Positions 1 through 64,000 of a DNA stretch of 64,000 nucleotides are shown here, one piece after another. The stretch is taken from positions 40,861 to 104,860 of the IMG/VR virus record IMGVR_UViG_3300024507_000282; one strand, given 5' to 3'. Numbering within the stretch: position 1 is the stretch's first letter; the number at the start of each line of letters is the position of its first letter. The translations under genes were made by a program, and so were the position numbers. Under the pieces are notes generated by a model. The model made no database searches. It had not been told where the DNA came from and was given only the letters and a program-made list of their open reading frames with translations. Source of the stretch: a virus (Duplodnaviria; Heunggongvirae; Uroviricota; Caudoviricetes).

Positions 1-1
1 T

Positions 2-616
2 TATGCCAACAATAATAACTGGGCTGTTGATAGTTACAACGGGTCATTCACTGTCCTAAGCGGACAACTGTTCCGTGTGACTAACAACCTAAATGAAAGT
101 GGCGGCGCAGTAAAGATGGCTGTAGATACTACAGGTAACTTGGCCACTACTGGATTTATACAAGCAGGTGCTTGGAGAGCTGGACAAGTCATCAAAGATA
201 CTATGTTGAACAACAGCGAGTTTACTGTTAATAATACTACAGTGGCTACTAGCACCAGCGACACAGATCTTCTTACCTACAGTTATACACCGACCAGCAA
301 TTCAAGTTACTTGATCATACACGTTCACGTGGCAGACTATAGAGCGGCATCAGATAGTGGTGGTGCTGGTACAGACAGTTATTTTTCTCGTATCAAAGTA
401 GATGGTTCTGAAATAGTCTACGCTCGTCAAATGACAAGAAGTAATGAAAGCGGTAGAACAGGTAATTTATTTCCGCTAACGGGTAGATATACAAATTCAA
501 GTACCACAGCAAAGACTATTACCGTTGGTGTTCGTAGAGACTCAGCGGACGATAGCATAACCGTTACAAATTCATCAACAGCACTAACACTTCGTATTAC
601 AGAGATCGCTCGATAA
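2..616 (+). CDS. tail-fibre-like structural protein, C-terminal part (5' end upstream of window)
   Basis: frame open from window position 2; Thr/Ser/Asn-rich beta-rich composition typical of fibre/receptor-binding proteins; no catalytic motif. Confidence 0.35.
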   Translation, partial: YANNNNWAVDSYNGSFTVLSGQLFRVTNNLNESGGAVKMAVDTTGNLATTGFIQAGAWRAGQVIKDTMLNNSEFTVNNTTVATSTSDTDLLTYSYTPTSNSSYLIIHVHVADYRAASDSGGAGTDSYFSRIKVDGSEIVYARQMTRSNESGRTGNLFPLTGRYTNSSTTAKTITVGVRRDSADDSITVTNSSTALTLRITEIAR

Positions 617-649
617 CTAAATAATAGCACTTAATTACTAAGGATTATT

Positions 650-1459
650 ATGAAGAAGTTATTATTATTGTTAGCGTTTGTTTCAACCCAAGTGTTTGCC
701 TGGGAACAACGTGCTCCACTACCAGTACAAGCCTGTCAAGTACACAGTCCTTACGGCTTTGCTCAAACACAACGACAAGTTGCTCCAATTTGCCGCGAAG
801 CATATCTAGTAGCATACGATGCTCCTGTTAAGATTCCTGCTTATGTAGCATACACATTACTTCCACAAAATGCTTTAGGATGCTTTCCACGTACGAACGC
901 ATTCGTTGCGGATCAGTCAGTTCCTGGGGGTGCTACTCCTAATGACTACGCAGGCACAGGCTACGACAAAGGACATGCCGCTCCCGATGGTGACCTAAGT
1001 TGGTCACAGATCGTGGAGTATGAGAGTTTCCTAATGACCAATATGTATCCACAACACGGCAGTTTAAATCGTGGAATTTGGAAACTACTGGAAACTTCAG
1101 TACGTGGGTGGGCGGTACAGCAGAATCGTCCGTTTACAATATACGTTGGAGCATTTTATGGCGCTGGTGACGGTGTAATTGGCAATGGCGTTATTGTTCC
1201 ACATGGCTACTACAAGATTGTTATTGATCAACAAACAGGTGCTATTGCTGGTTGGGCTTTCCCACACACTAAACCATATGTTAATCTTGGCAACGACTTG
1301 ACCAAGTTCCGTGTACCAGTAGCACAAATACAACAACAAGCAGGCGTTACATTCAAGTATCCTGCTAACGCAAAAGAACTACAACCTGGACAAGAATGGC
1401 CTGTGGACTACGGTGCGTTAACTAATGCTAAACGTGCTAAGTGCGGCAAAGCAGATTAA
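650..1459 (+). CDS. secreted DNA/RNA non-specific endonuclease (Serratia NUC family)
   Basis: signal peptide MKKLLLLLAFVSTQVFA; DRGH-type active-site block GYDKGHAAPDGD; AGGA SD 7 nt upstream. Confidence 0.7.
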   Translation: MKKLLLLLAFVSTQVFAWEQRAPLPVQACQVHSPYGFAQTQRQVAPICREAYLVAYDAPVKIPAYVAYTLLPQNALGCFPRTNAFVADQSVPGGATPNDYAGTGYDKGHAAPDGDLSWSQIVEYESFLMTNMYPQHGSLNRGIWKLLETSVRGWAVQQNRPFTIYVGAFYGAGDGVIGNGVIVPHGYYKIVIDQQTGAIAGWAFPHTKPYVNLGNDLTKFRVPVAQIQQQAGVTFKYPANAKELQPGQEWPVDYGALTNAKRAKCGKAD

Positions 1460-1821
1460 CTGTAAATTTGTCTATATTTGAGTAATGCTAGTTGGCGAGC
1501 TAAAAACAATCGCCAACGAACATTATCACTGATACCGTCTTCGTGTTCAATCTTGTTTAAATCCCTACGACGATAACTGGTGATAACATCATCAATTTCT
1601 AGGAAATCTCCGTCCCAATCAGAGACAAAGATTTTATGTGGATGTCCAACAAATATCTTAGGTTTTTGGATTTTCGGTAGATTTACACGGACCTGTGCGC
1701 TTCGTATCACAGTCGGGTGTTGGGCAACGGAGACTGAATGGGTCGGGTTTTTCAAGCTCGTATTTGCCAGGCTTAATGTCAAACTTGTTGTCAACGCAAT
1801 GAATACTACTAAGCGTTTCAT
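1456..1821 (-). CDS. hypothetical secreted protein
   Basis: minus ORF with GAGGA SD 6 nt upstream and signal-like N-terminus; competing + ORF 1580-1858 has no SD. Confidence 0.35.
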   Translation of the reverse strand: MKRLVVFIALTTSLTLSLANTSLKNPTHSVSVAQHPTVIRSAQVRVNLPKIQKPKIFVGHPHKIFVSDWDGDFLEIDDVITSYRRRDLNKIEHEDGISDNVRWRLFLARQLALLKYRQIYS

Positions 1822-1912
1822 AATTGGTCCTCATCAACATAGTAATCCACCTTTTTAAGTGCTATAATATAATAACGCCTAACCCAACAGAGAAGTTTAC
1901 ATAAATAAGACT

Positions 1913-3325
1913 ATGAGAGCCAAAGAATTCTTATCCAAACTTTTTGAATCAAAATCCAACGTTTACGTAATTGGAGACAGTATTGCCAATGGCATTGCTG
2001 GCGCCGGTGGCGTTAGCAAAGAATACACTAATCCTGGAAAAAACACTACATTTGTTCTACAAAATCTTGTAACGCCCTTTGTTAAAAGTGGCAAAGCAAA
2101 AGGTGCTATTGTTATTTTAAGTAGTGGAGCCGCTAACAGTGGTAAAGTAGAAACAGAAGACGGAACACAGATTCAATCGGAAAACTTTGGTCCAATTAGT
2201 CAACAGATTAAAGCGTTAAAAGATGCAGGAGCATCGGTAGCACTAGTTGGTGTTGCTGATGGCAAAACACCTTTGCAAAAGCCTACAAAGTTTACTAATG
2301 GTAAACAATGGACTGTAGATTACACAGGCGCAAATCAAAAACTATCCGGCATTGCCGCAGGCGCAGGAGCAAAGTTTTTAGGTTCACTAAACACCTTTGA
2401 TCCAAACATAGCCAAGGGCGATGGCATACACCCGTTTAACGGATACAGTAAACTATTTCAAGCAGGTTCTTCTATTGCCGCACCTGCTAGTAAAGATACA
2501 GCAGACAATAAAGAAAAAGATGCTACGGCAGTTCCATTTAGTGTAGAAGTTCCAGACGGCAAACGTGGCCCATTAATTGCAGATGCACAAAAGGCATTAG
2601 AAGCATTGGGCGTACCTTTACCTAAATATGGTGTTGATGGGATTCAAGGTAAAGAAACAACAGGTGCTATCAAAACCTTCCAAGAGAAGAATGGCTTAGA
2701 AGCAACAGGAATTGTTAATCAGCAAACTGCGGATAAAATGAACGCCATGCTCAAAGCCAAGCCTGAAGTATTGGCTACTTTAACAAAGAGTACTAACAAG
2801 GATGTTAAGTCATTAGACTATAGCAGAGGTGCTGAAGAAGTTGCAGCCTTAACTAGCACCGAGAGTACGCAAAAGGCAAGAGCAACAGCAGAAAAGTATC
2901 TAGGACGTCCAATGGACGACAAAGAATGGAATTACTTGTTACGTGCTACAACTGCTGAAGCAAGCAATAACAGTAAAGAACAAGCCTATGTTATGGGCGT
3001 TATCCTAAACAGAACACGCACAGGTAATTGGGGCGACAATGTTATCAGTGTGTTAAGAGCTCCAAATCAGTTCCAAGCAGTTACTGGTACAAGATTTGAT
3101 CCGGGCCCAAGTGCTAACTTTACACGTGGCCCAACTGATAGACAATTGGCTAACATTGTAGATGGCGCAATTAATATTCTTCCGCAAGTTCCAACAAATC
3201 TCAAATACTTTACAGCGGCTTCTAGTGCGGCCTACGGTGCAGGCACTAACATTGGATTTAGAGATAAGATGATAGCCGCTGGCGGCGAAAAGATAGGCGG
3301 CACAATATTTGCCGCTCAAGTATAA
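1913..3325 (+). CDS. peptidoglycan hydrolase: GDS(L)-like N-domain, PG_binding_1 domain, SleB-type cell-wall hydrolase C-domain; CTS-like N-terminus MRAKEF
   Basis: motifs VIGDSIANG; GVDGIQGKETTGAIKTFQEKNGL; NSKEQAYVMGVILNRTRTG...APNQFQ (Hydrolase_2/SleB); N-terminus shared with three other ORFs. Confidence 0.7.
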   Translation: MRAKEFLSKLFESKSNVYVIGDSIANGIAGAGGVSKEYTNPGKNTTFVLQNLVTPFVKSGKAKGAIVILSSGAANSGKVETEDGTQIQSENFGPISQQIKALKDAGASVALVGVADGKTPLQKPTKFTNGKQWTVDYTGANQKLSGIAAGAGAKFLGSLNTFDPNIAKGDGIHPFNGYSKLFQAGSSIAAPASKDTADNKEKDATAVPFSVEVPDGKRGPLIADAQKALEALGVPLPKYGVDGIQGKETTGAIKTFQEKNGLEATGIVNQQTADKMNAMLKAKPEVLATLTKSTNKDVKSLDYSRGAEEVAALTSTESTQKARATAEKYLGRPMDDKEWNYLLRATTAEASNNSKEQAYVMGVILNRTRTGNWGDNVISVLRAPNQFQAVTGTRFDPGPSANFTRGPTDRQLANIVDGAINILPQVPTNLKYFTAASSAAYGAGTNIGFRDKMIAAGGEKIGGTIFAAQV

Positions 3326-3355
3326 AAAAGGACTCCGAAGAGTCCTTTTTTATTT
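3324..3355. terminator. bidirectional intrinsic terminator between convergent genes
   Basis: GGACTCcgaaGAGTCC stem, A-tract 5' and T-tract 3'. Confidence 0.7.
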
Positions 3356-3390
3356 TCTATAATTTCCCTATGGGATTAATATAATAATTA

Positions 3391-3657
3391 TTATTTCTTT
3401 GCGCCAGTATTAACAAAAGCGTACATCTTTTCAGCGGCTTCTAAAACTTTCTCAAGTCCTGGAAACTCTGGCATATCTACTTTGCTAACAATCTGACCTG
3501 TCTTCTCATCACGAGTAGCAGTCATTTCCCAACCTTGAAACTTCACATGGAAGTCTTGGCTAACTAAGTCTTTAGCCATTGCTAGTATGTCAGTACGAAT
3601 TTCATAACCGTTTTTGTTGAATTTTACTTCTGGTAGTTTTGGTGTTAAATCACTCAT
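3391..3657 (-). CDS. hypothetical protein
   Basis: 88 aa ORF, AGGAGAAAATT-ATG initiation region. Confidence 0.5.
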   Translation of the reverse strand: MSDLTPKLPEVKFNKNGYEIRTDILAMAKDLVSQDFHVKFQGWEMTATRDEKTGQIVSKVDMPEFPGLEKVLEAAEKMYAFVNTGAKK

Positions 3658-3686
3658 AATTTTCTCCTGTGTGTGTTAATTAATGA

Positions 3687-3893
3687 TTACTTAGTGTAAA
3701 CAGCGGCTGATGCGTTCTTAACGAATGCTTCTGCGATTGCTAGAGTAGTTTTAACTTGACCCTTGGCAAACTCAGTCTGTGCATCAACTAGTTTGATAAG
3801 TTCTTTTTTGAATGAATCGTTAGTGATAAATGTATTAACGATTTGCTTTTTAGCGTTTTGAACGCCGTCGATGTAAAAGTCTGGTGTAAACAT
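3687..3893 (-). CDS. hypothetical protein
   Basis: 68 aa ORF, AAGGAGAAAATT-ATG leader nearly identical to that of 3391-3657. Confidence 0.5.
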   Translation of the reverse strand: MFTPDFYIDGVQNAKKQIVNTFITNDSFKKELIKLVDAQTEFAKGQVKTTLAIAEAFVKNASAAVYTK

Positions 3894-3966
3894 AATTTTC
3901 TCCTTGTGTGTGTATGTTACGATTAACTAGCACCTTGCTAGTAATCTATAGTATATATGCCTTCTG

Positions 3967-4539
3967 TTAAAAAAGCAACGGAAATCTGAATATTTGAGCA
4001 AATTTCCTTTGTGTTTTGCCTAGATGGTCTATCTTAGCAAAATTGTCTTCCATGTACTCTTTCCATAGACTAACTGGAGTAGGGTTTGGAATTTCTATTT
4101 CACCGTGGCTGTCACTGTATTCTGTTTTAACAAGAACATTGTGTTTTCTAGCCAGGCTTTTAATTTTGTCATTGATACCTAAACAGACCATACAGCCGTG
4201 TTTGATATTACGATTTTGACAGTATTCAATAGCACGAGCCATTAGAGCATCGCCCATACCTTGACCTTGACATTCTTTAAAAACACTAAAGGCTAGTTCT
4301 GCTGGATCGTCTTCTAGACTGATATGTGCTACAGCAACAACTTCTAAGTTATCGTTTTCAATAGCAAATATTTTATGCTTATCCGAATTTAATTCCCAAC
4401 GATTAACTAATTCATTAATTGTTATATTTGGAATATGAAATCCAAATCGTAGATATCTAGTTTCGTCGTCGAGACTTAACAAGTGAGTTCTATATCTATA
4501 GAACTCGTGAGTCGGCAGTTTATAGATAGTGTAAGACAT
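3967..4539 (-). CDS. GNAT family N-acetyltransferase
   Basis: acetyl-CoA motif A QGQGMGDALM and surrounding fold-typical pattern. Confidence 0.6.
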   Translation of the reverse strand: MSYTIYKLPTHEFYRYRTHLLSLDDETRYLRFGFHIPNITINELVNRWELNSDKHKIFAIENDNLEVVAVAHISLEDDPAELAFSVFKECQGQGMGDALMARAIEYCQNRNIKHGCMVCLGINDKIKSLARKHNVLVKTEYSDSHGEIEIPNPTPVSLWKEYMEDNFAKIDHLGKTQRKFAQIFRFPLLF

Positions 4540-4540
4540 T

Positions 4541-4652
4541 ATTAATCTCTGTAGATTGATTGTGCGGCTTTGTAATCACCCATTCTTGCGAAGTGTGCGG
4601 CTACTCGCGCTTTTTGAAACGACTTTAAAAAGTCAGCAATAAATTTGAACAT
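4541..4652 (-). CDS. small hypothetical protein (36 aa)
   Basis: GGAGA SD 5 nt before ATG; directly upstream of the GNAT gene on the same strand. Confidence 0.3.
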
Positions 4653-4700
4653 TTTGTATTCTCCGTGTATGTGTGTAGTAACTCATGGTTTCTACTGATA

Positions 4701-4708
4701 TATTTATA
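4701..4708 (-). promoter_or_regulatory. T4-type late promoter box TATAAATA for the minus-strand block
   Basis: TATTTATA on + strand = TATAAATA on - strand, upstream of the 4652-3391 gene block. Confidence 0.4.
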
Positions 4709-4743
4709 CAATATAACGCAGTGCCACATACTTCCGTTGACTC

Positions 4744-4772
4744 TTGCAATTCCAAAATCTTTAATGTATAAT
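4744..4772 (+). promoter_or_regulatory. sigma70-like promoter (TTGCAA-N17-TATAAT)
   Basis: hexamers with 17-nt spacer 30 nt upstream of ATG 4802. Confidence 0.5.
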
Positions 4773-4801
4773 AGGTAAATACATAACAGGAAACAGGGCT
4801 T

Positions 4802-5077
4802 ATGAAAAAACGTACACGTTCGATTTTAGAAGAACTTAGTAGTTTAGGCAATAGTAGAAATACAGAACTTCTAATAGAAAATAGAGGTCAAAATATCATT
4901 GACAGCGCAGTTAATCTACTAAGTTTAGTGCGCCAGCAGTTCAATGAGGAAGAAAGTGCAGAACTAGAACGCCGTTTCCTTAATGCTATACGCACAGGTG
5001 ACCCACGCAAATTCCGCCGTGGAGTACAGAAAATTCAAGAACAGCGCAGAGCCGCTAAAAATAATCCTGAAAACTAA
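4802..5077 (+). CDS. hypothetical protein
   Basis: 91 aa ORF, charged/helical. Confidence 0.5.
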   Translation: MKKRTRSILEELSSLGNSRNTELLIENRGQNIIDSAVNLLSLVRQQFNEEESAELERRFLNAIRTGDPRKFRRGVQKIQEQRRAAKNNPEN

Positions 5078-5165
5078 CCGATAGACACCGGTTTTTCTCC
5101 TTTTGGCTAAATAAAATTACAAAAGTCCTATAGAGTAATAGGCATATGACACGAGGAGAAAAATT

Positions 5166-5504
5166 ATGTCAGCAACAACACGTTATAATGGTAGCACAAA
5201 ATTTGTGCAAGGTACTGTATACTCAGTATATCAATTAAAAGCATTCGTTATCGATGCTGGTGCAACACTAGCAGATCAAGATGGCGACGGCGCAGGTGAA
5301 GTAGATCAAGCTCTTGAAGCAGTAGTTCGTGAAGTACAACCTTTAATGTACTATTCAGCAACAGACAAGATCCATGTTATCGTTGATGGTCACGCTGTAG
5401 ATGCAACAACACTACAAGCACGTATCCAAGCAATGGGTACTGTTAACGGTTACGACCTAAGCGGTGCAACTGTTACTTTAGCATCTAGTTTAACAATCGC
5501 TTAA
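5166..5504 (+). CDS. hypothetical protein
   Basis: GAGGAGAAAAATT-ATG; followed by a strong terminator. Confidence 0.55.
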   Translation: MSATTRYNGSTKFVQGTVYSVYQLKAFVIDAGATLADQDGDGAGEVDQALEAVVREVQPLMYYSATDKIHVIVDGHAVDATTLQARIQAMGTVNGYDLSGATVTLASSLTIA

Positions 5505-5532
5505 TAGCAAATAACCCAGGGATGGGAAGGAA

Positions 5533-5562
5533 GGGCCCTAGTTTATCTAGGGCTTTTTTTTG
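5533..5562 (+). terminator. intrinsic terminator
   Basis: CCCTAGtttatCTAGGG hairpin + T8. Confidence 0.7.
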
Positions 5563-5606
5563 ACTGGAAAATACATTAAATAATTGTTCATAGAGGCACA
5601 ATTAAA

Positions 5607-5936
5607 ATGAACGACTTCAACAACTTCAGAATAAAAACACTTAAACAAATTAAAATATGGGCATGGTTAGCGGCAGTACTACCCTTGGTATCTCTTGCAG
5701 GCATTTTCTTTATATGGGTATTTGGCGACAACACTCTCTTTGCCAGGGCTATGGTATTTGGTGAGACTAGTATGTTTGCCATAGCAGTGATATGGTGGTG
5801 GTGGGCAATATATGTTATCAACAAACTAGTACACCAGTGGGATAAAACTAGAGACAATGTTGGTGAAGTCTTGGTGGAACTTCGAGACATCAAAGACTTT
5901 GTCAAAGGTCGCAAATCGGTCAATACCGATAAATAA
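5607..5936 (+). CDS. membrane protein (2 TM)
   Basis: hydrophobic helices WAWLAAVLPLVSLAGIFFIWVF and FAIAVIWWWWAIYVI. Confidence 0.5.
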   Translation: MNDFNNFRIKTLKQIKIWAWLAAVLPLVSLAGIFFIWVFGDNTLFARAMVFGETSMFAIAVIWWWWAIYVINKLVHQWDKTRDNVGEVLVELRDIKDFVKGRKSVNTDK

Positions 5937-5987
5937 ATATAACAAAGGCACACAACTAGGCATGTATTTTTATTTTGGAGATAAAAC

Positions 5988-6230
5988 ATGGCTACAGCGC
6001 CTACAACAGAATTAGAAAAAACTAGTTTAGAAGCACACGTTGACCTTTGTGCTTTACGCTATGGACAACTTGAAGGTCGTTTAACTGCACTTGAAGAAAA
6101 AGTAGAGTCAGTGCATAACGATATCATCGAAGGTCAAAAGAGTTTAACCAAAGTTATTATTGGCACAGCCGGCACTATCATTGCAGGCGTTATTTCGTTA
6201 GTAGTAGCAATCTTATTAAAGATGGGTTGA
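5988..6230 (+). CDS. small tail-anchored membrane protein
   Basis: GGAG SD; C-terminal TM IIGTAGTIIAGVISLVVAILL. Confidence 0.5.
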   Translation: MATAPTTELEKTSLEAHVDLCALRYGQLEGRLTALEEKVESVHNDIIEGQKSLTKVIIGTAGTIIAGVISLVVAILLKMG

Positions 6231-6248
6231 ACCAACAGGATACATTAA

Positions 6249-6276
6249 AGCTCTAGTTTAACTAGGGCTTTTTTTG
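6249..6276 (+). terminator. intrinsic terminator (same family as 5533-5562)
   Basis: CTCTAGtttaaCTAGGG + T7; shares the CTAGGGCTTTTTTT 3' half with the previous terminator. Confidence 0.65.
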
Positions 6277-6294
6277 TGGCTGTTAAATACTCAC

Positions 6295-6720
6295 ATGAAA
6301 GAGTTTACCATACAGACGTTAGTAGATATTACTGAGACTGGACAGCGAAGAAAAGAGCCGGGCAAGGAAATAGACTATTTCCAAAATCAAAACTTTACAA
6401 TGTTGATTCAAACCATAGGTATGCGTGTAAACCCGCACTACATCAACAGTCCCAAACTTAGGGAAGATGATGTCAAGGACTATGGATTTGGATCTGCCTA
6501 CAAAGGCCAGCACAATATCTGGACATTTAAGTTTAGCATAGAGTATGCTGACGGATACAAAGATGCAGAAGGAAACAATGCAGGTCTGTTAATTGAAGAT
6601 TTAAACTTCATTCCAATGATTGTAGACTTGAACGAAACAGCAGACTTGGAACGTGCTCTGCTGGATACTAAATCTCCACAGCACAAGAACACAGTAATTT
6701 TTGCGTCGGACGACGAATAA
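6295..6720 (+). CDS. hypothetical protein
   Basis: ORF; first ATG taken at 6295 because the TTG at 6274 lies inside the terminator. Confidence 0.45.
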   Translation: MKEFTIQTLVDITETGQRRKEPGKEIDYFQNQNFTMLIQTIGMRVNPHYINSPKLREDDVKDYGFGSAYKGQHNIWTFKFSIEYADGYKDAEGNNAGLLIEDLNFIPMIVDLNETADLERALLDTKSPQHKNTVIFASDDE

Positions 6721-6727
6721 ATATAGT

Positions 6728-7456
6728 ATGAACGTCACAGAATTAACTGGTATTCCTAGTCCCGACTTTAGCATTAGTAATGCTGTGGTCTTCCACGACA
6801 TACTGAACCCTAAATTGTTCACTGAGTCGGGTATGATGCACGGGGAAGTACGCAGAGCGTTGATTGATATTGCTCGCCACTTTAAAGATTTCATAGGAGT
6901 TGAGTTAGACGTTAAAGATATCACAGTCAGCGGCAGTAACGCGGCATTCAGTTATACTCCACAGAGTGACTTGGATCTGCACATTGTTGTTGCTGTACCA
7001 GACAAGCCAGAATTCCGCGAACTGCTGGATGCCAAGAAAAATGTATATAATGCTAGACATGACATCAAAGTGCGAGGTATAGACGTAGAGCTATATGCCC
7101 AGGACGTAAACCAAGAGCACCACAGTTTGGGAATTTACAGCGTGTTAAGGAGTCGTTGGATTGAAAAACCCACACGACAAGATGTAGATATTAACACACA
7201 GGATGTTAAGGATAAGTACAAGAACTACAGAGATAGAATTATTGTAGTGTTAGGCGACAATGACATTGCCCTAGCAGAAGATATGTGGAAAGACATAAAA
7301 CGTATGCGACAGGCAGGTCTAGCCCGTGATGGAGAATTTGGCACAGAGAATTTAGTATTCAAAATGCTACGCAGTCAGGGATGGATCGAAAAACTCAATG
7401 ATCATATTAACACACTACAAGATCAAGAATTAAGTATAGAGCAGAGACAACTATGA
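6728..7456 (+). CDS. nucleotidyltransferase, Pol-beta superfamily
   Basis: hG[GS]x9-13Dh[DE]h signature: VSGSNAAFSYTPQSDLDLHIVVAV. Confidence 0.55.
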   Translation: MNVTELTGIPSPDFSISNAVVFHDILNPKLFTESGMMHGEVRRALIDIARHFKDFIGVELDVKDITVSGSNAAFSYTPQSDLDLHIVVAVPDKPEFRELLDAKKNVYNARHDIKVRGIDVELYAQDVNQEHHSLGIYSVLRSRWIEKPTRQDVDINTQDVKDKYKNYRDRIIVVLGDNDIALAEDMWKDIKRMRQAGLARDGEFGTENLVFKMLRSQGWIEKLNDHINTLQDQELSIEQRQL

Positions 7457-7716
7457 AAATATCAGACTTATTAGAAGCAGTACCCCCAGCACCAGGTGCC
7501 GCGCCCGCTCCAGGAGCCACAGCGCAAGGAGCCACACTGGATCCTAATAATCAAATGGTTGCTCAGGATCCTGCCGCACAGCAAAAACAAATGCAGTTAC
7601 AGATAGCACAGCATCAAAAAGAAGTGCAAGACAAGAAAAAAGAAATTACTGATCAAATCGCTGATTTAACAAAACAGATAACTGACCTTAAAAAGCAGAT
7701 GGCTGAATTAAAATGA
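7453..7716 (+). CDS. small coiled-coil protein with Ala/Pro-rich N-terminus
   Basis: ATGA start overlap with upstream gene; heptad-like C-terminus. Confidence 0.5.
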   Translation: MKISDLLEAVPPAPGAAPAPGATAQGATLDPNNQMVAQDPAAQQKQMQLQIAQHQKEVQDKKKEITDQIADLTKQITDLKKQMAELK

Positions 7717-7913
7717 AAATTAACGAATTTGTAAGAAAAATAGATGTATGGACCAGCAAGGAGGAACAAGAACTTCTTGAAACTATCACTGAGCCCAGCA
7801 TCTTAGCAGGATTTAATGAAAGAGAGCAATCCATAATCGAAAGTCTTATACGTAAGAGTCTGTTAATTAAAGTACAAGGTAAACATTCTTCTTACGTATA
7901 TCCAAATGTTTGA
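7713..7913 (+). CDS. hypothetical protein
   Basis: translationally coupled ORF. Confidence 0.45.
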   Translation: MKINEFVRKIDVWTSKEEQELLETITEPSILAGFNEREQSIIESLIRKSLLIKVQGKHSSYVYPNV

Positions 7914-8349
7914 TATTAAACAAGCCGCCGCAGATTTAGATTCCATGCTCTATGACATAGTTGTCAAGCAGGGCATCTTTGTAGCAGTAAACAAACGTCA
8001 GATACGATACAAGAAGTATATCATTGTAAAAGGTACAGACGATAATTGGAACGTAATTTTAGCAGACAAACGCAAAATTCACGTGGCCACAGTATTTTTA
8101 AAAGTAAGTGCTTTTGCTATATGCAAAATGCACGAAAAAGGCAAAAAACACAGCATCGATGATATTAAAAACAACGATGAGATTTTTAGAAAGAACTATA
8201 TAGATTCACAGTTTTACAGAAAAACAGCCCAGAACGCAAAGGACCCTGTGACTAGGGAAAGTGCTTACTGGAGATTTGAGTTAGTCAAGGATTATGCTAA
8301 GACAGCCAAGGCTCGAATCGACAACCTGTTCTACTCGTCGATTGTATAA
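7906..8349 (+). CDS. hypothetical protein
   Basis: 147 aa ORF, basic. Confidence 0.5.
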   Translation: MFDIKQAAADLDSMLYDIVVKQGIFVAVNKRQIRYKKYIIVKGTDDNWNVILADKRKIHVATVFLKVSAFAICKMHEKGKKHSIDDIKNNDEIFRKNYIDSQFYRKTAQNAKDPVTRESAYWRFELVKDYAKTAKARIDNLFYSSIV

Positions 8350-8352
8350 ATA
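8345..8352 (+). promoter_or_regulatory. T4-type late promoter box TATAAATA
   Basis: exact octamer overlapping the upstream stop codon, 30 nt before ATG 8383. Confidence 0.45.
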
Positions 8353-8382
8353 ATAAAACAACTTCACAGGAAGATTTTAACC

Positions 8383-9270
8383 ATGCGTATTACAGAACTT
8401 AACAAACCATTAACTGCCAAGGCGTTAAACGAAAGCGTAGCCCAGCAATTTGGACAGAAAATTGATTTAGAGAGTTTCACTCTTGAACAGTTAGAAGATG
8501 CACGTAACAAGTTACGTACAAAGATTAGTCAGTTTGAAGCCAGCGAGAGCTACAATGCTGTCTACGAAGACGAAACATATTCTAAGAACAAACTGTTCCT
8601 AGATGTGTTAAATCGTGCTATCGAAGAGCGTAGCAACGAAATGACTACTGACAGCGGCTATACTGAAATGGAAAGCATGGTATTAGAAAAAGTAGAGCAA
8701 GGTGTTATCGCATTTGAAGATCTTCCAGAAGAATTACAGAATAAAGTTAATAAGAACAAAGCCGTAGTACAAGTAGAATCTGTACTACGTGAAGGCGAAG
8801 AAGAAAAGGCCGAGTTAATCATGGCCGCTCGTGACATGGTTGACCGCGTTACAGGCTGGATGGAAGACACAGCAAATATGCAGGCCGAATCAATGTTAGA
8901 ATTAATTGACTCTATAAGAGACGAAATGGGCAGTGATACATCAATGGAGTTCGAGGGAGTTGTTAAACCAGCCCTTGCAACTATCTACACAGCATTAGAA
9001 AGTTCACGTCAGCAACTAACACAAGCAGTTGCTATCTTAACAGGCGAAGGTGAAGGAGCCGCTCCAACAATGGGCGCAGAGCCAGCACCAGAAGCAGGCG
9101 CAGAAGAACCAGAAGCAGGTGCTGAATCAGGCACAGTAGTTGGCGGTGAAGAAGAAGCAGGAGCGGCTGCTCCAGCGGCAGGTGGCGAAGAGCCCGCAGG
9201 TCGTGCTACTCGTGAATCAATCGAGTTTAGCCGTAAACTAGCAAGTTTACTAGCACCAAAAAAAAAGTAA
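8383..9270 (+). CDS. acidic protein with Ala/Glu/Gly/Pro low-complexity C-terminus (late gene; scaffold-like?)
   Basis: late box upstream; net acidic; tail EGEGAAPTMGAEPAPEAGAEEPEAGAE... Confidence 0.5.
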   Translation: MRITELNKPLTAKALNESVAQQFGQKIDLESFTLEQLEDARNKLRTKISQFEASESYNAVYEDETYSKNKLFLDVLNRAIEERSNEMTTDSGYTEMESMVLEKVEQGVIAFEDLPEELQNKVNKNKAVVQVESVLREGEEEKAELIMAARDMVDRVTGWMEDTANMQAESMLELIDSIRDEMGSDTSMEFEGVVKPALATIYTALESSRQQLTQAVAILTGEGEGAAPTMGAEPAPEAGAEEPEAGAESGTVVGGEEEAGAAAPAAGGEEPAGRATRESIEFSRKLASLLAPKKK

Positions 9271-9311
9271 TTGAGGCAACCGATCCAAACCTAATCCTAA
9301 TTCTTAGGAGT

Positions 9312-9599
9312 TTGATCGGTAAAGCCGATAGCAAAAACATTCCAGGCAATTTTAGATGGGACGAAATTAATCGTTTCATGACAAACATTGGCCAAGAAGA
9401 ATTCGACTACGACACATTTAAATTAACCTTCGATGCAGATCCTAATCTACAAAAATTAGTAGCACGATTTGATCAAAACGGCATTGAACTAAAGACTAAA
9501 AATCAAACACCACCACAAGGTCCAGTAGACGGCGACACAGGCAGTGACGCTGTTGCACAAATGGCAAAACACGCAACAAATACAGCAATGGCCTCTTGA
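9312..9599 (+). CDS. hypothetical protein (start uncertain)
   Basis: ORF with TTG start close to AGGAG; internal ATG alternatives. Confidence 0.4.
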   Translation: MIGKADSKNIPGNFRWDEINRFMTNIGQEEFDYDTFKLTFDADPNLQKLVARFDQNGIELKTKNQTPPQGPVDGDTGSDAVAQMAKHATNTAMAS

Positions 9600-9630
9600 C
9601 AGGCTGTAAACATAATGTTATAATTGCGTC

Positions 9631-10323
9631 ATGACTACGACATTATTACAGCCAAAATATACCTACACTAAACTTAATAGAGATGAATCCACTGGCAAGC
9701 GTTTATATGCTTGCCCAGATGGGTTTAAAGTTCCCAGTGTAACAACAATCCTAGATAAAACTAAACCAGCAGAAGCCCGTGAAGCACTGGCTAATTGGAA
9801 AAAGGCTGTTGGCGAACAAAAAGCACAACAGATTACCACCGAAGCCGCCAGTCGCGGAACTAGGATGCACACATACCTAGAAAACTACATTAAAGGTGAG
9901 CCACTAAAAGAAAGTGTGAGTAACCCTTATGCACAACAAAGCCTGGACATGGCTAAGATTGTTATTGCACAAGGATTCCCTAAAATTAAGGAAGTATGGG
10001 GCAGTGAAGTTCCTTTGTATTTCCCAGAATTATATGCAGGAACCACAGACTGTGTAGGCATACACGAAGGCGACGAAAGTATCCTAGACTTTAAGCAGAC
10101 TAACAAACCCAAGAAACTTGAGTGGATCGAGGATTACTTTTTACAGTTAACAGCCTACGCTCTAGCACACAACGAAATACACGGCACTAATATACGCAAG
10201 GGTGTTATTTTAATGTGTAGCAAAGACTACGAATATCAAGAGTTTATATTAGAACCTTCAGATTTTGACTACTGGACAAATCGCTGGTGTGACAGGGTGG
10301 CACAATATTATAGACTACCCTAA
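9631..10323 (+). CDS. PD-(D/E)XK nuclease (Cas4/RecB-like exonuclease fold)
   Basis: motifs GTTDCVGI...ILDFKQT and QLTAYAL (D, E-x-K, QxxxY); four Cys spread along the sequence (C28, C152, C207, C222), no Cas4-type C-terminal CxxC clustering apparent. Confidence 0.55.
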   Translation: MTTTLLQPKYTYTKLNRDESTGKRLYACPDGFKVPSVTTILDKTKPAEAREALANWKKAVGEQKAQQITTEAASRGTRMHTYLENYIKGEPLKESVSNPYAQQSLDMAKIVIAQGFPKIKEVWGSEVPLYFPELYAGTTDCVGIHEGDESILDFKQTNKPKKLEWIEDYFLQLTAYALAHNEIHGTNIRKGVILMCSKDYEYQEFILEPSDFDYWTNRWCDRVAQYYRLP

Positions 10324-10356
10324 ACACATAAATACAGTCATAACGGAGTGTAGATT

Positions 10357-11985
10357 ATGGCTGTAGTGCAAATATCAAAAATTCAGCATCGAAGAGGACG
10401 TAAAAATTCAGGTACTAGTTTACCGCAGTTAGCCAGCGGAGAAATTGGTTGGGCAATTGACACGCAAGAATTGTTCATAGGTAATGGTAGTGTTAGTGAA
10501 GGTGCTCCGTATGTGGGCAACACTAAAATTATTACAGAACACGACAACATTCTTGACCTAGCATTACAATATCAGTACAAGAGAAATGATGCCACAATCC
10601 AAACAGGTCCAAGCGCCGCGCAACCGATACAACGTACTGTTCAAGAACGTCTTGATGATGTAGTTTCTGTTAGAGCATTTGGTGCTGTGGGAAATGGTAC
10701 TACAGACGATACATTAGCCATTCAACGTGCTATTGATCAATTATATCTAAACGATGCTACCAAAGGATCTACAGCCAGCAGAATTAAATTAGTGTTTGAA
10801 GCAGGTATCTATAAAATTACTTCTCCACTACGTATTCCTCCTTATGCAAACTTACAAGGTGCTGGCAAAGATAAAACAGTGATTCGCCAGACAGGTGCAT
10901 TTGCAGTAGCATATACAGTTGGTAGCGACAGTACTCCAGGTGTCTATACAGACACATCTACTATGACCAGTTTAAATCAACCACAGTTAATAGGCATGTC
11001 CGACATGACCTTAGAAAATACTGTGGCAAATAAGCCTGGCTTAGAATTAATAGCCGCTAAAAATTCTACATTTAGTAATCTAAAGATTAAAGGTGTATGG
11101 GCATACCCAAGTACAGCCTTAAATGCAGACAGCGTTGGATTAAGATTAGTGGCAAAATCAGCCAGCGTATCTTGTACTGGTAATTTGTTTGACAATGTTG
11201 ACATTACAAACTTTGCTTATGGTATCGACAGTACATACGACATCGAATCTAATCATTTTACCAACAGTACATTCTATGAACTACGTAGAGGAATTAGATT
11301 TGGCCACAACGTAGATTCATTAGCCAGTGGACGTCAGTATGGTCCGCACGAAAACAAAGTTACACATTCACGTTTTTCTAGAATTACAGAAACTGGATAC
11401 GAAATTATTGCAGGTACAGGCAACGTATCTGAAAGCAATACCTATGTACAAGTTGGTAATGACGGCGGTACTGAAGAAACTGCAACCTATGAAGTAGTTA
11501 ATTTTGTTTCAGGCGGTAACGTTTCTACTAACGATTACTTTGAAAGAAGTATCGAATTAACTTCTAATCCAACATACTTGAATTCTATTCCTTATATTCC
11601 AGAAGTAAAAGGCATAGTAAAATCGGAACACAAATACAACAACGAAATTTATATCGACTCGGGTGCAACTGGTAGTCCGTTTATTAAACTGCCTGCTAAT
11701 ACCAGCACTTCTCACATCATTCATTATTTCTATACAAGCCCTGCACAGGCCGTTACAAGACAAGGAACTATTTTTGTTAATGTAGATAGAGAAAATGATC
11801 TAGTACACCTTACAGACGACTGTAGTACCATTGGTAATTCTTCAAACATTGAAGACCTAAGTTTTTCAGCAACTTTAGAAAACGCAGGAACATTTACCAA
11901 TGATCCAACTGTGTTTGTTAGATATACAAATACAGCAGTCTCTGAGGATGGTTATATTAACTATTGGTACGAAACAATTAGTTAA
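10357..11985 (+). CDS. tailspike/fibre protein with pectate-lyase-like beta-helix domain
   Basis: RAFGAVGNGTTDDTLAIQRAID signature of pectate_lyase_3/GH28-type beta-helix; conserved phage fibre N-terminus SGEIGWAIDT..LFIGNG. Confidence 0.6.
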   Translation: MAVVQISKIQHRRGRKNSGTSLPQLASGEIGWAIDTQELFIGNGSVSEGAPYVGNTKIITEHDNILDLALQYQYKRNDATIQTGPSAAQPIQRTVQERLDDVVSVRAFGAVGNGTTDDTLAIQRAIDQLYLNDATKGSTASRIKLVFEAGIYKITSPLRIPPYANLQGAGKDKTVIRQTGAFAVAYTVGSDSTPGVYTDTSTMTSLNQPQLIGMSDMTLENTVANKPGLELIAAKNSTFSNLKIKGVWAYPSTALNADSVGLRLVAKSASVSCTGNLFDNVDITNFAYGIDSTYDIESNHFTNSTFYELRRGIRFGHNVDSLASGRQYGPHENKVTHSRFSRITETGYEIIAGTGNVSESNTYVQVGNDGGTEETATYEVVNFVSGGNVSTNDYFERSIELTSNPTYLNSIPYIPEVKGIVKSEHKYNNEIYIDSGATGSPFIKLPANTSTSHIIHYFYTSPAQAVTRQGTIFVNVDRENDLVHLTDDCSTIGNSSNIEDLSFSATLENAGTFTNDPTVFVRYTNTAVSEDGYINYWYETIS

Positions 11986-11988
11986 TAC

Positions 11989-12414
11989 ATGGTTCTCAAA
12001 CGATTCGAAGATCGCCTAGCCGCCTGGAGAGGTCTCAGAGACCAATTAACCTCTGACACTGATCCAATTCAAACAGCCATAGACTTTTGGAACACAATTC
12101 CAAAATCTGTGCGTAACATCGATCCTTATGACCAAACAACATGGCCAGATCCATGGGAGATGATTGAGGAGAATGTCTATTGCGAGTACACCGCAACACT
12201 GGCAATTGGATATACATTAATGCTAACTGAAAAATTTAAAGATTGGCATTATGAGATTCAAGTTGGCCTTGACAAAGAACAGTCCAAGTTATATTATATG
12301 TTAATTGCGGGCGACCGTGTAATAGGACTAGACCAAGAAAAAAGTGTGCATATTAAAGACATTCCAAAGAACATACATATAGAAAAAACTCATGTATTGT
12401 CCGAACAGTTTTGA
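11989..12414 (+). CDS. hypothetical protein
   Basis: 141 aa ORF immediately after tailspike gene. Confidence 0.5.
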   Translation: MVLKRFEDRLAAWRGLRDQLTSDTDPIQTAIDFWNTIPKSVRNIDPYDQTTWPDPWEMIEENVYCEYTATLAIGYTLMLTEKFKDWHYEIQVGLDKEQSKLYYMLIAGDRVIGLDQEKSVHIKDIPKNIHIEKTHVLSEQF

Positions 12415-12451
12415 ACAGTACTAAATATCATACTTTGCAATCGAGGCGTAA

Positions 12452-14779
12452 ATGACAAATATAACAGTAATAAAAAGAAACGGTAACAGAGAGAAATTAA
12501 CGATTGAAAAGTGGCAGGCACAGGTAGCGAAAGTATGTGCTGGTATTGCAGACGTAAGTCAGTCGATGATTGAAATTAAAGCACAGCCTCATTTCTATGA
12601 TGGCATTACTACTCAAGAAATCGATGAAATTACACTACGAGCGATTGTAGATTTAATTGACGTTGAACATAATCCAGATGTAGGTCATGTAAATTATCAA
12701 TATGTAGCAGGCAAGCAACGCTTGAGTATGCTACGTAAGGATGTATATGGCGAATACGAGCCTCCTCGCCTCTACGAGATCGTAAAGAAAAATATTGAAG
12801 TCGGACTATACACACCAGAACTAATGAATTGGTATAGCGAAGATGATTGGAATAGAATGGATGATATGTTAGACCATTCTAAAGATGAAGAGTATAGTTA
12901 TGCGGCTATTGAGCAGTTAATAGAGAAGTATTTGGTACGCAATCGTGCGACAAAGGAAATTTATGAAACTCCACAGGTTAGATATATGGTGGCCGCGGCT
13001 ACAGTCTTCCATAAGGAAGAACCGAATAGTGCAAGAATGCGTTACATTAAAGAATACTATGCGGCAGCATCCGATGGTTTGTTTACTCTTGCTACACCTG
13101 TGTTGGCAGGGCTTGGCACTCCAACTAAGCAGTTTTCTAGTTGTGTTCTTATCCGCAGTGACGACGATCTGGATAGCATATTTGCTTCTGGAGAGATGAT
13201 GGCTAAGTACGCCAGTAAGAGAGCGGGGATTGGATTGGAAATCGGTCGACTACGCCCATTGGGCTCCCCGATCCGTGGTGGAGAAATCATGCACACTGGC
13301 ATGATCCCCTTCTTGAAGAAGTGGTTCGGTGATTTAAGGAGTTGCAGTCAAGGAGGCATTCGTAATGCAAGTGCTACTGTGTTTTATCCTATTTGGCATC
13401 ATCAGTTCGATGATCTTATTGTTCTCAAGAATAATCAAGGAACTGAGGAGACAAGAGTCCGCCACATGGACTACGGAGTCGTCCTCTCAGCGTTCTTTTG
13501 GCGCCGATTCAAGAACAAAGAAAACATAACATTCTTTGATCCTAATGAAGTACCAGATTTGTACGAAGCATTTTATCAGGATACTAAACTATTTGAAGAA
13601 TTATATGTCAAATATGAAAAGCAAAAAGATCTTCGCAAGAAAGTAATTTCAGCAGAAGAAGTTTTTAAAGGCGGTATTCTAAAAGAACGTACAGACACAG
13701 GACGTATCTATCTTGTGTTTGTAGACAACGTAATGAACCAAGGTCCATTTGATCCTGAGTATCATACAATCTATCAAAGTAATTTGTGCTGTGAAATACT
13801 ATTACCTACTAAGCCATTTAAGCGTCTCGATGACGATGCTGGTCGTATCGCTCTCTGTACTCTGGGCTCCATTAATTGGGGAGCATTCCGCAATCCTGAG
13901 GATATGCGTAGAGCTTGCCGCATCCTTCAGCGTAGTCTATGCAACATACTGGACTACCAAGACTTCCTAAGTATTCAAAGTAAACTAAGCAACGACGAAA
14001 TCCAACCATTGGGTATTGGCGTTACTAACTTAGCATACTGGCACGCCAAGCGTGGACTCAAGTATGGCGAAAAAGATGCACTACAAGATGTCAAGACATG
14101 GATGGAGCATCAAGCCTACTACCTAACAGAAGCCACAGTTGAATTGGCCAAAGAACGTGGACCTTGTCTGCATAGCGCACATACACGATACGGTCAGGGA
14201 GAGTTTCCTTGGGAGTTACGTGCTAAAGGTGTTAATGAACTAGCAGACTTTACTCCGGAACTTGATTGGGAAACTTTGCGTGGCGAGATGTTAGAACACG
14301 GAGTTAGAAATGCTACACTTATGGCCATTGCCCCTGTTGAAAGTTCTAGTGTTGTCATTAACAGCACTAATGGCATTGAAATGCCTATGTCGCTTATTTC
14401 AGTTAAGGAAAGCAAAGCAGGTTCCTTTGTACAAGTTGTCCCCGAGTATCATAAACTCAAGAACAAATATCAAATGATGTGGGAACAGAAAGACTGCGAT
14501 GGTTACTTAAAGACTGCGGCTGTACTTGCGGCCTATGTTGACCAGTCAATTAGTACAAACACATTCTACAATCCAGCACACTTTGCGGATCGTAAAGTGC
14601 CAACTACATTGATTGCTAAGAACTTGATGCAGGCACACTACTGGGGACTAAAAACTTTCTATTATAGCCTAATCAACAAGGCAGGTAGTAAAGCCAAAGA
14701 AGAAGAACTAGTACAAACTGTAGCACAGAATTATGTAGAAGTAGATTTAGAAGACGATTGTGAGGCATGTAAATTATAA
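12452..14779 (+). CDS. nrdA: ribonucleoside-diphosphate reductase class Ia alpha subunit
   Basis: ATP-cone N-terminus; active-site NLCCEI; C-terminal CEACKL redox pair; 775 aa. Confidence 0.9.
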   Translation: MTNITVIKRNGNREKLTIEKWQAQVAKVCAGIADVSQSMIEIKAQPHFYDGITTQEIDEITLRAIVDLIDVEHNPDVGHVNYQYVAGKQRLSMLRKDVYGEYEPPRLYEIVKKNIEVGLYTPELMNWYSEDDWNRMDDMLDHSKDEEYSYAAIEQLIEKYLVRNRATKEIYETPQVRYMVAAATVFHKEEPNSARMRYIKEYYAAASDGLFTLATPVLAGLGTPTKQFSSCVLIRSDDDLDSIFASGEMMAKYASKRAGIGLEIGRLRPLGSPIRGGEIMHTGMIPFLKKWFGDLRSCSQGGIRNASATVFYPIWHHQFDDLIVLKNNQGTEETRVRHMDYGVVLSAFFWRRFKNKENITFFDPNEVPDLYEAFYQDTKLFEELYVKYEKQKDLRKKVISAEEVFKGGILKERTDTGRIYLVFVDNVMNQGPFDPEYHTIYQSNLCCEILLPTKPFKRLDDDAGRIALCTLGSINWGAFRNPEDMRRACRILQRSLCNILDYQDFLSIQSKLSNDEIQPLGIGVTNLAYWHAKRGLKYGEKDALQDVKTWMEHQAYYLTEATVELAKERGPCLHSAHTRYGQGEFPWELRAKGVNELADFTPELDWETLRGEMLEHGVRNATLMAIAPVESSSVVINSTNGIEMPMSLISVKESKAGSFVQVVPEYHKLKNKYQMMWEQKDCDGYLKTAAVLAAYVDQSISTNTFYNPAHFADRKVPTTLIAKNLMQAHYWGLKTFYYSLINKAGSKAKEEELVQTVAQNYVEVDLEDDCEACKL

Positions 14780-14952
14780 TGGACGCTTACGACATACATC
14801 AAGAAATATTTAAAGCGTGGCAACAGTTGGCACACAAGGCCGATGCTACGAATATTAAGAAAAACTTTACTGAAGTTCCTGTGTACGTCGATGGCCGTCC
14901 AGTTAAACGTGTAACAATCGTAGACGGACAAATAACATTGGAAACAAAATGA
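14779..14952 (+). CDS. small ORF between nrdA and nrdB (57 aa)
   Basis: ATG overlaps nrdA stop (TAATG) and its stop overlaps nrdB start (ATGA): coupling on both sides. Confidence 0.35.
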   Translation: MDAYDIHQEIFKAWQQLAHKADATNIKKNFTEVPVYVDGRPVKRVTIVDGQITLETK

Positions 14953-16049
14953 GTAAAGCGCAATACAATTTAAACACAAAGACAGACTATCTTAATCGTA
15001 AGATGTTCTTGGACCCACAGGGTCCTGTTACTATTCAAAGATTTGAGGAAGTAAAGTATCCTAAAATTCAAAATTTCGAAACTACTGCTCGCGGCTTCTT
15101 TTGGGTACCTGAAGAAATTAGTTTAACTAAGGACGCACAGGACTTTAAAGATGCCAGCGATGCCGTAAAACATATCTTTACATCTAACTTGTTGCGTCAA
15201 ACAGCGTTAGATAGTTTACAAGGCCGTGGCCCAAGTCAAATCTTTACTCCGGTCGTAAGTCTGCCAGAACTAGAAGCACTGGTTTACAACTGGACATTCT
15301 TTGAAACAAATATTCATAGTCGTAGTTACAGTCATATCATCCGTAACATCTATAATGTGCCTAAAGAAGTATTCAATACTATCCACGACACTAAAGAGAT
15401 TGTAGACATGGCTAGTAGTGTAGGCAAGTATTATGACGACCTACACTTAATTAACTGCCGCAAAGAACTAGGCGAAGAAATTTCCGAAGTAGAACACGTC
15501 AAGTCAATTTGGTTAGCGTTGAACGCAAGTTATGCCTTAGAAGCATTCCGCTTTATGGTATCGTTTGCTACAAGTCTAGCAATGGTAGAAAATAAAATCT
15601 TTATTGGTAATGGCAACATTATCAGTTTAATTCTACAAGATGAATTACTACACAAAGGTTGGACTGCCTATTTGATCAATCAAGTAGTCAAAGAAGATCC
15701 TCGCTTTGCTCGAATCAAGACAGAGTGTGAAGCAGAAGTCTTGGCGCTATATATGGATGTAATACGTGAAGAAAAAGCATGGGCCGACTACTTGTTCCAA
15801 AAAGGACCAGTGATTGGATTAAACGCTAACATTCTTAAAGACTTTGTAGATTACACCGCATATAACGCACTCAAGGAGATTGGCATTAAGTACACTAACC
15901 CTGCACCTAAGACAACTCCTATTCCTTGGTTTAACAAGCACAGCGATACTAGTAAAAAACAAACTGCTCTACAAGAGAATGAAAGCACTAACTACGTTAT
16001 TGGCGTTATGAGCGATGCAATCGATTATGACGCATTACCAAATTTATAA
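14949..16049 (+). CDS. nrdB: ribonucleoside-diphosphate reductase class Ia beta subunit
   Basis: ferritin-like di-iron helices, 366 aa, adjacent to nrdA. Confidence 0.85.
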   Translation: MSKAQYNLNTKTDYLNRKMFLDPQGPVTIQRFEEVKYPKIQNFETTARGFFWVPEEISLTKDAQDFKDASDAVKHIFTSNLLRQTALDSLQGRGPSQIFTPVVSLPELEALVYNWTFFETNIHSRSYSHIIRNIYNVPKEVFNTIHDTKEIVDMASSVGKYYDDLHLINCRKELGEEISEVEHVKSIWLALNASYALEAFRFMVSFATSLAMVENKIFIGNGNIISLILQDELLHKGWTAYLINQVVKEDPRFARIKTECEAEVLALYMDVIREEKAWADYLFQKGPVIGLNANILKDFVDYTAYNALKEIGIKYTNPAPKTTPIPWFNKHSDTSKKQTALQENESTNYVIGVMSDAIDYDALPNL

Positions 16050-16058
16050 GAGAGAAGT

Positions 16059-16301
16059 ATGATTACAGTATATTCAAAACAAAACTGTCCGTTTTGTGAC
16101 AGAGCAAAAGCATTGTTAGAAAGCAAAGGTATTCCATTTAAAACAATTATGATGGAAGATGAACCAGATGCACGTGAGTTCCTTATGGATCAAGGCTTGC
16201 GTAGTGTTCCACAAATTTTTAAGGATGGCGTTCTCCTTCCTGGTGGCTATCAGGGCCTAGCAGGTAAAGACGAAGCATTTTTTGAAACATTAAAGGGATA
16301 A
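16059..16301 (+). CDS. glutaredoxin (NrdC-like)
   Basis: CPFCDRAK active site, 80 aa, directly after nrdAB. Confidence 0.8.
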   Translation: MITVYSKQNCPFCDRAKALLESKGIPFKTIMMEDEPDAREFLMDQGLRSVPQIFKDGVLLPGGYQGLAGKDEAFFETLKG

Positions 16302-16302
16302 T

Positions 16303-16596
16303 ATGTTAATTGACAAAGGCGTATCAGTAGGCGAAGTAATTACACTTAAACTAACTTCAGGAGAAGAATTAGTAGCCAAACTTACAGAGGAAACAGCAAC
16401 TTACTATAAGTTGAGTAAGCCAATGGTTATTGGTATGGGTGCAAAAGGACCAGGACTTATGCCGTATTTGTTTACAGTAAGTCCCGACAAAGAAGTTAAA
16501 CTACTTAAGACTACTGTAACTGTAGCAGAAGCAACAGACAAACAGTTTGCAGATCAGTTCATTCAAACAACAACTGGGATCACGTTAGCGTCTTAA
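16303..16596 (+). CDS. hypothetical protein
   Basis: 97 aa ORF coupled to glutaredoxin gene. Confidence 0.45.
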   Translation: MLIDKGVSVGEVITLKLTSGEELVAKLTEETATYYKLSKPMVIGMGAKGPGLMPYLFTVSPDKEVKLLKTTVTVAEATDKQFADQFIQTTTGITLAS

Positions 16597-18258
16597 TTAC
16601 GCTGAAAACGGTTGATCTAAACTACTAGGCAAGGCCGCTTCAGGCTTTGCCTTTATCAAATCCGCATACGTTTTAAAATATTTTGCTTCCTCTTCATCGG
16701 ATAATACAGCCGATGTTTTAATAGCAGTTTCAATACTCAACGGTGCTTCGCCGTATGTTTTATTTTCGTCAAATAACTTTTTAAGCAATTGCCACTGACG
16801 TGCTCTCTCATTAGTTTGAGCTTGAGTACGACTAGCACCTTTCCAAAAAACAGAATATTCTTGGAAGTTTGCGTTAAGTTTATCACGCTTATCTGAGTAA
16901 TACGTTTCTTCGGCTGTTCTAGTAGCAGGATCTGGTTTGTCTTTTACTACTTGTCTTCCTTTATCTCGTATAGCAACATATCCAGGGTACCAAGCATTAA
17001 GATTTTTTTCAAAATTATCTTTGGCAGTAATAGTCTCGAAGTAAGTCCTAATTTGTCTCCATTTTATTGCATAGGCTTCAACAAATGCCTCTGAAATTTT
17101 TTCATTAGGATCTTTGCCAAAGATTCCTGTTTTAGGTGTAGTTGTAGTAGTAGTTTCAGGTTCTTTAATTTTTGTTTCTTTAATCTCAGACTCTGGAGAC
17201 TTAGGCGGTTGTGCTGGATTGCTGGCAGCGGCCTGTGCAACAACTTTATTAATTTGTGCGGCACTAACTTGACTAGCATCAATCGTAGCGGCCCTGGCCG
17301 TGGCCATAATGCCACCTGCAGGTTGAGCCAATTGATTAGCAAATGCAAATGCCTTTAAATCTGCAACACCTGCACTAACAGCCGTATTGGCTTTAGTTTC
17401 GATTGCACCAAATGCCGCAGTAAGACCAGCACCCGCAGTAGTCATAGCAGTTTTTAAATTTGCTAGACTACTTAACTTACTGGCATTATCAGGATTAGCG
17501 GCAAATGTAGTATATGCCGGATTAGTAATAGGAGGACCACTGGGATTCTGTGGATCCGGGATAGTCTGCGGAGGTACACTATTAGCAAACGAAGTAATTG
17601 ATGCGCCTGCGCCGGTGGCAAGACTTGATACTTTATCTAAACCTGCCTTAGCAAAATTAGATGCGGTGTTTAATGCCGCAGGAAGTTTTGCACCAAAGTC
17701 TGCTCCTGCCTGTGCTACAGTTTTACTAACAGCCTCTGCCTGTGCTTTTAGAGCGGCAGGTCCATCTTGAAATATAGCCAATGCACCGCTGGCGGCTTTT
17801 AGTTGTTCTTCAGTTGGTGGTGCACCGGCTGCTAATGCTTTCTTAGTTGTTAGATCCATATTAGCCTGTGCTACTGCCATTAATTTAGGAAGTTGCGCCT
17901 GCGCCGCGGCCATCTTTGCGGCTACTGCGGCCTGTGCAGAAGCAAGTCCTTCGCTGACATCAGAAGGCAATGATCCAGCAACGTCGCCGATTTTATTAAT
18001 CGAAGCGGTAATACTTTTATTAATAGATCCATTTTTAATAGCATCTATAGTAGCATTTAAACTAGGACCATTAGAATCTGCCGGGGGAGTAAATGTGCCT
18101 GCATCTGCAGGAGGCTTAGGAAATGAACTGGCTATCTTCTTTGCCGCATCATTAACTATACTAGCCGCAGATTTGATTAATGTACCGGTTTGTTGACCAA
18201 ATCCATTAGTAGCAAAATCAAACCCATCTGGTGGGCTAGGTAAATTTAGTAAAGGCAT
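16597..18258 (-). CDS. Ala-rich low-complexity virion/tail-associated protein (function unknown)
   Basis: 553 aa, directly downstream of the PAAR gene on the same strand; long AxxA helical low-complexity stretches. Confidence 0.45.
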   Translation of the reverse strand: MPLLNLPSPPDGFDFATNGFGQQTGTLIKSAASIVNDAAKKIASSFPKPPADAGTFTPPADSNGPSLNATIDAIKNGSINKSITASINKIGDVAGSLPSDVSEGLASAQAAVAAKMAAAQAQLPKLMAVAQANMDLTTKKALAAGAPPTEEQLKAASGALAIFQDGPAALKAQAEAVSKTVAQAGADFGAKLPAALNTASNFAKAGLDKVSSLATGAGASITSFANSVPPQTIPDPQNPSGPPITNPAYTTFAANPDNASKLSSLANLKTAMTTAGAGLTAAFGAIETKANTAVSAGVADLKAFAFANQLAQPAGGIMATARAATIDASQVSAAQINKVVAQAAASNPAQPPKSPESEIKETKIKEPETTTTTTPKTGIFGKDPNEKISEAFVEAYAIKWRQIRTYFETITAKDNFEKNLNAWYPGYVAIRDKGRQVVKDKPDPATRTAEETYYSDKRDKLNANFQEYSVFWKGASRTQAQTNERARQWQLLKKLFDENKTYGEAPLSIETAIKTSAVLSDEEEAKYFKTYADLIKAKPEAALPSSLDQPFSA

Positions 18259-18260
18259 TG

Positions 18261-18584
18261 TTACGCTCCGTCATTAAACACATTAGAACTTCCGGTGATA
18301 GTTGTATATGTATCTCCGCCTTGTCCAAGGCCTGTATCTCCAATACGATGCACAGGCAAGTTTTCTGCAAACACAGTAGCAGATCCAGTAAGTGTTTGGC
18401 TAGTATGTCCGCAGGATTGTTCGCCAGGATCTCTAGTGGCTACTAGTTGTGCTAGGTTGTTTGTAAACACAGTACTGCATCCGGCAATGTGTGTGGTAGT
18501 ATAATCTACCGGTGGGCTAGGGGAGTGCAAAGGACATTTTCCTTCTCCCAAATCTGTTAATCTTGCTAGTGCTGGCATATTCAT
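18261..18584 (-). CDS. PAAR-repeat spike-tip protein (T4 gp5.4-like)
   Basis: 107 aa, Gly/Thr/His-rich with VHRIGD-type PAAR repeat and conserved Cys/His. Confidence 0.6.
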   Translation of the reverse strand: MNMPALARLTDLGEGKCPLHSPSPPVDYTTTHIAGCSTVFTNNLAQLVATRDPGEQSCGHTSQTLTGSATVFAENLPVHRIGDTGLGQGGDTYTTITGSSNVFNDGA

Positions 18585-18593
18585 ATTTATCGG

Positions 18594-18622
18594 TTGACAA
18601 CTACCAAAAATAATACTAAACT
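18594..18622 (+). promoter_or_regulatory. sigma70-like promoter (TTGACA-N17-TAAACT)
   Basis: consensus -35, 17-nt spacer, TAnnnT -10, 40 nt before iscA-like ATG. Confidence 0.4.
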
Positions 18623-18664
18623 ACGATAATTGTGCGATAAATATTACTACAACGGAGACACGAC

Positions 18665-18970
18665 ATGATTACAATAACAGAAACCGCTGAAAAAGAAATT
18701 CAAATGGTGCTGGATGAAAGCAAAGAAAAATACCTTAGAATTGCAATAGAAGGTGGAGGATGTTCGGGATTTAATTACGTGTTCGATTTTGCAAAAAACA
18801 AAGAAGAAGACGACTTTGAATTTGGTAGAATATTAATAGATTCAATGAGCATGAACTATTTGCAAGGAGCCAAAGTCGACTTTATCGATGACTTAATGGG
18901 CTCTAGTTTTAATATTGAAAATCCAAATGCACAAACAACTTGTGGATGTGGAAGTTCGTTTTCAGTTTAA
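18665..18970 (+). CDS. iscA: Fe-S cluster assembly protein IscA/HesB family
   Basis: C-terminal CGCGSSF signature, about 100 aa. Confidence 0.75.
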   Translation: MITITETAEKEIQMVLDESKEKYLRIAIEGGGCSGFNYVFDFAKNKEEDDFEFGRILIDSMSMNYLQGAKVDFIDDLMGSSFNIENPNAQTTCGCGSSFSV

Positions 18971-18979
18971 GGAGATTAA

Positions 18980-19369
18980 ATGGCTTATTCCGATAGAGTT
19001 ATAGATCACTACGAAAATCCTCGCAACGTAGGTAGTTTCCCTAAAGACGAGGAAGGCGTTGGCACAGGCATGGTGGGAGCACCTGCTTGCGGCGACGTGA
19101 TGAAGTTACAAATTAAAGTTAATAACGAGGGCATTATTGAGGATGCGAAATTCAAGACATACGGATGCGGAAGTGCTATTGCTAGTTCATCGTTGGTCAC
19201 CGAGTGGCTCAAAGGAAAAACGTTGGATCAAGCGGGAGAGATTAAGAACAGCGCGATTGCCGAAGAACTTGCACTTCCACCCGTTAAAATCCATTGTTCA
19301 ATTCTTGCGGAAGATGCTATCAAAGCCGCAGTAGCAGACTACAAGGCAAAAAATGATATCACTGTCTGA
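18980..19369 (+). CDS. iscU: Fe-S cluster scaffold IscU/NifU family
   Basis: [15 protein letters not shown] and [13 protein letters not shown] blocks; GGAG SD. Confidence 0.8.
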
Positions 19370-19673
19370 GAAAGCCGCAGAGCGAGTAAAGATTACACTA
19401 GACCGTAGGGGCAAAGGGCTAGGCATTCGATTAGGTGTTAAAACTACAGGCTGTAGTGGAATGGCTTATATGATTGAATTTGTTGACGAGCCCACAAAAG
19501 AAGATATGAGTTTTGTTAGTCACGGTGTACACGTATTTGTTGATCCAAAAAGTCTAGCATACCTGGACGGTGTACAAGTTGAATGGGTAAAGAAAGGTCT
19601 TAACGAAGGATTTGACTTTACCAATCCAAATGAACGTGACCGTTGTGGCTGTGGCGAGTCATTTCGAGTATAA
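19353..19673 (+). CDS. second IscA/HesB-family protein
   Basis: C-terminal CGCGESF signature. Confidence 0.7.
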
Positions 19674-19683
19674 ACCAAAACAC

Positions 19684-19712
19684 TTGACAGTTACCAAAAG
19701 TTGTTATATAAT
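19684..19712 (+). promoter_or_regulatory. perfect-consensus sigma70 promoter TTGACA-N17-TATAAT
   Basis: exact consensus hexamers with 17-nt spacer. Confidence 0.6.
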
Positions 19713-19749
19713 AATCCTATAGTAACAATATTTGGAGGTAACTTTGAGT

Positions 19750-20133
19750 ATGCACTTAGAAGGCCCGTGGCTTAGTACCACTGGCAAAAAGAAAGGCAAA
19801 CAAAAGTTTCGTTCTGCTGAACATGCCAAAAAGGCTAGAGAGTTAGACGAAAGTTGGAAGGCACTTCAAAAGAAGTGGGCCATCGAAGCCGAAGATAAAA
19901 AACGTAAGCGTGGACTAGCGGCACCGACGATGAATCCGGTAGTCAACAAGCCATTCGTTAGAGAAACACCAAAGATTGCTAGTTTACCATTTACTGGCGG
20001 TCCTTGTTTAAAAGCACCAGATAAAGTTTATACAGGCACAATGATCAAAGGCATCGGTACTATGCACAAGAGTAATGCAGTTCCAATTTTTAGTAATGAA
20101 GAAGCCGTAGAAATCTCCAAAATGAGAAGATAG
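19750..20133 (+). CDS. basic hypothetical protein
   Basis: ORF downstream of consensus promoter; ATG 19750 preferred over TTG 19732. Confidence 0.45.
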   Translation: MHLEGPWLSTTGKKKGKQKFRSAEHAKKARELDESWKALQKKWAIEAEDKKRKRGLAAPTMNPVVNKPFVRETPKIASLPFTGGPCLKAPDKVYTGTMIKGIGTMHKSNAVPIFSNEEAVEISKMRR

Positions 20134-20442
20134 GGCCTATTTAACTAGTGATTTTGGAATTATGAACTATATATTTGTACGTTTCGCAAAGAAACTAAGA
20201 TAGTTGGATTAAAGTATGTCACAAGCAGAAACAATCCTGCGAGTCTTGGCCAATTGGAAACCCGTGAGATTCGGGCGGTCAAGTTCGCCAAAGGCACACA
20301 AGTTATGAGATTGTGCGTCCAATGGAGACAACTACACGAACCCAGGGTTCTTTAATTGAGCCTCGTGAAGTTAACTCCCTTAATGTAATGTTGTTGCGGT
20401 GCAATATTATGCCCAAAATAACACTAAGTGAAAGGAGGACTT

Positions 20443-20997
20443 ATGGAAAAGTCATTTAGATTAGTATCCTATTTTTTAGGATTAGTTATGGTTGCCGTTT
20501 TGGTTCAAACTGTAACGACTACAAAGTTTCAGTCGTTGCGTGAACGAGGCGGGCTATACTCACAGGACGTAGTGTCTATCAAGACACGAGAGCGTCAATT
20601 AGATTGTTTGGCAATCAACATTTATCGCGAAGCAGGTTATGAGCCATTCGAAGGTAAGGTTGCTGTTGCCCAAGTAACAATGAACCGTGTTGCATCAGGC
20701 AAATTTGGACAAGATGTCTGCGGTGTCGTTTACCAAAAGAACGTAATTATGGAAAAAGTTGTGTGCCAATTTTCATGGGCATGTGACTCTGCGGCAAAAA
20801 CTAAACCTGTAAACAAGGAGGCTTATAATGAAAGTTACGAAGTTGCTAAGAAGGTTTTACTTGAGAATTTCAGATTGGACGTTCTCAAAGATGCTTTATA
20901 CTATCATGCCTCCTACGTCAACCCAAGATGGAATTTGGAAAAAATAGGCAAAATTGGACAACACATTTTTTATAAAGGCAAGGAAACCAAAATATGA
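20443..20997 (+). CDS. SleB-type cell-wall hydrolase with N-terminal signal-anchor (SAR-endolysin-like)
   Basis: AAAGGAGGA SD; TM FRLVSYFLGLVMVAVLV; SleB blocks LAINIYREAG, VAQVTMNRV, CQFSW. Confidence 0.65.
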   Translation: MEKSFRLVSYFLGLVMVAVLVQTVTTTKFQSLRERGGLYSQDVVSIKTRERQLDCLAINIYREAGYEPFEGKVAVAQVTMNRVASGKFGQDVCGVVYQKNVIMEKVVCQFSWACDSAAKTKPVNKEAYNESYEVAKKVLLENFRLDVLKDALYYHASYVNPRWNLEKIGKIGQHIFYKGKETKI

Positions 20998-21296
20998 TTA
21001 ATAATATTGATCAACTCAAAGAGTTTGTTACTACCAAAGTATCTCAAATTTCCGCAGAAACATTTGGTTGGTTAGCAGTCATTGTATTACACGCTAGTAC
21101 CATTCCAAGTTTGTTAGCAGTAATGAGTGGACTTACAGATAGACTACCAGCAGTTGATTTGGTACTGTTAGTTTGGTCCGGACTTGCGCTGTTGTTTGTC
21201 AAAGCCGCTGTCCAAAAGGATATGCTAAATGTAGTTACAATTGGCTTTGGTTTTATTGTTCAAGCCGTTTTAATGGCATTGATATTCTTTAAGTAA
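20994..21296 (+). CDS. small 3-TM membrane protein (holin candidate)
   Basis: ATGA overlap with hydrolase gene; 100 aa with three hydrophobic helices. Confidence 0.45.
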   Translation: MINNIDQLKEFVTTKVSQISAETFGWLAVIVLHASTIPSLLAVMSGLTDRLPAVDLVLLVWSGLALLFVKAAVQKDMLNVVTIGFGFIVQAVLMALIFFK

Positions 21297-21383
21297 TTCG
21301 ATTACCAAACCAGTTGACACCACCTTCGGGTGGTGTTATACTTTTAACTGTCGTAAATTGTTTCACACACAGAAAGGCACATT

Positions 21384-21848
21384 ATGAAAAAGGCACTTTT
21401 GGCAATATCTATGGTAAGTATTCTTTCTGCTTGTTCAAGCATGAAGGAAATTGAAGTCCGTAAAACTGCGGCACACCCAAGTTGGTATGCTGATTGCGAA
21501 CAACGAGGCAAAGAAGGCTGGTTTTGGGCACGTGAGGGTTATGTCTATTCTTGCGGTATGGGCGAAAGTCGTTACCAGCAAGCATCAGAAGCACAAGCAG
21601 ATGCCTTTGCATTAGACGGCTTTGCCAAACGCTTAGGTAGTCGAGTCAATTCTTTGACTAAAGTAGAAATTATCGACGAACGAAAGGCTACTCAGACCCG
21701 AGTAGAAACATCTACTGGTAACCAATTGATACAAGATCAATTAGAGTCTAAGAAACATCAGTACTCGTTAAACGGACAATATTACACTTATGTTCGTTTG
21801 AAAATGACTGAAGATACTTTCAATCGTCTTAAGGCAAAGGCTCAGTAA
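21384..21848 (+). CDS. lipoprotein
   Basis: signal peptide with lipobox LSAC. Confidence 0.55.
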   Translation: MKKALLAISMVSILSACSSMKEIEVRKTAAHPSWYADCEQRGKEGWFWAREGYVYSCGMGESRYQQASEAQADAFALDGFAKRLGSRVNSLTKVEIIDERKATQTRVETSTGNQLIQDQLESKKHQYSLNGQYYTYVRLKMTEDTFNRLKAKAQ

Positions 21849-22186
21849 TGACACACCCTTATACAGTTAAGAACTATCTGTGGTTAGCAATAATTGTAAT
21901 GTTTGTGATTATTGCTCTACTCTCGGGCTGTAGTTCTGCTCCTACTAAAACGGCACAGTTTTGTAACACATCAAAAACTATCGAAGTAGTCGATGGAGCC
22001 AATGTGTCTAGCAAAACTACTGTAAGATGCTCCGATGATTTTATTGAACGTCATGTTCCTGCAAGAATTGGCGTAGATCAAAATTGTCGTCCTGTAGTTA
22101 CACAATATGGAAGAAACTATGTTTGCGAAACACATCGTCAAGGTCATTACGTTTACATTTCTGACCCTGCTAATCTGTCAAACTAG
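21848..22186 (+). CDS. small membrane-anchored lipoprotein-like protein
   Basis: ATGA overlap; TM then LLSGC lipobox-like motif; Cys-rich. Confidence 0.45.
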   Translation: MTHPYTVKNYLWLAIIVMFVIIALLSGCSSAPTKTAQFCNTSKTIEVVDGANVSSKTTVRCSDDFIERHVPARIGVDQNCRPVVTQYGRNYVCETHRQGHYVYISDPANLSN

Positions 22187-22565
22187 TCAGGCTTCAGATC
22201 TCCGTGTTCCATTAAGTGCAACCGGAGGTGTGAGAAATGATTACGATTATCCTGGAAGTGCTGTTAGTGTTTTTGCCAACCTAATTAAAAGTTGGGATGG
22301 CGCATTGAGTAAAGAAGATAGACGTAGACACACAAATGCTGTTATACTAACATTAGAATCTGTACCAGATGGACAGGTTATGGAGTGGTATAACAACACA
22401 GAAGAATCGTGGGGTAAAATTAAACCGGTATTGTCTTGGCATGTTCAAGGCGGTGTATGCCGTAAATTAATTACTCTAGTTTATAAACAAGGCAAAAGTA
22501 GAGAATATGAAGAAGTTGGTTGCTATACATTAGATAGTCAGTTTTGGACTTTTGCTCGCCAATAA
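22107..22565 (+). CDS. secreted protein, overlaps previous gene out of frame
   Basis: signal peptide FTFLTLLICQTSQA; 80-nt overlap resembles overlapped spanin gene architecture. Confidence 0.45.
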   Translation: MEETMFAKHIVKVITFTFLTLLICQTSQASDLRVPLSATGGVRNDYDYPGSAVSVFANLIKSWDGALSKEDRRRHTNAVILTLESVPDGQVMEWYNNTEESWGKIKPVLSWHVQGGVCRKLITLVYKQGKSREYEEVGCYTLDSQFWTFARQ

Positions 22566-22575
22566 ATAATAGATT

Positions 22576-23943
22576 ATGCGATATCAAACTAGTGACAAAC
22601 TAATTGCTTGGCTAACATTGTTCAGCGGATTAACCATATCCGCTGTAGCCATTTATTACAGCGTAGCGGGCCTAATGGCCATTTTCTCTGCGGCTGTTAT
22701 TCCTATCATTGTTATGGGTGTAGCCCTAGAAGTTAGTAAGTTAGCCGCAACTGTTTGGCTAAAACAAAATTGGTCCAGGGCACCTAACTTTATTAGAGGT
22801 TATCTATTATCCGCTATTGCTATACTAATGCTTATTACCTCTATGGGTATTTTTGGTTTCTTATCCAAAGCACACAGTGACCAAAGTCTAGTAAGCGGCG
22901 ATGTTCAAAGTAAGATTGCTATCTATGATGAAAAGATCAAAACCGAAAAAGAAAATATTGAAGCAAACCGTAAAGCACTTAAACAGATGGATGAAGGAGT
23001 GGACCAAGTATTGGGTCGCTCAGCAGATGAAAAAGGTGCCGACAAGGCTGTGGCTTTGCGTAAGTCCCAGCAGAAAGAACGTGCTAGACTTCAAGCAGAA
23101 ATATCACAGTCGCAGAAGTCTATCGCGGAACTTAATGATGCCCGTGCGCCTATTGCCGCCGAGGTACGCAAGGTCGAAGCCGAAGTTGGTCCAATTAAGT
23201 ATATCGCATCGTTTGTCTATGGCGAGACAAATGAAACGATTTTAGAAAAAGCAGTTACCTGGGTAATCATTATTATTGTTATAGTATTTGACCCATTGGC
23301 TGTTATTTTGTTGCTGGCTAGCCAATATAGTTTCCAATGGTTTAGGAAACAAGAAGAGGAAGAACCTGAGCCAGCGCCAATTGTGCCAACTCCAATTGAT
23401 GCACAGAATGAACCTAAATACGAAGCAGACGATGGTCCATTAGTCGAAGAGCAAGTCGAACAGATTAAAGAAAGTGCTGATCCGCATCCAATTGGTTGGA
23501 TGTATCCTAAACACGCAGACATCCAAAACTATCAAGTAGAAGATGCCGACGATGAAGATGCTGAAATAGTAGAACATGCTAGATCTTATATTCCAGAAGA
23601 AGAAAAGGACATTGTTGAAGACATTGGACTAGAGCAATGGAATAAAATGATTGAAGAAGCAGAACGCGAACTTGAAAAAGAAAAAGAAGCCAAGCGCATT
23701 TGGAAGGAACAGAATCCAGATGACACTATTAAGCATCAGGAAAAATTAAAAGAATCTGGTGTAATTGAAGAGTTACCTTGGAAGGAAACTTTGGACGAGC
23801 GTCCTGGGGATTATATATCCGAAGTAACAGGAGACAGATACAAGCCCGATCTTACAGAAGTCATAGAACCTGACAGTTCAAAAAAAAAGACAACCTACAT
23901 AGTGAAGGAACAGAATCAACAAGTGACCAAGACCAAGGAGTAA
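22576..23943 (+). CDS. membrane protein: N-terminal TM bundle, coiled coil, internal TM, acidic tail
   Basis: hydropathy plus heptad repeats; tail EEEPEPAPIV..DADDEDAEIVE. Confidence 0.5.
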   Translation: MRYQTSDKLIAWLTLFSGLTISAVAIYYSVAGLMAIFSAAVIPIIVMGVALEVSKLAATVWLKQNWSRAPNFIRGYLLSAIAILMLITSMGIFGFLSKAHSDQSLVSGDVQSKIAIYDEKIKTEKENIEANRKALKQMDEGVDQVLGRSADEKGADKAVALRKSQQKERARLQAEISQSQKSIAELNDARAPIAAEVRKVEAEVGPIKYIASFVYGETNETILEKAVTWVIIIIVIVFDPLAVILLLASQYSFQWFRKQEEEEPEPAPIVPTPIDAQNEPKYEADDGPLVEEQVEQIKESADPHPIGWMYPKHADIQNYQVEDADDEDAEIVEHARSYIPEEEKDIVEDIGLEQWNKMIEEAERELEKEKEAKRIWKEQNPDDTIKHQEKLKESGVIEELPWKETLDERPGDYISEVTGDRYKPDLTEVIEPDSSKKKTTYIVKEQNQQVTKTKE

Positions 23944-23980
23944 CCTACGTCCAAAACGCTGAACAAGACACAGAGACATT

Positions 23981-24373
23981 ATGGCAGAGAATACAAAGAA
24001 GAAAATCAAAATCATAACCGCTCCGGATCGTATATACGATCAAAGTCAAACAATGCTAGTTATTACTCCTAGCGACACACTCAAAGACGCTGTACAGGAA
24101 TATGCTTTAGACTGTAGTGAACACTTAAACATATATCTGTACACAGGCGACGAAGACAACATAGCATGGTTACTCAGCGTAGCCAATTCCGTCGACACTA
24201 TTCTTATAGATATGGATAATAGTCCTGTAAGTATAAGCCAGTTCTTTGCTTACATTTTGAGTATTCCTACTACATACTATAGATGCACGAATATGCAAGC
24301 ACCTTGGGATTTAATAAATAAAAATCGTTTTTACGACTTTCCAAAATTAACAGAGGAAGATAATGAGGGATAA
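23981..24373 (+). CDS. hypothetical protein
   Basis: 130 aa ORF. Confidence 0.5.
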   Translation: MAENTKKKIKIITAPDRIYDQSQTMLVITPSDTLKDAVQEYALDCSEHLNIYLYTGDEDNIAWLLSVANSVDTILIDMDNSPVSISQFFAYILSIPTTYYRCTNMQAPWDLINKNRFYDFPKLTEEDNEG

Positions 24374-24596
24374 ACAACTACGTGGTAGTGGAGTTACTGT
24401 AAAAGACGGTGAACCCGTTGAAAGAGCTCTACGCCGTTTCAAAAAGAAAATACAGGATAGCGGATTATTGCAGGAACTAAGAGATCGCGAGTTCTATGAA
24501 AAGCCAACAACTGCTCGTAAGCGAGCAAAGTCTGCGGCTAAGAATCGTTGGCAAAAAGAACTGCGTAAACAACAACTACCTAAAAAAATGTATTAA
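24363..24596 (+). CDS. rpsU: ribosomal protein bS21 homologue
   Basis: ALRRFKKKIQDSGLLQELRDREFYEKPTTARKRAKSAA closely matches the bacterial S21 core. Confidence 0.8.
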   Translation: MRDKQLRGSGVTVKDGEPVERALRRFKKKIQDSGLLQELRDREFYEKPTTARKRAKSAAKNRWQKELRKQQLPKKMY

Positions 24597-24598
24597 AA

Positions 24599-24883
24599 AT
24601 GGACGAACAAAATAACGAAGTTATGGACATTCTGCAGGAAGAGTGTGCAGAAGTTATTCAAGCAGTAAGTAAAATTAGGCGTTTTGGCATAGACAATGCT
24701 AAACACGGAACAGAGCAGACCAATCGACAGCACCTAGAAGAAGAACTAGGGGATATGCTGGCTATGATTGATATACTAATGATCAACGAAGTAGTCAGTT
24801 GGGGCAAATTGCACGAAGCAAAAAGGGCAAAAGTCGAAAAGTTAAAAAAATGGTCTAAAATACCAAATTTAGATAAAATCTGA
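24599..24883 (+). CDS. mazG: MazG-like nucleotide pyrophosphohydrolase (small single-domain type)
   Basis: EExxE and EELGD metal-binding helices in a 94-aa four-helix protein. Confidence 0.6.
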   Translation: MDEQNNEVMDILQEECAEVIQAVSKIRRFGIDNAKHGTEQTNRQHLEEELGDMLAMIDILMINEVVSWGKLHEAKRAKVEKLKKWSKIPNLDKI

Positions 24884-24891
24884 TATAAATA
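24884..24891 (+). promoter_or_regulatory. T4-type late promoter box TATAAATA upstream of dnaK
   Basis: exact octamer 83 nt before dnaK ATG. Confidence 0.4.
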
Positions 24892-24924
24892 ATTTTGTAG
24901 AACGCCAATAGGGTTTTACGAAAC

Positions 24925-24973
24925 GGGCAGTTGCCCACAATTAAAATCTTGCTTAATTATAAGGAGAAATGTT
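24925..24973 (+). promoter_or_regulatory. conserved 5' leader (hairpin + AAAATCTTGCTTAATTATAAGGAGA) of dnaK
   Basis: GGGCAgttGCCC hairpin then a block near-identical to the hsp20 leader. Confidence 0.45.
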
Positions 24974-26839
24974 ATGAGCAAAGTCATCGGTATCGACTTG
25001 GGTACTACCAATTCATGCGTAGCAGTCATCGAGTCAGGAAATTCCAAAGTTATTGAAAACAGCGAAGGTGCAAGAACTACACCTAGTATTGTTGCCTATT
25101 CTACAGACGAAGTACTTGTAGGTGCTAGTGCTAAACGTCAAGCAGTAACAAATCCCAAAAACACAATCTATGCGGCCAAGCGTCTTATTGGACGTAAGTT
25201 CAAAGAACAGGCTGTACAAAAAGATATTGACCTAATGCCTTACGAAATCATGGAATCCAAGAATGGAGATGCATGGGTTCGCGCACAGGGTAAAGAATTA
25301 GCACCTCCGCAGATTAGTGCTGAAGTTCTGCGTAAGATGAAAAAGACAGCAGAGGATTATTTAGGTGAAAAAGTTACTCAAGCAGTTATCACAGTTCCCG
25401 CATACTTTAATGACAGCCAAAGACAGGCAACTAAGGATGCTGGAAAAATCGCAGGCTTGGAAGTATTGCGTATTATTAACGAGCCTACTGCGGCAGCTCT
25501 TGCTTATGGTGTTGATAAAAACGACAAAGCAGATCGCAAAGTTGCTGTTTATGACCTTGGTGGTGGTACTTTCGATGTATCGATCATTGAAATTGCCAAC
25601 GTGGATGGCGAAAAACAAATCGAAGTACTAAGCACTAACGGCGACACATTCTTAGGTGGTGAAGACTTTGACCAACGTATTATGGACTACTTGGTCGACG
25701 AGTTTAAGAAAGAGTCAGGCATGAACCTTAAGAAAGACATGTTGGCCTTACAACGTCTAAAAGAAGCCGCTGAAAAAGCCAAGATTGAGTTATCTAGCAG
25801 TGCCAGCACTGATGTTAACTTACCTTACATCACAGCAGACGCAAGTGGTCCTAAGCACATGAATGTTAAGATTACTCGTGCTAAGTTAGAAGCATTGGTA
25901 GAAGAACTAATCCAACGTAGTATCGAACCATGTAAGGTTGCTATGAAGGATGCAGGTGTTACTCCATCAGAAATTGACGAAGTTATTCTTGTTGGTGGGC
26001 AAACACGTATGCCCAAGGTACAAGAAGCAGTTGAAAAACTATTCGGTAAGGCTCCACGCAAAGACGTTAACCCAGACGAAGCAGTAGCAGTTGGTGCGGC
26101 TATTCAAGGTTCAGTACTAGCAGGTGATCGTACAGACGTTCTATTGTTAGACGTAACACCATTGTCACTAGGCATTGAAACTATGGGAGGTGTGTTTACT
26201 AAACTTGTACAAAAGAACACAACTATACCTACTAAGGCTAGCCAAGTGTTTAGCACAGCAGAAGATAATCAACCAGCAGTTGATATCAAAGTAGCACAAG
26301 GCGAGCGTGAACTATTCCAATACAACAAACTCCTGGGTGAGTTTAAGTTAGACGGTATTGCTCCAGCACGTCGTGGCACTCCACAGATTGAAGTTACATT
26401 TGACATCGATGCTAACGGCATTATGAAAATTAGTGCTAAAGATAAAAACACCGGCAAAGAAAATCAAATCACAATTAAGAGTGACAGTGGTCTAAGCAAA
26501 GAGCAGATCGAACAAATGGTTCGTGATGCAGAAGTTAATGCCGAATCAGATAAGAAGGCACGTGAACTTATCGATGCTAGGAACACAGCCGAGGCGTTGA
26601 TCAACAATGTTGAAAACGACATGAAAGAAACAACACTTTCAGACACAGATAAAACAAAGATCGAAGATGCTGTTAAAGCACTTCAAACAGAATTGACAGG
26701 TTCTGACAAAGACGCTATCGTACAAAAGACTAGCGAACTAGCAGTGGCCAGTCAAGCGATTGCACAGGCCAAACAGGACAAGCCATTTGAACCTGTTCAG
26801 GAAGATGCAATCAATGCCGAGTTTAAGGAAACAAACTAA
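24974..26839 (+). CDS. dnaK: molecular chaperone DnaK (Hsp70)
   Basis: [29 protein letters not shown] signatures; 621 aa. Confidence 0.9.
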
Positions 26840-26848
26840 ACTCGTTAT

Positions 26849-26905
26849 GTAGGGTGCCCGGGTGGGGCCCTACTAAAATTCTTGCTTAATTAAAGGAGAT
26901 ATAAA
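26849..26905 (+). promoter_or_regulatory. stable hairpin plus the same conserved leader, preceding hsp20
   Basis: GTAGGG..CCCTAC hairpin without T-tract, then AAAATTCTTGCTTAATTAAAGGAGA. Confidence 0.45.
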
Positions 26906-27352
26906 ATGACACAATTAACACGTTTTGACACAGCCGCTCTAAACAGAGCATTAATCGGTTTCGACAATCTATTCGATACTTTCGAAACACGCTTTGCACA
27001 TCAGATTTCGAACAACTATCCTCCATATAATATTGAAAAGTCTGGAGAAAACCAGTATAATATAGTTGTTGCTGTAGCAGGATTCGGTAAAGATGAAGTT
27101 GCAGTAGAAGTGGAAGGTGATCAATTAACTATTCGCGGCGAGAAGGCAATCAATGCTAACGAAGGCGAATACCAAGTTGAGTACTTACACAGAGGTCTTG
27201 CTTTCCGTGATTTCGAACGTAGATTTACTCTAGCAGAACACATGGAAATCAAGTCAGCAGAAATTAAGGATGGTGTGCTTACAATTCAAATCGAGCGCAT
27301 TGTTCCTGAAGCACTTCTGCCACGTAAGATTGAAGTGAAAGAAGTTAAGTAA
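26906..27352 (+). CDS. small heat-shock protein (Hsp20/IbpA family)
   Basis: alpha-crystallin domain; IbpA-like N-terminus. Confidence 0.85.
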   Translation: MTQLTRFDTAALNRALIGFDNLFDTFETRFAHQISNNYPPYNIEKSGENQYNIVVAVAGFGKDEVAVEVEGDQLTIRGEKAINANEGEYQVEYLHRGLAFRDFERRFTLAEHMEIKSAEIKDGVLTIQIERIVPEALLPRKIEVKEVK

Positions 27353-27354
27353 AA

Positions 27355-27378
27355 AATCGGGGGCTCCGGCCCCCACTA
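27355..27378. terminator. GC-rich hairpin (terminator-like)
   Basis: GGGGGCtccgGCCCCC after hsp20 stop; T-tract only on the opposite strand. Confidence 0.35.
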
Positions 27379-27407
27379 ATAAATACCATTAAGAATGGAG
27401 GGCCAAT

Positions 27408-27716
27408 ATGCCAACTGTAGACACCGAAATTAAAATTGACGAAAAGATTAAAATCGATATCACTGAACCTAAGCGTTACAAGGTATTGTTTTTAAATGAT
27501 AACAAAACTCCAATCGACTTTGTTATTGAATTACTAATGACTGTGTTTAAGCACTCCAGAGAAAATGCTGAACAGATTACATTAACTGTACACAATGAAG
27601 GTTCAGCAGTAGTAGGTGTTTATACCTACGAGATCGCCGAGCAGAAAGGTGTTGAGGCAACACACCTTGCACGTCAAGCAGGCTTCCCATTACAAATTAA
27701 AGTGGATTCCGAATGA
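27408..27716 (+). CDS. clpS: ClpS adaptor protein
   Basis: 102 aa; KVLFLNDNKTPIDFVIELLMTVF core typical of ClpS. Confidence 0.75.
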   Translation: MPTVDTEIKIDEKIKIDITEPKRYKVLFLNDNKTPIDFVIELLMTVFKHSRENAEQITLTVHNEGSAVVGVYTYEIAEQKGVEATHLARQAGFPLQIKVDSE

Positions 27717-28267
27717 GTCTAAAAGAACTTACACACGAGCAACATCGCAGAGCAGAAACAAGGCCTTTTGTTAAAGTCTTATTTTCAGGAAATGTAAATC
27801 CTAAACTATACGCAACATATCTAAAAAATCAACATCCAATGTATGAGATTTTAGAAGTCTGTGCTATGCCACATGGATTACTTTCCGGTCTACCAGAGAT
27901 ACGCAGAGCACCTGCAATTTTATCTGACTTCATAGAACTATGGGGCTCAGACAATCCTGAAGAACCAAAAATGTGTCCGGTAGTGGATGAATATATCAAA
28001 TATATTCTCAGCATCAAAGATGATCCTAAAAAGTTGATGGCACACATTTATGTACGTCACATGGGAGATTTATCAGGCGGTCAAATGATTGCTAAAAGAG
28101 TTCCAGGCAGTGGCAAATACTATCAGTTTGGAGACGAACCTGAAAAGATCAAAGAAGCAATTCGTGCAAAACTAGATGATAGTCTAGCAGATGAAGCAAG
28201 AGTATGTTTTGATTTTGCGGCAAAATTCTTTGATCAAATGATGGATATAGTTCCACACTATGAGTAA
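27713..28267 (+). CDS. heme oxygenase
   Basis: HemeO-family N-terminal helix; ATGA coupling to clpS and to the bilin reductase gene. Confidence 0.7.
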   Translation: MSLKELTHEQHRRAETRPFVKVLFSGNVNPKLYATYLKNQHPMYEILEVCAMPHGLLSGLPEIRRAPAILSDFIELWGSDNPEEPKMCPVVDEYIKYILSIKDDPKKLMAHIYVRHMGDLSGGQMIAKRVPGSGKYYQFGDEPEKIKEAIRAKLDDSLADEARVCFDFAAKFFDQMMDIVPHYE

Positions 28268-28940
28268 AGTATGGGACACGCTGATTGAAGTTCAGCATCT
28301 TTTAGAAAGCAGTTTTAATGAAACAGGAACAGAAATCTTTGAACCGGGCATGGATCGCTTTAATCAGCCTGGTTGGGTTAATCGTGTTTGGACCAGTGGG
28401 TCTTATCGCCGTGCTCACGTTGATGTTGTGGATGCTAGAGAAACCAAAGGACTCTGGATGATGCATTGTTGCATCTTCCCACACTTACACAATCCAGCAC
28501 CAATTTACGGCTTTGACGTTGTAGCAGGCAAGAATAAGATTACTGGCTGTTTTCATGATTACAGCAAAGCAGGAGATTCTAATCATCCTATGATGGAATG
28601 GTTTGCTGATTATGTTAAACGACTCGAATGGCGCAGAGAACGCCAACTACCAGAATGGGCTACCAACATATTCAGCCCTAGCATGGTAGCCGCAGGTAAT
28701 GTGCAGAGCGAAGAAGAACTAGCGCAGATTATAGAAATGGCTAAAGATACACTGGCACATTACTTAGAAACTGTAGCAGAAACTAATAATACTACTGAAA
28801 ATACCACAGAAGCGCAGAACTACTACGCAATCAATCAAAAATGTAACCCACATACTCCACGTGTAATGGCTAGTTTAGGCTTAGATGAAGAGGATGTTAG
28901 GGTATTCATACAGGAATGTTTGTTCCCAGAAATTCGCTAA
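28260..28940 (+). CDS. ferredoxin-dependent bilin reductase (PcyA/PebS/PcyX family)
   Basis: family-typical blocks WTSGSYRRAHVDVVD, MMHCCIFPH, GFDVV; sits downstream of heme oxygenase. Confidence 0.6.
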   Translation: MSKVWDTLIEVQHLLESSFNETGTEIFEPGMDRFNQPGWVNRVWTSGSYRRAHVDVVDARETKGLWMMHCCIFPHLHNPAPIYGFDVVAGKNKITGCFHDYSKAGDSNHPMMEWFADYVKRLEWRRERQLPEWATNIFSPSMVAAGNVQSEEELAQIIEMAKDTLAHYLETVAETNNTTENTTEAQNYYAINQKCNPHTPRVMASLGLDEEDVRVFIQECLFPEIR

Positions 28941-28963
28941 ATACAGAATAGACGGATTTTACC

Positions 28964-29872
28964 ATGAGAGCAAAAGAATTCATCACAGAAGCAACCAATG
29001 CCGCACAACAAGCCGCTATCGCTATTGCTAAAAAGAAAAAGCAAAATGTAAAAGAATTTGCGCCGGATAATAGTGGCGACGAAGAAGAAACATTACTCAA
29101 GTACGCTCGTATTTGGTACAATGGCGATGACGACATACAACAAAAAGTTGAAAAACTATTAAATCGTATGGGTTGGGAAATTGGCGAAATCGAATCAGAA
29201 GAAGGCGGCGCATTTGTTGTGCAGTCTGGCGATGAGCATGGTAAGAGTTATATTGGTTTTGCCCCAGAAGACTTAACTGAAGCCGCCATGGCGGAAGGTG
29301 TCGATATTGGCCGAGAGTGGATGAGCGACACTGAATTGGATCAGTATGTGCCAGATCGCTTACAACAACAATGGCGTGAATTGTTGGGTTACGATCGCCA
29401 TGGCAATCCAAGTGCATTGTGGGCAAACTTAACAGGCGGATATGAACCGGATGTTAATGATCGTCAACATCGTGCCCTAATGGTTAAAGTGGCTAACAAA
29501 TGGTTTGCGGCTAAGAAGATTCCTAATGTTAAATTCTTCAGTGTTAGAGATGCAGACGATGAATTAGAATGGTTAGTTCAAATTGGCCCAGAAGGTATGT
29601 CAGAAGATTGGCAGAAGGTTAATAAGAAAGACAAAACCGATGGCATGAGCAGTAAAGCCGTTAAAGCATATCGTAGAGAACATCCTGGTAGTAAATTAAA
29701 AACAGCAGTCACTACACCTCCTAGCAAATTAAAGAAAGGATCTAAGGCAAGTAAGCGTAGATCAAGTTTTTGTGCTAGAAGTGATGGCCAAAAGAAAATG
29801 CACAATATTGATTGCACTAAGACACCAGACAAGGCAATCTGCAAAGCACGTAAACGTTGGAACTGTGAATGA
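28964..29872 (+). CDS. hypothetical protein with CTS-like N-terminus MRAKEFITEA; basic Cys-containing C-terminus
   Basis: shared ATGAGAGCAAAAGAATT start; candidate packaged internal protein. Confidence 0.55.
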   Translation: MRAKEFITEATNAAQQAAIAIAKKKKQNVKEFAPDNSGDEEETLLKYARIWYNGDDDIQQKVEKLLNRMGWEIGEIESEEGGAFVVQSGDEHGKSYIGFAPEDLTEAAMAEGVDIGREWMSDTELDQYVPDRLQQQWRELLGYDRHGNPSALWANLTGGYEPDVNDRQHRALMVKVANKWFAAKKIPNVKFFSVRDADDELEWLVQIGPEGMSEDWQKVNKKDKTDGMSSKAVKAYRREHPGSKLKTAVTTPPSKLKKGSKASKRRSSFCARSDGQKKMHNIDCTKTPDKAICKARKRWNCE

Positions 29873-31422
29873 GAGCAAAAGAATTTATTTTATTTGAATC
29901 TGAAGGCGGCATGGCCCGCCGTGCAGAAGAAGCCGGCCGTGGCAAACGTGTAGCATTTAAAAATGCAGATGGAAATGTTATTCATATGATTGCATCTCAA
30001 GTGTTTCCACAAGACGTAGACAAGCGAGACAATTATCAAGAACTAGTTCCAGAGATTATGGACTATGTGAAGGCTAACAATGTAGCAGTATCTAACGCAC
30101 TAACACTTCCGCCAGTGGGCGGACTAAGCATACCTGAAAAAGCAGGTGCCGCATTAGTAATGATTTTTAAAGATGAAAAATCTAAAAAGAACATAGCATG
30201 GATCGCTCTTAAGCCTGCTAAGAAGCCAGGTGCTTATCCAATCTTCTTACAGACTAAACAGTTTTCAGACCTAACTGGTTATGTACAACTAAGCGGCAAA
30301 GCAGGAGAGGAAGATAAAATTTCTGGAGTACAACAACGTGCTCTAACTAATTTAAAACCTGTTGGAATTATTCCTACTAATACAACCATTGCTGTAGATG
30401 ATATTCCTACACAAGTGCAAGGTTCTATTCAAGAGCGTGATGATCTAGCAGATGCTATTAAACAACAGGTAGTACAACTATTGCAGGCTGTTGCTTCTGG
30501 TAGCAGTAATCCTGTCCCCGGCGCCGGCGACTATGCTAAGAGTTACGAAATTGATTTAGGTGAAACAGCCGCACCAATTTCATTAATTAAGAAAAAGTTC
30601 TTAAGTGGTGCATGGCAACAGGCCGAAGCCGGAATGGGTTTGAAGTTTGAAGAAGCCGTTGGTGTAGAATTTCCAAACGATCCTGCTGAAAAACTATACG
30701 ATAGTTATTTGAAGTTTTCAGGTGATGTGAAGATTCGTGTAAGTTCCAAAGACAAGCAAGGCGGCGCAAAGGCATCTGTATCTGGTGTGGTAGACGATAT
30801 AGCGGCATACCCGCAACGTTATGAAGGATTGTTTGATCCTAAAGTCAACCCAGGCTTCCAAGAGCTACTAGACATTGTAAACATTATTAAAGACCCTGAC
30901 ATGAGTTATGTGGCTAAAAGCGCACAATGGAAACGAAATGGTTCTATTGCTGGTGCATTAGAATTAGGTGTCAAAGTAGGCATCATCGATGGTACACAAG
31001 CAGAAAAAATTATGGAAATCATTGACAGCGATCAGCCGCATGTTGATGACGAAACACTAGGCGACTTAAAAGGATTGTTAGTTTATAAAGGCACAGACGA
31101 TTCGACAAGACCAGACTACAGAATTGGTTGGCATTTATTAGCCGCAGTAGCAACTGGCACAGCAAATAAAGTAAACAAGGACTACAAGACAGATGCTTTC
31201 TTCAAAGCAGTTCTGGAACGTTCCAATATGTTACAAGTCAAAACTTCATTACAACAGAAGCCTACTAAGGACGCTGAAGGTAAACCATCAAATGGAGCAT
31301 ACTTCTCCAATTTTGAAGTTATCTATCCTCCAGTATTCACGGGCACAATTAAATTGGATGCCAGCAGTAACTTCTACGCTACAAGAAGACCAGTTGGTAA
31401 AATGGGTTTCGCAATCCGTTAA
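29869..31422 (+). CDS. hypothetical protein (517 aa) with CTS-like N-terminus MRAKEFILFE
   Basis: same N-terminal module; ATGA coupling. Confidence 0.55.
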   Translation: MRAKEFILFESEGGMARRAEEAGRGKRVAFKNADGNVIHMIASQVFPQDVDKRDNYQELVPEIMDYVKANNVAVSNALTLPPVGGLSIPEKAGAALVMIFKDEKSKKNIAWIALKPAKKPGAYPIFLQTKQFSDLTGYVQLSGKAGEEDKISGVQQRALTNLKPVGIIPTNTTIAVDDIPTQVQGSIQERDDLADAIKQQVVQLLQAVASGSSNPVPGAGDYAKSYEIDLGETAAPISLIKKKFLSGAWQQAEAGMGLKFEEAVGVEFPNDPAEKLYDSYLKFSGDVKIRVSSKDKQGGAKASVSGVVDDIAAYPQRYEGLFDPKVNPGFQELLDIVNIIKDPDMSYVAKSAQWKRNGSIAGALELGVKVGIIDGTQAEKIMEIIDSDQPHVDDETLGDLKGLLVYKGTDDSTRPDYRIGWHLLAAVATGTANKVNKDYKTDAFFKAVLERSNMLQVKTSLQQKPTKDAEGKPSNGAYFSNFEVIYPPVFTGTIKLDASSNFYATRRPVGKMGFAIR

Positions 31423-31433
31423 GCCAAATCTAG

Positions 31434-31463
31434 TTGACAAATCTTACGAAGTTCATATATAAT
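31434..31463 (+). promoter_or_regulatory. sigma70-like promoter TTGACA-N18-TATAAT driving tRNA-Thr
   Basis: consensus hexamers 10 nt before the tRNA. Confidence 0.55.
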
Positions 31464-31472
31464 AAAAACATT

Positions 31473-31548
31473 GCCCCTTTAGCTCATCTGGTAGAGCAAC
31501 TGATTTGTAATCAGTAGGTGGTCTGTTCGAGTCGGACAAGGGGCACCA
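31473..31548 (+). tRNA. tRNA-Thr (anticodon TGT), CCA encoded
   Basis: manual cloverleaf: acceptor GCCCCTT/AAGGGGC, D GCTC/GAGC, AC stem ACTGA/TCAGT loop TTTGTAA, T-arm GTCTG-TTCGAGT-CGGAC. Confidence 0.8.
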
Positions 31549-31570
31549 TTTTTAACTTCAGGAGAAATTT

Positions 31571-32260
31571 ATGTTTGGTGCAAGTTACACAGGTACTGGA
31601 ATTTACCGTTCAGCCGCACAGATCAATGAAGCAATGGGTCGTGTCTATGGACACATGAGCCTAGCAGTTCTTGTGTCTATGATTGTTAGTTACTTTGTAG
31701 GTACTAGCCCAGAATTGTTACAATTCTTCTTTACAGGTGTAATGAAGTGGATTGTAATTTTTGCACCACTGGTTGCTATCTTTGGTGTTAGCATGGTACT
31801 ATCTAATAACCCTAGTAAACAAGTCGCCCAACTATGCTTACATGGTTTTGCGGCATTAATGGGTTTGAGCTTTGCTACAATTTTTGCTATCTTTACCATG
31901 GGCAGTATTGTTAGTGCGTTTATGGGTGCGGCGATCTTGTTTGGTACAATGAGCTTCTATGGATACTTTACAAAACGTAGTTTGGAAAGTCTTGGACAGT
32001 TTATGTTCATTGGATTGATTGCTATTGTTATTGCCAGTATTGTTAACATCTTTATTGGTAGTAGTGTAATGGCCATGGTTATCAGTGCATTAGCAATTAT
32101 TATCTTTCTAGGATTAACTGCTTACGATACACAGCAAATACGAGAAATGGTTTCAATCGACTCTGATCCTGCAACCGAAGTAACAGGTGCATTAACACTA
32201 TATATGGATTTTATTAATCTGTTCATTAATTTACTACAGTTGTTTGGTGATAGAAAATAA
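31571..32260 (+). CDS. Bax-inhibitor-1/YccA family membrane protein
   Basis: 7-TM profile and C-terminal LTLYMDFINLFINLLQLF block of BI-1/YccA family. Confidence 0.7.
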   Translation: MFGASYTGTGIYRSAAQINEAMGRVYGHMSLAVLVSMIVSYFVGTSPELLQFFFTGVMKWIVIFAPLVAIFGVSMVLSNNPSKQVAQLCLHGFAALMGLSFATIFAIFTMGSIVSAFMGAAILFGTMSFYGYFTKRSLESLGQFMFIGLIAIVIASIVNIFIGSSVMAMVISALAIIIFLGLTAYDTQQIREMVSIDSDPATEVTGALTLYMDFINLFINLLQLFGDRK

Positions 32261-32282
32261 TTAACTAGTATGTTAATTAATA

Positions 32283-32310
32283 AAAGGGCTCTTCGGAGCC
32301 CTTTTTTATT
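32283..32310 (+). terminator. intrinsic terminator
   Basis: GGGCTCttcgGAGCCC + T6. Confidence 0.75.
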
Positions 32311-32374
32311 ATGTGGTAATAGAATCTTTCTTGCTCTAGATTAAATAATAGTGAGATAGCCGGGAGCGAACCGA

Positions 32375-32914
32375 ATGAAAAAACTATTATCACTTATAGC
32401 ATTATTGCCTATGATTGTATCGGCAGCACCTTTAGGTGATTACACCTTTAAGAGTCCTGCCTTTAACGGCGTAGGTTACAGCAGTCATGTATTAACCATT
32501 GAGAATCAAGAGCGCACACGTCAGAAAGAACGTGCAGATAAACTACAGGCTGAAATTGACAAAGCAGCCGCAGATAAGAAAAACACCAACCTTGCTAAGT
32601 TTGTTAGTAACTTAGAATCACGTATCTATGCACAGATTAGTCAGAACGTAGCAACCGCTATGTTTGCCAATAACAACTGTACAGCAAGTAGCAACACAAA
32701 CTGTTCTGGCAACATTGACTTCCAGGGCAACTATATTAGTTGGGGCAGAGTTAGTAGTGCTAACGATGCTAACTGTTCAACAGCCTACGGATACTGCATT
32801 ATGTTAAAGATTGCAGATCCTACAGCCACTAACCCAAGTACAGCATCATGCACAGACACTGGAATGAGTTGTGTGTATGTTCCATTAAGTTCATTCCAAA
32901 TGCCGGGGAACTAA
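32375..32914 (+). CDS. secreted CsgF-like protein (curli accessory)
   Basis: signal peptide; mature N-terminus DYTFKSPAFNGVGYS resembles CsgF TMTFQFRNPNFGGNP; C-terminus Cys-rich. Confidence 0.45.
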   Translation: MKKLLSLIALLPMIVSAAPLGDYTFKSPAFNGVGYSSHVLTIENQERTRQKERADKLQAEIDKAAADKKNTNLAKFVSNLESRIYAQISQNVATAMFANNNCTASSNTNCSGNIDFQGNYISWGRVSSANDANCSTAYGYCIMLKIADPTATNPSTASCTDTGMSCVYVPLSSFQMPGN

Positions 32915-32917
32915 GAC

Positions 32918-34087
32918 ATGAAAAAGACAATACTATCCCTAGCAGTTTTAACTATGCTTTCAGGTTGTGCTGTTATGCAGACAACTGGAGTACTAGACAA
33001 GAGTCCTGAAGTTACAGGGCAAATGACTAATGTTAAGAAAGAATTTGATACAATACCTAGTCCAATCGCTGGAAGACCACTAAGCGTGGCCGTTTATAGT
33101 TTTACTGATAAAACAGGTCAACGTAGACCGCAGGCAAACATTGCCAGTTTATCAACAGCAGTGACACAGGGTGCAGAAACATTCTTAATACAGGCATTAC
33201 AAAATGTAGGACGCGGTCAATGGTTCGACGTTGTAGAACGTGTGGGCATTGATAACCTAACTAAAGAACGTTTAATTATTAGGCAAATGCGCGAAGCATA
33301 TGAAGGTAAAGATGCTAAACCATTGCTACCAATGCAATTCGCTGGAATTATTGTAGAAGGCGGAATAGTAGGCTACGATCAAAGCACTACCAGCGGTGGT
33401 GTAGGTCAACGTATATTTGGCATAGGCAAAAATACACAGTGGAGCACTGATACAGTAACAGTAAGTTTACGAGCAGTTAGCGTAAACACTGGTAAGGTAT
33501 TAGCCACAGTGACAGTACAAAAGACTATCTTAAGTTCAGCAGACAGCGTATCTGCATTAAAATTCTTTGACGCAGGCACTAAGGCATTTGAAGCAGAAGC
33601 AGGTTTAACTATCAATGAACCTGGCACTTACGCTACAAAGGCAACTATTGAAATGGCAGTCGTAGAGTTAATTAAGGAAGGACAACGTAAAGGTGTATGG
33701 GAGTTTAAACCAGAATCCGCACCAGCGGCCAAGGCACCTGTACCAGCACCAGCGGCCCAGCCGGTAATTAGCTCTGAGATTAAAGAAGAAGTTAAAGTAG
33801 AGGAGAAGAAAGATGTCGTGGTTCAATCACAAACCAAATCCGAAACCGAAACCAAGGCCGTACCCAGTACCGCCGCAAAAGAACTAGAGAAGTTACCTAC
33901 AGAAGCAATTCTAAAGGATGCTCAGTTTATATACAAGGAGCCAAACGAAAAGAGTCAAAGGACTTGGCAGTTTAAGCCAAATACACGAGTATTCATAACC
34001 GGGAGCGAAGGTGATTGGGTACAAGTGCAGGACGTAGAGAAGCGTAAAGGGTTTGTTAAAAAAGAAGTAGTTAACAAACAAAAATAA
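32918..34087 (+). CDS. csgG: CsgG-family secretion-channel lipoprotein (curli CsgG / holdfast HfaB family)
   Basis: lipobox LSGC; long colinear similarity to E. coli CsgG (AVYSFTDKTGQ, ERVGIDNLTKERLIIRQ, IIVEGGIVGYDQSTTSGGVGQRIFGIG, VSLRAVSVNTGKVLATV). Confidence 0.8.
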   Translation: MKKTILSLAVLTMLSGCAVMQTTGVLDKSPEVTGQMTNVKKEFDTIPSPIAGRPLSVAVYSFTDKTGQRRPQANIASLSTAVTQGAETFLIQALQNVGRGQWFDVVERVGIDNLTKERLIIRQMREAYEGKDAKPLLPMQFAGIIVEGGIVGYDQSTTSGGVGQRIFGIGKNTQWSTDTVTVSLRAVSVNTGKVLATVTVQKTILSSADSVSALKFFDAGTKAFEAEAGLTINEPGTYATKATIEMAVVELIKEGQRKGVWEFKPESAPAAKAPVPAPAAQPVISSEIKEEVKVEEKKDVVVQSQTKSETETKAVPSTAAKELEKLPTEAILKDAQFIYKEPNEKSQRTWQFKPNTRVFITGSEGDWVQVQDVEKRKGFVKKEVVNKQK

Positions 34088-34170
34088 GAAAGAGAGGTAG
34101 CACTTTAAATTTTTTAATGGTCTTAGACCAAGGAGCGAGTTAGGGAAGATAACCTAATTCTGTAAAAACG

Positions 34171-35145
34171 ATGCATAAGAGAATCACAGGCGCTGGTGGG
34201 TTGTCGAGAAAATTACTCACAATTCTGGTGTTGTCTGCAATGACAACATTGGGTTATGCGGCTGACAATAGCATTTACATTGATCAGTCCGGCGATAATA
34301 GTACTATTACTATGACTCAAGACGGAGCAGGAAACAAAGTAAAGGGTATATTATTAAATGGCACAGCAGGTGGAACAACTGATCCTGCTAAACTAACTGG
34401 TGCCGCACAGACTATCAACATTGAGCAAACAGGAGCAACTAACGTATTGGCGTTAGGTGTTAACTCAACACAAGGTGGTACTGTACAAGGTTATGCTAAT
34501 ATTGGTGTGAATTTAAATTACCAAGTAAGTGGTGGTGGAAACACAGGTTACATTAATATTAACAATAATGGTACAGGCACAGCCAGTGGTAACGTTGTTA
34601 GTTTTGTTCAAAGTGGCGGTAGTGCAACTACAACACTTAACATGACTGGTACAAGTAACCAATTAACTGTTGGAACTAGTGGTGGTGCTAACAACACATT
34701 TACAGGTACAATCAACGCTGATGAAACTGTAGCAACTGTTAGTCAAACAGGTGGCGGCGGCAACGCAACTACACTTAACATGACCGGAAACAAAGGTCAA
34801 GTTAGTCTAACAACTGTTGGTGCAACTAACACTACATCTGTAACACAGAGTGCATACGGTGTAACTGGTGCTCAAGCAATTATCAACATCACAGGTTCTG
34901 GTAATACTACAGACGTAACACAAACTGGTGCGTACGATCACTATGCTAGTATTACTGTAACAGGCGGTAGCAATGGCATTACACTTGCACAAACAGGTGG
35001 ATCTGCTACTGGACACAGCACAACGTTATCTGTAACAGGTAGTACTAATACTATTGGTATTACACAACAAGGATCAGTTAGCAATCTAACTAATCTTGCT
35101 ATATCAGGAAGTGGCAACACTTACACTATTTTACAGAAAAACTAA
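34171..35145 (+). CDS. secreted curlin-repeat protein (CsgA/CsgB/HfaA-like)
   Basis: signal peptide; repeated Q-x-G-x-x-N units (DQSGDNSTITMTQDGAGNKV, IEQTGATNV, VSQTGGGGNATT, VTQTGAYDH, ITQQGSVSN). Confidence 0.55.
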   Translation: MHKRITGAGGLSRKLLTILVLSAMTTLGYAADNSIYIDQSGDNSTITMTQDGAGNKVKGILLNGTAGGTTDPAKLTGAAQTINIEQTGATNVLALGVNSTQGGTVQGYANIGVNLNYQVSGGGNTGYININNNGTGTASGNVVSFVQSGGSATTTLNMTGTSNQLTVGTSGGANNTFTGTINADETVATVSQTGGGGNATTLNMTGNKGQVSLTTVGATNTTSVTQSAYGVTGAQAIINITGSGNTTDVTQTGAYDHYASITVTGGSNGITLAQTGGSATGHSTTLSVTGSTNTIGITQQGSVSNLTNLAISGSGNTYTILQKN

Positions 35146-35154
35146 GAGGGTTCC

Positions 35155-36261
35155 ATGAAATTATGGATGGTAGTATTATGCGTTCCGTTGCTGAGTACAT
35201 CGTTGGCCTACGCCGCGATAGGCAAAGTAACGGAACAAATCAATACACCCCCGACTATCCAGAGACAGAATTCGACACTAACGGCGTCGAAAGGGACTGG
35301 AGTGGAAATGAACGATGCGATCAAGACCCAGCAGGGCAAGGTGGGGATAACATTTGAGGACGATACTAAAGTCCAAGTCAATGAAAATTCTAAACTTGTA
35401 ATTGATGATTTCGTTTATGATCCAAAAAGTAAGGCGGGTAAACTAGGTGCTAAGATTGCTCTTGGCACAGTTCGTTATGCGTCTGGACAGATTGCTAAGA
35501 ATTCGCCTCAGAATGTGGCCCTTTCTACTCCTAGTGCTACTGTTGCTGTACGCGGTACTGACTTTACTGCCACTGTAGACGAGCTAGGCGAAAGTACAAT
35601 TATTCTTTTACCTAGTTGTCCTAATGATAGACCAACACGCTCAGTTAGAGATATTGAAACTAACTGTAAGACTGGCAGTATTGAAGTTAGCAATGATGTA
35701 GGTACTGTAATACTAAATCAACCCTTCCAAGTAACTAAAGTTCAAAGTAGAACACAACCTCCTACACCGCCTAAAGTATTAAATCTAAGTGAAATGGCCA
35801 TTGGCAATATGTTAATTGTCAGTCCTCCGCGCGAAGTCAAACAAGCACAACAAGAACAACAGAGAACATTTAATGCTTTAGACTTTGACTTTTTAAAAGA
35901 GAAAGGTTTGGAGAATTATTTAGATATGCAGGCCAATATGATTTATGAAGATAAGTTAGCCAAAAACTTTTTGTCTAATGATTTCCTTGCTAACTTATTC
36001 GACATTGTGGGAAACATACTGGATCAAAAGTTTTTAGATCCTGTAGATCCTGTGCTACCAGACTATAAAAAGTCCAGTGGCATTATAGCCTACAAAGATG
36101 ATATGAGTGTTGAACTCTGTCGCGACAACGGTGCTGACATACAATGTGTTAAAACACCACTCACACAAAACTCAACAATATTACAAACACAGGGCAATTT
36201 AGAATTTAAGAACAGAATAAATCAGGGAGGTAATACTATTATTACCTTGATACAAAAATGA
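35155..36261 (+). CDS. secreted FecR-domain-like protein
   Basis: signal peptide; VAVRGTDFTATV block typical of FecR/DUF4880 beta-domain. Confidence 0.4.
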   Translation: MKLWMVVLCVPLLSTSLAYAAIGKVTEQINTPPTIQRQNSTLTASKGTGVEMNDAIKTQQGKVGITFEDDTKVQVNENSKLVIDDFVYDPKSKAGKLGAKIALGTVRYASGQIAKNSPQNVALSTPSATVAVRGTDFTATVDELGESTIILLPSCPNDRPTRSVRDIETNCKTGSIEVSNDVGTVILNQPFQVTKVQSRTQPPTPPKVLNLSEMAIGNMLIVSPPREVKQAQQEQQRTFNALDFDFLKEKGLENYLDMQANMIYEDKLAKNFLSNDFLANLFDIVGNILDQKFLDPVDPVLPDYKKSSGIIAYKDDMSVELCRDNGADIQCVKTPLTQNSTILQTQGNLEFKNRINQGGNTIITLIQK

Positions 36262-38651
36262 TAAAACGTTTATTACAGTTCCTTGTGTTTTTAACTGTGT
36301 GCATTAGCGCACATAGTCAGGCTGTGACTTATAATGCTATTGCTACTGCTTATGTTACTACTACAATTAGTCAACAAGTAGTGTTTGATAGTAATATGCA
36401 ACAAGGCGGTACATTTACAATGAGTGTACTAGCACACAACGGCGGCGGCCGTGCAGGACAAAGTGATACGGCTAACGTAAAGATACAGTTCTATAACAGC
36501 AGTGGTGGATTAATCACTAGCGTAAACTCAACTAACTCTGCTAACTTACCAAACCCAAATGCTGTGTGTGGTAATCCTTGTATTGATACTGCGGTACCTT
36601 GGACTACAGTAACTATCAGTGCAACGCTTACTGCGGCACAAGCAAGCCAAGTAGCCTATGCCACAGTCAGTATGTACGGTATTGATGGAAGTTACTGGGC
36701 AGGTGATTATGGTCCTTGGTATCGTGCTCCTACATTCCAACTTAATGGCGGCGGCAACTTATTGTATAACCCGGAGTTTGGGCCTTATAATAATATAACA
36801 GCACAAGGTTGGGTATCAAATCCAGGGTTCGGTGCTTGTCAAGGTGCATGGGGCGGATCAAATGCCTGTATCGTTAACAGCGATGGAGTGCCTGGTTCGA
36901 GTACAGTTGGCTTAGTTGCTAACGCTAACGGTGGCGGCCCTAGTGCTACTGGTGGTACTACTAGTGGTACTGCTGGTGGATATAATAACACAATGTCAGT
37001 GACCAATGCTGGCACGGGCGCAACTGCCGGTGCGGCTCCTGCTCCGACTCCTACAGTAACAGGAACTAGTGTAACTTATACAACTAGAACTGTGGTTAAT
37101 GGTAATACAACTACTGTTTATCGCACACCTGTAACTACAACAACTTACAGCGACGGAACTAGCACAAGTACAAATGGTACTGAAGCAGTATATCAAACTA
37201 AGGTTGCGTCTAACGTAGTAACTACAAAAATTGTAAACGGTGTTCTGACAACAACTACAACACCAATTAATACAGTTACTACAACCGGCGTTAATGGCAG
37301 CACCATAGAAGCAAACGGCACAGCAACAACTACAACACAAAACATACAGCAGGGATTAAACTATAAAGTCTACAAATTCGATCCTTACACTTATAACTGC
37401 GGTTGGTTAGGTTGTATTAAAAACTGGTTAGGGCCATATCGTGTACCTGATATGCCACCTGGTGGACAGCCTGTTAGTATTGGTACAACTAGTAACGGAG
37501 TTTATGTTCCGACTAACGGCAGTTTTCCAAATATGGACACTGGTACCTTAGTTAGATTCAACGGAACGATTACTGCTCCGACGACACAAAATTATCCTGC
37601 AGGTACTGTATATAGATTATACTTCTATAGCAACAGCGATGACGGATTTGTTATGAGTGTAAACGGACAAACAGTTATCAACGATAGATCTACATTCCAA
37701 CTTCAGAGTATAGGTGGCTATACAGCGTCTGGCTGGATAGACATAGTAGCAGGACAGACTTATAATTTTGAAGCATGGTACTGGAACGACACCGGCGGCT
37801 ATGGACTACGTTTTCAATGGGACTACGGTGCAGGCCGTATGAACGTACCTAACTCTGCATTTACTACAGGGTGGATTACTGAAACAAATACAATTGACAC
37901 TAGTGGATTTGTTTATTCTAACAGCGCAGTAGTTGACGTGTCGGGTACAACAGTTTTATTAGGACCAGTAGTTGAAGGTGGAACAATTACACAAACAAAT
38001 GCGCCTGGTGATCAAGTTATAGGTAGCGGTGGCTCATACGTTCCTCCAGCAGATATAGATGTTAAACAAACTAGAATTAATACTTGGAACAACGGTACAC
38101 AAAACTACAATAACGAATTGTACATCACACAAACATACGGTACTAACAATAATGTAACTATTACACAAAGTGGTACTAAGAACAAAATCGAATTTACCTT
38201 AGAAGGAAACAACAATATTGTTAATAATACTCAAACTGGCAGTAACTACTTAAAGCAAGAAGTGCCTGGGTGGGGCAATAACATAACTACTAATCAGTCA
38301 AATGCTAGTGGTTCAAATTATGCTGAAACTAAAATACAAGGAAATGGTAATACTGTAAATCATACACAAACCGGTAATCACATATTGTTCAGTAAAGTTA
38401 CAGGCGATATTAATACTGTAAACACTACACAGTCTGGCGGTGCTGGCCATTTCGCTGATATTACACTAACAGGAAATAACAACTCAGCACTAGTGACACA
38501 AACAGGAAATACTGCTAACAGAGCAGTTATTGATGTAACTAACGCAGGTGGCCCAGCCAGTGTTGACCTGCAACAAACAGGCGGCAAATCATTTAGCATC
38601 ATTCAAAGTTGTACAAATCCAGCGGGTTGTAGCACAGTTGTTCGCCAATAA
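36258..38651 (+). CDS. large secreted Thr-rich protein with PA14-like domain and C-terminal curlin-like repeats
   Basis: signal peptide; PA14-like block YFYSNSDDGFVMSVNGQTVIND...AWYWNDTGGYGLRFQW; C-terminal TQTGN/TQSGG repeats. Confidence 0.55.
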   Translation: MIKRLLQFLVFLTVCISAHSQAVTYNAIATAYVTTTISQQVVFDSNMQQGGTFTMSVLAHNGGGRAGQSDTANVKIQFYNSSGGLITSVNSTNSANLPNPNAVCGNPCIDTAVPWTTVTISATLTAAQASQVAYATVSMYGIDGSYWAGDYGPWYRAPTFQLNGGGNLLYNPEFGPYNNITAQGWVSNPGFGACQGAWGGSNACIVNSDGVPGSSTVGLVANANGGGPSATGGTTSGTAGGYNNTMSVTNAGTGATAGAAPAPTPTVTGTSVTYTTRTVVNGNTTTVYRTPVTTTTYSDGTSTSTNGTEAVYQTKVASNVVTTKIVNGVLTTTTTPINTVTTTGVNGSTIEANGTATTTTQNIQQGLNYKVYKFDPYTYNCGWLGCIKNWLGPYRVPDMPPGGQPVSIGTTSNGVYVPTNGSFPNMDTGTLVRFNGTITAPTTQNYPAGTVYRLYFYSNSDDGFVMSVNGQTVINDRSTFQLQSIGGYTASGWIDIVAGQTYNFEAWYWNDTGGYGLRFQWDYGAGRMNVPNSAFTTGWITETNTIDTSGFVYSNSAVVDVSGTTVLLGPVVEGGTITQTNAPGDQVIGSGGSYVPPADIDVKQTRINTWNNGTQNYNNELYITQTYGTNNNVTITQSGTKNKIEFTLEGNNNIVNNTQTGSNYLKQEVPGWGNNITTNQSNASGSNYAETKIQGNGNTVNHTQTGNHILFSKVTGDINTVNTTQSGGAGHFADITLTGNNNSALVTQTGNTANRAVIDVTNAGGPASVDLQQTGGKSFSIIQSCTNPAGCSTVVRQ

Positions 38652-38809
38652 AATCTAACTAAATATTGGATGCTGAAAAACATCTTAATATTAGCAATTA
38701 TTACAACCTTAGCAGGCTGCGCCGGAATAGCATTTTGCGACAAAGACGGACGACCCAAGGGTTGCCACTCATGGGATCCTGCTACTCGAAACGGCGCGGC
38801 ACCAAGATC

Positions 38810-39346
38810 ATGAGAGCAAAAGAATTTATAAAAGAAGCAGAAGCAAGTGACGCCGATTTAAAAGCAAGATATGGTGACTTCGATCCTGAAGATAAAATAA
38901 TGCTTCCAACTACAAAATTAAGCAGAGAACCTGCAGCCACGCTTTGGACAGCATATGATGTAGTTAGAAATATTCTAGGTAGAGATAGAGTAACTGACGA
39001 TGATGACGAATTAGGTCCTGGAATGTATTATGTCTACCAGAGTAGCGGAGATCCAATGTTTAGGGATACAGGCGACGGCGTTGGCAGTATCAACTTACCA
39101 AATCTAGACAGCACCGCGGCACGAGACGTTGCTGTTGCGGCCCACGAAGCATATCACGCTTATGTACACGCTAAAAGTAAAGGCGGCTTTGCACACGCTA
39201 ATGAAAAGATTATTAACAACTTAGCAGAAAAATGGTTGCGTAAACATTTATCAGGACAAGCCTTACATACAGCATTAGAACAAATTATAGGCAGTAGAAT
39301 TAGTTACGGCCGCAACCACTTACCAAAGCCAGGATTTAAAAAATGA
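38810..39346 (+). CDS. hypothetical protein with CTS-like N-terminus MRAKEFIKEAE
   Basis: fourth ATGAGAGCAAAAGAATT start; upstream in-frame extension to 38666 judged non-coding. Confidence 0.5.
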   Translation: MRAKEFIKEAEASDADLKARYGDFDPEDKIMLPTTKLSREPAATLWTAYDVVRNILGRDRVTDDDDELGPGMYYVYQSSGDPMFRDTGDGVGSINLPNLDSTAARDVAVAAHEAYHAYVHAKSKGGFAHANEKIINNLAEKWLRKHLSGQALHTALEQIIGSRISYGRNHLPKPGFKK

Positions 39347-39675
39347 AAATACAATTCAAAAAAATACTAGTAAGTCCATGGACTGCTTTACTAACTCTAG
39401 CACTAGTTGTTGGTGTCAGAGTTGCAGATCCTACATTTGTTGAAAGCGTAAGACTACGTTATTTTGACACATTAATTACAAGTAAAGAAGTTACAGTTAA
39501 CAACATAGTTACTGTAAATATCGACGAAGCCACGTTAGACAAATATGGTCAGTGGCCCTTACCAAGAGCAGAATATGCTAAACTTGTGAAGGAACTATAC
39601 CAAAGAAATGCAGGACTTGTTGTACTTAATGTTCTTTGCCAGAGACAGATCGTACTGGTGGAGATGGTGCGCTAG
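39343..39675 (+). CDS. CHASE2 sensor domain, N-terminal fragment of adenylate cyclase gene (frame 1)
   Basis: signal/TM then CHASE2-like blocks; domain continues in a different frame from about 39636. Confidence 0.5.
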   Translation: MKIQFKKILVSPWTALLTLALVVGVRVADPTFVESVRLRYFDTLITSKEVTVNNIVTVNIDEATLDKYGQWPLPRAEYAKLVKELYQRNAGLVVLNVLCQRQIVLVEMVR

Positions 39676-41393
39676 GACAAACTCTAAAAGAGTTCCCTGT
39701 AGTACTAGGAAGTGCGCCAGCACAGAAAACAAAGAATACACCACGTGTTCCAGGATCGGCTGTACTAGGTCCAGAACATCTAGATCAAATTATTCAATAC
39801 CCGGGACTAATCGCCAACGTTCCTCAACTAGAACAAAATGCCGCAGGTGTTGGCATTACAGGAACACTTCCAGAAGTAGATGGTGTTAATCGCCGCATGC
39901 CGTTAATTGTTACTGTAGACGGCAAATTATATCCAGCATTGAGTTTAGAGACACTTAGAGTCGCCGCAGGAGACTCTACCTTCCAAGTAAAACTTTTTGA
40001 AGGCGGCGTTGAGAAAATGCGTATTCCAAAGTTTGGTCCTATTGCTACAGATAGTTTAGGAAGAATTTGGATCGATTGGAGCCAAGAAGCTCATAGCGTT
40101 AGTGCTGTTAAACTTCCAAAAGATTTAGGTGGCGCCGTCGTTATTGTAGGTCCTACTGCCGCTGGTATTAGTAATCCGTTACCGACAAGCAAAGGTGCTG
40201 TATTTCCTCACGAAGTGCAGGCCGCAGTAATTGGTACAATGGTTAACGGCATTGTTATTCAACGTCCCGACTATGCCGACGGGGTTGAAATTTTAGCATT
40301 AGTATCACTTGGCATATTATTAATTTTCTTATCGAGGTGGACTTATGTTGGCATTGGTGCTACTGTGGTTATTGTTGGTGCCATCGTTCCTGGTACTATC
40401 TACGCTTTCAATAATTGGCTCGTCTTGGGAGACGCGACTGCGATCGCGTTTGGCCTTATTATCGTTGCTCTTCATTGTTATGGCGTTAAGTTTATAAGCG
40501 AGTTTTTACAGAAACAGGCAATTAAGAAACAGTTCGCTGGATACTGTAGTAAGGAAGTAGTAGAAATGCTACAAAAAGATCCAGACCTAATCAAGCGTGG
40601 TGTGCGTAAAGACGTATCCGTTATGTTCAGTGACTTGCGTGGCTTTACACCCATTGGAGAACACTACGGTGATGATGTTGCTGGATTAGGCAAGTATATG
40701 AACGGTTACATGGATGCTATTAGTCAGCCTATCATGGACAACAAGGGTATGGTCATAAAGTATGTAGGTGACGCAAGTATGCACATACACGGTGCTCCGA
40801 TTGAAGATCCTAATCATGCCCGTACTATTGTTGCTGTTGGTTTACAGATGTTAGATGCTGTTGATGAGTATACTAAACTAATGGAAGCACAAGGCTTACC
40901 ACCAGCCGCAATGGGTTGGGGTTGTAACTCAGGTATTGGCTTTATTGGTGAGATGGGATCAACTGACAGACATAGTTACGACATCTTAGGTGACATGGTT
41001 TCAACCGCCGCTCGTTTAGAAGCACGTTGTAAGGCCTATGGCGTGTTATGTATCATCGGTGCTGAAACTTACAACCGTACTAAAGATGACTTCTTCTATC
41101 TAATGCTAGATAACTTACAACCTAAAGGCAAAACTGTAGCAGACTTAATCTATACAGCATTAAGAACCAAAGGTGAAGATTACAGTAAAGATAAAGTACA
41201 GCACGAGTTGATGCATGCCTTGTATAAACAAAAGAAGTTCGACGAAGCAGCCGCTATGTGTAAAAAACTAAAAGGCAACTTTGGTGGACAAATGGACAAG
41301 TACTACAAAATCTGGATTGAACGTTGCGAGTTTATGAAAGAACAGAACCTTCCAGATAATTGGAATGGTGAATTCATAGCACATGAAAAATAA
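39636..41393 (+). CDS. CHASE2-TM-class III adenylate/guanylate cyclase, C-terminal part (frame 0)
   Basis: CHASE2 continuation, TM helices, cyclase blocks VSVMFSDLRGFT, KYVGDASMH, GDMVSTAARLEA. Confidence 0.65.
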   Translation: MPETDRTGGDGALGQTLKEFPVVLGSAPAQKTKNTPRVPGSAVLGPEHLDQIIQYPGLIANVPQLEQNAAGVGITGTLPEVDGVNRRMPLIVTVDGKLYPALSLETLRVAAGDSTFQVKLFEGGVEKMRIPKFGPIATDSLGRIWIDWSQEAHSVSAVKLPKDLGGAVVIVGPTAAGISNPLPTSKGAVFPHEVQAAVIGTMVNGIVIQRPDYADGVEILALVSLGILLIFLSRWTYVGIGATVVIVGAIVPGTIYAFNNWLVLGDATAIAFGLIIVALHCYGVKFISEFLQKQAIKKQFAGYCSKEVVEMLQKDPDLIKRGVRKDVSVMFSDLRGFTPIGEHYGDDVAGLGKYMNGYMDAISQPIMDNKGMVIKYVGDASMHIHGAPIEDPNHARTIVAVGLQMLDAVDEYTKLMEAQGLPPAAMGWGCNSGIGFIGEMGSTDRHSYDILGDMVSTAARLEARCKAYGVLCIIGAETYNRTKDDFFYLMLDNLQPKGKTVADLIYTALRTKGEDYSKDKVQHELMHALYKQKKFDEAAAMCKKLKGNFGGQMDKYYKIWIERCEFMKEQNLPDNWNGEFIAHEK

Positions 41394-41414
41394 TTTGACA
41401 GAGATTATAGCAGA

Positions 41415-42164
41415 GTGTACAATAGACAGATGTGTAGAGTTATATCTATATTGGTATTTTTTGCCTTTTTACATCATGGGCAAACAAGCGCCGCCACTGC
41501 CAAACCTCTGTCTATCACCGCTCAGAGCTGGCTCGTGGCCGATGAATCCGGCAGAATTATTCAAAGCGAAAACATAGATCAACAGCGTAGTATTGCCAGC
41601 ATTACTAAACTAATGACGGCAATGGTTGTGTTAGATGCTAATCAAAACTTAGATGAACAAATCGGTAAGTATACCCGAGCCGAAACAATACAACTAGCAT
41701 TAGTACACAGCGACAACAAAGCGGCTGATCTACTGTGTCAATACTATCCTAATGGTAAGGATGCCTGTGTTAGAGCAATGAATACTAAAGCACATCTGTT
41801 AGGTATGCACGACACAAAGTATGTCGAACCTACAGGGCTTAGTGTGTTTAATGTAAGCACAGCCACTGATTTAATTAAACTAGTTCTAGCGGCAAAGAAC
41901 TACGCAGAGATTATTGAAGCATCACGCACACCGCAGGTTAAAATTAAGATAAAGAAAAAGTGGTTTATCTTTAATAATACTAATCCAATTATTGGCAAGC
42001 GTCATGAATTTATTGTCAGCAAAACTGGCTACATAAGAGCCAGTGGAGGTTGCATAGTAATGATGTTGGATACAGAAATAGGACGCAGAATTGTAGTAGT
42101 ACTAGGAAGTAAGAATACTAAGACACGTATTCCTGAAGCAGAGTTTATTGCTGTTAATTCCTAA
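41415..42164 (+). CDS. secreted D-alanyl-D-alanine carboxypeptidase/endopeptidase (peptidase S11, PBP5/7-like)
   Basis: signal peptide; SxxK active site SIASITKLMTAMVVLD; ATG 41433 is an alternative start. Confidence 0.65.
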   Translation: MYNRQMCRVISILVFFAFLHHGQTSAATAKPLSITAQSWLVADESGRIIQSENIDQQRSIASITKLMTAMVVLDANQNLDEQIGKYTRAETIQLALVHSDNKAADLLCQYYPNGKDACVRAMNTKAHLLGMHDTKYVEPTGLSVFNVSTATDLIKLVLAAKNYAEIIEASRTPQVKIKIKKKWFIFNNTNPIIGKRHEFIVSKTGYIRASGGCIVMMLDTEIGRRIVVVLGSKNTKTRIPEAEFIAVNS

Positions 42165-42858
42165 CCTGTGCAAGGTTAAAGAAGCGTAGTACCTTAATAT
42201 AGATCCAACCGATATCTAATTCAAACCAACGTTGACGGAAACTAGCATTGGCCCCATCGGCATGATGATTGTTATGTAGTTCCTCACCACCGATCCAAAT
42301 AGCCCAAGGCCATAAGTTACGGCTAGTGTCTTTGGTGTCAGTATTACGATATCCCCACCAATGTGCCAGTCCATTAATAACACCAGCGGCCCAGAATGGA
42401 ATCCATATCATTTGAATGCCCCACACAAGAATACCCCAAGGACCAAAGAACAATAAGTCTATGACTAACATTAAGAGAATTCCAAGGCGGCTGTGTAGGG
42501 TGTAAACATTACGCTCTAGCCAATCATCAGGAGTACCTACTCCTAACTTTTCAACCATTGCGGTATCTTTACTGGCAGAGTGATATAAACTCCAGCCTTT
42601 GAATAGCACAGTTTTAATACCGTAAACTTGTGGACTGTGCGGATCTAAATCTGTATCGCTGGCTTGATGATGTTTGCGATGTATTGCTACCCATTGCTTG
42701 GTAACCATACCTGTTGTAAGCCAAAGCCAAAAACGCATGAAGTGATTTACTGCTGGATGGAATGTTACTGCTCTGTGTGTTTGTCCTCTATGAAGATAAA
42801 GGGTAACACAGGCTATGGTGATTTGAACCATCACCAAGGTGGCTATAATTGTTGACAT
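42154..42858 (-). CDS. membrane acyl-lipid (delta-9 type) fatty-acid desaturase
   Basis: three His boxes HRGQTH, HRKHH, HNNHH in a multi-TM protein. Confidence 0.7.
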   Translation of the reverse strand: MSTIIATLVMVQITIACVTLYLHRGQTHRAVTFHPAVNHFMRFWLWLTTGMVTKQWVAIHRKHHQASDTDLDPHSPQVYGIKTVLFKGWSLYHSASKDTAMVEKLGVGTPDDWLERNVYTLHSRLGILLMLVIDLLFFGPWGILVWGIQMIWIPFWAAGVINGLAHWWGYRNTDTKDTSRNLWPWAIWIGGEELHNNHHADGANASFRQRWFELDIGWIYIKVLRFFNLAQVRN

Positions 42859-42860
42859 TA

Positions 42861-43295
42861 TTAACTCTCGCCAGCGGCCGCAGTCTTTTTATCGTCCGGG
42901 TCAACTTTCTTTGCGCCAATCTTGTCTGCTTCTTCCATTGCTTCGTGGAACTTCTTGTTAGCCTGTGCTTCTACAAGTGCAGTTTCCATAACACGATCCG
43001 ATTCAATCATCTTACCACGTAGGTGTAAGACTGTATTAACTTTTTGGTTAAGACGAATCAAGTCATTGTCTAGCATACGGATACGGTCGATAAGAGCAAT
43101 CAACACAGTATTAGCATCGCTGATAACTGGCTTAACTTCTTTTGTGGCCCATTCCCAAACGTATTTGATAATGAAACCCATACCAACCGCCATAACGATT
43201 GGAAACCCATACTTATTGACTAACTCTACGACATCCATTATATAATCATCCCTATTATTAAACCAACAACTAATCCAGTAATGCCAGCCTTCCAC
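42861..43295 (-). CDS. membrane-anchored coiled-coil protein
   Basis: N-terminal TM, charged helical remainder; directly upstream of desaturase on the same strand. Confidence 0.45.
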   Translation of the reverse strand: MEGWHYWISCWFNNRDDYIMDVVELVNKYGFPIVMAVGMGFIIKYVWEWATKEVKPVISDANTVLIALIDRIRMLDNDLIRLNQKVNTVLHLRGKMIESDRVMETALVEAQANKKFHEAMEEADKIGAKKVDPDDKKTAAAGES

Positions 43296-43379
43296 ATATC
43301 GCTGTCATACCAAATTGCTCTTGGCTGATCCATCCAATCTTTGATGTGTTGGGGTTGTGCATCATACCACAACTGCCAT

Positions 43380-43577
43380 TTATTCTTCTTGAACATTTAC
43401 TGGGTATCCTTTTACAAATTGCTCTACTGGGTGCATTTTAACCAGCATTGCCTTACCATTAACGTTGGTAATTCTAAAGCAATCGCCGTGCTTCCAACCT
43501 AACTTATCAATATCAAGTTCTTCATCGAATATGATACCGCTAGGATTTAAATCCCAACTGTAATCAACATACAGCAT
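43380..43577 (-). CDS. small hypothetical protein
   Basis: 65 aa ORF in minus-strand block. Confidence 0.35.
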   Translation of the reverse strand: MLYVDYSWDLNPSGIIFDEELDIDKLGWKHGDCFRITNVNGKAMLVKMHPVEQFVKGYPVNVQEE

Positions 43578-43758
43578 TTTCGACTCTTTCCTTAATCAAT
43601 ACATTGACTCTATTAGCACAGTTTCTAATATCGTCACTAAGGTTACCTCGGCCAACTTCTTGTTCAATTAGTCTGGCTATGTCATGCAACGTTATAATTG
43701 CATCTTGTAATTTTGTATTAGTCTCGTCTAGCATCGTTCTTACCATCTGCTCTAGCAA
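43564..43758 (-). CDS. small hypothetical protein
   Basis: 64 aa ORF overlapping neighbours. Confidence 0.35.
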   Translation of the reverse strand: MLEQMVRTMLDETNTKLQDAIITLHDIARLIEQEVGRGNLSDDIRNCANRVNVLIKERVENAVC

Positions 43759-43999
43759 TACGATCTACGTCAGGGCGTAAACCTAATGCGTTGGACACAA
43801 TAGTATCAATACGTACAACATCGTGGTTCATTGTTTTTACACGATTGTCTAACGCAGTAATAATACCGGCCATACCTTTGATACTTCCCAAAACACCTTG
43901 TAGTAGTAATTTGATTGTTAGGTAAACAAAGTATCCACCTGCCAATGCCGCCGCTACCGGCATACCCAAATCACCAATTATTTTGAATATATCACCCAT
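43718..43999 (-). CDS. small membrane protein
   Basis: Gly-zipper-like TM GDLGMPVAAALAGGYFVYLTI. Confidence 0.45.
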   Translation of the reverse strand: MGDIFKIIGDLGMPVAAALAGGYFVYLTIKLLLQGVLGSIKGMAGIITALDNRVKTMNHDVVRIDTIVSNALGLRPDVDRIARADGKNDARRD

Positions 44000-44051
44000 T
44001 TTACGCTCCGCTCTTTATACGTGTATTTATGTTAACTGAGTAGATAAGTAT

Positions 44052-44079
44052 TTGACAGGTTAAATAAATGTGTTATAAT
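44052..44079 (+). promoter_or_regulatory. sigma70-like promoter TTGACA-N16-TATAAT
   Basis: consensus hexamers 27 nt before ATG 44106. Confidence 0.55.
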
Positions 44080-44105
44080 AGTAGCACTTAATAAAGTAAG
44101 GAATC

Positions 44106-44393
44106 ATGTCACAAGCACACGTTCAGAAGTTCGAAGCATCTATGTTTGAGTATTGCTCGGACCATGCCGAAAGGGCATACAAGTTATTTGAAGATGGAGA
44201 AGTAGATGTTGGATTGGAAAGATTAGGCCATTTAGCAGATATACTCCAAATGTTAAAAAGTTCTAAAAGTTCAAACGGAACTATTAACATTAATACATTT
44301 GCACAAGAAGTAAAAGCATTAGATGAAATAGATAAAGATGCCGTATACACACACTTCCAAGAGAACGGCTTTGGACAATATATACCGGAGTGA
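44106..44393 (+). CDS. hypothetical protein
   Basis: 95 aa ORF downstream of promoter. Confidence 0.5.
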   Translation: MSQAHVQKFEASMFEYCSDHAERAYKLFEDGEVDVGLERLGHLADILQMLKSSKSSNGTININTFAQEVKALDEIDKDAVYTHFQENGFGQYIPE

Positions 44394-44395
44394 AA

Positions 44396-44953
44396 ATGAA
44401 AAAAATTGATGAGTTCAATGCGGAAGATAGAATTGATCTTAGATTACTGGAAAATTCTACTTTTTATTTGAATGGAGAGATAGATGAAGATACAGTAGGC
44501 GAAGCCATCAAATGGATTCTCTATGAAAATTTACAAGGCGAAGGTAGAACTTTGACCTTGTATATTAACAGCACGGGCGGAGATTTGTATCAGGCTCTAG
44601 CGTTAATTGATGTAATGCGTAGCAGTCCACATATTGTAAGAACTATTGGAATTGGTGCTGTCATGAGTGCGGCATTTTTAATTTTTGCCTGCGGTGATAA
44701 AAAGCATCGTTATGCGGCTAGTAATACTAGTTTTATGTGTCACCAATTTACATCCGGAATGGATGCTAAGTATCACGACCTAAAAGCAGAAATGAAAGAA
44801 ACCGAATTGTTAAATGAAAAGATGATAACAATTCTAACCGAAACAACAGGCTTGGTTAAAAGTAGAGTTAAAGCAAAACTACTACCAGCCAGCGATGTTT
44901 ACCTAACTGCACAAGAAGTGGTTGACTTTGGGGTAGCGGATCATATAGTATAG
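44396..44953 (+). CDS. clpP: ClpP-family serine peptidase (S14)
   Basis: ClpP-like blocks INSTGGDLYQALALIDVM, GAVMSAAF (Ser), FMCHQ (His); GGAG SD. Confidence 0.65.
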   Translation: MKKIDEFNAEDRIDLRLLENSTFYLNGEIDEDTVGEAIKWILYENLQGEGRTLTLYINSTGGDLYQALALIDVMRSSPHIVRTIGIGAVMSAAFLIFACGDKKHRYAASNTSFMCHQFTSGMDAKYHDLKAEMKETELLNEKMITILTETTGLVKSRVKAKLLPASDVYLTAQEVVDFGVADHIV

Positions 44954-45091
44954 TGATGTATAAGGTAAGATACTACATGACTGCTGGAACACTTTCATCG
45001 AGAACGTTTGCTACACTAAGTGAGGCAATAGAGTTTTCGGTGTACAAGGTCGGCTTCATGCAACTCTACGGAATAGATAAGATAGATTAAA

Positions 45092-45928
45092 ATGCGTAAT
45101 CATTATTGGACTTGTTCAAAATTTGCAGATTGGCTTCGTGGTACTACTAAACTAAAGTGTGGGACTAGCGAAGAGTGGGACGAGTGGGAATCTCGTGCTA
45201 AAGCCGCGTATCCTATCCGTTGGTGGTTAGCAGAAGAAGGATTGGATCATTTACAAACAGTTGTATTTTTTATTCCGGATAAACTACATGCTCTCAAATA
45301 TTACATTAACAACCGTTGGGTTACTAAAACTCATGCCCTTACCGCTCATCCTCGTGATATCAAGCCCGGTGATTGGCACGATGTTGGTAATCGTTTTTTA
45401 CCTTGTCTCTTTAATGAACTTCAAGATTTTGTCGAGGTTGAACTAGCCTGGTGGCACATAGCATGGAGTGACAAGAGTGAAAGAGAAAAATACAAAGCAC
45501 CGTTTTGGGCTACTGGTTGGTTCAGATGGCGCACTTGGCGTTGTCCTCAAGCCGGACTTGACAACCTTGAATGGCAACGTAATCTACGTTGGAAAGAAGA
45601 CGAAGTTGGACCAGACAGTAAGAACCTTGGCGAACTTACTCCGCAGGCAGTCAAAGCGCAGGAAATCTTAGACTTGTACACATGGTGGACACAGGTATAT
45701 CGTAATCGTCCAGAGCCGATGGAAGCAAGTGGCTGGACTGCTTACTGTGAAGCCGCACGTTTAGCCAACGGTGGCAAATTAAGTTTCAGTAATGACAAGA
45801 CTCCTGAACTTAGAAAGATGAGCGATAAAGCACACAAGTTACTTCGTAAAATCGAAGCAGACTATGAAAAAGAAGATGAGGCTATGATGATTCGCCTAAT
45901 CAAAGTGAGGCACGGATTATGGACATAA
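45092..45928 (+). CDS. Trp-rich hypothetical protein
   Basis: 278 aa ORF. Confidence 0.5.
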   Translation: MRNHYWTCSKFADWLRGTTKLKCGTSEEWDEWESRAKAAYPIRWWLAEEGLDHLQTVVFFIPDKLHALKYYINNRWVTKTHALTAHPRDIKPGDWHDVGNRFLPCLFNELQDFVEVELAWWHIAWSDKSEREKYKAPFWATGWFRWRTWRCPQAGLDNLEWQRNLRWKEDEVGPDSKNLGELTPQAVKAQEILDLYTWWTQVYRNRPEPMEASGWTAYCEAARLANGGKLSFSNDKTPELRKMSDKAHKLLRKIEADYEKEDEAMMIRLIKVRHGLWT

Positions 45929-46086
45929 GTTATAAGTGTCCTGTCTGTGAAAGTGAGAAACAATATAGCAACAAGTACGATGCGTATTTTTGCGAGTTGT
46001 GTAATAAGTGGCTAGAAGAACCGTGCAAGGATCCAGAGTGTCAATTCTGTACTACACGGCCAGAAAAGCCCAGCCAAGTTGGCTAA
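45919..46086 (+). CDS. small Cys-rich zinc-ribbon-like protein (55 aa)
   Basis: overlaps upstream stop; CPVC..CELC..CKDPECQFC pattern. Confidence 0.35.
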   Translation: MDISYKCPVCESEKQYSNKYDAYFCELCNKWLEEPCKDPECQFCTTRPEKPSQVG

Positions 46087-46118
46087 AAGTAATAAACATA
46101 ATAACAAGGAGAAACATT

Positions 46119-46319
46119 ATGGCAACAAACAGATTTCAAGATTTTTCAAAACTAATCGAAGCCGCAGAAGGTGACTTTGAAAAGTTCTATGACAAGGGTG
46201 TTAATGCCGCAGGTACTCGTGTTCGCAAGCACTTACAAGAGTTAGCCAAACTATGTAAAGAAGTTCGTAACGATGTAACCGCAGTAAAGAACGAACGTAA
46301 AGAATCCGCAGGTAAGTAA
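46119..46319 (+). CDS. small basic protein (possible DNA-binding)
   Basis: AAGGAGAAACATT-ATG; the longer ORF from 46008 overlaps the previous gene and lacks an SD. Confidence 0.5.
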   Translation: MATNRFQDFSKLIEAAEGDFEKFYDKGVNAAGTRVRKHLQELAKLCKEVRNDVTAVKNERKESAGK

Positions 46320-46702
46320 TGGATAAAAAAGAAATCAAACGCGATGTAGCAACATTCGCTCATATGCTCAAGGAGTTAATGAACGATCCTACACCAGATG
46401 TACTAGTAACATTGGATCGCGACATTCAGCATTTCATCTATGGCAGAACCGCAGTATTAGTAAAACATAATGAAGGCAAGCCAATTGGTACAGTAGCAGA
46501 TATTGCCGCAGTAGTTGGGGCGGCCTTTGCTGATGTACTAAAAGAATTTACTAGAGGTCGTGTTAGTGATGCAGAATTAGATACAATAGTCCAAACTGCA
46601 AGAGCCAACTTACTCAGTGGATTTGAAGCAAGAGCTCCTAAGCCTGAAGTAAATACAGAAGCACCGGCAGAAGAGCCAGCAAAAGAGGAAGTAGCACAAT
46701 GA
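46319..46702 (+). CDS. hypothetical protein
   Basis: ATGG overlap coupling; 127 aa. Confidence 0.5.
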   Translation: MDKKEIKRDVATFAHMLKELMNDPTPDVLVTLDRDIQHFIYGRTAVLVKHNEGKPIGTVADIAAVVGAAFADVLKEFTRGRVSDAELDTIVQTARANLLSGFEARAPKPEVNTEAPAEEPAKEEVAQ

Positions 46703-46908
46703 TTCCAGCATACAGTGAAGAAGTAAAGATTCATGTACATGAAAAAGATCCAAATCTTCTTCCGCTGGAGCAACAGGTTCGACAACTTCAAGAGCAGGTT
46801 CGACTGTTACAGGAAAGCGTTGAGTATATAAATCGAGAACGCAGTCGTTTAAAAAGCGAACTTGATATAATTAGAAATGCAATGAATAGGAGTAGCAATG
46901 GATCGTGA
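46699..46908 (+). CDS. small coiled-coil protein
   Basis: ATGA overlap; leucine-heptad sequence. Confidence 0.45.
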   Translation: MIPAYSEEVKIHVHEKDPNLLPLEQQVRQLQEQVRLLQESVEYINRERSRLKSELDIIRNAMNRSSNGS

Positions 46909-47083
46909 AAAAATTCAACACCACATTAAGCATTTACAAAAGAAGCACGACGAATTGGATCGTTTAATTCAAGAAGAGTTTAATAGATACCAAGACGACA
47001 AAGCAGTAAGTAATCTTAAAAAAGAAAAATTACATCTTAAAGATGAAATTGAAAAATTTAAGAAGGACTTAGATTTATTATGA
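46898..47083 (+). CDS. small coiled-coil protein
   Basis: overlapping coupled ORF, Lys/Glu-rich. Confidence 0.45.
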   Translation: MDREKIQHHIKHLQKKHDELDRLIQEEFNRYQDDKAVSNLKKEKLHLKDEIEKFKKDLDLL

Positions 47084-47175
47084 CGTTGCTGTTCTGGTTA
47101 ATTATCGCCGCAGTGGTCGGTTGGGTCATTTGGTGGATCATGGACTGGCACGATAAATTTCCAGATGGCGAATAA
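47080..47175 (+). CDS. tiny membrane peptide (31 aa)
   Basis: ATGA overlap with previous stop; single TM helix. Confidence 0.3.
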   Translation: MTLLFWLIIAAVVGWVIWWIMDWHDKFPDGE

Positions 47176-47177
47176 CA

Positions 47178-47756
47178 ATGCAGTACAATGAATTTTTAGA
47201 TTGGGTAGATATTGACAAGTTTTCAGATGCTTGTAATAACATCTGTCATCAGACAGTATTAAATGAATCCACAAATCGAATGATGAAAGAAAAATTCATT
47301 ATTGCGGCAATGCAATTATCTAATCATAAAAAGAACATCGAGTGGACTGACGTTCGCGATTACGATATAAAATTTACCGATTGGACCAATGGCGACGTAG
47401 AAGTTAAAACTGGCAACGAACCTTTGTTCTACGCAAAGTCAGGAACTCCTAAAAAGACAATCAGTCTTAAATTAAAAAATGTTTACGAAAGTAAGAATCA
47501 AAGAACTACACTAGACAAAGTTTTTAATCATTTAATGATAGTCCAAATTAAAGGAACATTCGCTGTTGCCTTTGTAGATTACGCAACAGTTAAGGCTAAT
47601 CTAAAACAATTAACAGACGGCTTCTTAGTCAAACTAACACACGACCAAATAAATATTGTGTACAAAAAAGATATGAGAAATGAACCGACATCTTGGACAA
47701 TTGACTTAGATCCAAAACCTTGGATATTTGGCACATTAGCAAAGGCAGGCGTTTAA
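47178..47756 (+). CDS. hypothetical protein
   Basis: 192 aa ORF. Confidence 0.5.
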   Translation: MQYNEFLDWVDIDKFSDACNNICHQTVLNESTNRMMKEKFIIAAMQLSNHKKNIEWTDVRDYDIKFTDWTNGDVEVKTGNEPLFYAKSGTPKKTISLKLKNVYESKNQRTTLDKVFNHLMIVQIKGTFAVAFVDYATVKANLKQLTDGFLVKLTHDQINIVYKKDMRNEPTSWTIDLDPKPWIFGTLAKAGV

Positions 47757-47761
47757 AGAAT

Positions 47762-48118
47762 TGTTGTAATCCCTTCAAAGCGAAGGACTTCTGGACGCGG
47801 GTTCGACTCCCGCCAGGTCCACCATAAGGACATAAATTTACTTTGGTATTCATTGTAAATTTACTTTGGTATTGTGTTTTTATGATGGGCCTGCCATGGT
47901 TTCGACAGGGGTAGATAGTAGAGACGGCAACACGGTAGGCGATGACCGTAAATCAAGCAAAACTAGTAAATGCAAACGCATCTACATTTGAGTACTTCAC
48001 TGTTGAAGGCTTCACAGCCGACAATGGTCTAGTAGCAGCCTAAGAAACTGCAACTCCGGGGTAGGACTTACCTTGTAACCCAAACAACCAAAGGGCCTTC
48101 GGGCCCTTTTTTATTTTA
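47762..48118 (+). ncRNA. ssrA: two-piece (circularly permuted) tmRNA gene: acceptor piece first, coding piece second
   Basis: 47791-47824 T-arm GCGGG-TTCGACT-CCCGC + CAGGTCC-A-CCA; 47887 GGGCCTG pairs with it giving G3:U70; UUUCGACAGGGG tmRNA-like 5' element; tag ORF 47972-48043 ANASTFEYFTVEGFTADNGLVAA; terminator at end. Confidence 0.6.
48092..48117 (+). terminator. intrinsic terminator
   Basis: GGGCCttcgGGCCC + T6. Confidence 0.75.
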
Positions 48119-48127
48119 CCAAACACA

Positions 48128-48156
48128 TTGACAGATGCCCTGTCCGAGCCTATAAT
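48128..48156 (+). promoter_or_regulatory. perfect-consensus sigma70 promoter TTGACA-N17-TATAAT
   Basis: exact hexamers 37 nt before ATG 48193. Confidence 0.6.
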
Positions 48157-48192
48157 ACACAGTATCGCAGTTTTATTTCATAGAAAGATCAC

Positions 48193-49272
48193 ATGACCTA
48201 TTTCCTAAAGCAAGGTAGCACTTACCGAGTATCCAAAAAAGAAGCACTTGATATTCAAGAGAAGTTGCCGGCTGGTAACTATGTCGTTAAAAAGGACGAG
48301 ATGTCTGGGCAGTTGTTTCTTGAAACAATTGACAAGTTCGAAATCAAAGGCAAGATTTACGGCGATACAAACAAACGTGCCGACCGTATTCTTTATGCGT
48401 TTGAGGATCGTCCCAGTACTACTGGCGTAATGCTTACTGGTGAAAAAGGTTCTGGCAAAACACTATTGGCTAAGATGCTTTCTGTCAAGGGATATGACAA
48501 AGGTATTCCTACTATTGTAATCAATGCTCCTTGGTGTGGAGACCAATTCAATGCGTTCATTCAAAGTATTGAACAACCTGTAATTGTAGTGTTTGATGAA
48601 TTTGAAAAAGTCTATGATGAACACGAGCAAGAACAGATGCTGACTCTGCTGGACGGTGTGTACCCAACCAAAAAGTTGTTTGTGCTTACTTGTAACGACA
48701 AATGGCGTGTTAATAGCCATATGCGTAATCGTCCTGGTCGTGTTTATTACAGCCTTGAGTATAAGGGCTTGGATGCAGACTTCATTCGTGAATACTGCAT
48801 GGACAATCTTCAAAACAAAGAACACATTGAAAAGATTGTAGGTATTGCTGGTACGTTTGACCAATTCAACTTTGACATGCTGAAGGCATTGGTTGAAGAA
48901 ATGAATCGTTTCGACGAAACTCCGCAGGAAGCAATGACTATGCTGAATGCCAAACCAGAATACGGTTCGACTTCTCGTTATGCAATCAAGTTGGTTATCA
49001 ATGGCGAAGAAGTCAAAGAAAACAATTTTGAAGACAAGGAATGGGAAGGCAATCCTCTTAACAAGAATGTCAACATTTCTTACAAGGTTATTGAACGTGA
49101 CGAAGAAACTGGTGACGAAGATTGGGATTGGCAGGGTATCCGATTCACTCCGGACGAGTTGAAGAAGATTGATGACAATGGTACCAAGTACGTGTTCACT
49201 AACAAGGAAGGTGCAAGCCTTATCCTTACCAAAGTTAAAGAGAAGACTTACTCTTACTGGGACGCTTTTTAA
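48193..49272 (+). CDS. AAA+ family ATPase
   Basis: Walker A GEKGSGKT, Walker B VVFDEFEK, sensor-1-like LTCND. Confidence 0.6.
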   Translation: MTYFLKQGSTYRVSKKEALDIQEKLPAGNYVVKKDEMSGQLFLETIDKFEIKGKIYGDTNKRADRILYAFEDRPSTTGVMLTGEKGSGKTLLAKMLSVKGYDKGIPTIVINAPWCGDQFNAFIQSIEQPVIVVFDEFEKVYDEHEQEQMLTLLDGVYPTKKLFVLTCNDKWRVNSHMRNRPGRVYYSLEYKGLDADFIREYCMDNLQNKEHIEKIVGIAGTFDQFNFDMLKALVEEMNRFDETPQEAMTMLNAKPEYGSTSRYAIKLVINGEEVKENNFEDKEWEGNPLNKNVNISYKVIERDEETGDEDWDWQGIRFTPDELKKIDDNGTKYVFTNKEGASLILTKVKEKTYSYWDAF

Positions 49273-49367
49273 GCGCAAGGGTGTTGTAGAAATACAACAC
49301 CTTTTTTACGATTGACATTTCTTACTAGATCGCTTATACTAAAAGCCTAGTAAGAAAGGAGCCCAAA

Positions 49368-49559
49368 ATGTCCGAAGTTAGAGTTAGCACCCTGTACAAA
49401 GTCACCGTAACTGAGTACGAAGCAGGATGGGGACAGCGTCCTTGCCCAGAAGAAACCAAATTCTTCACTACCCGCGAAGAGGCCGAAACCTACGCAGAAG
49501 CCTGTAATCAAGGCACTTATGAGATCTATTGGAGAGCCCGCATAGATCAAATTGGTTAA
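49368..49559 (+). CDS. small hypothetical protein
   Basis: AAGGAG SD; 63 aa. Confidence 0.45.
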   Translation: MSEVRVSTLYKVTVTEYEAGWGQRPCPEETKFFTTREEAETYAEACNQGTYEIYWRARIDQIG

Positions 49560-49598
49560 TCTTGTGTCGATGGGTTCATATTTTGGACTCATCGACAG

Positions 49599-49627
49599 TT
49601 GACAGACCACAGTTCATTTGCTATAAT
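49599..49627 (+). promoter_or_regulatory. perfect-consensus sigma70 promoter TTGACA-N17-TATAAT
   Basis: exact hexamers; shows that the listed ORF start at 49599 is not the real start. Confidence 0.6.
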
Positions 49628-49667
49628 ATACACATACAGTAAACAACTAGGCGCAGAAAGGCTAAAG

Positions 49668-51830
49668 ATGATTATTAACAATGCTCCGCAAAACGAAGCA
49701 ATTTTGAGTAATGTAAGTGAAGTGGGCGAGTTCCGTATTCGCAACTCTGCTAAGGCATTTAACATTTTGAGTTCAGGCTTGTATGCTAACAAGATCCGTG
49801 CTATCATCCGTGAACTGAGTTGTAACGCAGTAGATAGCCATACTGCCGCAGGCAAACAAGATACTCCTTTTGATGTACACTTGCCCAACCAATTGGAACC
49901 TTGGTTTAGTATTCGTGACTATGGTACTGGTTTGAGCCACGAACAAGTTACAAACATCTATACCACATACTTTGAAAGTACTAAGACCAACAGCAACGAT
50001 TTTATCGGCGCATTAGGTTTGGGTTCTAAGAGTCCTTTTAGTTATACAGATAACTTCACGGTAACCGCAATCAAAGACGGCGTTAAAGGTGTTTACTCTG
50101 CTTTTATTAACGAAGCAGGTGTGCCTAGTATTGCCAAGATGGGTGAAGAACAAACCAGCGAACCCGACGGTGTCGAAGTTAAATTCTCAGTCAGTGACCG
50201 TTGGGACTTTAGTAAGTTCCAAGAAGAAGCACGATATGTCTACACTTATTTTGCTCTGCGCCCAGTTATCAGCGGTGTCAGCGACTTCCGTTTCCGTGAT
50301 GTAGAATATGATGCTAAGGATATCATTCCAGGCGTTCACTCATACACAGACGGACACCGTCGTGCTGTAGCCATCATGGGCAATATTGCCTATCCTATAG
50401 ATGTTCCTAACACAGAACAGGCTATGGGCGAATTGCGCCTGTTGTTGAACTGTGGTTTGGAAATGCACTTTGCTATTGGCGAATTAGACTTCCAAGCAAG
50501 CCGTGAAGGTTTGTCATACATTCCTCAGACTGTAGATGCCATCAAGCGCAAGTTAGAGGCAGTAAATGCTCAGTTGGCTGTTCACGTAGCCAAAGAAGCA
50601 GATGCTATTCCTAACCTGTGGGATCGTGCTATCTTCTTGACTAAGAAGTATCATAATGGTTTGTGGCAAGCGGCGGTTAAGAAGTATGTAGCAGACACTA
50701 ACCTGTCTACATTCGATGACAGCCGTTACGGCGGTACTAAGACTTTCAAAATGGGTGTTGAAGATCTTGCTAAGAAATACAACATCGTTATCAGAGGTTT
50801 TAACTATGCCAAGCACACTAAGGCATATCCTAACCGTAAGGCTGACACACAATACAGTGATAACAAGAACGCTCAAGGGCATTACGATATGTTTGCCTAC
50901 TGGGGCATTACTGTAGAGGACCGTGTACAGTTTATCGTTAATGATACCAATATCGGTGCCCTTGAACGTGCCAAGTTCCACTATCGTGAAACTAAGCCAG
51001 ACAATAGTGCTACAGTCTTTGTCTTAGATAAATTAAACAAAGACAAAGTCATGAACACTAAGGCGTTCTTTAAGGCTATTGCTAATCCTCCAGAGGATCG
51101 TATTGTAAAAGCCAGTTCGTTGTCGAAGAAAGAACGTCAAGTTGGTTTGGCAAAGAACGTTACAATCTTGTGTTTGCAAGAACGTGGCACAGGTGGCTAC
51201 TATCGTGAACGCGAAATGGTTTGGCGTGATGCTGGTAAGGCTGACAGTTTTGATGATGCTACTACTTACTACTACTTGCCTTTGAGCGGTTTTGAAGTTC
51301 AAAGTAAGTATGGTATGAGCAACGTCAAAGAGTTTTACAACGATTTGAAAGACTGTGGTTTAACTGGTTTGAAGACTACAATCTACGGTGTGCGTAAAGG
51401 CGACATTGAGTTTATTAAGACTCAAAAGAATTGGGTCAACATTGAAGAGCACATTGTTAGTGTTTTGAGCAAGCCAATTGATAATAAACTTGTTATGAGT
51501 TTGGTATTGCAGGCTGTTGACAATTTCAACCTGTTGCAGTATAATGAAAGCATCATGTTTAATGTTACTAACAAAAATAGTCCGTATGTTGAATTGGTAA
51601 AACAGTTCAAGGGCTATGAAAAGATTAAGTACAGTGAACAAAGTTTGAAGCGTTTGTGCAATCGTTATGCTCCTGGTGTAACCTTTAGTCCAGAAGCTCA
51701 AGTGCAGAAGTTTACTGATGAATGTGCAACCATTAGTAAGCGTTATCCGTTGTTGGCATACTTGCGTAGTGCGCCAAATCATGAAGTTGCTGAGTACGTT
51801 AATTTGATTGACACACAGAAAGGTGTTTAA
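49668..51830 (+). CDS. rIIA: rIIA-like membrane-integrity protector (GHKL ATPase fold)
   Basis: Bergerat N box IRELSCNAVD, G1 IRDYGTGLS, G2 GALGLGSKS; about 720 aa; N-terminus recalled as similar to T4 rIIA. Confidence 0.6.
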   Translation: MIINNAPQNEAILSNVSEVGEFRIRNSAKAFNILSSGLYANKIRAIIRELSCNAVDSHTAAGKQDTPFDVHLPNQLEPWFSIRDYGTGLSHEQVTNIYTTYFESTKTNSNDFIGALGLGSKSPFSYTDNFTVTAIKDGVKGVYSAFINEAGVPSIAKMGEEQTSEPDGVEVKFSVSDRWDFSKFQEEARYVYTYFALRPVISGVSDFRFRDVEYDAKDIIPGVHSYTDGHRRAVAIMGNIAYPIDVPNTEQAMGELRLLLNCGLEMHFAIGELDFQASREGLSYIPQTVDAIKRKLEAVNAQLAVHVAKEADAIPNLWDRAIFLTKKYHNGLWQAAVKKYVADTNLSTFDDSRYGGTKTFKMGVEDLAKKYNIVIRGFNYAKHTKAYPNRKADTQYSDNKNAQGHYDMFAYWGITVEDRVQFIVNDTNIGALERAKFHYRETKPDNSATVFVLDKLNKDKVMNTKAFFKAIANPPEDRIVKASSLSKKERQVGLAKNVTILCLQERGTGGYYREREMVWRDAGKADSFDDATTYYYLPLSGFEVQSKYGMSNVKEFYNDLKDCGLTGLKTTIYGVRKGDIEFIKTQKNWVNIEEHIVSVLSKPIDNKLVMSLVLQAVDNFNLLQYNESIMFNVTNKNSPYVELVKQFKGYEKIKYSEQSLKRLCNRYAPGVTFSPEAQVQKFTDECATISKRYPLLAYLRSAPNHEVAEYVNLIDTQKGV

Positions 51831-51831
51831 A

Positions 51832-52629
51832 ATGTTTCCATATTTGATTCAAGGCAAAAATATTGTTGTTGTAATTAACAACAATCCACATACAATTACT
51901 TCTACTCATATTGCCTATGAGAAAGTCAAAGAAGCAATTAAGACAGGTGACTGGGACACAGTACAGGAAGTAATTGAGCCAAAGAAAATTGTGCTCGAAT
52001 ATGGTGCTGGTAACATCGCTATCCAAGGAGACAAGTTCTACTGGAAGGGACAAGAGTTCCACAACACATTGGCAGATAGAATTATTTCTATGTACCAAGA
52101 TGGTTTCCCAATTGAGCCTATGGTTCAGTTTATGGAGAACTTGATGAGCAACCCAAGTCATCGTGCTGTTACAGAACTGTACAAGTTTTTGGAAAAGGGT
52201 AATTTGCCAATTACCAATGACGGTCACTTCTTGGCATACAAGAAAGTTCGTAAGGACTATAAGGATTGCCACAGTGGTACAATGGATAACTCTGTTGGAC
52301 AGATTGTTGAAATGGAGCGCAACCAAGTTGACGACAAGGCCGAAAACACTTGTAGTTCTGGTCTGCACTTCTGCTCACGTGAGTACTTGGACCACTTTGG
52401 TGGTGAACGTACAGTGATCCTTAAGATCAATCCACGTGATGTTGTAAGCATTCCTACTGACTACAATGCGTCTAAGGGTCGTGCTTGCCGCTACGAAGTT
52501 ATTGGTGAATTGGGCGTACATCCAGACGATGCTTTCAAAGCACCTGTCCAGGATGAAGCCTACACACAAGAGCAGTTGGATGCCGCTGTTAAGGCCGCAG
52601 TCGATGCCGCTCTTAAGGTAACACAATGA
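51832..52629 (+). CDS. rIIB: rIIB-like protein
   Basis: follows rIIA; NPSHRAVTELYKFL and CHSG..NSVGQIVEM..CSSGLHFCS blocks recalled as rIIB-conserved. Confidence 0.55.
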   Translation: MFPYLIQGKNIVVVINNNPHTITSTHIAYEKVKEAIKTGDWDTVQEVIEPKKIVLEYGAGNIAIQGDKFYWKGQEFHNTLADRIISMYQDGFPIEPMVQFMENLMSNPSHRAVTELYKFLEKGNLPITNDGHFLAYKKVRKDYKDCHSGTMDNSVGQIVEMERNQVDDKAENTCSSGLHFCSREYLDHFGGERTVILKINPRDVVSIPTDYNASKGRACRYEVIGELGVHPDDAFKAPVQDEAYTQEQLDAAVKAAVDAALKVTQ

Positions 52630-52802
52630 TTAGACTTTGGCTAGTCTTTGCAATCCTTGCCGTCCTGATCCATTTAGGTATTACTACCTGGAGGAAAATG
52701 GAGGGCAAGGAGCGTTGGTCATTGACAAAGTCATTGGCCTATAGTATAATTGTTTCACTGTTAGCACTAATGGTGATGACAGCAATCGTAATTTTATTTT
52801 AA
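52626..52802 (+). CDS. small 2-TM membrane protein (58 aa)
   Basis: ATGA overlap with rIIB stop. Confidence 0.35.
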   Translation: MIRLWLVFAILAVLIHLGITTWRKMEGKERWSLTKSLAYSIIVSLLALMVMTAIVILF

Positions 52803-52811
52803 GGAAAAACA

Positions 52812-53612
52812 ATGAAGCGTATTTTAACTCTCTCTATTCTTGCCGCCGCAGTTTTGGCAACGGGTTGTACTCGTATCGAAACTGGTGAAGTTGGTCTCCG
52901 TGTCGGTTTTGACAAGCAGGTCAAGAATGAGGAATTGCTTCCTGGTTCGTTTAACCAAACTATTATCGGCGATGTACTTACATTCCCAACTAAGGAAATT
53001 AGTGTCAAAGTTGAAGACATGACTCCATTGGCTAAAGATAATAGCACAATGAAGGACTTTGATGCGTTGGTTACTTATAATATCAATCAAGCACAAGTGG
53101 CCGAGATTTATAATACAAAAAATAAATCATTCCACGCTAGTCATAATGGCGATGTTTACTTGATGTATAATTACATCTTTAATGCTTCACGTAATGCTAT
53201 CTACAAAGCCGCACGTAAGTATGAAGCATTGGAAATGGGTGATGCACGTCAAGCAATGGAAACTGAAATCAAAGAACAAGTTACTCGTACACTGGCTGAA
53301 GAAAAGTTGGATGGTACTATTGTAATTGGACAAGTTCTTATTCGTAACATTGTGCCTGCAGACTCTGTTGTAGCCAGCGCCAACGAATTGGTCAAAGCCA
53401 AGAACGAGTACAAGACCGAAGAAGTCAAAGTTGCTACTGCTAAGAAACGTAACGAATCGATGCAGGCCAATCCGATGGCAATTCCATTGTTGAAGGCGGA
53501 GGCAGAAGCAGAAGCCATGCGTAAGTTGCCCGATGCTATTGCCAACTTCAAAGGTCAAACTTTGGTTATCAACGGTGTTGTAACTCCTACTGTTACTACC
53601 AACGGTAAGTAA
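52812..53612 (+). CDS. SPFH/band-7 (HflK/C, prohibitin-like) lipoprotein
   Basis: lipobox LATGC; SPFH-typical N-terminal block; Ala/Glu-rich coiled-coil C-terminus. Confidence 0.65.
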   Translation: MKRILTLSILAAAVLATGCTRIETGEVGLRVGFDKQVKNEELLPGSFNQTIIGDVLTFPTKEISVKVEDMTPLAKDNSTMKDFDALVTYNINQAQVAEIYNTKNKSFHASHNGDVYLMYNYIFNASRNAIYKAARKYEALEMGDARQAMETEIKEQVTRTLAEEKLDGTIVIGQVLIRNIVPADSVVASANELVKAKNEYKTEEVKVATAKKRNESMQANPMAIPLLKAEAEAEAMRKLPDAIANFKGQTLVINGVVTPTVTTNGK

Positions 53613-53613
53613 T

Positions 53614-53823
53614 ATGTTAAAACGTTTACTTTGGCAACGCAGTGGCGGACATTACCTCTTTTGGCTGTCCGCCATTTATCTAGTAGTTGGCTTTGCTAAC
53701 ATTGCCTACAAATTTACAGAAGCAGAATACATCCAAATGGTTTGGATTCTTTGCTTAATGATTCCGCTGGTAGTTAAACCCGTAGCACGTTGGCTCAACA
53801 TGACTACAATTTGGGAACGATAA
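53614..53823 (+). CDS. small 2-TM membrane protein
   Basis: ATGT coupling; 69 aa hydrophobic. Confidence 0.4.
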   Translation: MLKRLLWQRSGGHYLFWLSAIYLVVGFANIAYKFTEAEYIQMVWILCLMIPLVVKPVARWLNMTTIWER

Positions 53824-53824
53824 T

Positions 53825-53898
53825 GCGCTTGAAGCTCAATGGATAGGCAGGGACTTCTAAACTCCCGATAGCAGGTTCGATTCCTGTCTAGCGCACCA
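53825..53898 (+). tRNA. isolated tRNA whose anticodon loop TTCTAAA gives anticodon CUA (amber-suppressor-like); identity uncertain
   Basis: acceptor GCGCTTG/CTAGCGC (one U.U), 3-bp D stem, AC stem GGGAC/CTCCC with C.C closing pair, T-arm GCAGG-TTCGATT-CCTGT, CCA encoded. Confidence 0.5.
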
Positions 53899-53919
53899 TT
53901 TTTAAGAAAGAGAAGTAGT

Positions 53920-54168
53920 ATGGATATGGATCAGGCGGCAGTATTTTTAGCCGGATCAGTTTTAACAGTTTTAGGATTCTTGATAATCCTAGGCGGTATT
54001 CTTATCGCTAATAACTTAGTTGCCAAATATTGGAAGTCGTGGGGTTGGTCATGGATGCCACATTGGGCACATGAACCACAACGGTTTATGACACAAGAAG
54101 AATCTGAAAAGATTCCGCCATATATGAAAGACAATCATGGCAAAGAAGAAACAAGCAAAACAGTTTAA
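53920..54168 (+). CDS. small membrane protein
   Basis: N-terminal TM then Trp-rich segment. Confidence 0.45.
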   Translation: MDMDQAAVFLAGSVLTVLGFLIILGGILIANNLVAKYWKSWGWSWMPHWAHEPQRFMTQEESEKIPPYMKDNHGKEETSKTV

Positions 54169-54361
54169 CTACGCAGTAGGACATTACTGGGAAGGCGAAA
54201 CCGGCTCGGTAGGAACTTATGCTTACGGTAATGACATCTTCTACGGTACTATGGAACAGGCACAGAGCTTCTTGAAGTATGTTCAGGAAGAGAACAAGAA
54301 GAAAAAAGTGGCTGATCGCAGAGATTGGAGAATTTTTCAACTGATCGAAGTGCCGATATAA
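54137..54361 (+). CDS. small hypothetical protein
   Basis: 74 aa ORF overlapping previous by 32 nt. Confidence 0.35.
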   Translation: MAKKKQAKQFNYAVGHYWEGETGSVGTYAYGNDIFYGTMEQAQSFLKYVQEENKKKKVADRRDWRIFQLIEVPI

Positions 54362-54364
54362 ATA
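54357..54364 (+). promoter_or_regulatory. T4-type late promoter box TATAAATA
   Basis: exact octamer overlapping upstream stop, 77 nt before ATG 54441. Confidence 0.45.
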
Positions 54365-54440
54365 AATTTGTAGGGTGGTCCTACACTAACACTCTTTAAT
54401 AACTAGGCGTTTAGAGTGTACGCCGTAAAAAGGAAGAACC

Positions 54441-55199
54441 ATGATGTATAATCAAAAACTAGTAGCCTCTATCAAATCAAAAGGCAAAGTGCTCCGTGAA
54501 TTCAAGGACACAGTCTATATTCCGTTCGCTAGCGAATATAGTATCTTACTCAAAAATCTTAATACAACTCGTGCTGTCGTAAATGTGTTTATCGACGGAG
54601 AGAATGTCGTCCCTGGCGGATTGGTCATTGACCCGGGTCGGACTGTCGACTTAGAGCGTTGGATTAAAAACGGCAATCTCTCCGAAGGTAACAAGTTTAA
54701 GTTTATCGAACGCACAAGTGCAATTGAAGATGGTCCACGTGGTATCAAACTAGAAGACGGGTTAATCCGTGTTGAATATCAATTTGAAATTCCACGCCCT
54801 ATTCTAAACATTCCTACTTGGAGCTCAACTACTCTTACTAGGGGTATTAGTGGTAGTACAGGAGATTGGGCAAGCCCGATGGGTGCTACTTACTCTACCA
54901 ATGCCAGTCTTAACAGTATGAATGTAACAGCAAGTGCCGCAAGTTTTAAAAATGAAACCGGCATTACTGTTCCAGGTAGCAAGTCCACTCAGTCATTCCA
55001 ACATGTCACAGTTGGCGCACTAGAATCTACAGTACACAATATTGTGCTGAGACTAGTAGGCGACTTGGGAGATAACAAACCTGTTGAAAAGGCAGTGACA
55101 GTTAAAGCCAAACCAAAATGCGTAACTTGCGGCAAGCAGAATAAAGCTCACGCTAAGTTCTGTTCAGAATGCGGTACTGCATTAGAAATATTTGCGTAA
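54441..55199 (+). CDS. late protein with C-terminal zinc ribbon (structural candidate)
   Basis: AAAAGGAAG SD; late box upstream; CVTCGKQNKAHAKFCSECG at C-terminus. Confidence 0.5.
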   Translation: MMYNQKLVASIKSKGKVLREFKDTVYIPFASEYSILLKNLNTTRAVVNVFIDGENVVPGGLVIDPGRTVDLERWIKNGNLSEGNKFKFIERTSAIEDGPRGIKLEDGLIRVEYQFEIPRPILNIPTWSSTTLTRGISGSTGDWASPMGATYSTNASLNSMNVTASAASFKNETGITVPGSKSTQSFQHVTVGALESTVHNIVLRLVGDLGDNKPVEKAVTVKAKPKCVTCGKQNKAHAKFCSECGTALEIFA

Positions 55200-55280
55200 A
55201 TAAAAACACGGGGGGTGAAAGTCCCCCTTTAACTAAAGGAAACGAAAATGAAATAGATTGAATATGCTTGTAAGGACCTA

Positions 55281-55820
55281 GTGTTCCATTTTAACAAAAA
55301 ACACTTAGAAGATCAGACCATACCTATGTGGGTCTTAAAATTTCATGGGGAGACATTATATGTCAATCACGTAGACTGTACAGTTGCTTGGAGCACCAAG
55401 GAAACACCAGACAACAGTCATACAAAAGGTAGCATTAAAGTCAAGAACGTACTATTACGTGTCGACGATGAAAACAATGCTCAAATCTCCGAACTCACGT
55501 TAATAGATAAATTTAGACTACGTAACCAAAAGTTAGGTATTACTAGAATTATGTTTAGACCTCATAGCGAAATGCACAAAGCATTGTTGGCTAACGAATA
55601 CAAGCACGGTCCTATGAAATACATTCAAGGTAGATGTACTAGTACATTTATTATTTGTGATCTTTTGGATAGGAAACAAGTAACGTTCGCCCAACTCAAG
55701 TATGATGATTGGAGAGAAGTTAAACCAAACGAGTCGTACTACACACAATACGATGACACTAAAGGATCCAATTTACATGTCGACTATGGACACCCAAGTA
55801 CACCGTTTGAATATAGTTGA
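55281..55820 (+). CDS. hypothetical protein (GTG start; start uncertain)
   Basis: 179 aa ORF; ATG 55326 possible alternative. Confidence 0.4.
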   Translation: MFHFNKKHLEDQTIPMWVLKFHGETLYVNHVDCTVAWSTKETPDNSHTKGSIKVKNVLLRVDDENNAQISELTLIDKFRLRNQKLGITRIMFRPHSEMHKALLANEYKHGPMKYIQGRCTSTFIICDLLDRKQVTFAQLKYDDWREVKPNESYYTQYDDTKGSNLHVDYGHPSTPFEYS

Positions 55821-55955
55821 TTTGGCACTAAAATATATTGACTACTGATTTACACTTATATATACTATACAAAGTGATTTAGTATAATCGCTTTTAATTG
55901 CCGTACGGAAGGTATGTAAATTTGCCGTACGGTTTACACATAAGGAAAATTTAAA

Positions 55956-56516
55956 ATGAAAAAATTTGTTATTGCAACTCTGTTTGCCGCTGTTGCCGGT
56001 GTCGCTTCTGCGGCAGGTAACGTAGTTGGATTGGAATATAAATTCGAAGATCCACGTGGCACAGGAGCCAACCAACAAGGTTATGAGTTTACTATCGGTA
56101 CACAAGCCGCATCAAATGTTGGTGTTGACCTAAAAGGTGAAAACATGTACACAAATGGTAACGGTGCAAACTCTAGTAAACTAGAAGTTGGTGTTACTCC
56201 AACAGTTGGTATTACAGACAAACTAAGCGGATATGTTCGCGGTGCAGTCGGTGAGAAATGGCAAGTTGGTAATCGTTTCGATTACTACTCTGTTGAACCA
56301 GGTGTTAAGATTGCAGTTAATGATCGTTTTGGTCTAAGAGCTGGTTATCGTTATCGTACTGGTTTCTCCAGTGGCGACAACTACATGACACGCACTTGGA
56401 GAATTGGTGCTGACTACGGTGTTACTAAAAATGGTACAGCCTTTCTTGGATTTGATCGCCAGGAAGGTGATATCAACAGTAACGTAGTAAGTGTTGGTTA
56501 CAAGTACGGTTTCTAA
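55956..56516 (+). CDS. outer-membrane beta-barrel protein (OmpA/OmpW-like)
   Basis: signal peptide; alternating beta pattern; C-terminal YKYGF aromatic terminus. Confidence 0.6.
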   Translation: MKKFVIATLFAAVAGVASAAGNVVGLEYKFEDPRGTGANQQGYEFTIGTQAASNVGVDLKGENMYTNGNGANSSKLEVGVTPTVGITDKLSGYVRGAVGEKWQVGNRFDYYSVEPGVKIAVNDRFGLRAGYRYRTGFSSGDNYMTRTWRIGADYGVTKNGTAFLGFDRQEGDINSNVVSVGYKYGF

Positions 56517-56532
56517 TCAAACCAAAATTAAT

Positions 56533-56558
56533 AAAGGGCCTTCGGGCCCTTTTGTTAT
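56533..56558 (+). terminator. intrinsic terminator
   Basis: GGGCCttcgGGCCC + TTTTGTT. Confidence 0.7.
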
Positions 56559-56604
56559 TGAAAAAACCTATAAGCGTTATTAAAATAATTATTGGAAAAA
56601 CCTA

Positions 56605-56634
56605 TTGATTTTGCATTTTAATAGGATATATAAT
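56605..56634 (+). promoter_or_regulatory. sigma70-like promoter TTGATT-N18-TATAAT
   Basis: hexamers 56 nt before ahpC ATG. Confidence 0.45.
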
Positions 56635-56689
56635 ATACACATACAACGAAGAGTTGTTATAGTTTTCAAACACACACAAGGAGAAACAA

Positions 56690-57229
56690 ATGAAAACAGT
56701 TGGACATAAATTAGAAAAATTCGCAATTACTGGTGTTAAGCCAGGACAACCAGAAGATGCTTTCTTTGACATTACAGATGAAAGTTTTGCTGGCAAGTGG
56801 AAAGTAATCGTTTACTACCCAAAGGACTTCACATTCGTTTGCCCTACAGAGATTGTAGCCTACGATAAACTAGCAGGTGACTTTGCTGACCGTGACGCAG
56901 TATTGCTAACAGGTAGCACAGATAACGAGTTTTGTAAAATCGCATGGCAAAAAGCACACCCAGACTTACAGAAAATTACACATACACAATTTGCAGACAC
57001 ACAGCGTGGCGAGTTGTCATTGATTGAGCAGTTGGGTGTATTTTATGCTCCAGCAGGTGCGGCTCTACGTGCTACATTTATTGTTGACCCAGAGAACGTT
57101 ATCCAGCACGTTACTGTCAACAACTTGAACGTTGGTCGTAGCCCAGAAGAAACTTTACGTATTCTTGATGCGCTACAAACTGGTGAGTTGTGCGCTTGTA
57201 ACCGTACAGTAGGCGGCGAAACTCTTTGA
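56690..57229 (+). CDS. ahpC: peroxiredoxin (AhpC/TSA family)
   Basis: AAGGAGAAACAA-ATG; peroxidatic Cys in FTFVCPTEI; C-terminal Cys pair LCACN. Confidence 0.8.
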   Translation: MKTVGHKLEKFAITGVKPGQPEDAFFDITDESFAGKWKVIVYYPKDFTFVCPTEIVAYDKLAGDFADRDAVLLTGSTDNEFCKIAWQKAHPDLQKITHTQFADTQRGELSLIEQLGVFYAPAGAALRATFIVDPENVIQHVTVNNLNVGRSPEETLRILDALQTGELCACNRTVGGETL

Positions 57230-57240
57230 TAGGATCAATT

Positions 57241-57663
57241 ATGCTTGATTGTTTAATCCTAGGCGATAGCCTAGCAGTAGGAGTAGGACAAGTTCGTACA
57301 GAATGTGTTACTCGTGCTAAGAGTGGCATTAACAGTTATGACTATGTTAATCGTCATGTGTTACACACTCAGGGCACTACACAGGCAAAAAATGTAATCA
57401 TTAGTCTAGGGTCAAACGATACAGCAAAAATAAACACAGTGGAGGAACTAGACAGTCTAAGACAACTAGTAGACGCCACTCGTGTTTATTGGATTGTACC
57501 TAATATCAAGGACGATAAGAGACGGGCAGTTCTTGCAGTAGCAGAAAAATACAAGGACTTTGTAATAGATGCTAGAAAGCACGAAACTAGCCCGGATCAC
57601 GTACACCCAACTTACAAAGGCTATAAAAGCATAGCCAAAGCAACTAAAGGAGACACACTATGA
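57241..57663 (+). CDS. GDSL/SGNH-like hydrolase-fold protein
   Basis: block I LILGDSLAVGVG; AGGA SD before ATG 57241. Confidence 0.45.
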   Translation: MLDCLILGDSLAVGVGQVRTECVTRAKSGINSYDYVNRHVLHTQGTTQAKNVIISLGSNDTAKINTVEELDSLRQLVDATRVYWIVPNIKDDKRRAVLAVAEKYKDFVIDARKHETSPDHVHPTYKGYKSIAKATKGDTL

Positions 57664-58178
57664 CACAATGGGTTGATCAATTAAAAGAAGGTTTACCAGA
57701 ATACGCCAAGGACACAAAACTAAATCTGGATGCAGTAATCAAGCGTAGTACACTATCAGATGTTGTAGAAGCAGAAGGTTGTGCATTGGCCGCGGCTATG
57801 AGCACCGGCAATGGAAAATTGATTAGTTTCATCATGAGCAACATCACAGACGAAAAAGAACGTGATGCCGCGATGACCGCTGGTTCAATTATGGCACAGA
57901 ACAACGTTTGGTATCCATATGTTGAGATGGCAGACGATGAGCAACTAAAGGGCTTGCCAGCACAGTTACGCATGAACGCTATCGCAAGCCATGGCGGAAC
58001 TACCAAGGCTCGCTTTGAAGCATACAGTCTTGCCGCAAGTATTGTTGGCAAGTGTCATTTCTGTGTTAAGGCGCACTACGAAACATTGAAGAAGGAAGGC
58101 TACACCGTAGAACAACTTCGTGACATCGGACGTATTGCCGCAGTGATCAATAGTCTAGCAAAAGTACTAAACGGTTAA
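57660..58178 (+). CDS. ahpD: AhpD-family alkylhydroperoxidase (carboxymuconolactone decarboxylase fold)
   Basis: AhpD core motif KCHFCVKAH; ATGA coupling. Confidence 0.7.
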   Translation: MTQWVDQLKEGLPEYAKDTKLNLDAVIKRSTLSDVVEAEGCALAAAMSTGNGKLISFIMSNITDEKERDAAMTAGSIMAQNNVWYPYVEMADDEQLKGLPAQLRMNAIASHGGTTKARFEAYSLAASIVGKCHFCVKAHYETLKKEGYTVEQLRDIGRIAAVINSLAKVLNG

Positions 58179-58235
58179 TACAAAAGTGTGGCGGTTTTCA
58201 AAATGTTGCAAAATCGCCACATTTCAACATAGGTA

Positions 58236-58264
58236 TTGACAAGTTTTATAAATACTCATATAAT
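58236..58264 (+). promoter_or_regulatory. perfect-consensus sigma70 promoter TTGACA-N17-TATAAT
   Basis: exact hexamers. Confidence 0.55.
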
Positions 58265-58328
58265 ACAAATATTGTAAAGCAATCACTTTCCACAAAACAT
58301 TAGGTTGTCCAAAAAAGACAAAAAGATG

Positions 58329-58357
58329 TTGACAAAGATGTTGAAAGGCATTACAAT
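58329..58357 (+). promoter_or_regulatory. sigma70-like promoter TTGACA-N17-TACAAT
   Basis: second tandem promoter 90 nt downstream. Confidence 0.5.
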
Positions 58358-58415
58358 ACAAAGACAGTAGCAATTCCGCTACAACTTTTAAGAAGGTAAG
58401 AAAAAGAGAAACAAA

Positions 58416-58577
58416 ATGCAAACGATTAGTTTACATAGACAAACGATATCTAAACAAGCCAAAGCGCCGGCATGTATGTCCGCCTATTGGTCACAGTTTA
58501 GTAATGTCGGGCTAGGTCTAGGTAATGATCGTACACCTGAGATTATCGTAGGGTTCTTGGAGGATCGTGTAAGTTAA
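58416..58577 (+). CDS. small ORF (53 aa)
   Basis: ATG after tandem promoters, weak SD. Confidence 0.3.
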   Translation: MQTISLHRQTISKQAKAPACMSAYWSQFSNVGLGLGNDRTPEIIVGFLEDRVS

Positions 58578-58603
58578 CAGTAACATACACAATAACTTTT
58601 AAG

Positions 58604-58640
58604 AACCCTGGACTAAAAACCCAGGGTTTTTTGTTTTGTA
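58604..58640 (+). terminator. intrinsic terminator
   Basis: CCCTGGactaaaaaCCCAGGG + T-rich run. Confidence 0.65.
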
Positions 58641-59021
58641 AGATTTGGAAATGAAAATGAATTTTGAAGATTTTAGAAAACAGAAAAGTGCCAAAGTGCT
58701 AAGTGAGCATGAACTGGACGACGATGCTTTTGAAAAACTCATCGAAGAAAAGTTTAATCGTGCTCGTGCTTATCACACAGCACTTTACAAGAGAGAAGTT
58801 GAGCTCGTAGAGCAAGACTAATCTCAAACGTGTTATAGGGAACGCGACCCTGCCTGCACGTAAAACATGGGCTTAATGTGGGCGGCCTACCGGATGGTAA
58901 GTTCTAGGCGATAACTAGAATGTGTAAAAAGGTAGCGTATTAAAGCATACTGCCGAACAATCAAATGGCAGTAGCCGATGAGTAGTATGCTTTAATACAC
59001 ACTTTCGAAAGAGAGTGTTAT

Positions 59022-59096
59022 GTATCCCTAGTGTTAATGGCAGCACGACAGTCTCCAAAACTGCTAGTCGGGGTTCGAGTCCCTGGGGGTACGCCA
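59022..59096 (+). tRNA. tRNA-Trp (CCA)
   Basis: acceptor GTATCCC/GGGGTAC, D GTGT/GCAC, AC loop CTCCAAA, T-arm GTCGG-GGTTCGAGT-CCCTG region, CCA encoded. Confidence 0.75.
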
Positions 59097-59101
59097 ATAA
59101 T

Positions 59102-59179
59102 GCAACGGTGGCAGAGAGGCCCAATGCAACGGATTGCAAATCCGTAAAACCGTCAGTTCAAATCTGACCCGTTGCTCCA
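59102..59179 (+). tRNA. tRNA-Cys (GCA)
   Basis: acceptor GCAACGG/CCGTTGC, AC stem ACGGA/TCCGT loop TTGCAAA, T-arm GTCAG-TTCAAAT-CTGAC. Confidence 0.7.
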
Positions 59180-59187
59180 GGTTATAT

Positions 59188-59277
59188 CCCCCGTTAGCTC
59201 ATGGAGAGCAGGTCGGCTTATAACCGATTAATCTAGATAAGGTCCAGGATGAGGTTCGATTCCTCAACGGGGGACCA
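59188..59277 (+). tRNA. 90-nt tRNA with long variable region; anticodon loop CTTATAA (UAU, Ile2-like?)
   Basis: acceptor CCCCCGT/ACGGGGG, AC stem GTCGG/CCGAT, T-arm TGAGG-TTCGATT-CCTCA; D and variable arms atypical. Confidence 0.45.
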
Positions 59278-59290
59278 TAAGGAGAATATT

Positions 59291-59353
59291 ATGGCAGTAC
59301 TTGTAGTGTTAGTTATAATGTTCGTGTTGTATCAAGTTTTGAAAAAATATTAA
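59291..59353 (+). CDS. 20-aa hydrophobic micro-ORF inside tRNA array
   Basis: strong GGAG SD 6 nt upstream; MAVLVVLVIMFVLYQVLKKY. Confidence 0.25.
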   Translation: MAVLVVLVIMFVLYQVLKKY

Positions 59354-59448
59354 AAGGAGAGTAGCATGAAACGTGCTAAACGTTAGTGTCACTCTAGATC
59401 TCCCGTATGGTCTAGGGTTGGCACGTAAAATCAAATCAATACGTACAA

Positions 59449-59524
59449 CCCTGTTTAGCGTCAATGGTAGCGCACTTGACTCTTAATCAATGAGGTGTGA
59501 GTTCGAATCTCACAGCAGGGACCA
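59449..59524 (+). tRNA. tRNA-Lys (CTT)
   Basis: acceptor CCCTGTT/AGCAGGG (G.U), D GCGT/GCGC, AC loop CTCTTAA, T-arm GTGAG-TTCGAAT-CTCAC. Confidence 0.6.
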
Positions 59525-59527
59525 TAT

Positions 59528-59602
59528 GGGGGTATAACTTAATGGTTAAAGTAGCGGGCTTTTAACCCGTAAATCAGAGTTCGATTCTCTGTGCCCCTAC
59601 CA
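59528..59602 (+). tRNA. tRNA-Lys (TTT)
   Basis: acceptor GGGGGTA/TGCCCCT (two G.U), D ACTT/AAGT, AC GCGGG/CCCGT loop CTTTTAA, T-arm CAGAG-TTCGATT-CTCTG. Confidence 0.7.
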
Positions 59603-59784
59603 TATGAAAGCATTCTTAACTGGTCGCATAGCGTCAGTAGTAAGGACGGGCCACCATCTTATGACGAAAAAGGCATAAGAGTGCTTCCATATGGTAGTGT
59701 ATAAAAACAAACTAACCACAGCCAGGAACTATAGACTCTGGGTGCATAGCGCATTGTCGTTAGTTTCTTTTTGTATAGTATTAT

Positions 59785-59858
59785 TCCTGGATAGTTAAAT
59801 GGTATAACAATCGGCTGATAACCGGTCATTCTGAGTTCAATTCTCGGTCCAGGAACCA
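59785..59858 (+). tRNA. tRNA-Ile (GAT)
   Basis: acceptor TCCTGGA/TCCAGGA, D GTTA/TAAC, AC ATCGG/CCGGT loop CTGATAA, T-arm CTGAG-TTCAATT-CTCGG. Confidence 0.7.
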
Positions 59859-59864
59859 ATTTAC

Positions 59865-59939
59865 ATAGCGTTCGACTTCTGGGGAGGTCATCACCCTTTC
59901 AAGGTGACTAGGCGGGTTCGATCCCCGTACGCTATACCA
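59865..59939 (+). tRNA. tRNA-Glu (TTC)
   Basis: acceptor ATAGCGT/ACGCTAT, D GACT/GGTC, AC TCACC/GGTGA loop CTTTCAA, T-arm GCGGG-TTCGATC-CCCGT. Confidence 0.75.
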
Positions 59940-60024
59940 GAGCAAATAGAGATCTTGTGGGTTCATCCATGTTCTCTCAATGTTTGTTAGTTTCAATGGG
60001 TGGTATAGAAACTAACACCAATTT

Positions 60025-60099
60025 GGGGGCAGTAGTGGGCTACGGTCTTCCCTTGCAAGGAAGATGTCTAGAAGGATTCGATTTCCTCGGCCTCCACCA
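60025..60099 (+). tRNA. tRNA-Ala (TGC) with G3:U70
   Basis: acceptor GGGGGCA/GGCCTCC gives G3.U70; AC CTTCC/GGAAG loop CTTGCAA; T-loop TTCGATT; D-arm poorly formed. Confidence 0.55.
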
Positions 60100-60101
60100 A
60101 A

Positions 60102-60179
60102 TTTGCGACAATGGTGGGTTAACCGGCCTTGCCGGGGCATTCTAGATTACCGCGAAGGTTCGAGTCCTTCGGTCGCAAT
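60102..60179 (+). tRNA. tRNA-like element (T-arm and acceptor pairing but no clean anticodon arm); possible pseudo-tRNA, no CCA
   Basis: T-arm GAAGG-TTCGAGT-CCTTC; TGCGAC(A) pairs with GGTCGCA; middle region does not fold canonically. Confidence 0.3.
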
Positions 60180-60188
60180 TATTTTTAT

Positions 60189-60266
60189 CTCTGCGTAATG
60201 TCAATCTGGTAGACGGCCTGATCTGGAGTCAGGAGGCTGTACGTTCGAATCGTACCGTGGAGACCA
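60189..60266 (+). tRNA. tRNA, anticodon loop TCTGGAG (UGG, Pro-like; C33)
   Basis: acceptor CTCTGCG/CGTGGAG (two G.U), AC CCTGA/TCAGG, T-arm GTACG-TTCGAAT-CGTAC. Confidence 0.55.
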
Positions 60267-60271
60267 ATTTT

Positions 60272-60346
60272 GCCCTTGTATCCTTAGTGGTAGAGGTCCT
60301 GTTTTGTAAGCAGGGTGTGGTGGTTCGATTCCATCCTGGGGCACCA
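60272..60346 (+). tRNA. tRNA, anticodon loop TTTGTAA (UGU, Thr-like)
   Basis: acceptor GCCCTTG/CTGGGGC (one U.U), AC CCTGT/GCAGG, T-arm GGTGG-TTCGATT-CCATC. Confidence 0.6.
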
Positions 60347-60572
60347 AGTTTTGTAAGTGTCAGCAAGAGAATGTCACGCTATTGTAGGTAAGTTCGAACT
60401 ACCTTAATAGTAAAAGGGGACGGGTTCAACTCCCGGGGGATCGGAAGATCCCTGCAGATTGGTTGCTAACTGGACTAGTATCCCAAGTGACGTACCGAGT
60501 CCCAGCCGGCTTTATATACATGGGTGAATGGTTGCTATAACGATGGGGCAACTACTTACAAATTCAATCTGT
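60347..60572 (+). ncRNA. 226-bp tRNA-free spacer with two tRNA top-half-like minihelices and hairpins (candidate small stable RNAs)
   Basis: CTATT..GGTAAGTTCGAACTACC..AATAG minihelix; ACGGGTTCAACTCCCG T-arm-like element; GGGATCggaaGATCCC and GTTGC..GCAAC hairpins; no ORF. Confidence 0.3.
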
Positions 60573-60646
60573 TGGCCTATGGTGTAATGGTAACACAACT
60601 GACTTTGACTCAGTCGTTCCAGGTTCGAGTCCTGGTAGGCCTGCCA
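60573..60646 (+). tRNA. tRNA-Gln (TTG)
   Basis: acceptor TGGCCTA/TAGGCCT, D GTGT/ACAC, AC ACTGA/TCAGT loop CTTTGAC, T-arm CCAGG-TTCGAGT-CCTGG. Confidence 0.7.
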
Positions 60647-60653
60647 ATTTTAA

Positions 60654-60730
60654 CGGTCCTTAACTCAATGGATTAGAGTGCCAGTCTTCGAAACTGGAGG
60701 TTGGGAGTTCGAGTCTCTCAGGGCCGGCCA
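60654..60730 (+). tRNA. tRNA-Arg (TCG)
   Basis: acceptor CGGTCCT/AGGGCCG, D ACTC/GAGT, AC CCAGT/ACTGG loop CTTCGAA, T-arm GGGAG-TTCGAGT-CTCTC. Confidence 0.65.
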
Positions 60731-60732
60731 AT

Positions 60733-60807
60733 GGTGTTGCTAGTGTAGTGGTCCGCACGGCTGTCTGTGAAACAGTAAGGCAGGGTTCGATTCCCGGCTT
60801 CACCCCA
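60733..60807 (+). tRNA. tRNA-His (GTG), acceptor with two U.U mismatches
   Basis: D GTGT/GCAC, AC GCTGT/ACAGT loop CTGTGAA, T-arm CAGGG-TTCGATT-CCCGG, CCCCA 3' end; acceptor register ambiguous. Confidence 0.5.
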
Positions 60808-60813
60808 AATATC

Positions 60814-60889
60814 GCCGCTTTAGCAAATGTGGTCATTGCACCGGTTTGAAGCACCGAGGAACTTGGTTCGATCCCAAGGGGCGGCACCA
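60814..60889 (+). tRNA. tRNA-Phe (GAA)
   Basis: acceptor GCCGCTT/GGGCGGC (two G.U), D GCAA/TTGC, AC loop TTGAAGC, T-arm CTTGG-TTCGATC-CCAAG. Confidence 0.7.
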
Positions 60890-60896
60890 TAATTAT

Positions 60897-60973
60897 GCCC
60901 TTGTACGCTAATTGGTAATGCGAATGGATTTAAAATCCGTTGTGTGTAGGTTCGAATCCAACCAAGGGTACCA
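60897..60973 (+). tRNA. tRNA with anticodon UAA (Leu codon UUA) but short type-I variable arm
   Basis: acceptor GCCCTTG/CAAGGGT (G1.U72), AC ATGGA/TCCGT loop TTTAAAA, T-arm GTAGG-TTCGAAT-CCAAC, discriminator A. Confidence 0.55.
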
Positions 60974-60974
60974 T

Positions 60975-61046
60975 GCCTCTGCTGATGGAGCAGTGCCAGG
61001 TCTTCTAAACCAGGTTATAGTAGTTCGAATCTACTCAGAGGCGCCA
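60975..61046 (+). tRNA. tRNA-Arg (TCT), short (72 nt)
   Basis: acceptor GCCTCTG/CAGAGGC, AC CAGGT/ACCAG (one A.A) loop CTTCTAA, T-arm AGTAG-TTCGAAT-CTACT. Confidence 0.55.
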
Positions 61047-61048
61047 AG

Positions 61049-61122
61049 GCTCTTGTAGGTAAATGGTATACCAGTGTCTTGGTACGACACAATCGAAAGT
61101 TCGATTCTTTCCTTGAGCACCA
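61049..61122 (+). tRNA. tRNA-Thr (GGT), acceptor with two U.U mismatches
   Basis: acceptor GCTCTTG/CTTGAGC, D GGTA/TACC, AC GTGTC/GACAC loop TTGGTAC, T-arm GAAAG-TTCGATT-CTTTC. Confidence 0.65.
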
Positions 61123-61127
61123 GATAT

Positions 61128-61205
61128 ACCCCTGTGGACAAATTGGTAAAGTCGTCTCTCTCAAAAGGAGAAGTTCTCTCCGTTCGAATCGGAGCAGGGG
61201 TACCA
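61128..61205 (+). tRNA. tRNA with anticodon CAA (Leu codon UUG), short variable arm
   Basis: acceptor ACCCCTG/CAGGGGT, AC TCTCT/GGAGA loop CTCAAAA, T-arm CTCCG-TTCGAAT-CGGAG. Confidence 0.5.
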
Positions 61206-61251
61206 CATTTGTAGCAGATTCTATCTACAACGAATTATACAAGTAAAACAA

Positions 61252-61341
61252 CGAAGCGTGGCAGAGTCCGGTTTATTGCACCTGTCTTGAAAACAGACGA
61301 TCCGAAAGGGTCCGTGAGTTCGAATCTCACCGCTTCGGCCA
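61252..61341 (+). tRNA. tRNA-Ser (TGA), type II
   Basis: acceptor CGAAGCG/CGCTTCG, AC loop CTTGAAA, variable arm GATCCgaaaGGGTC, T-arm GTGAG-TTCGAAT-CTCAC. Confidence 0.65.
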
Positions 61342-61348
61342 AAAGGTG

Positions 61349-61377
61349 TTGACTTGTTTAACAGTTGATCGTATAAT
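61349..61377 (+). promoter_or_regulatory. sigma70-like promoter TTGACT-N17-TATAAT inside tRNA array
   Basis: consensus hexamers 9 nt before tRNA-Ser(GCT). Confidence 0.55.
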
Positions 61378-61385
61378 ACAAATAT

Positions 61386-61480
61386 AGTGAGTTGGCCGAG
61401 CTGGTCGAAGGCACCTTCCTGCTAAGAAGGCATTCCTGCAAAAACGGGGATCAAGGGTTCGAATCCCTTACTCACTGCCA
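61386..61480 (+). tRNA. tRNA-Ser (GCT), type II
   Basis: acceptor AGTGAGT/ACTCACT, AC CCTTC/GAAGG loop CTGCTAA, long variable arm, T-arm AAGGG-TTCGAAT-CCCTT. Confidence 0.65.
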
Positions 61481-61487
61481 AAATGTC

Positions 61488-61516
61488 TTGACTAGTTTCT
61501 AAAGTTCATATACAAT
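61488..61516 (+). promoter_or_regulatory. sigma70-like promoter TTGACT-N17-TACAAT inside tRNA array
   Basis: hexamers about 50 nt before tRNA-Tyr. Confidence 0.5.
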
Positions 61517-61567
61517 AGAGACTAGTTAAGAAATTAACCTAGTTCTTTAAAAATTTCAAGCAGATAT

Positions 61568-61653
61568 GGATGTGTAGGAAAATTGGTAACCCCAGTGGAC
61601 TGTAAATCCGCCGCCTTACGGCACTGCTGGTTCGACTCCAGCCGCATCCACCA
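61568..61653 (+). tRNA. tRNA-Tyr (GTA), type II
   Basis: acceptor GGATGTG/CGCATCC, AC GTGGA/TCCGC loop CTGTAAA, variable hairpin GCCttacGGC, T-arm GCTGG-TTCGACT-CCAGC. Confidence 0.7.
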
Positions 61654-62793
61654 TTAAGAAATAGCATTGACGGGTATCGTCTATGGACGCATAGACTTAT
61701 GAAGGATAAGGCCATCTTACCCTTCTGAGAAAACCGTGAACAATGGCTTATGAGGAGAATCGAACTCCACTCAGAAATACGTTTCATCCCATAGGGTGTA
61801 ATGTTATTTTTTAATGGTAAAAATTTAAGGGTAGTTTATTATCCTGTTGGCGGTTCGCCGTTGACGAAGAATAAGTTGAGTGATCAACCCAAAGGAGGTA
61901 AGCCTACGCAACTCCGCCAGTAATGGTTCATGTAAACAAGCCTGCTCACTACCGCGAGGTAGCGTTCACTGAGAAGACCGGTGGATGTAACAATGAAGCA
62001 AGTGTTAGGGAAAGAATGTGTATCGACTGGCCCGCAAGGGAACCAGGGTGCATGAAAAGTAACGGGTGGTGCTGACTTCCTAACAAAACCAACTTGCGAA
62101 TTGGTATGAGAAAGGGTAGTGTATTTGTCCAAGGGGTCGCTCCTAAGGGCTTGTATGCAATATTAATGGTTAGTGGACTGTTTTGATGCAGGACATTGAT
62201 CGTGAAATATCACTGAGTAGTCCGCGAGACAAAAGGTATGTGGTGAGTTGTATTCAGTAATCCAAAAGGTTATTGAGCAACAGAGGCAGCTCATCGCGGT
62301 AGGTTTGATATAGCGTAATGGTAACGCAATTGCCTCTTAAGCAATGGACTGTTGGTTCGATCCCAACTATCGATTATAAAATGCAAAGACTGCCTCGGTC
62401 ATATGTGAAAAGCATCTAATACTCGAGCCGCAAGGTAATCGAGTCAGACGTAGCTCGCAAGGTGAAATCTGTTTATGCTGGAAGTTTCGTAAGTGGTTAG
62501 CGCCGCTGAATGGCTCGCAAGGTCAACGGAGTAGATAGCGTAGAATAGCATATGGCGACAAGACTACTGCCTGTCTTTAAAAACGGCGATGCTGATAGTG
62601 GACATAGGTACAGTAATGGCTTATGTGGATGTCTAGAGAAGGTTGGCTCGCAAGGCTGACTATAATGCTAGAGGCACTATTGGCTAACGTATAATCTCAG
62701 CGTTAGCACTATTCTAAAACACATTAGCTCGAACCGAATAACGGCATTATAAATGCTTCTGGTAGTTGGTTAGTGTGTTTCAGAATAGAATTT
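61654..62793 (+). ncRNA. 1.1-kb ORF-poor spacer in the tRNA array carrying a repeated GCYCGCAAGG motif (5 copies) and many hairpins; candidate structured RNA(s)
   Basis: no + strand ORF over 60 aa; motif at 62029, 62425, 62451, 62511, 62643; one pseudo-tRNA inside. Confidence 0.35.
62297..62366 (+). pseudogene. tRNA-like pseudogene (D-arm, CTT anticodon arm, T-arm present; acceptor stem unpaired)
   Basis: D GCG/CGC, AC ATTGC/GCAAT loop CTCTTAA, T-arm GTTGG-TTCGATC-CCAAC; no 7-bp acceptor helix, no CCA. Confidence 0.35.
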
Positions 62794-62870
62794 GCACCGT
62801 TAGCTCAGTTGGTCAGAGCGCCGGCCTGTCACGTCGGAGGCCAGGGGTTCAAGTCCCCTACGGTGCGCCA
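62794..62870 (+). tRNA. tRNA-Asp (GTC)
   Basis: acceptor GCACCGT/ACGGTGC, D GCTC/GAGC, AC CCGGC/GTCGG loop CTGTCAC, T-arm AGGGG-TTCAAGT-CCCCT. Confidence 0.8.
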
Positions 62871-62884
62871 AGATAACTATTAAT

Positions 62885-63688
62885 ATGAAAACACTTTTAA
62901 TTTTAGGAGATTGCCAAAGTAATGGCAATAATTGTTTGGCTGGTGACATAGTCAACGACGATGCTCCGAGGACTTGGAGTCTACGTTTCCATAATGATTT
63001 TAGAAGTGTTTTTAAATGGTATCTAAAACATAGAAAAGAAAACAATGTTACAACACCTATGCCCAATGGCAATATGGAAAATGTTGTTTGGCATTATCTA
63101 TGGGAAGAAGAACAAAAAGCCGCATGGCCTAATTTCTTAAATGTTTCCAATGTAGTTAATATATCTATTAACGGTGGACATTTTATAGGTCATCACAAAA
63201 GATTAAAACAGTACCTAGCAGAGAATCCTAAACCGGATCATGTATTAGTTACAGATTACACGTTTAGTCATATAGCACACAGTTTCAAATATAACAATCA
63301 ACGATATGTATTTGAACGTGAAAATTATGTAGACGGAGAATGGAATCCAGATAGATATCCAATTGAAGTTCATAAAAAGCGATTAAACGGTATTGCTTTT
63401 CAAAAAAGTCAAAGCAAAGATTGGCATATTCGTAGACATAGAAATGGTTACAATATGTTAATTAAGTTTTTAGATTCTCAAAATATTAAATGGACGACTG
63501 TTAGGTTTGGAGATCCTAATCCTGACAACTCAGAAATTTTTAAAGAGTTTATGCACACTGGTATAGATTGTACTGAATACGGAAAACAGTATATGAGTGC
63601 TAATGGTGAGAATGCAAAAATTAAATTGTCTGTGCAAGAAAAAATTGCAACGACAATTCAGGAATACTTAAATAGTATTGTCAGTTAA
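62885..63688 (+). CDS. AT-rich hypothetical protein embedded in tRNA array (possible Cys-variant GDSL/SGNH-like fold)
   Basis: 267 aa ORF; N-terminal LILGDCQSNGNN resembles SGNH block I with Cys in place of Ser; lower GC than surroundings. Confidence 0.45.
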   Translation: MKTLLILGDCQSNGNNCLAGDIVNDDAPRTWSLRFHNDFRSVFKWYLKHRKENNVTTPMPNGNMENVVWHYLWEEEQKAAWPNFLNVSNVVNISINGGHFIGHHKRLKQYLAENPKPDHVLVTDYTFSHIAHSFKYNNQRYVFERENYVDGEWNPDRYPIEVHKKRLNGIAFQKSQSKDWHIRRHRNGYNMLIKFLDSQNIKWTTVRFGDPNPDNSEIFKEFMHTGIDCTEYGKQYMSANGENAKIKLSVQEKIATTIQEYLNSIVS

Positions 63689-63689
63689 T

Positions 63690-63773
63690 GCCCTGGTGGT
63701 GGAATGGTAGACACGCTGGTCTTAGAAGCCAGTGGCGAGAGCCGTGAGAGTTCGAGTCTCTCCTGGGGCACCA
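63690..63773 (+). tRNA. tRNA-Leu (TAG), type II
   Basis: acceptor GCCCTGG/CTGGGGC, AC CTGGT/GCCAG loop CTTAGAA, variable hairpin GGCgagaGCC, T-arm GAGAG-TTCGAGT-CTCTC. Confidence 0.7.
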
Positions 63774-63779
63774 AAATAT

Positions 63780-63855
63780 GCGGGTGAAGTGTTTGTGGTT
63801 ACACGTCAGTCTTCCAAACTGAAATAGACGAGTTCAACTCTCGCCTCCCGCTCCA
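63780..63855 (+). tRNA. tRNA-Gly (TCC)
   Basis: acceptor GCGGGTG/CTCCCGC (one U.U), D GTGT/ACAC, AC TCAGT/ACTGA loop CTTCCAA, T-loop TTCAACT. Confidence 0.7.
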
Positions 63856-63860
63856 TCATT

Positions 63861-63937
<77 letters not shown>

Positions 63938-63947
63938 ATGTTAGTTT

Positions 63948-64000
63948 GCCTGGTTAGCTCAGTGGTAGAGCGTCTCGTTTACACCGAGAGGGTCGGCAGT
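63948..64000 (+). tRNA. tRNA-Val (TAC), 3' end beyond window
   Basis: acceptor GCCTGGT, D GCTC-AGTGGTA-GAGC, AC TCTCG/CGAGA loop TTTACAC. Confidence 0.6.

What the first reader, a model, noticed from the sequence alone, without database searches (positions are those of the whole stretch)
24363..28940. Proteostasis and pigment auxiliary block: bS21, MazG, DnaK, Hsp20, ClpS, heme oxygenase, bilin reductase
Seven tightly coupled genes (ATGA/ATGG overlaps) encode a ribosomal protein S21 homologue, a small MazG pyrophosphohydrolase, full-length DnaK, an IbpA-like sHsp, ClpS, a heme oxygenase and a PcyA/PebS-family ferredoxin-dependent bilin reductase. S21, MazG, HO and bilin reductases are familiar auxiliary genes of marine cyanophages and pelagiphages. 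A full DnaK-sHsp-ClpS set next to them is unusual. A ClpP-like peptidase is encoded separately (44396-44953). A HO plus bilin-reductase pair in a genome whose other signals (two-piece tmRNA, curli/holdfast-like genes) point away from cyanobacteria recalls the non-cyanobacterial PcyX lineage.
Basis: partly seen in the sequence, partly recalled or inferred. Interest (0 to 1): 0.6.

Follow-up and report, generated by a model that had tools for sequence, protein, structure and literature searches.

The report
Jumbo-phage chaperone and bilin gene block
A widespread, uncultured giant phage of probable betaproteobacterial hosts carries a conserved set of protein-folding, protein-degradation and haem-breakdown genes, and its two chaperone genes sit behind RNA leaders that look like bacterial heat-sensing "RNA thermometers", an arrangement I found no report of for viruses or for dnaK.

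Summary
All seven ORFs exist at the stated coordinates and pass curated HMM cut-offs: bS21, MazG, full-length DnaK, Hsp20, ClpS, heme oxygenase and a bilin reductase. The reductase is PcyX-type (E=1.6e-69 to PDB 5OWG; Asp55/His69/Asp86 invariant). DnaK–Hsp20–ClpS–HO–PcyX is syntenic in 74 of 79 related viral loci and under purifying selection (dN/dS 0.10–0.20). The phage is a roughly 330–380 kb T4-like jumbo phage. Its two-piece tmRNA is betaproteobacterial, and its DnaK is one old capture from Burkholderiales, so the marine pelagiphage/cyanophage framing is wrong. "Tightly coupled" holds only for clpS–HO–pcyX. dnaK and hsp20 each follow a structured leader: a hairpin with covariation, then U(U/C)GCU facing the Shine-Dalgarno, the hallmark of short ROSE-like RNA thermometers. 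A model built from hsp20 leaders hits only these two genes in 1.4 Mb of related phage DNA. It also hits the hsp20 leaders of cyanophages, pelagiphages and a rhizobiophage. Rfam ROSE_3 hits are sub-threshold, and thermosensing is untested. HO–PcyX, phage DnaK and phage ClpS each have precedents. The conserved combination and a ROSE-type leader on dnaK appear new.

The parts
23981..24373 (+). 130-aa ORF of unknown function, overlapping the S21 start by 11 nt
   Evidence: No Pfam or PHROG hit. Weakly conserved (about 31-39% identity in most loci, 75-83% in L027 and L031) at the same position in most related loci.
24363..24596 (+). Ribosomal protein bS21 homologue
   Evidence: PF01165 5.1e-21; TIGR00030 equivalog 72.5 bits, above the 28.95 cut-off; phrog_21469; pooled dN/dS 0.20.
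24599..24883 (+). Small all-alpha MazG-type NTP pyrophosphohydrolase
   Evidence: PF03819 29.3 bits, above 22; phrog_4856 9.4e-22; the EExxE...ExxD acidic motifs are nearly invariant in 42 sequences; dN/dS 0.13.
24884..24891 (+). TATAAATA box, a T4/cyanophage late-promoter-like site about 90 nt upstream of dnaK
   Evidence: An ATAAATA box is present upstream of dnaK in 55 of 55 distinct relatives, and in at most 4 of about 55 upstream regions for any other block gene. Function is inferred.
24897..24973 (+). dnaK 5' leader: hairpins 24897-24919 and 24925-24936, anti-SD box UCUUGCUU 24947-24954, SD AAGGAGA 24961-24967
   Evidence: Sequence. Model R1, built only from hsp20 leaders, hits 24921-24977 at 28.1 bits, E=5.6e-6. 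Rfam ROSE_3 gives 19.6 bits, E=0.6, a full-length alignment below the gathering score of 43. Conserved in all relatives.
24974..26839 (+). Full-length DnaK (Hsp70), captured once from a Burkholderiales-type bacterium
   Evidence: The phage clade is monophyletic in 100/100 bootstraps and sits inside Burkholderiales. Catalytic, linker and J-domain-contact residues are invariant. dN/dS 0.11.
26849..26905 (+). hsp20 5' leader: hairpin I 26849-26873, anti-SD UCUUGCUU 26880-26887, SD AAGGAGA 26893-26899 (short ROSE-like architecture)
   Evidence: probability that the SD is paired 0.95-0.73 from 5 to 45 C, against 0.29-0.41 in control leaders. Covariation in hairpin I: 7 of 9 pairs compensatory, 0/500 shuffles reach the observed score. 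R1 scores 68.9 bits.
26906..27352 (+). IbpA-like small heat-shock protein (Hsp20) with a C-terminal I-x-I/V motif
   Evidence: PF00011 7.6e-19; phrog_432 2.7e-37; IbpA/IbpB are the best NCBIfam models but below cut-off; I142 invariant and position 144 always I or V.
27358..27375 (.). GC-rich hairpin (GGGGGC-UCCG-GCCCCC) between hsp20 and clpS
   Evidence: A GC hairpin is present in nearly all 53 distinct hsp20-clpS spacers, some followed by a T-run. Its role, attenuator or mRNA stabiliser, is inferred.
27408..27716 (+). ClpS, the N-degron adaptor of ClpAP
   Evidence: PF02617 1e-29. Best solved relative is A. tumefaciens ClpS2, 1.3e-19. N30, D31, T34, P35 and H62 are invariant. The window's pocket reads NDNKTPI, whereas 47 of 57 relatives have Asp at position 32 and 54 of 57 have Met at position 36.
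27713..28267 (+). Canonical (HO-1 type) heme oxygenase, start overlapping the clpS stop (ATGA)
   Evidence: PF01126 3.9e-23. Proximal His11 and the GDLxGGQ distal helix are invariant or nearly so. The 4-nt overlap with clpS is found in 66 of 75 loci.
28260..28940 (+). PcyX-type ferredoxin-dependent bilin reductase (predicted biliverdin to phycoerythrobilin)
   Evidence: E=1.6e-69 to PcyX 5OWG against 3e-11 to PcyA. 50% identical to the Pelagibacter phage Mosig protein. D55, H69 and D86 are invariant in 59 sequences. dN/dS 0.097.
44390..44953 (+). ClpP-family serine peptidase; role uncertain (ClpP partner or head-maturation protease)
   Evidence: PF00574 3.6e-33; triad aligned; below the cut-offs of both ClpP and ClpP-related head-maturation NCBIfam models; best PHROGs are head-maturation proteases.
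47671..48113 (+). Two-piece tmRNA of the betaproteobacterial type (context: host clue and trans-translation link to Clp)
   Evidence: RF01850 129.4 bits (gathering 84) and RF04321 138.4 bits. ARAGORN reads the tag ANASTFEYFTVEGFTADNGLVAA.

Best explanation
The window comes from a roughly 330-380 kb T4-like jumbo phage belonging to a common uncultured lineage whose hosts are most likely Burkholderiales (Betaproteobacteria). The finding is a conserved host-takeover region made of three units.

(1) S21 and MazG are loosely linked upstream genes for translation and nucleotide or alarmone control.

(2) A chaperone unit is probably transcribed from a late-type NATAAATA promoter. It holds dnaK, captured once from a Burkholderiales host, and hsp20, an old gene of aquatic T4-like phages. 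Each gene has its own short ROSE-like leader: a 5' stabilising hairpin, then a hairpin in which U(U/C)GCU imperfectly pairs with the Shine-Dalgarno. The hsp20 leader is ancestral, because it is present in cyanophages, pelagiphages and a rhizobiophage. A copy was placed in front of the captured dnaK. I infer that both chaperones are translationally gated by SD masking that loosens with temperature. Their job would be folding and holding the burst of late virion proteins, with a phage class-B J-protein encoded elsewhere in at least some members.

(3) clpS-hemO-pcyX is a translationally coupled trio. ClpS re-targets host ClpAP towards N-degron substrates and away from SsrA-tagged ones. HO opens haem to biliverdin IX-alpha and releases iron. 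PcyX reduces biliverdin to phycoerythrobilin using host ferredoxin.

Shown: gene identities, residue conservation, synteny, purifying selection, origin of DnaK, hairpin covariation, specificity of the leader. Inferred: late transcription, thermosensing, clients of the chaperones, the physiological purpose of ClpS and of HO/PcyX.
For: Family identities. Synteny in 74 of 79 viral loci. Purifying selection on all seven genes. Functional residues invariant. Phage nature and size: near-unidirectional genes, 25 tRNAs, rIIA/rIIB, contigs up to 330-381 kb. Host clade: beta-type tmRNA; nearest cellular DnaKs all Burkholderiales at 72-77%; phage DnaK monophyletic 100/100 and nested there. Promoter-like box only before dnaK, 55/55. 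Leader evidence: hairpin I covariation, 73 double-change cells vs 16.6 shuffled, 0/500. The hsp20-trained model finds the dnaK leader at E=5.6e-6 and nothing else in 64 kb. All 149 hits in 1.37 Mb of related loci are at dnaK or hsp20 leaders. There is only one chance-level hit in 943 kb of cellular dnaK loci. The SD is paired with probability about 0.8 in hsp20 leaders against 0.3-0.4 in controls. The box variants UUGCU, UCGCU and UUACU all keep the four SD pairs. ROSE_3 is the only Rfam family that repeatedly hits these leaders, in the window's dnaK and in S-SKS1, C48C1 and S-PRM1 hsp20. The same leader precedes hsp20 in 8 of 8 sampled phages. The ROSE definition comes from PMC3669281 and PMC4166951. 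A J-protein lies on three of the same contigs. clpS/HO and HO/pcyX overlaps are conserved. HO-PcyX biochemistry is known from PMC11480375.
Against: All ROSE_3 scores (19.6-27.9 bits) are below the gathering score of 43, and the window's own hsp20 leader gave no ROSE hit at E<=10. The SD hairpin is sequence-invariant, so covariation cannot support it. Predicted SD pairing falls only modestly with temperature: 0.80 to 0.64 (lineage median) and 0.95 to 0.73 (window) between 5 and 45 C. For most dnaK leaders ViennaRNA prefers pairing of UUGCU with codons 2-3, and the median probability that the SD is paired is only 0.2. The TATAAATA count in the window equals chance expectation, and no gp55-like late sigma factor was looked for. 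The J-protein was shown on the same contig only for one subclade, not for the window's own genome. No GrpE, ClpA, ClpX or ferredoxin was found in the window, and only by low-sensitivity checks. Host assignment rests on two gene-level signals, not on CRISPR spacers or cultivation. The set of cellular DnaKs was pre-filtered by query-derived peptide patterns.
Confidence: 0.6

Rival explanations
1. The conserved leaders are not thermosensors. Hairpin I is a 5'-terminal stabiliser against RNase E, and the invariant UCUUGCUU...AAGGAGA stretch is a strong translation-initiation region or the operator of a phage translational repressor (for example RegA-like). Alternatively it is a site favoured by ribosomes that carry the phage bS21.
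For: The SD hairpin shows no covariation because both sides are invariant. In-silico melting is shallow. Hairpin I is capped by hyperstable GNRA or UUCG loops that are swapped between loci. In cyanophage Bellamy, hsp20 lies directly downstream of a RegA-like gene. The G-to-A change in the box occurs in both leaders of the same subclade, as expected if they share a trans-acting reader or undergo gene conversion. Rfam ROSE scores are sub-threshold.
Against: The motif is exactly the ROSE signature U(U/C)GCU facing AGGA with a bulged purine. It sits in front of a small heat-shock gene, where ROSE elements are found. ROSE_3 is the only Rfam family that repeatedly matches. It is absent from the other AGGAG-led genes in the window.
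Confidence: 0.3
2. The block is mainly an iron and Fe-S economy module. HO strips iron from host haem, and PcyX removes biliverdin so that HO keeps turning over. The freed iron feeds the phage's own IscA-IscU-IscA scaffold, its di-iron RNR and its desaturase. The phage DnaK acts as the Hsp70 that releases clusters from IscU through its LPPVK motif.
For: The window encodes IscA, IscU (NifU_N 2e-52) and IscA at 18665-19673, class I RNR large and small subunits, glutaredoxin and a fatty-acid desaturase. IscU carries LPPVK. No HscA or HscB is present in the window. An iron-supply role for phage HO/PcyX has been discussed in the literature.
Against: The Hsp70 is a DnaK equivalog and scores below the HscA cut-offs. 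The Fe-S genes are about 5 kb away and not in the same unit. DnaK is paired with Hsp20 and shares its heat-shock-type leader, which points to general proteostasis. Two relatives keep ClpS-HO-PcyX but lack DnaK and Hsp20 (L078, L079).
Confidence: 0.15
3. The tight clpS-hemO-pcyX coupling reflects a shared role in tetrapyrrole control. Phage ClpS would divert host ClpAP and so alter turnover of glutamyl-tRNA reductase (HemA), the gatekeeper of the C5 pathway. It would then act as a functional analogue of the viral ALA synthase found beside hemO-pcyX in other phages.
For: The ATGA overlap of clpS and hemO is found in 66 of 75 loci. ClpS-HO-PcyX persists where DnaK and Hsp20 are lost. Other aquatic phages carry a three-gene hemO-pcyX-alaS cassette. 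From my own background knowledge, not tested here: HemA/GluTR is a ClpAP/Lon substrate in enterobacteria and a ClpS1 client in plastids.
Against: No direct evidence. ClpS also occurs in jumbo phages that lack HO/PcyX, and next to hsp20 in phage Phosso, which links it to proteostasis instead. Pelagiphage Mosig has HO-PcyX without ClpS.
Confidence: 0.1
4. The block is not phage-borne: it is a bacterial heat-shock island or a mis-assembled chimera of host and phage DNA.
For: DnaK is 72-77% identical to cellular DnaKs. Several 'phage' database records that contain DnaK are evidently host sequence.
Against: The same gene order recurs on 74 independent viral contigs, some 130-400 kb long. The exact DnaK is seen on 38 contigs. 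Composition is flat at about 40% GC across the window. The flanking genes are phage-type, including rIIA/B, tRNA arrays and a tail-fibre-like protein. Phage DnaKs form their own deep clade. Cellular dnaK loci have grpE/dnaJ neighbours and lack the leader.
Confidence: 0.02

Closest known systems
Phage hemO-pcyX cassette (PcyX_EBK42635, PDB 5OWG; Pelagibacter phage Mosig; 'pcyX-like' genes of large freshwater phages TP6_1, BML_S_1, CB_1)
   Same: An adjacent, overlapping heme oxygenase and FDBR pair. The FDBR matches PcyX at 1.6e-69 with Asp55, His69 and Asp86 present. It is 50% identical to the Mosig protein.
   Different: Here the pair is translationally fused to clpS upstream and embedded in a chaperone operon. 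The host is probably a betaproteobacterium rather than SAR11. No alaS is nearby. Activity is predicted, not measured, and the one freshwater enzyme tested so far (CB_2) turned out to be a PcyA.
Short ROSE-like RNA thermometers of Pseudomonas ibpA (Rfam ROSE_3, RF02523)
   Same: A two-hairpin 5'UTR of about 60 nt. U(U/C)GCU imperfectly pairs with the SD in the 3' hairpin and the AUG is left free. It lies in front of an IbpA-like sHSP gene. In several loci hairpin I resembles the ROSE_3 consensus GGAUGCC...GGGUCC.
   Different: It is encoded by phages, scores below the Rfam gathering threshold, is probably driven by a phage late-type promoter rather than sigma-32, and also occurs in front of dnaK, although ROSE elements are described as always associated with small heat-shock genes. 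One subclade has UUACU. Thermosensing is untested, and the hosts probably live at cool ambient temperatures.
Moraphages (freshwater jumbo phages encoding DnaK, DnaJ, Hsp20; Arch Virol 2025, PMC12619734)
   Same: Large aquatic phages that captured a host DnaK and also carry J-proteins and Hsp20. The DnaK phylogeny points to the host clade.
   Different: This is an independent capture: Flavobacteriaceae there, Burkholderiales here. That paper's text mentions no ClpS, heme oxygenase or tmRNA. In moraphages DnaK is present in only 8 of 25 genomes, whereas here it is nearly universal and syntenic.
ClpS genes of jumbo phages (PA5oct-like Pseudomonas phages, Agrobacterium Atu_ph07, Sinorhizobium Phosso, Vibrio and Salicola jumbo phages)
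   Same: A stand-alone ClpS adaptor gene in genomes over 280 kb. In Phosso it lies one gene away from hsp20.
   Different: Only 35-44% identical. Those phages lack the HO/PcyX fusion partner, and none has been shown to redirect ClpAP.
T4-like pelagimyophages and OM43 phage Melnitz (Kyanoviridae-related)
   Same: They share the auxiliary repertoire: bS21, two-piece tmRNA, csgF/csgG, Hsp20, and HO-PcyX in Mosig. TATAAATA boxes precede hsp20 in Mosig and HTVC008M.
   Different: Their genomes are about 140-150 kb against about 330-380 kb here. Their tmRNA is alpha-type, here beta-type. They have no DnaK or ClpS. Conserved proteins are only about 30-60% identical to any cultured phage.

Membership tests
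PcyX (four-electron FDBR making phycoerythrobilin) | Sequence groups with PcyX rather than PcyA or PebS | tested here: met
   phmmer 237 bits, E=1.6e-69 to 5OWG PcyX, against 46 bits, 3e-11 to PcyA. The nearest annotated phage protein is the Mosig PcyX-type reductase at 50%.
PcyX (four-electron FDBR making phycoerythrobilin) | PcyX-specific Asp55 plus the His69/Asp86 catalytic pair | tested here: met
   D55, H69 and D86 are present in the window protein and invariant in 59 lineage sequences. Asp55 is named as PcyX-specific, and absent from the PcyA-like CB_2 enzyme, in PMC11480375. That His69 and Asp86 form the catalytic pair is from my own knowledge.
PcyX (four-electron FDBR making phycoerythrobilin) | Product is PEB, not PCB, from biliverdin IX-alpha | not testable with these tools
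   Needs a recombinant enzyme assay with ferredoxin.
PcyX (four-electron FDBR making phycoerythrobilin) | Two-gene cassette with hemO immediately upstream | tested here: met
   HO and pcyX overlap by 8 nt in the window and by 8-14 nt in most loci.
DnaK (bacterial Hsp70) | Full NBD, interdomain linker, SBD-beta and lid; scores above curated equivalog cut-offs | tested here: met
   NF001413 973 bits (cut-off 648) and TIGR02350 909 bits (cut-off 822.55); HscA models are below cut-off. It aligns to E. coli DnaK 1-604. The phosphate-1 loop, the VLLLD linker and R166/N169 are invariant.
DnaK (bacterial Hsp70) | Works with a J-protein and a nucleotide-exchange factor | tested here: inconclusive
   A class-B J-protein lies on three contigs that also carry the block. 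None was found in the window itself by a low-sensitivity scan. GrpE was not found: my regex found no GrpE even in the cellular loci, so no phage search was made.
ROSE-like RNA thermometer (short two-hairpin type, Rfam RF02523) | U(U/C)GCU motif imperfectly paired with the SD in the 3'-proximal hairpin | tested here: met
   UCUUGCUU...AAGGAGA lies before both hsp20 and dnaK. The predicted fold is ((((.(((.....))))))) with a bulged G. 98% of cells are paired. UUGCU and UCGCU variants both occur, and UUACU occurs in one subclade. Definition.
ROSE-like RNA thermometer (short two-hairpin type, Rfam RF02523) | Located in the 5'UTR of a small heat-shock gene | tested here: met
   It lies directly upstream of hsp20 in this lineage and in 8 of 8 other phages sampled. 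It also lies upstream of dnaK, which is outside the family's described range.
ROSE-like RNA thermometer (short two-hairpin type, Rfam RF02523) | Additional 5' hairpin(s) conserved in structure | tested here: met
   Hairpin I: 7 of 9 pairs show compensatory changes, covariation score 0.290 vs 0.130 shuffled (0/500), and slid controls fall to 47-66% paired.
ROSE-like RNA thermometer (short two-hairpin type, Rfam RF02523) | Reaches the Rfam gathering score | tested here: not met
   ROSE_3 gives 19.6 bits (window dnaK leader), 27.9 (S-SKS1), 26.8 (C48C1) and 20.1 (S-PRM1) against a gathering score of 43. The window's hsp20 leader gets no hit at E<=10. I therefore call it ROSE-like, not a curated member.
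ROSE-like RNA thermometer (short two-hairpin type, Rfam RF02523) | Translation rises as temperature melts the SD hairpin | not testable with these tools
   In silico only: the probability that the SD is paired falls from 0.95 to 0.73 (window) and from 0.80 to 0.64 (lineage median) between 5 and 45 C. Nearest-neighbour models do not capture the non-canonical pairs of ROSE.
ClpS (N-degron adaptor of ClpAP) | ClpS fold and N-degron pocket residues (E. coli N34, D35, D36, T38, M40, H66) | tested here: inconclusive
   PF02617 1e-29. N, D, T, P and H are invariant, but the window protein has Asn for D36 and Ile for the M40 gatekeeper; 47 of 57 relatives have Asp and 54 of 57 have Met. It is below the NCBIfam equivalog cut-offs. 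The residue roles are from my own knowledge.
ClpS (N-degron adaptor of ClpAP) | A ClpA partner is available (host or phage) | not tested
   No ClpA-like gene was seen in the window (the AAA protein at 48193-49272 is not Clp-like). The rest of the genome and the host were not examined.
ClpP (ATP-dependent Clp protease proteolytic subunit) | Scores as ClpP rather than as a ClpP-related phage head-maturation protease | tested here: inconclusive
   PF00574 is passed and the triad is present. The ClpP NCBIfam subfamily models give about 100 bits against cut-offs of 228-249, and the head-maturation model gives 62.5 against 120. The top PHROGs are head-maturation proteases.
Canonical heme oxygenase (HO-1/HmuO type) | Proximal His ligand and distal-helix Gly-rich motif | tested here: met
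   His11 aligns with the proximal His of HO-2 and HO-1. GDLSGGQ is present; G118, D119, G122 and G123 are invariant in 58 sequences, and only position 121 varies freely.

The most novel reading that the evidence does not exclude
Aquatic phages carry their own temperature-gated heat-shock regulon. A ROSE-type RNA thermometer would be an ancestral part of the phage hsp20 gene, a core gene of cyanophages and pelagiphages whose function is still unknown. In this jumbo-phage lineage it has been duplicated onto a captured dnaK, so the virus rather than the host would set chaperone output according to water temperature. That would be the first ROSE-type element on an Hsp70 gene and the first thermosensor family shared across major marine and freshwater phage groups.
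Probability: 0.35. Interest if true: 0.75.

Novelty: new variant of a known kind. Interest (0 to 1): 0.6.

Why it matters
Each gene family here is a known phage auxiliary gene. What is new is the fixed combination and how it appears to be regulated.

First, the block defines a very common uncultured jumbo-phage lineage: 379 PcyX relatives in IMG/VR, contigs up to about 400 kb. The lineage has a clear host-clade signal and keeps a PcyX-type enzyme. The 2024 paper describes PcyX as known only from marine viruses and reports that the one freshwater cassette enzyme it tested made PCB, not PEB.

Second, the ROSE-like leaders give a direct, cheap experimental route (reporter fusions, structure probing) into why hsp20 is conserved in aquatic T4-like phages. 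They also allow a test of whether phage reproduction responds to temperature at the level of translation.

Third, one regulatory leader sitting on both a vertically inherited gene and a horizontally captured gene is a clean example of how phages domesticate host genes.

Fourth, the conserved clpS-hemO-pcyX fusion offers a testable link between proteolysis control and tetrapyrrole or iron metabolism in infected cells.

Tried and rejected
- **Megablast:** the block gave no match against 50,697 phage records, so there is no close cultured relative.
- **Scan for partners in the window:** single-seed phmmer for J-domain, plant-type and ISC-type ferredoxins found nothing. Sensitivity was low, so this is not proof of absence.
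- **First dN/dS script:** it timed out and was redone on the family alignments.
- **First dnaK leader folds:** fixed-length slices cut through hairpin I and gave an artefactual structure. I refolded from the predicted transcript start.
- **Leader inherited with the host dnaK:** rejected. There is only one chance-level hit in 943 kb of cellular dnaK loci, and it lacks UUGCU.
- **UUGCU...AGGAG as a general leader of this phage:** rejected. The exact motif occurs once in the window, plus the dnaK variant; other matches are at chance level, and the model search finds nothing else.
- **Window ClpS pocket variant (N32, I36) as a lineage-wide specificity change:** rejected. It is confined to 3 of 57 sequences.
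- **Moraphages as the same lineage:** rejected. Their DnaK comes from Flavobacteriaceae.
- **AAA protein at 48193-49272, next to the tmRNA, as ClpX/ClpA:** rejected. It gives only weak generic AAA hits.
- **GrpE:** my regex found no GrpE even in the cellular loci, so no phage search for it was made.

Full report
**1. Observation**

Each scores above Pfam's gathering cut-off:
- Ribosomal_S21, 24363-24596
- MazG, 24599-24883
- HSP70 over profile positions 1-596 of 599, 24974-26839
- HSP20, 26906-27352
- ClpS, 27408-27716
- Heme_oxygenase, 27713-28267
- Fe_bilin_red, 28260-28940

PHROGs gives the same names. NCBIfam scores the Hsp70 above both DnaK equivalog cut-offs (973 vs 648; 909 vs 822.55) and below the HscA cut-offs. 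The protein aligns end to end with E. coli DnaK residues 1-604, so the substrate-binding domain and lid are present.

One correction concerns the "tight coupling". Overlaps exist only at the unknown ORF/S21 junction, at clpS/HO (ATGA) and at HO/pcyX. MazG to dnaK, dnaK to hsp20 and hsp20 to clpS are separated by 90, 66 and 55 nt of structured non-coding sequence.

**2. What genome this is**

The window has flat composition at about 40% GC, and almost all genes are on one strand. It holds about 25 tRNAs, an amber-suppressor-type tRNA and a permuted tmRNA. It also carries rIIA and rIIB, class I RNR, glutaredoxin, an IscA-IscU-IscA set, cell-wall hydrolases, csgF/csgG with curlin-repeat neighbours, a CHASE2 cyclase, a ClpP-family peptidase and a desaturase.

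No cultured phage is close at the DNA level. NrdA is at most 60% identical to large Xanthomonas, Ralstonia and Stenotrophomonas myoviruses. rIIA is 30% identical to the 385 kb Xanthomonas jumbo phage XacN1.

The identical DnaK is recorded on 38 contigs, the longest 330 kb, and close relatives lie on contigs of 360-380 kb. IMG/VR holds 379 relatives of the reductase, the best 80 at 77-91% identity, on contigs up to 400 kb. This is therefore a common uncultured jumbo-phage lineage.

**3. Host clade**

The tmRNA matches Rfam's betaproteobacterial two-piece family (RF01850, 129 bits, gathering 84), not the alpha or cyanobacterial ones.

The nearest cellular DnaKs in 185,579 species genomes are all Burkholderiales at 72-77% identity: Paracidovorax, Variovorax, Limnohabitans, Polynucleobacter, Rhodoferax and Hydrogenophaga. 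In a bootstrapped NJ tree the 56 distinct phage DnaKs are monophyletic in 100 of 100 replicates. They nest inside that radiation, next to an uncultured betaproteobacterial MAG (79/100) and then Polynucleobacter. Divergence within the clade (0.335) is nearly as deep as phage to bacterium (0.357). This indicates one old capture followed by vertical inheritance.

The caveat is that the cellular set was pre-filtered by query-derived peptide patterns. A freshwater habitat is my inference from the donor genera. I did not decode the sample identifiers.

**4. Conservation of the block**

tblastn of the window's proteins against the 79 related loci shows DnaK-Hsp20-ClpS-HO-PcyX in the same order in 74 of them, usually preceded by S21 and MazG and followed by csgF/csgG. 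L078 and L079 keep S21, MazG, ClpS, HO and PcyX but lack DnaK and Hsp20. L050 and L061 show only HO-PcyX, and L067 is cut off just upstream of HO.

Identities to the window range from about 38% (HO) to 97% (MazG in L031). Pooled dN/dS is 0.20 (S21), 0.13 (MazG), 0.11 (DnaK), 0.20 (Hsp20), 0.20 (ClpS), 0.20 (HO) and 0.10 (PcyX).

Functional residues are invariant:
- PcyX Asp55, His69 and Asp86
- the HO proximal His and the GDLxGGQ motif
- the MazG EExxE...ExxD motifs
- the Hsp20 C-terminal I-x-I/V
- the DnaK phosphate loop, the VLLLD linker and the R166/N169 J-contact positions

The window's ClpS has Asn and Ile where E. coli has D36 and the M40 gatekeeper, but that variant is limited to 3 of 57 sequences.

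**5. The pigment genes**

The reductase matches the solved PcyX (5OWG) at 1.6e-69 and PcyA at about 1e-11. Its closest annotated relative, at 50%, is in Pelagibacter phage Mosig, where it also overlaps a heme oxygenase.

The literature describes hemO-pcyX as a phage cassette from marine metagenomes, and "pcyX-like" genes in large freshwater phages. It names Asp55 as the PcyX-specific residue. A freshwater cassette enzyme lacking Asp55 proved to be a PcyA. Because Asp55 is invariant here, I predict PEB synthesis, which is untested.

The physiological purpose in a non-photosynthetic host remains open in the literature (iron release, photoreceptor chromophore) and in my analysis.

**6. Precedents for the proteostasis genes**

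Real phage DnaKs in the annotated phage collection are confined to huge phages: the Lak megaphages and LR7565xx genomes of 480-735 kb. ClpS occurs in jumbo phages such as PA5oct, Atu_ph07 and Phosso. "Moraphages", freshwater jumbo phages of Bacteroidota, encode DnaK, DnaJ and Hsp20, with DnaK captured from Flavobacteriaceae. In Phosso, hsp20 and clpS are one gene apart.

So each element has a precedent. The fixed DnaK-Hsp20-ClpS-HO-PcyX arrangement and the independent Burkholderiales capture do not. Searches of the paper library found no description of it.

A class-B J-protein (HPD motif, G/F linker, no zinc finger) lies on three contigs that also carry the block. At least part of the lineage therefore supplies its own DnaK co-chaperone. 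I could not verify this for the window's own genome.

The ClpP-family ORF has an intact triad. It clears neither the ClpP nor the head-maturation-protease NCBIfam cut-off, and it resembles PHROG head-maturation proteases most. Its partnership with ClpS is unproven.

**7. The unexpected part: the leaders**

Upstream of dnaK, all 55 distinct relatives have three features:
- an ATAAATA box (TATAAATA in the window at 24884-24891)
- one or two GC hairpins
- a nearly invariant UCUUGCUU-loop-AAGGAGA stretch, then 5-8 nt and the AUG

The box is present for at most 4 of the roughly 55 distinct upstream regions of any other block gene. The window's hsp20 has the same hairpin plus UCUUGCUUAAUUAAAGGAGA.

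U(U/C)GCU imperfectly paired with the SD in the 3'-proximal hairpin is the defining mark of ROSE-like RNA thermometers. The short Pseudomonas ibpA type has two hairpins in a UTR of about 60 nt with the AUG free. ROSE elements are described as always associated with small heat-shock genes.

**8. Tests of the leader**

(a) Folding. The hsp20 leader folds as ((((.(((.....))))))) with a bulged G. The probability that the SD is paired is 0.95 at 5 C and 0.73 at 45 C in the window. The lineage median is 0.80 falling to 0.64. Nine other AGGAG-led genes of the window give 0.41 to 0.29.

(b) Covariation. On 53 distinct hsp20 leaders, hairpin I has compensatory changes in 7 of 9 pairs (73 double-change cells vs 16.6 in shuffles, 0/500; slid controls 47-66% paired). 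The SD hairpin is 98% paired but invariant, so it is uninformative.

(c) Specificity. A covariance model built only from hsp20 leaders finds the window's dnaK leader at 28.1 bits (E=5.6e-6) and nothing else in 64 kb with filters off (next best E=0.22). In 1.37 Mb of related loci all 149 hits lie at dnaK or hsp20 leaders, apart from an inverted duplicate in L018. In 943 kb of cellular dnaK loci there is one chance-level hit that lacks UUGCU.

(d) Rfam. ROSE_3 aligns over its full length to the window's dnaK leader (19.6 bits, E=0.6) and to the hsp20 leaders of S-SKS1 (27.9 bits), C48C1 (26.8) and S-PRM1 (20.1). All are below the gathering score of 43.

(e) Box variants. UUGCU, UCGCU and UUACU all keep the four SD pairs. 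U to C turns a U-G pair into C-G, and G to A falls on the bulge. The alternative pairing of the box with dnaK codons 2-3, which ViennaRNA prefers for most dnaK leaders, is perfect only in the UUGCU/AGC subset.

(f) Breadth. The same architecture precedes hsp20 in Mosig, HTVC008M, HTVC115P, Bellamy, S-SKS1, S-PRM1, C48C1 and Phosso, that is 8 of 8 sampled.

I conclude that a divergent ROSE_3-type leader is an old attribute of the phage hsp20 gene, and that this lineage placed a copy in front of its captured dnaK. The UUACU variant occurs in both leaders of the same subclade, so the two copies evolve in concert. No paper in the library links cyanophage hsp20 to RNA thermometers. Thermosensing itself is not shown.

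**9. Operon picture**

The most economical reading is as follows. A late-type promoter drives dnaK and hsp20, each with its own translational gate. A GC hairpin after hsp20, followed by a T-run in some loci, acts as a partial terminator or stabiliser. The translationally coupled clpS-hemO-pcyX follows. About half of the hsp20 leaders also carry a TATAAT-like box. All of this is inferred from sequence.

**10. Mechanism and rivals**

I commit, at 0.6, to a late-expressed proteostasis-plus-haem-catabolism module as set out in the best explanation. The rivals are:
- the leaders are stabiliser or operator elements rather than thermosensors (0.3)
- the block is an iron and Fe-S economy module in which DnaK serves the phage IscU, which carries LPPVK (0.15)
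- clpS is coupled to hemO-pcyX because it modulates ClpAP control of tetrapyrrole synthesis (0.1)
- the block is host contamination (0.02)

**11. Verdict**

The gene families are known auxiliary genes. The fixed combination in a widespread betaproteobacterial-type jumbo-phage lineage, and above all the ROSE-like leaders shared by hsp20 and a captured dnaK, make this a new variant of known kinds with a directly testable regulatory hypothesis.

Noticed in passing
window 59022-63937 (plus 31473-31548 and 53825-53898): A dense array of about 24 tRNA genes, a lone tRNA-Thr, and a tRNA with anticodon CTA (amber-suppressor type, labelled 'Pyl' by ARAGORN; 38.4 bits to the Rfam tRNA model). This could indicate stop-codon read-through or recoding in late genes.
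   Followed up: no
window 47671-48134: A phage-encoded two-piece tmRNA of the betaproteobacterial type, with predicted tag ANASTFEYFTVEGFTADNGLVAA. Together with ClpS, which blocks ClpAP degradation of SsrA-tagged proteins in E. coli (my own knowledge), and a ClpP-like gene, it suggests phage control of trans-translation.
   Followed up: partly
window 32375-38651: csgF and csgG are followed by two proteins with borderline Curlin_rpt hits (20.4 and 21.5 bits against a 20.7 cut-off) and a FecR-domain protein. Pelagimyophages and Melnitz are reported to lack csgA/csgB, so this lineage might carry curlin-like subunits.
   Followed up: no
window 18665-19673: An IscA-IscU-IscA gene set. IscU carries the Hsp70-recognition motif LPPVK, and no HscA or HscB is nearby.
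   Followed up: partly
window 39636-41393: A CHASE2 sensor domain fused to an adenylate/guanylate cyclase, encoded by the phage. It is a possible second-messenger manipulation or anti-defence gene.
   Followed up: no
window 46008-46319: A histone H1-like Hc1 homologue (PF07432, 1.6e-20), a nucleoid-condensing protein best known from Chlamydia (my own knowledge).
   Followed up: no
window 27408-27716, residues 32 and 36: The window's ClpS and two close relatives have Asn and Ile at the positions of E. coli D36 and the M40 specificity gatekeeper, while 47 and 54 of 57 relatives have Asp and Met respectively. This may be a sublineage shift in N-degron specificity.
   Followed up: partly
L003-L081 (related loci), whole block: Mosaic identities. 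L003 has the closest PcyX (91%) but distant ClpS (55%) and DnaK (78%), while L031 has ClpS at 96% and DnaK at 91% but PcyX at 83%. This suggests recombination within the block between sublineages.
   Followed up: no
L018 about 18266-18855 (minus strand): A second, inverted copy of the hsp20 leader and ClpS region on one contig, either an assembly artefact or a real inverted duplication.
   Followed up: no
L166 (Sinorhizobium phage Phosso, record positions 396892-398338): hsp20, thymidine kinase and clpS are adjacent in an unrelated 469 kb jumbo phage, and its hsp20 also has the ROSE-like leader (31.3 bits). The Hsp20-ClpS linkage therefore recurs.
   Followed up: partly
window 8345, 24884, 54357, 58247 (+ strand): All four plus-strand TATAAATA copies lie in gaps after ORF ends, three of them within 30-90 nt upstream of an ORF start (one before a virion-structural-like protein). 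The total count equals chance expectation.
   Followed up: partly
window 18261-18584 (minus strand) and 16597-18258 (minus strand): A PAAR-motif protein (borderline, 23.7 bits against 27) next to a 553-aa ORF with no family hit, both on the minority strand. They could be a tail-spike tip or a toxin-delivery module.
   Followed up: no

Follow-up and report, generated by a model that had tools for sequence, protein, structure and literature searches.

A private one-base deletion in the CHASE2 adenylate cyclase gene of a phage curli module

The curli module and its described relatives

T8SS regions in which FecR and an adenylate cyclase are putative regulators have been described for pelagiphages (Wittmers et al. 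2022, mSystems, PMC9599517), and phage curli genes are also discussed in the paper on phage Melnitz (PMC9004378) and by Zaragoza-Solas et al. (PMC7029224). The window analysed here, by which we mean the whole stretch of 64,000 nucleotides, carries a module of this kind. Pfam matches to CsgF, CsgG, Curlin_rpt and FecR are co-linear at 32375-38651 and are followed by a gene for a class III cyclase with a CHASE2 domain, which closes a conserved phage module with the order csgF, csgG, curlin-repeat, FecR, curlin-repeat, cyclase (Table 1). The presence of both rIIA and rIIB in the window confirms that the DNA is from a phage, and the cyclase itself gives a full-length match to phrog_35576 (E = 2.5e-185).

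Both the gene order of the module and the domain architecture of the cyclase are shared with Methylophilales phage Melnitz, whose cyclase (QZI94833.1) is 45.7% identical over 96% of the protein, and with Pelagibacter phage HTVC008M, whose cyclase (AGE60353.1) is 35.5% identical. The first of the two curlin-repeat genes, for which the Pfam match is weak, sits where Melnitz and HTVC008M have their curlin-repeat genes. The phage that carries the window gene is, however, much larger than these two, with contigs reaching 330 kb as against 141-147 kb, and its module has an extra 178-residue ORF with an HExxH motif before the cyclase; this ORF has no family match, and no counterpart in the Melnitz and HTVC008M modules. 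Unlike the module gene of Melnitz and HTVC008M, the cyclase gene of the window contig is broken by a one-base deletion. The locus adds a large uncultured phage (contigs to ~330 kb) to the carriers of the curli/T8SS-FecR-adenylate cyclase module, which had previously come from pelagiphages and Melnitz. A candidate promoter directly after the cyclase stop suggests that the cyclase may be the last gene in its transcription unit. The earlier note proposed, from the same DNA, that such a cyclase would couple an external cue to cAMP or cGMP during infection. For cAMP this is a reasonable idea but not a new one, the adenylate cyclase of the phage curli/T8SS module having been described before (PMC9599517).

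Table 1. Features of the curli module and of the interrupted cyclase gene (window positions; residue numbers refer to the joined 683-residue protein).
Feature	Position	Strand	Evidence or remark
Terminator-like hairpin 5' of the csgF-like gene	32282-32305		
csgF-like, first module gene	32375..32914	+	Pfam
csgG-like, C-terminal SH3 domain	32918..34087	+	Pfam
Curlin-repeat protein	34171..35145	+	Weak Pfam match, 20.4 bits against a cutoff of 20.7
FecR-domain protein, phrog_37870	35155..36261	+	
Second curlin-repeat gene, 797 aa, signal-peptide-like N-terminus	36258..38651	+	Curlin_rpt, 21.5 bits
178-aa ORF, HEAYH (HExxH) motif	38810..39346	+	Between curlin gene and cyclase
Cyclase codons 1-98, frame 1; N-terminal TM helix and first third of CHASE2	39343..39636	+	
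N-terminal hydrophobic TM helix, residues ~7-28	39361-39426	+	Kyte-Doolittle scan
CHASE2 (PF05226), residues 18-325	to ~40316	+	127.8 bits against a cutoff of 26.3
One-base deletion site	39634..39639	+	Alignment to L001-L003; gap between 39636 and 39637
Gene remainder, frame 0: TG remnant of codon 99, codons 100-683, TAA at 41391-93	39637..41393	+	
Premature TAG closing the frame-1 reading	39673..39675	+	After 12 out-of-frame codons; 110-aa product
Three hydrophobic helices, residues ~314-386	40281-40499	+	Kyte-Doolittle scan
Class III cyclase domain, Pfam residues 423-581	40608..41084	+	PF00211, 52.4 bits against a cutoff of 21.9
Key residues D431, K473, D477, D547, S554, R558	40632, 40758, 40770, 40980, 41001, 41013		
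C-terminal tail, ~78 aa	41157-41390	+	
Promoter-like site TTGACA-17-TACAAT, 11/12	41395..41423	+	Consensus match only; directly after cyclase stop

Site of the break

The cyclase gene (39343-41393, plus strand) switches from frame 1 to frame 0 within GTTCTTTGCC. Its upstream part is an ORF of 110 residues in frame 1 (39343-39675), the ATG of which overlaps the stop codon of the preceding ORF (ATGA), and its downstream part is an ORF of 585 residues in frame 0 (39636-41393). A TAA at 39627-29 keeps frame 0 closed until 39630, and frame 1 ends at the premature TAG, so the switch is confined to 39630-39675; homology places it more closely, between ..GLVVLNVL and PETDR.., within about 10 bases around 39636. 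In Pfam searches the 110-residue ORF covers positions 2-79 of the CHASE2 profile (51.8 bits) and the 585-residue ORF covers positions 85-256 (63.1 bits), followed by Guanylate_cyc, so that the profile is cut at 79/85 of its 257 positions, within the domain. Joining the two parts at Leu98 gives a protein of 683 residues with one continuous CHASE2 match (profile positions 2-256) and the cyclase domain.

The DNA of three contigs that encode the uninterrupted protein (L001, ENA ERZ27251564; L002; and L003, JGI 3300024298) was aligned to window positions 34343-46393. Over 12,052 bp L001 and L003 show no mismatches and a single gap, and L002 shows 16 mismatches in 12 kb and a single gap at the same place. 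Where the window reads CTT-TGCC, these three near-identical contigs read CTTATGCC (in the longer alignment, CTT-TGCCA against CTTATGCCA). The near-identical contigs from other samples have CTT ATG CCA at the junction, encoding Asn-Val-Leu-Met-Pro-Glu (..NVLMPETDR..), and the base missing from the window is the A of the Met99 codon. Because this A is flanked by T on both sides, the placement of the gap is unambiguous, and the loss of a lone A between T's is not a homopolymer contraction; the TTT of the window is the product of the deletion (TT-A-T to TTT) and not a shortened T run. The earlier note had positioned the break correctly, the gap lying inside the decamer that it named, and had rightly observed that the downstream ORF is called from a TTG; this TTG, at 39636, has no SD-like sequence upstream.

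Uninterrupted homologues and the origin of the deletion

The joined protein was searched against 5.8 billion proteins. A protein of 683 residues identical to it over its whole length (P0001; 100% identity and coverage) was found on at least 30 contigs, the longest of 330,125 bp, while the two genes that flank the cyclase were found on 37 contigs as against 30 for P0001. A further 119 clusters at 84-100% identity have full-length members of 679-703 residues, together with one of 661 residues. None of the close homologues is interrupted (120/120 are single ORFs), and in all 119 in which the junction can be read it holds a Met, within NV[LI]M[PAS][ED]. By contrast with the 30 contigs carrying the intact protein, the 110-residue product is found in the public protein collection on one JGI/IMG contig (104,860 bp), which places the break in the deposited assembly itself.

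Further loci for comparison were reached through three other proteins of the window. Across positions 2452-64000 the window shows 99.99-100% identity to contigs of several samples, from ENA and from JGI, the exceptions being L005 and L011, which are diverged strains (1.6% divergence for L005). Against the independent assemblies the deletion is the sole indel in 61.5 kb, and mismatches amount to 0-1 per roughly 20 kb. The lack of any second indel over window positions 2452-64000 indicates that the source assembly is accurate and does not derive from error-prone long-read data. Megablast found no match for the region among deposited phage genomes, and the junction pattern, with or without the extra base, gave no exact match in viral or metagenome contig collections; the same pattern does recover L001-L003 and the window, which indicates that the viral and metagenome collections do not contain this phage. 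Exact protein look-ups of the possible C-terminal products were likewise empty, a weak result given that three of these products start with TTG or GTG and were perhaps translated with Leu or Val and not with Met. A 116-residue N-terminal fragment (P0123) from a related contig, L012, was considered as a recurrence of the break and rejected; L012 is noisy, and the cyclase is one of several genes broken in it.

The feature is a one-base deletion, private to this contig, in a new member of a phage gene family that had already been described, and it is almost certainly non-programmed, whichever of its two possible origins, in the phage or in the consensus, applies. This assignment keeps a private indel from passing as recoding, and the halves of one split gene from being annotated as separate proteins. 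Programmed -1 slippage on CTT-T, whether by ribosomal frameshifting or by slippage in transcription, would restore the full-length cyclase, and had been offered by the earlier note as one cause of the break, with a comparison of orthologues as a check. The geometry is in its favour, since the second ORF is in the -1 frame with respect to the first and the overlap window is 40 nt; programmed -1 sites of phages, such as those of the G/GT type in tail assembly chaperone genes, likewise have two overlapping ORFs of which the downstream one is in the -1 frame. The 100 nt downstream also fold somewhat better than shuffled sequences (MFE -26.6 kcal/mol, z = -2.2, 8 of 200 shuffles folding as well), but this signal is weak and the identical sequence is also present in the intact genes. 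Unlike programmed sites, the cyclase break lacks a slippery heptamer, is not conserved in relatives and interrupts a globular domain. In the zero frame the codons read AAT GTT CTT TGC, there is no X XXY YYZ heptamer in 39630-39675, and re-pairing would fail for a tRNA that slipped from CUU to UCU. For slippage in transcription the criterion was a homopolymer of A or T some 8 bases long or longer; the run at the junction is TTT only, itself created by the deletion, and three T's are far too short for polymerase slippage. All relatives encode the cyclase in one frame with an ATG at the site, so that no frameshift is conserved. Since 30 contigs carry the gene without interruption and the 120 close homologues are single ORFs, programmed slippage is refuted, and the chance that recoding of this kind restores the protein is very small. 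A tRNA with a CTA anticodon had prompted us to consider recoding of TAG as well; this was rejected, there being no long ORF with an in-frame TAG, and TAG ends 3 of the 83 called genes.

It is also very improbable that the gene has been split into two functional parts, with both ORFs expressed and reassembling, or with an internally initiated C-terminal fragment acting as a deregulated cyclase. The C-terminal ORF does keep all of the transmembrane helices between residues ~314 and 386, three in number, and the complete catalytic domain, and has in-frame ATGs at 39897 and 40017. The cut, however, falls within the CHASE2 fold (79/85 of 257) and not between domains, neither the TTG at 39636 nor the ATG at 39897 is preceded by an SD-like sequence, and the C-terminal fragment would lack the N-terminal anchor needed for a periplasmic CHASE2 domain. 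No such architecture occurs among the 120 close homologues, and the sole related short N-terminal fragment that was examined, P0123, comes from an assembly with other broken genes.

We favour the reading that, in one sample, a genuine natural knockout has become this phage's dominant allele, to which we assign a probability of roughly 0.45. With the A of the Met99 ATG lost on this one contig, ribosomes that begin at the true start would leave the frame after Leu98 and stop at the TAG after 110 residues, so that the truncated product would consist of the transmembrane helix and some 80 residues of CHASE2. The other 585 codons would be left without a ribosome-binding site and without the N-terminal membrane anchor, and the product would presumably be non-functional. 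The deletion would then be a loss-of-function allele, very recent and private to the strain, in an accessory gene that is dispensable, and this null allele would be fixed or dominant in the phage population of one sample. The non-homopolymer context of the lone A and the lack of any other indel in 61.5 kb support a real allele, and the finding that some phage curli regions lack an adenylate cyclase (PMC9599517) is consistent with dispensability. Counting against a real allele is that the deletion is a singleton, on one contig among more than 30, as an assembly error would also appear. Moreover, the gene and the surrounding 12 kb show no further difference from the intact allele of L001 and L003; the absence of other degenerative changes in the gene gives no sign of relaxed selection, and the allele must therefore be either extremely recent or not real. 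Taking these points together, we judge the chances that the deletion is a real allele to be evenly balanced.

The alternative is that the gene is intact in the phages of the sample and that the A was lost in the sequencing or assembly of the 104,860-bp JGI contig, a possibility of real weight that we nevertheless hold to fall somewhat short of even. It accords with the occurrence of the 110-residue product on 1 contig against 30 for the intact protein, and with the identity of the rest of the window to other assemblies, or its difference from them by about 1 mismatch per 20 kb, the gap being the sole indel. Mixed strains such as L002 and L005 also co-occur, a setting in which assemblers can make consensus glitches. 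Against an error are the sequence context, which is not a homopolymer, and the finding of no second indel across 61.5 kb, which speaks against a noisy platform and contrasts with L012; de Bruijn assemblers, moreover, would be expected to emit only k-mers that are repeated in the reads. Of the causes that had been proposed from the sequence, recent inactivation thus stands as viable, programmed slippage falls with the uninterrupted relatives, and an error is viable only as a consensus error of a non-homopolymer kind, the homopolymer mechanism being at odds with a lone A between T's. If the natural knockout is a true allele, it would hint that, in nature, the cyclase of the curli-FecR-adenylate cyclase module can be dispensed with or carries a cost under some conditions, and the intact strain could then be compared with a null that already exists.

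The intact cyclase and its bacterial relatives

The product of the uninterrupted gene is an ordinary membrane adenylate cyclase of 683 residues. That a phage gene encodes a CHASE2 sensor, transmembrane helices and a class III cyclase, as had been recognised from the sequence, is borne out. Since transmembrane helices bracket CHASE2, we infer that this domain forms a predicted periplasmic sensor and that the cyclase domain is cytoplasmic.

Catalytic residues were read from an alignment of 141 family representatives. The metal-binding residues Asp431 and Asp477 are invariant (141/141), Lys473 is a Lys in 138 of the 141, and Arg558 is conserved. In class III cyclases, a Lys and its Asp, Thr or Ser partner at the positions of residues 473 and 547 specify ATP over GTP, and the combination of Lys473 and Asp547 predicts that ATP would be the substrate and cAMP the product. 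Ser554 takes the place of the usual catalytic transition-state Asn (VSTAAR as against VNLAAR). The residue is also Ser in the Melnitz cyclase and in 7/141 representatives; in this small clade the change accompanies Asp, and not Ser or Thr, at the specificity position. Because Ser554 is conserved within the clade, the cyclase that bears it is probably functional.

Synechocystis Cya2 (2w01), its bacteriophytochrome fusion (6fht) and Pseudomonas aeruginosa CyaB (3r5g) align with the catalytic domain, the PDB alignments spanning residues 388-605 of the phage protein, and give overall E-values between 1e-16 and 1e-20 (2.6e-20, 2.3e-17 and 3.9e-16). These three share with the phage cyclase the Asp residues that bind metal, the Lys and the Arg. 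All three differ from it in having other N-terminal sensor modules, and in having Asn (..VNL..R) where the phage protein has Ser.

The architecture of the phage protein is also that of bacterial, mostly alphaproteobacterial, CHASE2 class III cyclases (PF05226 and PF00211). The family comprises 3,802 cluster representatives at E <= 1e-30, and its best genome matches are mostly alphaproteobacterial; genes from Bradyrhizobium, Methylobacterium, Tardiphaga and similar organisms are 27-33% identical over nearly the full length. In most bacterial members the specificity position is Ser or Thr and the catalytic position Asn; in the clade of the phage protein the two are Asp and Ser. Neither CsgG nor CsgF was found near the cyclase gene in any of 80 bacterial loci. 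A FecR-like ORF lies within 6 kb of the cyclase gene in 21 of these 80 loci; FecR as a universal partner of the bacterial cyclases was accordingly rejected, this being a subset, with HlyD-like or unrelated upstream genes at the others. These associations suggest that FecR and the CHASE2 cyclase may act as a pair in signalling, which the phages would have linked to curli genes.

Active site of the cyclase and its upstream reading frame

Alignment showed that the conserved catalytic Asn is replaced by Ser in the clade that contains the window cyclase and that of the Methylophilales phage Melnitz (VSTAAR vs VNLAAR), and that in the same clade the specificity position carries Asp rather than Ser or Thr. 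The two substitutions co-occur in 7 of 141 family representatives. The cyclase of the Pelagibacter phage HTVC008M differs from both phage enzymes in retaining the Ser and the Asn.

Directly upstream, the 178-aa HEAYH reading frame is translationally coupled to the start of the cyclase through ATGA. It was found on 37 contigs and has no match in Pfam or PHROG. The Melnitz and HTVC008M modules, unlike that of the window phage, lack this ORF.

The glycosyltransferase, cyclase and PBP genes of the related contig L012 are each broken into fragments, and the assembly of L012 looks error-prone. This alone is why the 116-aa CHASE2 fragment of L012 groups with the truncated 110-aa N-terminal product of the window cyclase.

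Features of the window, and the fragmented region of contig L012
Feature	Position	Details
Ribonucleotide reductase, class I large and small subunits; glutaredoxin	within 12452-32260	host-like accessory
Fe-S assembly, NifU and HesB-like	within 12452-32260	host-like accessory
Ribosomal protein S21, MazG	within 12452-32260	host-like accessory
HSP70, HSP20, ClpS	within 12452-32260	host-like accessory
Heme oxygenase and bilin reductase	within 12452-32260	host-like accessory
Bax-inhibitor-1 homologue	within 12452-32260	host-like accessory
CsgG homologue	32918-34087	C-terminal bacterial SH3 domain (SH3_4 / SH3_3)
178-aa ORF	38810-39346	HEAYH motif (HExxH, zinc-peptidase-like)
Cyclase D547, S554, R558	40980-41015	family alignment
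D-Ala-D-Ala carboxypeptidase (Peptidase_S11)	41415-42164	3' of cyclase
Permuted (two-piece) tmRNA	47732-48134	tag ANASTFEYFTVEGFTADNGLVAA
tRNA, anticodon CTA	53825-53898	ARAGORN label 'tRNA-Pyl'
L012 (JGI 3300071516 Ga0620986_28660)	2372-6813 of L012	fragmented glycosyltransferase, cyclase and PBP genes

Bacterial cyclase loci and neighbouring phage genes

At 21 of 80 bacterial loci (L015-L094) the CHASE2 cyclase has a FecR-like ORF no more than 6 kb away, frequently immediately upstream and on the same strand; neither CsgG nor CsgF was found near the cyclase at any of the 80. Together these counts suggest a FecR/CHASE2-cyclase pair that exists without dependence on curli. At several alphaproteobacterial loci an HlyD-like gene takes the place of the FecR-like ORF upstream of the cyclase.

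The phage CsgG homologue differs from canonical CsgG, which has no SH3 domain. The Peptidase_S11 gene is called at 244 aa on some contigs and at 180 aa on others, including the 330-kb contig, the longest with an intact cyclase (compare 7281-7823 on L002 with 7089-7823 on L001, ENA ERZ27251564, two near-identical contigs). This indicates start-site or sequence variation among strains.

Stop codons, RNA genes and accessory genes

From its anticodon, the CTA tRNA is predicted to be an amber suppressor. TAG is a rare stop among the 83 called window genes (TAA 57, TGA 23, TAG 3) and terminates none of the 32 large plus-strand ORFs; over the whole window the TAG and TGA trinucleotides are equally frequent. 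No in-frame TAG was found interrupting long ORFs in the window, and TAG is therefore not a sense codon within genes.

The window holds 26 tRNA genes, the majority in an array at 59022-63937. The tmRNA resembles the permuted tmRNA reported for Melnitz (PMC9004378). Host-like accessory genes are densely packed between 12452 and 32260.

Follow-up and report, generated by a model that had tools for sequence, protein, structure and literature searches.

Identification of a complete two-piece tmRNA gene

The ORF-free segment at 47762-48118 of a 64-kb window (the whole stretch of DNA that was analyzed, 64,000 nucleotides) raises the question of whether a phage carries here a complete tmRNA gene in two pieces, to which structural lineage this gene belongs, and what it could do for the phage. 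The first-pass annotation had read the segment as a permuted tmRNA of the alphaproteobacterial type and had suggested a check with Rfam tmRNA models and with ARAGORN in permuted mode. Both tools were positive on the segment. ARAGORN called a permuted tmRNA at 47732-48134 on the plus strand, with exactly the stop-free tag frame ending in UAA that had been read before. The Rfam models RF04321 (tmRNA_permuted; 138.4 bits, gathering score 47, E = 4.4e-27) and RF01850 (beta_tmRNA; 129.4 bits, gathering score 84, E = 4e-39) both matched the window above their curated thresholds. The beta_tmRNA match spans 47671-48113 and covers the full length of the model (positions 1-331 of 331), including its terminal hairpin; the RF04321 match is full length as well. 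The match of the segment to tmRNA is far beyond chance, and the claim of a two-piece permuted tmRNA on phage DNA was upheld by both tools. With a probability of about 0.88, the segment is a complete two-piece ssrA gene of the betaproteobacterial structural type, located on the genome of an uncultivated jumbo phage, a relative of Xanthomonas phage XacN1, and would serve ribosome rescue and tagging.

The acceptor piece, the intervening segment and the coding piece follow each other in permuted order, as seen in the sequence and in the "Permuted" flag of ARAGORN, which places the 3′ tRNA domain at 47786-47824 and the 5′ tRNA domain at 47887-47913. The parts of the gene are as follows:

47762..47824, plus strand: acceptor piece (3′ part of the tRNA-like domain), from the RF04321/RF01850 alignments, ARAGORN and covariation
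47762-47766, 47772-47773, 47775-47776 and 47787-47793, plus strand: P2 5′ strands, in the acceptor piece
47797-47813, plus strand: T-arm, read from the sequence (GCGGG 47797-47801, loop TTCGACT 47802-47808, CCCGC 47809-47813)
47814-47820, plus strand: acceptor 3′ strand CAGGTCC, followed by the discriminator A (47821) and CCA (47822-47824)
47825..47886, plus strand: intervening segment (IVS) of 62 nt, between CCA and G1
47887..48115, plus strand: coding piece, from the acceptor 5′ strand through the terminator
47887-47893, plus strand: acceptor 5′ strand GGGCCUG, with G3 at 47889
47906-47912 and 47923-47932, plus strand: P2 3′ strands, in the coding piece
47933-47936/47945-47948, plus strand: PK1 stem A, in the coding piece
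47972..48043, plus strand: tag reading frame (GCA 47972-47974, 23 codons ANASTFEYFTVEGFTADNGLVAA, TAA 48041-48043)
48035..48074, plus strand: two post-tag hairpins, with compensatory changes in relatives
48035-48038 (GCAG)/48048-48051 (CUGC), plus strand: first post-tag hairpin, with the stop codon within its loop
48058-48063 (GGGGUA)/48069-48074 (UACCUU), plus strand: second post-tag hairpin
48090..48115, plus strand: intrinsic terminator forming the 3′ end of the coding piece (hairpin AAAGGGCC-TTCG-GGCCCTTT at 48090-48109, then a T run)

The tRNA-like domain thus has a 7-bp acceptor stem, the G3:U70 pair, A73, CCA, a 5-bp T-arm and a TTCGAnT loop. In the acceptor stem, GGGCCUG (from 47887) forms seven pairs with CAGGUCC, and G3 faces U70 (47818), which gives the stem its alanine identity. 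The terminator has an 8-bp stem with five G-C pairs and a TTCG loop, and it corresponds to the terminal hairpin of the RF01850 model. Direct reading of the sequence and ARAGORN confirmed the anatomy described in the first-pass annotation (T-arm, acceptor strands, A, CCA, G3:U70, tag frame and terminator). The gap between the two pieces is also present, but it measures 62 nt and not 60.

Covariation of the helices

Pairing statistics were obtained for 68 non-redundant permuted tmRNAs, with the partner strand slid as the control. The acceptor stem (P1) was paired in 100% of these sequences; its pairs 4 and 5 alternated among GC, CG, AT and TA, and G3:U70 was invariant (68/68). The T-arm was also 100% paired, and its pair 2 occurred as four pair types. 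A long P2 helix replaces the anticodon arm: P2a and P2d were paired in 93% and 92%, respectively, with covariation, compared to 22-51% with the slid partner, and P2b and P2c were paired in 68%. This covariation of P1 and P2 supports the helices that join the acceptor and coding pieces. PK1 was partly supported, with stem A paired in 73% and the proposed stem B in 64% of the sequence-by-pair cells of the same set. Thermodynamic co-folding of the two pieces did not recover P1/P2 at minimum energy, and the gain in binding equaled that of the shuffled controls.

Both post-tag hairpins showed compensatory sets in relatives. The first occurred as GCAG/CUGC versus GCUG/CAGC and GCGG/CCGC, and the second as GGGGUA/UACCUU versus GAGGCA/UGCCUU. 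In relatives, the loop of the second hairpin pairs downstream to form a pseudoknot, whereas this second stem has only 2-3 pairs in the window. The terminator stem covaried among relatives as well (GGGCC/GGCCC, GCACC/GGUGC, GGACC/GGUCC and GGCGCC/GGCGCC).

Tag peptide and proposed function

The resume codon GCA directly follows UAGUAAAU, and UAAAUGCAAACG falls on the consensus resume region in the Rfam alignment. The U at -5 and the A at -4 relative to this codon match the U85-A86 context of E. coli. The frame therefore has an alanine resume codon in an A-rich context, a hydrophobic end in ..AA and a stop codon. Its 23 codons, over twice the usual 10, end with LVAA-UAA and would add 24 residues when the RNA-carried alanine is counted; the VAA ending resembles known degrons. 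The tag is not only long but also two-part, consisting of ANASTFEY, a linker and ADNGLVAA. The N-terminal motif A-N/T/K-A-D/N/S-T-F-D/E/K-F/Y is common to 16 distinct phage tags, and the tags that share it vary synonymously at Thr5 and Phe6.

The following course of events is predicted from the gene structure. A single precursor would be transcribed, probably together with the upstream ORF. Host RNase P would cut 5′ of G1 (47887) and host 3′ processing would expose CCA at 47824, with loss of the 62-nt IVS. Pairing in the acceptor stem (7 bp) and in the long P2 would then keep an acceptor piece of ~63 nt and a coding piece of ~225 nt together. Host AlaRS would charge this RNA via G3:U70 and A73, and host SmpB and EF-Tu would bring it to ribosomes that have stalled at the 3′ end of an mRNA. 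Reliance on host factors is expected because no SmpB match was found in the 64-kb window with an approximate E. coli SmpB query, although the phage may encode SmpB elsewhere in its genome. Translation would restart at GCA 47972, append A+ANASTFEYFTVEGFTADNGLVAA and end at UAA, so that tagged products would carry the peptide AANASTFEYFTVEGFTADNGLVAA. The ribosome would be freed, and the ...LVAA at the C-terminus of the product would serve as a degron for Clp-type proteases. We infer that the phage could gain more ribosome rescue and control of tagged proteins, while also supplying tRNAs and bS21.

An alternative accepts a real two-piece tmRNA, but proposes that the extended two-part tag routes proteins to a path chosen by the phage (its own ClpP-like protease or an adaptor), with amber-suppressor read-through raising the demand. 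We consider this unlikely. Long composite tags with the shared N-terminal motif were found only in phage genes (~24 among at least 88), compared to 10-residue tags in nearly all of 114 bacterial genes; however, the majority of phage tags in this tmRNA family are ordinary 10-residue ANDxxFALAA tags. A gene for a 187-aa ClpP-like protein with an invariant Ser-His-Asp triad (44390-44953) is located 2.8 kb upstream of the tmRNA, and this protein is closer to cellular ClpP than to prohead proteases. All 14 ClpP matches among the fetched phage loci were 1-6 kb from a permuted tmRNA, and 20 of the 79 ClpP-seeded loci had a same-strand tmRNA within 10 kb. Against this, the closest ClpP relatives (62-72% identity) had no tmRNA within 10 kb, five tmRNA-bearing relatives had no nearby ClpP, and both common descent and the grouping of translation genes confound the ClpP-tmRNA association. 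The window encodes a CUA-anticodon tRNA at 53825-53898, and TAG ends only 1 of the 44 long ORFs, although scarce TAG stops are expected at 41-44% G+C. Phage G also pairs tmRNA with a suppressor tRNA, ClpP and ClpX (PMC12484599), whereas neither ClpX nor an adaptor gene was found adjoining, and ClpX was not found in this window.

The ClpP-like protein was also considered as a prohead protease. Cellular ClpP models scored higher and no recognizable capsid or portal gene adjoined, which makes this assignment less likely.

A broader version of the same idea is a diverse, phage-kept branch of beta two-piece tmRNAs in which features that the bacterial branch lacks, namely "double-degron" tags, a long IVS (with small membrane peptides in some) and a loose linkage to a cellular-type ClpP and to amber suppressors, make up a system under phage control for inducing aberrant translation products, tagging them and removing them. 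This is a doubtful proposition. The conserved extended tag motif is a testable handle on how phages may redirect tagged proteins.

Structural type and host

The annotation of the gene as alphaproteobacterial did not hold. The subtype was taken from the best match within the Rfam tmRNA clan, where beta_tmRNA outranked alpha_tmRNA (RF01849) in the window, with 129 bits over the full length of the model; the gene is thus assigned to RF01850 and not to RF01849. An alpha-type tmRNA, with an alphaproteobacterial or cyanobacterial host, is very improbable. It would account for the permuted gene order, and the ...LVAA end is also present in two Rfam alpha-type phage tags (ADAELVAA and ...ADQELVAA). 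However, 15 of 15 tested relatives of the window were beta_tmRNA as well (86-167 bits). The subtyping does tell alpha from beta, because two phage loci (L060 and L087) were called alpha_tmRNA by the same tool. Moreover, bacterial genomes with the same P2/PK1 sequence pattern were almost all Rhodocyclales, the best protein relative is from a Xanthomonas phage (see below), and the neighboring gene has a perfect sigma-70 promoter.

The host range derived from the gene form was not borne out either. Phage isolates that infect Pseudomonas aeruginosa (PaMx31/SM1) or Xanthomonas (XacN1 and JGB6) carry unannotated two-piece genes of the beta type, and these hosts have an ordinary one-piece tmRNA. Beta-type permuted genes in phages of one-piece hosts mean that the permuted form does not predict the host class and is unusable for host prediction.

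The beta lineage, reportedly first described by Sharkady and Williams in 2004, is represented in bacteria by the Rhodocyclales (Dechloromonas/Azonexus, Thauera and Azoarcus; RF01850). Their genes share with the window gene the permuted order and the arrangement of the tRNA-like domain, of P2 and PK1, of the resume region and of the terminal hairpin, and their conserved cores are 72-83% identical to it. In contrast to these bacterial genes, with their 24-45-nt IVS and uniform 10-codon tag (ANDERFALAA and similar), the window gene is phage-borne and has a 62-nt IVS with a direct repeat and a 23-codon tag. It also encodes the full CCA, of which the last A is missing in the bacterial consensus, and, unlike the bacterial beta-type genes, it is not immediately preceded by a TATAAT promoter. 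The traits of a bacterial beta_tmRNA (Rhodocyclales carrier, IVS of ~25-45 nt and a 10-codon ANDxxFAxAA tag) are thus absent, and the phage carrier, the 62-nt IVS and the 23-codon tag place the gene in a phage branch of the beta type rather than among its typical bacterial members. The much greater sequence diversity in phages would be compatible with an origin of the narrow two-piece lineage of Rhodocyclales from phages, and not the reverse, although such an origin is as doubtful as the phage-run system above.

The genes of XacN1, JGB6 and PaMx31/SM1 were, like the window gene, permuted according to ARAGORN and above the gathering score of beta_tmRNA. The XacN1 tag ANANTFDYALAA carries the N-terminal motif of the window tag, and XacN1 has amber-suppressor tRNAs next to its tmRNA. 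Compared to these phages, with tags of 12-14 residues and an IVS of 86-114 nt, the window tag is longer and the IVS shorter. Nucleotide identity with the window was limited to the acceptor piece, and the tmRNA of these isolated phages is unannotated in GenBank, where some records place hypothetical protein genes over it. Two-piece tmRNAs of the beta type occur widely among phage contigs, with at least 88 permuted genes from two scans.

The phage G tmRNA is a one-piece form. Published work already covers phage-borne two-piece tmRNAs (PMC9004378, where 53 of the 133 unique phage tmRNAs were counted as two-piece) and tmRNAs carried by huge phages (PMC7162821), and the window gene adds one member. 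The tmRNAs of the Methylophilales phage Melnitz and of pelagimyophages (PMC9004378) are phage-encoded, permuted and ARAGORN-predicted like that of the window, but belong to the alpha lineage. The Melnitz gene also has a glutamine riboswitch, whereas Rfam reported no riboswitch at the window locus. Huge phages or megaphages (PMC7162821) and phage G (PMC12484599) combine tmRNA with many tRNAs and translation genes, as the window does.

Intervening segment

The IVS begins with an SD-like TAAGGA and has a conserved TGAT right before G1. Within it, TAAATTTACTTTGGTATT occurs twice as an exact direct repeat of 18 nt (47833-47850 and 47856-47873), and both copies are present in the nearest relative (L067). 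In bacterial beta-type genes the IVS measures 24-45 nt, compared to mostly 53-223 nt in phage genes.

Four candidate roles for this segment were rejected. The 18-nt repeat is not a general promoter or regulatory motif of the phage, as it is absent elsewhere in the window even with 3 mismatches. Pairing of the repeat (CUUUGGU) with ACCAAAG at 48088-48094 amounts to 7 nt of complementarity, of which an estimated ~0.7 cases are expected by chance. An internal promoter for the coding piece would have poor hexamers, and its start site would shorten the acceptor stem. The sole small ORF candidate has a TTG start and reads into the coding piece, and in L067 its hydrophobic core has an Ile-to-Arg change. 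Small membrane-peptide ORFs were seen in the IVS of some relatives.

Transcription unit and genomic setting

Two promoter-like elements flank the gene:

47701..47728, plus strand: candidate weak promoter TTGACT-16-GATATT, within the 3′ end of the upstream ORF
48128..48156, plus strand: perfect sigma-70 promoter TTGACA-17-TATAAT (12/12 matches), outside the tmRNA, for the ATPase gene at 48193

The upstream element has 9 of 12 consensus matches, which is no improvement over shuffled sequence, and no convincing promoter was found just upstream of the tmRNA in the window. In the relatives L067, L102 and L149, a TATAAT motif precedes the gene by 7-9 nt; this motif is absent at that place in the window. 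The upstream ORF (47178-47756) ends 5 nt short of the acceptor piece, and the tmRNA is probably co-transcribed with it.

Downstream, the tmRNA terminator and the perfect promoter of the next gene delimit the tmRNA as a separate unit. The probability that the segment instead acts on the ATPase gene, which it directly precedes on the same strand, as a structured 5′ leader or a riboregulator is negligible, since the strong terminator and this promoter intervene and since relatives have the tmRNA either downstream of that gene or at another genomic position.

It has also been considered that the locus is a non-functional relic, such as a copy of the host ssrA or an attachment-site fragment, or a decoy of the kind suggested for mycobacteriophage DS6A, in which a tRNA-like domain alone inhibits host trans-translation. 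Phages do integrate into ssrA and may carry fragments of it (PMC9004378 and PMC4131195, both also among the tmRNA precedents), and no promoter is evident. Nevertheless, a relic or decoy is highly unlikely, because all tmRNA elements are intact, compensatory changes keep the helices across a diverse phage family, and the tag frame is open, with an N-terminal motif conserved through synonymous changes. In addition, the closest bacterial sequence found was at most 83% identical in the cores, and no integrase was seen near the tmRNA.

The presence of rIIA, rIIB and bS21 genes indicates the phage origin of the window. Its rIIA has its best protein relative in Xanthomonas phage XacN1. Among 50,697 phage records, megablast and blastn detected no close phage relatives, and the matches were limited to tRNA genes and the acceptor piece. 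In IMG/VR, by comparison, 46 relatives were found, on contigs of up to 372 kb. Related phages retain the tmRNA, with 73-85% identity along most of the gene, next to different neighboring genes, and the position of the tmRNA varies within the jumbo-phage clade.

The translation genes that had been reported alongside the tmRNA are indeed present in the window. The bS21 gene is located at 24351-24593 (Pfam PF01165, 74 bits), and the ~27 tRNAs correspond to 26 complete genes and one truncated by the window end (ARAGORN and Rfam). An uncultivated jumbo phage with a full ribosome-rescue RNA, tRNAs and bS21 fits the view that large phages take over host translation. A GOLLD RNA was also found.

A permuted two-piece tmRNA gene and its transcription unit

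On reading the sequence, every element named in the first-pass annotation was found in the ORF-free stretch that follows ORF 47178-47756 and precedes the gene at 48193 (the ATPase gene). The sole correction concerned the gap between CCA and G1, which measured 62 nt instead of 60 nt. A whole-window ARAGORN run predicted a permuted tmRNA (47732-48134; tag ANASTFEYFTVEGFTADNGLVAA). Rfam gave two matches above gathering score, one to RF04321 (tmRNA_permuted) at 47762-48043 (138.4 bits, E 4.4e-27) and one to RF01850 (beta_tmRNA) at 47671-48113 (129.4 bits, E 4e-39, model positions 1-331 of 331). The permuted two-piece phage tmRNA of the annotation is borne out by the sequence anatomy, ARAGORN and both Rfam matches. 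The gene consists of an acceptor piece (47762-47824) and a coding piece (47887-48115), with the following features in it and next to it:

47786-47824 (+), 3' tRNA domain (ARAGORN detailed output)
47825-47886 (+), CCA-to-G1 gap, the intervening segment (IVS), 62 nt
47887-47913 (+), 5' tRNA domain (ARAGORN detailed output)
47972-48043 (+), tag frame (ARAGORN detailed output)
48090-48109 plus T run (+), strong intrinsic terminator closing the tmRNA unit
48128-48156 (+), perfect promoter TTGACA-17-TATAAT, 3' of the terminator, serving the ATPase gene

The alternative that this region is an mRNA leader is ruled out, because the terminator is followed by the ATPase gene's own perfect promoter. A weak promoter-like site upstream (47701-47728) did not outscore shuffled sequence. 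Five nucleotides separate the acceptor piece from the end of ORF 47178-47756, and the tmRNA is therefore likely co-transcribed with this ORF.

The position of the gene shifts within the phage clade. In the window and in L021 (L-numbers denote the compared phage or bacterial loci), the tmRNA gene immediately precedes the ATPase gene; in L005 and L012-L014, it is found 0.6-1.5 kb downstream of the ATPase gene; and in L067, L057 and L102, it has other neighbors, despite the 65-85% nucleotide identity of other genes in these loci to the window. Homologues of rIIA (743 aa) and rIIB (273 aa) are located directly 3' of the tmRNA-ATPase pair (49599-52629, +). A 31-codon ORF at 47081-47176 (+), too short for the 40-residue ORF listing, encodes a conserved small membrane protein, MTLLFWLIIAAVVGWVIWWIMDWHDKFPDGE, with a counterpart in L057 (about 5716-5811, -). 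In L057, 8 nt separate the end of a cold-shock-protein gene from the tmRNA gene, and the arrangement is apparently the same in L128 and L151; the positional counterpart of the cold-shock-protein gene in the window is a 192-aa ORF without assigned function.

Secondary structure and covariation

The ARAGORN-permuted tmRNA set comprised at least 88 genes from phage sources and at least 114 from bacterial genomes. For covariation, the acceptor piece was joined to the coding piece up to the resume codon, 68 non-redundant sequences were aligned with MAFFT, and pairs were counted for the structure drawn from Rfam alignments.

Pairing of tmRNA helices (percentage of cells paired, n=68)
P1 (acceptor stem joining the two pieces): 100%; pairs 4 and 5 interchange between GC, CG, AT and TA
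T-arm: 100%; pair 2 occurs as four pair types
P2a: 93%; rich in compensatory changes
P2d: 92%; rich in compensatory changes
PK1 stem A: 73%; weaker
P2b, P2c: 68%; weaker
PK1 stem B (pairing proposed in this analysis): 64%; weaker
Control, P1, T-arm, P2a and P2d after shifting the 3' partner by 1-2 columns: 22-79% (P2a/P2d 22-51%)

The alanine identity pair G3:U70 was present in all 68 sequences. Among close relatives, compensatory changes were also observed in the terminator stem and in two hairpins after the tag, the first of which carries the stop codon in the loop (GCAG/CUGC versus GCUG/CAGC and GCGG/CCGC) and the second with GGGGUA/UACCUU versus GAGGCA/UGCCUU. The loop of this second hairpin forms a pseudoknot with a downstream segment in several relatives (e.g., UGGU/ACCA in L088 and UAGUUA/UAACUA in L057), whereas the window retains 2-3 pairs of the pseudoknot stem. 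Minimum-energy co-folding of the two pieces did not recover the canonical pairing, and its predicted binding gain equaled that of shuffled controls.

The RNA scaffold is of the beta type

The developers of RF04321 advise the three older models for subtyping (PMC11915505). The best clan match in the window was beta_tmRNA. In a single run of 17 loci, all 15 relatives of the window were called beta_tmRNA (86-167 bits), whereas L060 (tag ADAELVAA) and L087 (tag ...ADQELVAA) were called alpha_tmRNA (RF01849, 59 bits), so the subtyping discriminates. A genome-wide scan for the P2/PK1 core pattern returned at least 120 loci, nearly all from Rhodocyclales among the matches listed (Azonexus/Dechloromonas, Thauera, Azoarcus, Propionivibrio, Accumulibacter and Rhodocyclus). 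At least 114 of these were ARAGORN-permuted, with uniform 10-residue tags (ANDERFALAA 47, ANDEQFAIAA 24, ANDERFAVAA 19 and ANDERFAIAA 13 among the matches listed), and the bacterial beta-type cores listed were 72-83% identical to those of the window. Taken together, the clan match, the discriminating test and the Rhodocyclales matches identify the RNA scaffold as beta-type, and the alphaproteobacterial type proposed in the first-pass annotation is rejected. What nuances this toward the alpha impression is the tag end GLVAA, which resembles the tags of the two alpha-type phage genes.

Beta-type two-piece genes were also seen outside Rhodocyclales, in L180, L231 and L234 (Cupriavidus), L235 (Pseudomonas indica), L219 (Bacteroidota MAG), L265 (Alteromonadales MAG) and L224 (Bifidobacterium MAG). 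The last two look like phage contigs binned into MAGs; L265 is 96% and 94% identical to the two cores of the window. The Cupriavidus and P. indica copies, which carry bacterial-style ANDERFA[LV]AA tags, may be second copies or horizontal transfers.

Tag peptide and intervening segment

The window gene differs from bacterial beta-type tmRNAs in its tag (23 codons, compared to 10 residues) and its IVS (62 nt, compared to 24-45 nt). Tags of 21-31 residues occur in about 24/88 phage genes (at least 88 listed), whereas nearly all bacterial tags have 10 residues. The N-terminal motif A-[NTK]-A-[DNS]-T-F-[DEK]-[FY] is common to 16 distinct phage tags. Its Thr5 and Phe6 vary in synonymous codons, which suggests selection at the peptide level, in a small sample of related sequences. 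Many long phage tags end in an apparently complete ordinary tag (...RG-AANESRFALAA in L092, ...AM-NDEQFAIAA in L102), and the C-terminal ADNGLVAA of the window resembles the 8-residue tag ADAELVAA of L060, L118 and L131. The window tag can therefore be read as two-part, with ANASTFEY and a linker followed by ADNGLVAA. Literature searches on tmRNA in phages found no paper describing such extended tags, which is a weak negative.

The IVS contains an exact 18-nt direct repeat (copies at 47833 and 47856), with no further copies elsewhere in the window. L067, the nearest relative (383-kb contig; 85% identity over 334 nt), retains both copies. The IVS of other relatives (L128, within 11414-11859; L146, L085, L152, L082, L151, L157, L159 and L110) holds a mini-ORF with an ATG start, preceded by the strong Shine-Dalgarno sequence CCAUAAGGAG directly past the CCA end and usually ending at a conserved TGA just 5' of G1. 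Its product is hydrophobic (23-41 residues, e.g., MNDNLGDLAIGVIVVLVIFALVLL), and the peptides of L128, L146 and L085 are homologous. The window keeps TAAGGA and lacks a mini-ORF of this kind.

Isolated-phage relatives and host

The acceptor piece matched the isolated phages XacN1 and JGB6 (Xanthomonas), PaMx31 and SM1 (Pseudomonas), and their relatives. ARAGORN predicted permuted tmRNAs in XacN1, JGB6 and PaMx31, with the tags ANANTFDYALAA, (VT)ANDSYFEVALAA and ANDTSFDVRLAA, respectively, and all three matched beta_tmRNA above gathering score. These genes are absent from the GenBank annotation:

L001 1476-1896, two-piece tmRNA of XacN1
L002 1491-1911, two-piece tmRNA of PaMx31
L003 1455-1863, two-piece tmRNA of JGB6

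A "hypothetical protein" CDS is annotated across the matching stretch in JGB6, PA_L9, UF_RH6 and Bacillus phage G.

Pseudomonas and Xanthomonas have an ordinary one-piece tmRNA, so a permuted phage gene is no reliable guide to host class. The permuted form had been taken to indicate an alphaproteobacterial or cyanobacterial host; with beta-type genes in Pseudomonas and Xanthomonas phages, this indication falls along with the alpha type, and the two-piece phage tmRNA stands. The phage of the window is uncultivated, and no close relative was found among 50,697 phage records. The best match to the window rIIA is the XacN1 protein (29.5% identity), and 46 IMG/VR contigs, the longest of 372 kb, carry homologues of the window ATPase. 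The XacN1 relationship and the consensus sigma-70 promoter make a proteobacterial host plausible, although not established.

Precedents and diversity

In the survey by Buchholz et al., 402 of 18,146 phage genomes carried tmRNA genes, and 53 of 133 unique phage tmRNA forms, mostly from aquatic phages, were two-piece by ARAGORN (PMC9004378). The current tmRNA database holds 79 phage sequences (PMC11915505). Phage tmRNAs are also documented in huge phages, together with SmpB (PMC7162821), in mycobacteriophages and phage G (PMC4131195), and in phage G alongside a suppressor tRNA, ClpP and ClpX (PMC12484599). Two-piece tmRNAs encoded by phages are thus already known, and the window gene adds to a known sort of phage RNA, with some variant features.

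In a 95-sequence core alignment, the 30 Rhodocyclales sequences formed one tight cluster (mean identity 0.92), whereas the phage sequences were far more diverse (0.69), a comparison biased by differing sampling patterns. The Rfam authors needed a beta filter at 88% identity for about 100 sequences, compared to 57.5% for alpha (PMC11915505). Phages are a possible, unproven reservoir of the beta-type two-piece gene form.

A ClpP-like gene and other translation-related genes

A further gene lies upstream of the tmRNA:

44390-44953 (+), stand-alone ClpP-family protein, 187 aa (Pfam PF00574, 115 bits, almost whole profile)

The protein scored 100 bits with cellular ClpP models versus 62 bits with the ClpP-related head-maturation protease model, its scores falling below all curated cut-offs, and matched solved ClpP structures at E 3e-21. 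The Ser-His-Asp triad was invariant in 12 phage homologues. No capsid or portal gene was recognized adjoining it. Among the phage loci examined, each of the 14 tblastn matches had a permuted tmRNA at a distance of 1-6 kb. Conversely, of 79 loci seeded by the closest IMG/VR ClpP relatives, 20 had a permuted tmRNA no more than 10 kb away, in every case on the same strand (18 of 50 where the downstream sequence was at least 8.5 kb). The closest homologues (62-72% identity) had none within 10 kb and adjoin arrays of 27-32 tRNA genes. The proximity thus amounts to loose synteny in related large phages, with a functional module not demonstrated.

The first-pass annotation was also right about bS21 (24351-24593, +; Pfam PF01165, 74 bits) and about 27 tRNA genes, of which 26 are complete and one is cut off by the window end (ARAGORN, Rfam). 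An amber-suppressor tRNA (CUA anticodon; ARAGORN label "Pyl") at 53825-53898 (+) is conserved in the phage clade (L001 322-480, L129 672-1059 and many of L004-L037), and in XacN1 and L129 two copies lie no more than about 1 kb from the tmRNA gene. TAG is the stop codon of 1 of 44 long plus-strand ORFs in the window. Read-through by the suppressor tRNA could raise tmRNA demand. A tRNA-Ile with a UAU anticodon (59188-59277, +; ARAGORN) is unusually long at 90 nt (Rfam tRNA, 45.9 bits), and L023 has a similar call of 95 nt. A full-length GOLLD RNA (62240-62703, +; RF02032, 207 bits, E 4e-57) lies at the margin of the large tRNA array and contains a nested tRNA-Lys(CUU) gene at 62303-62376.
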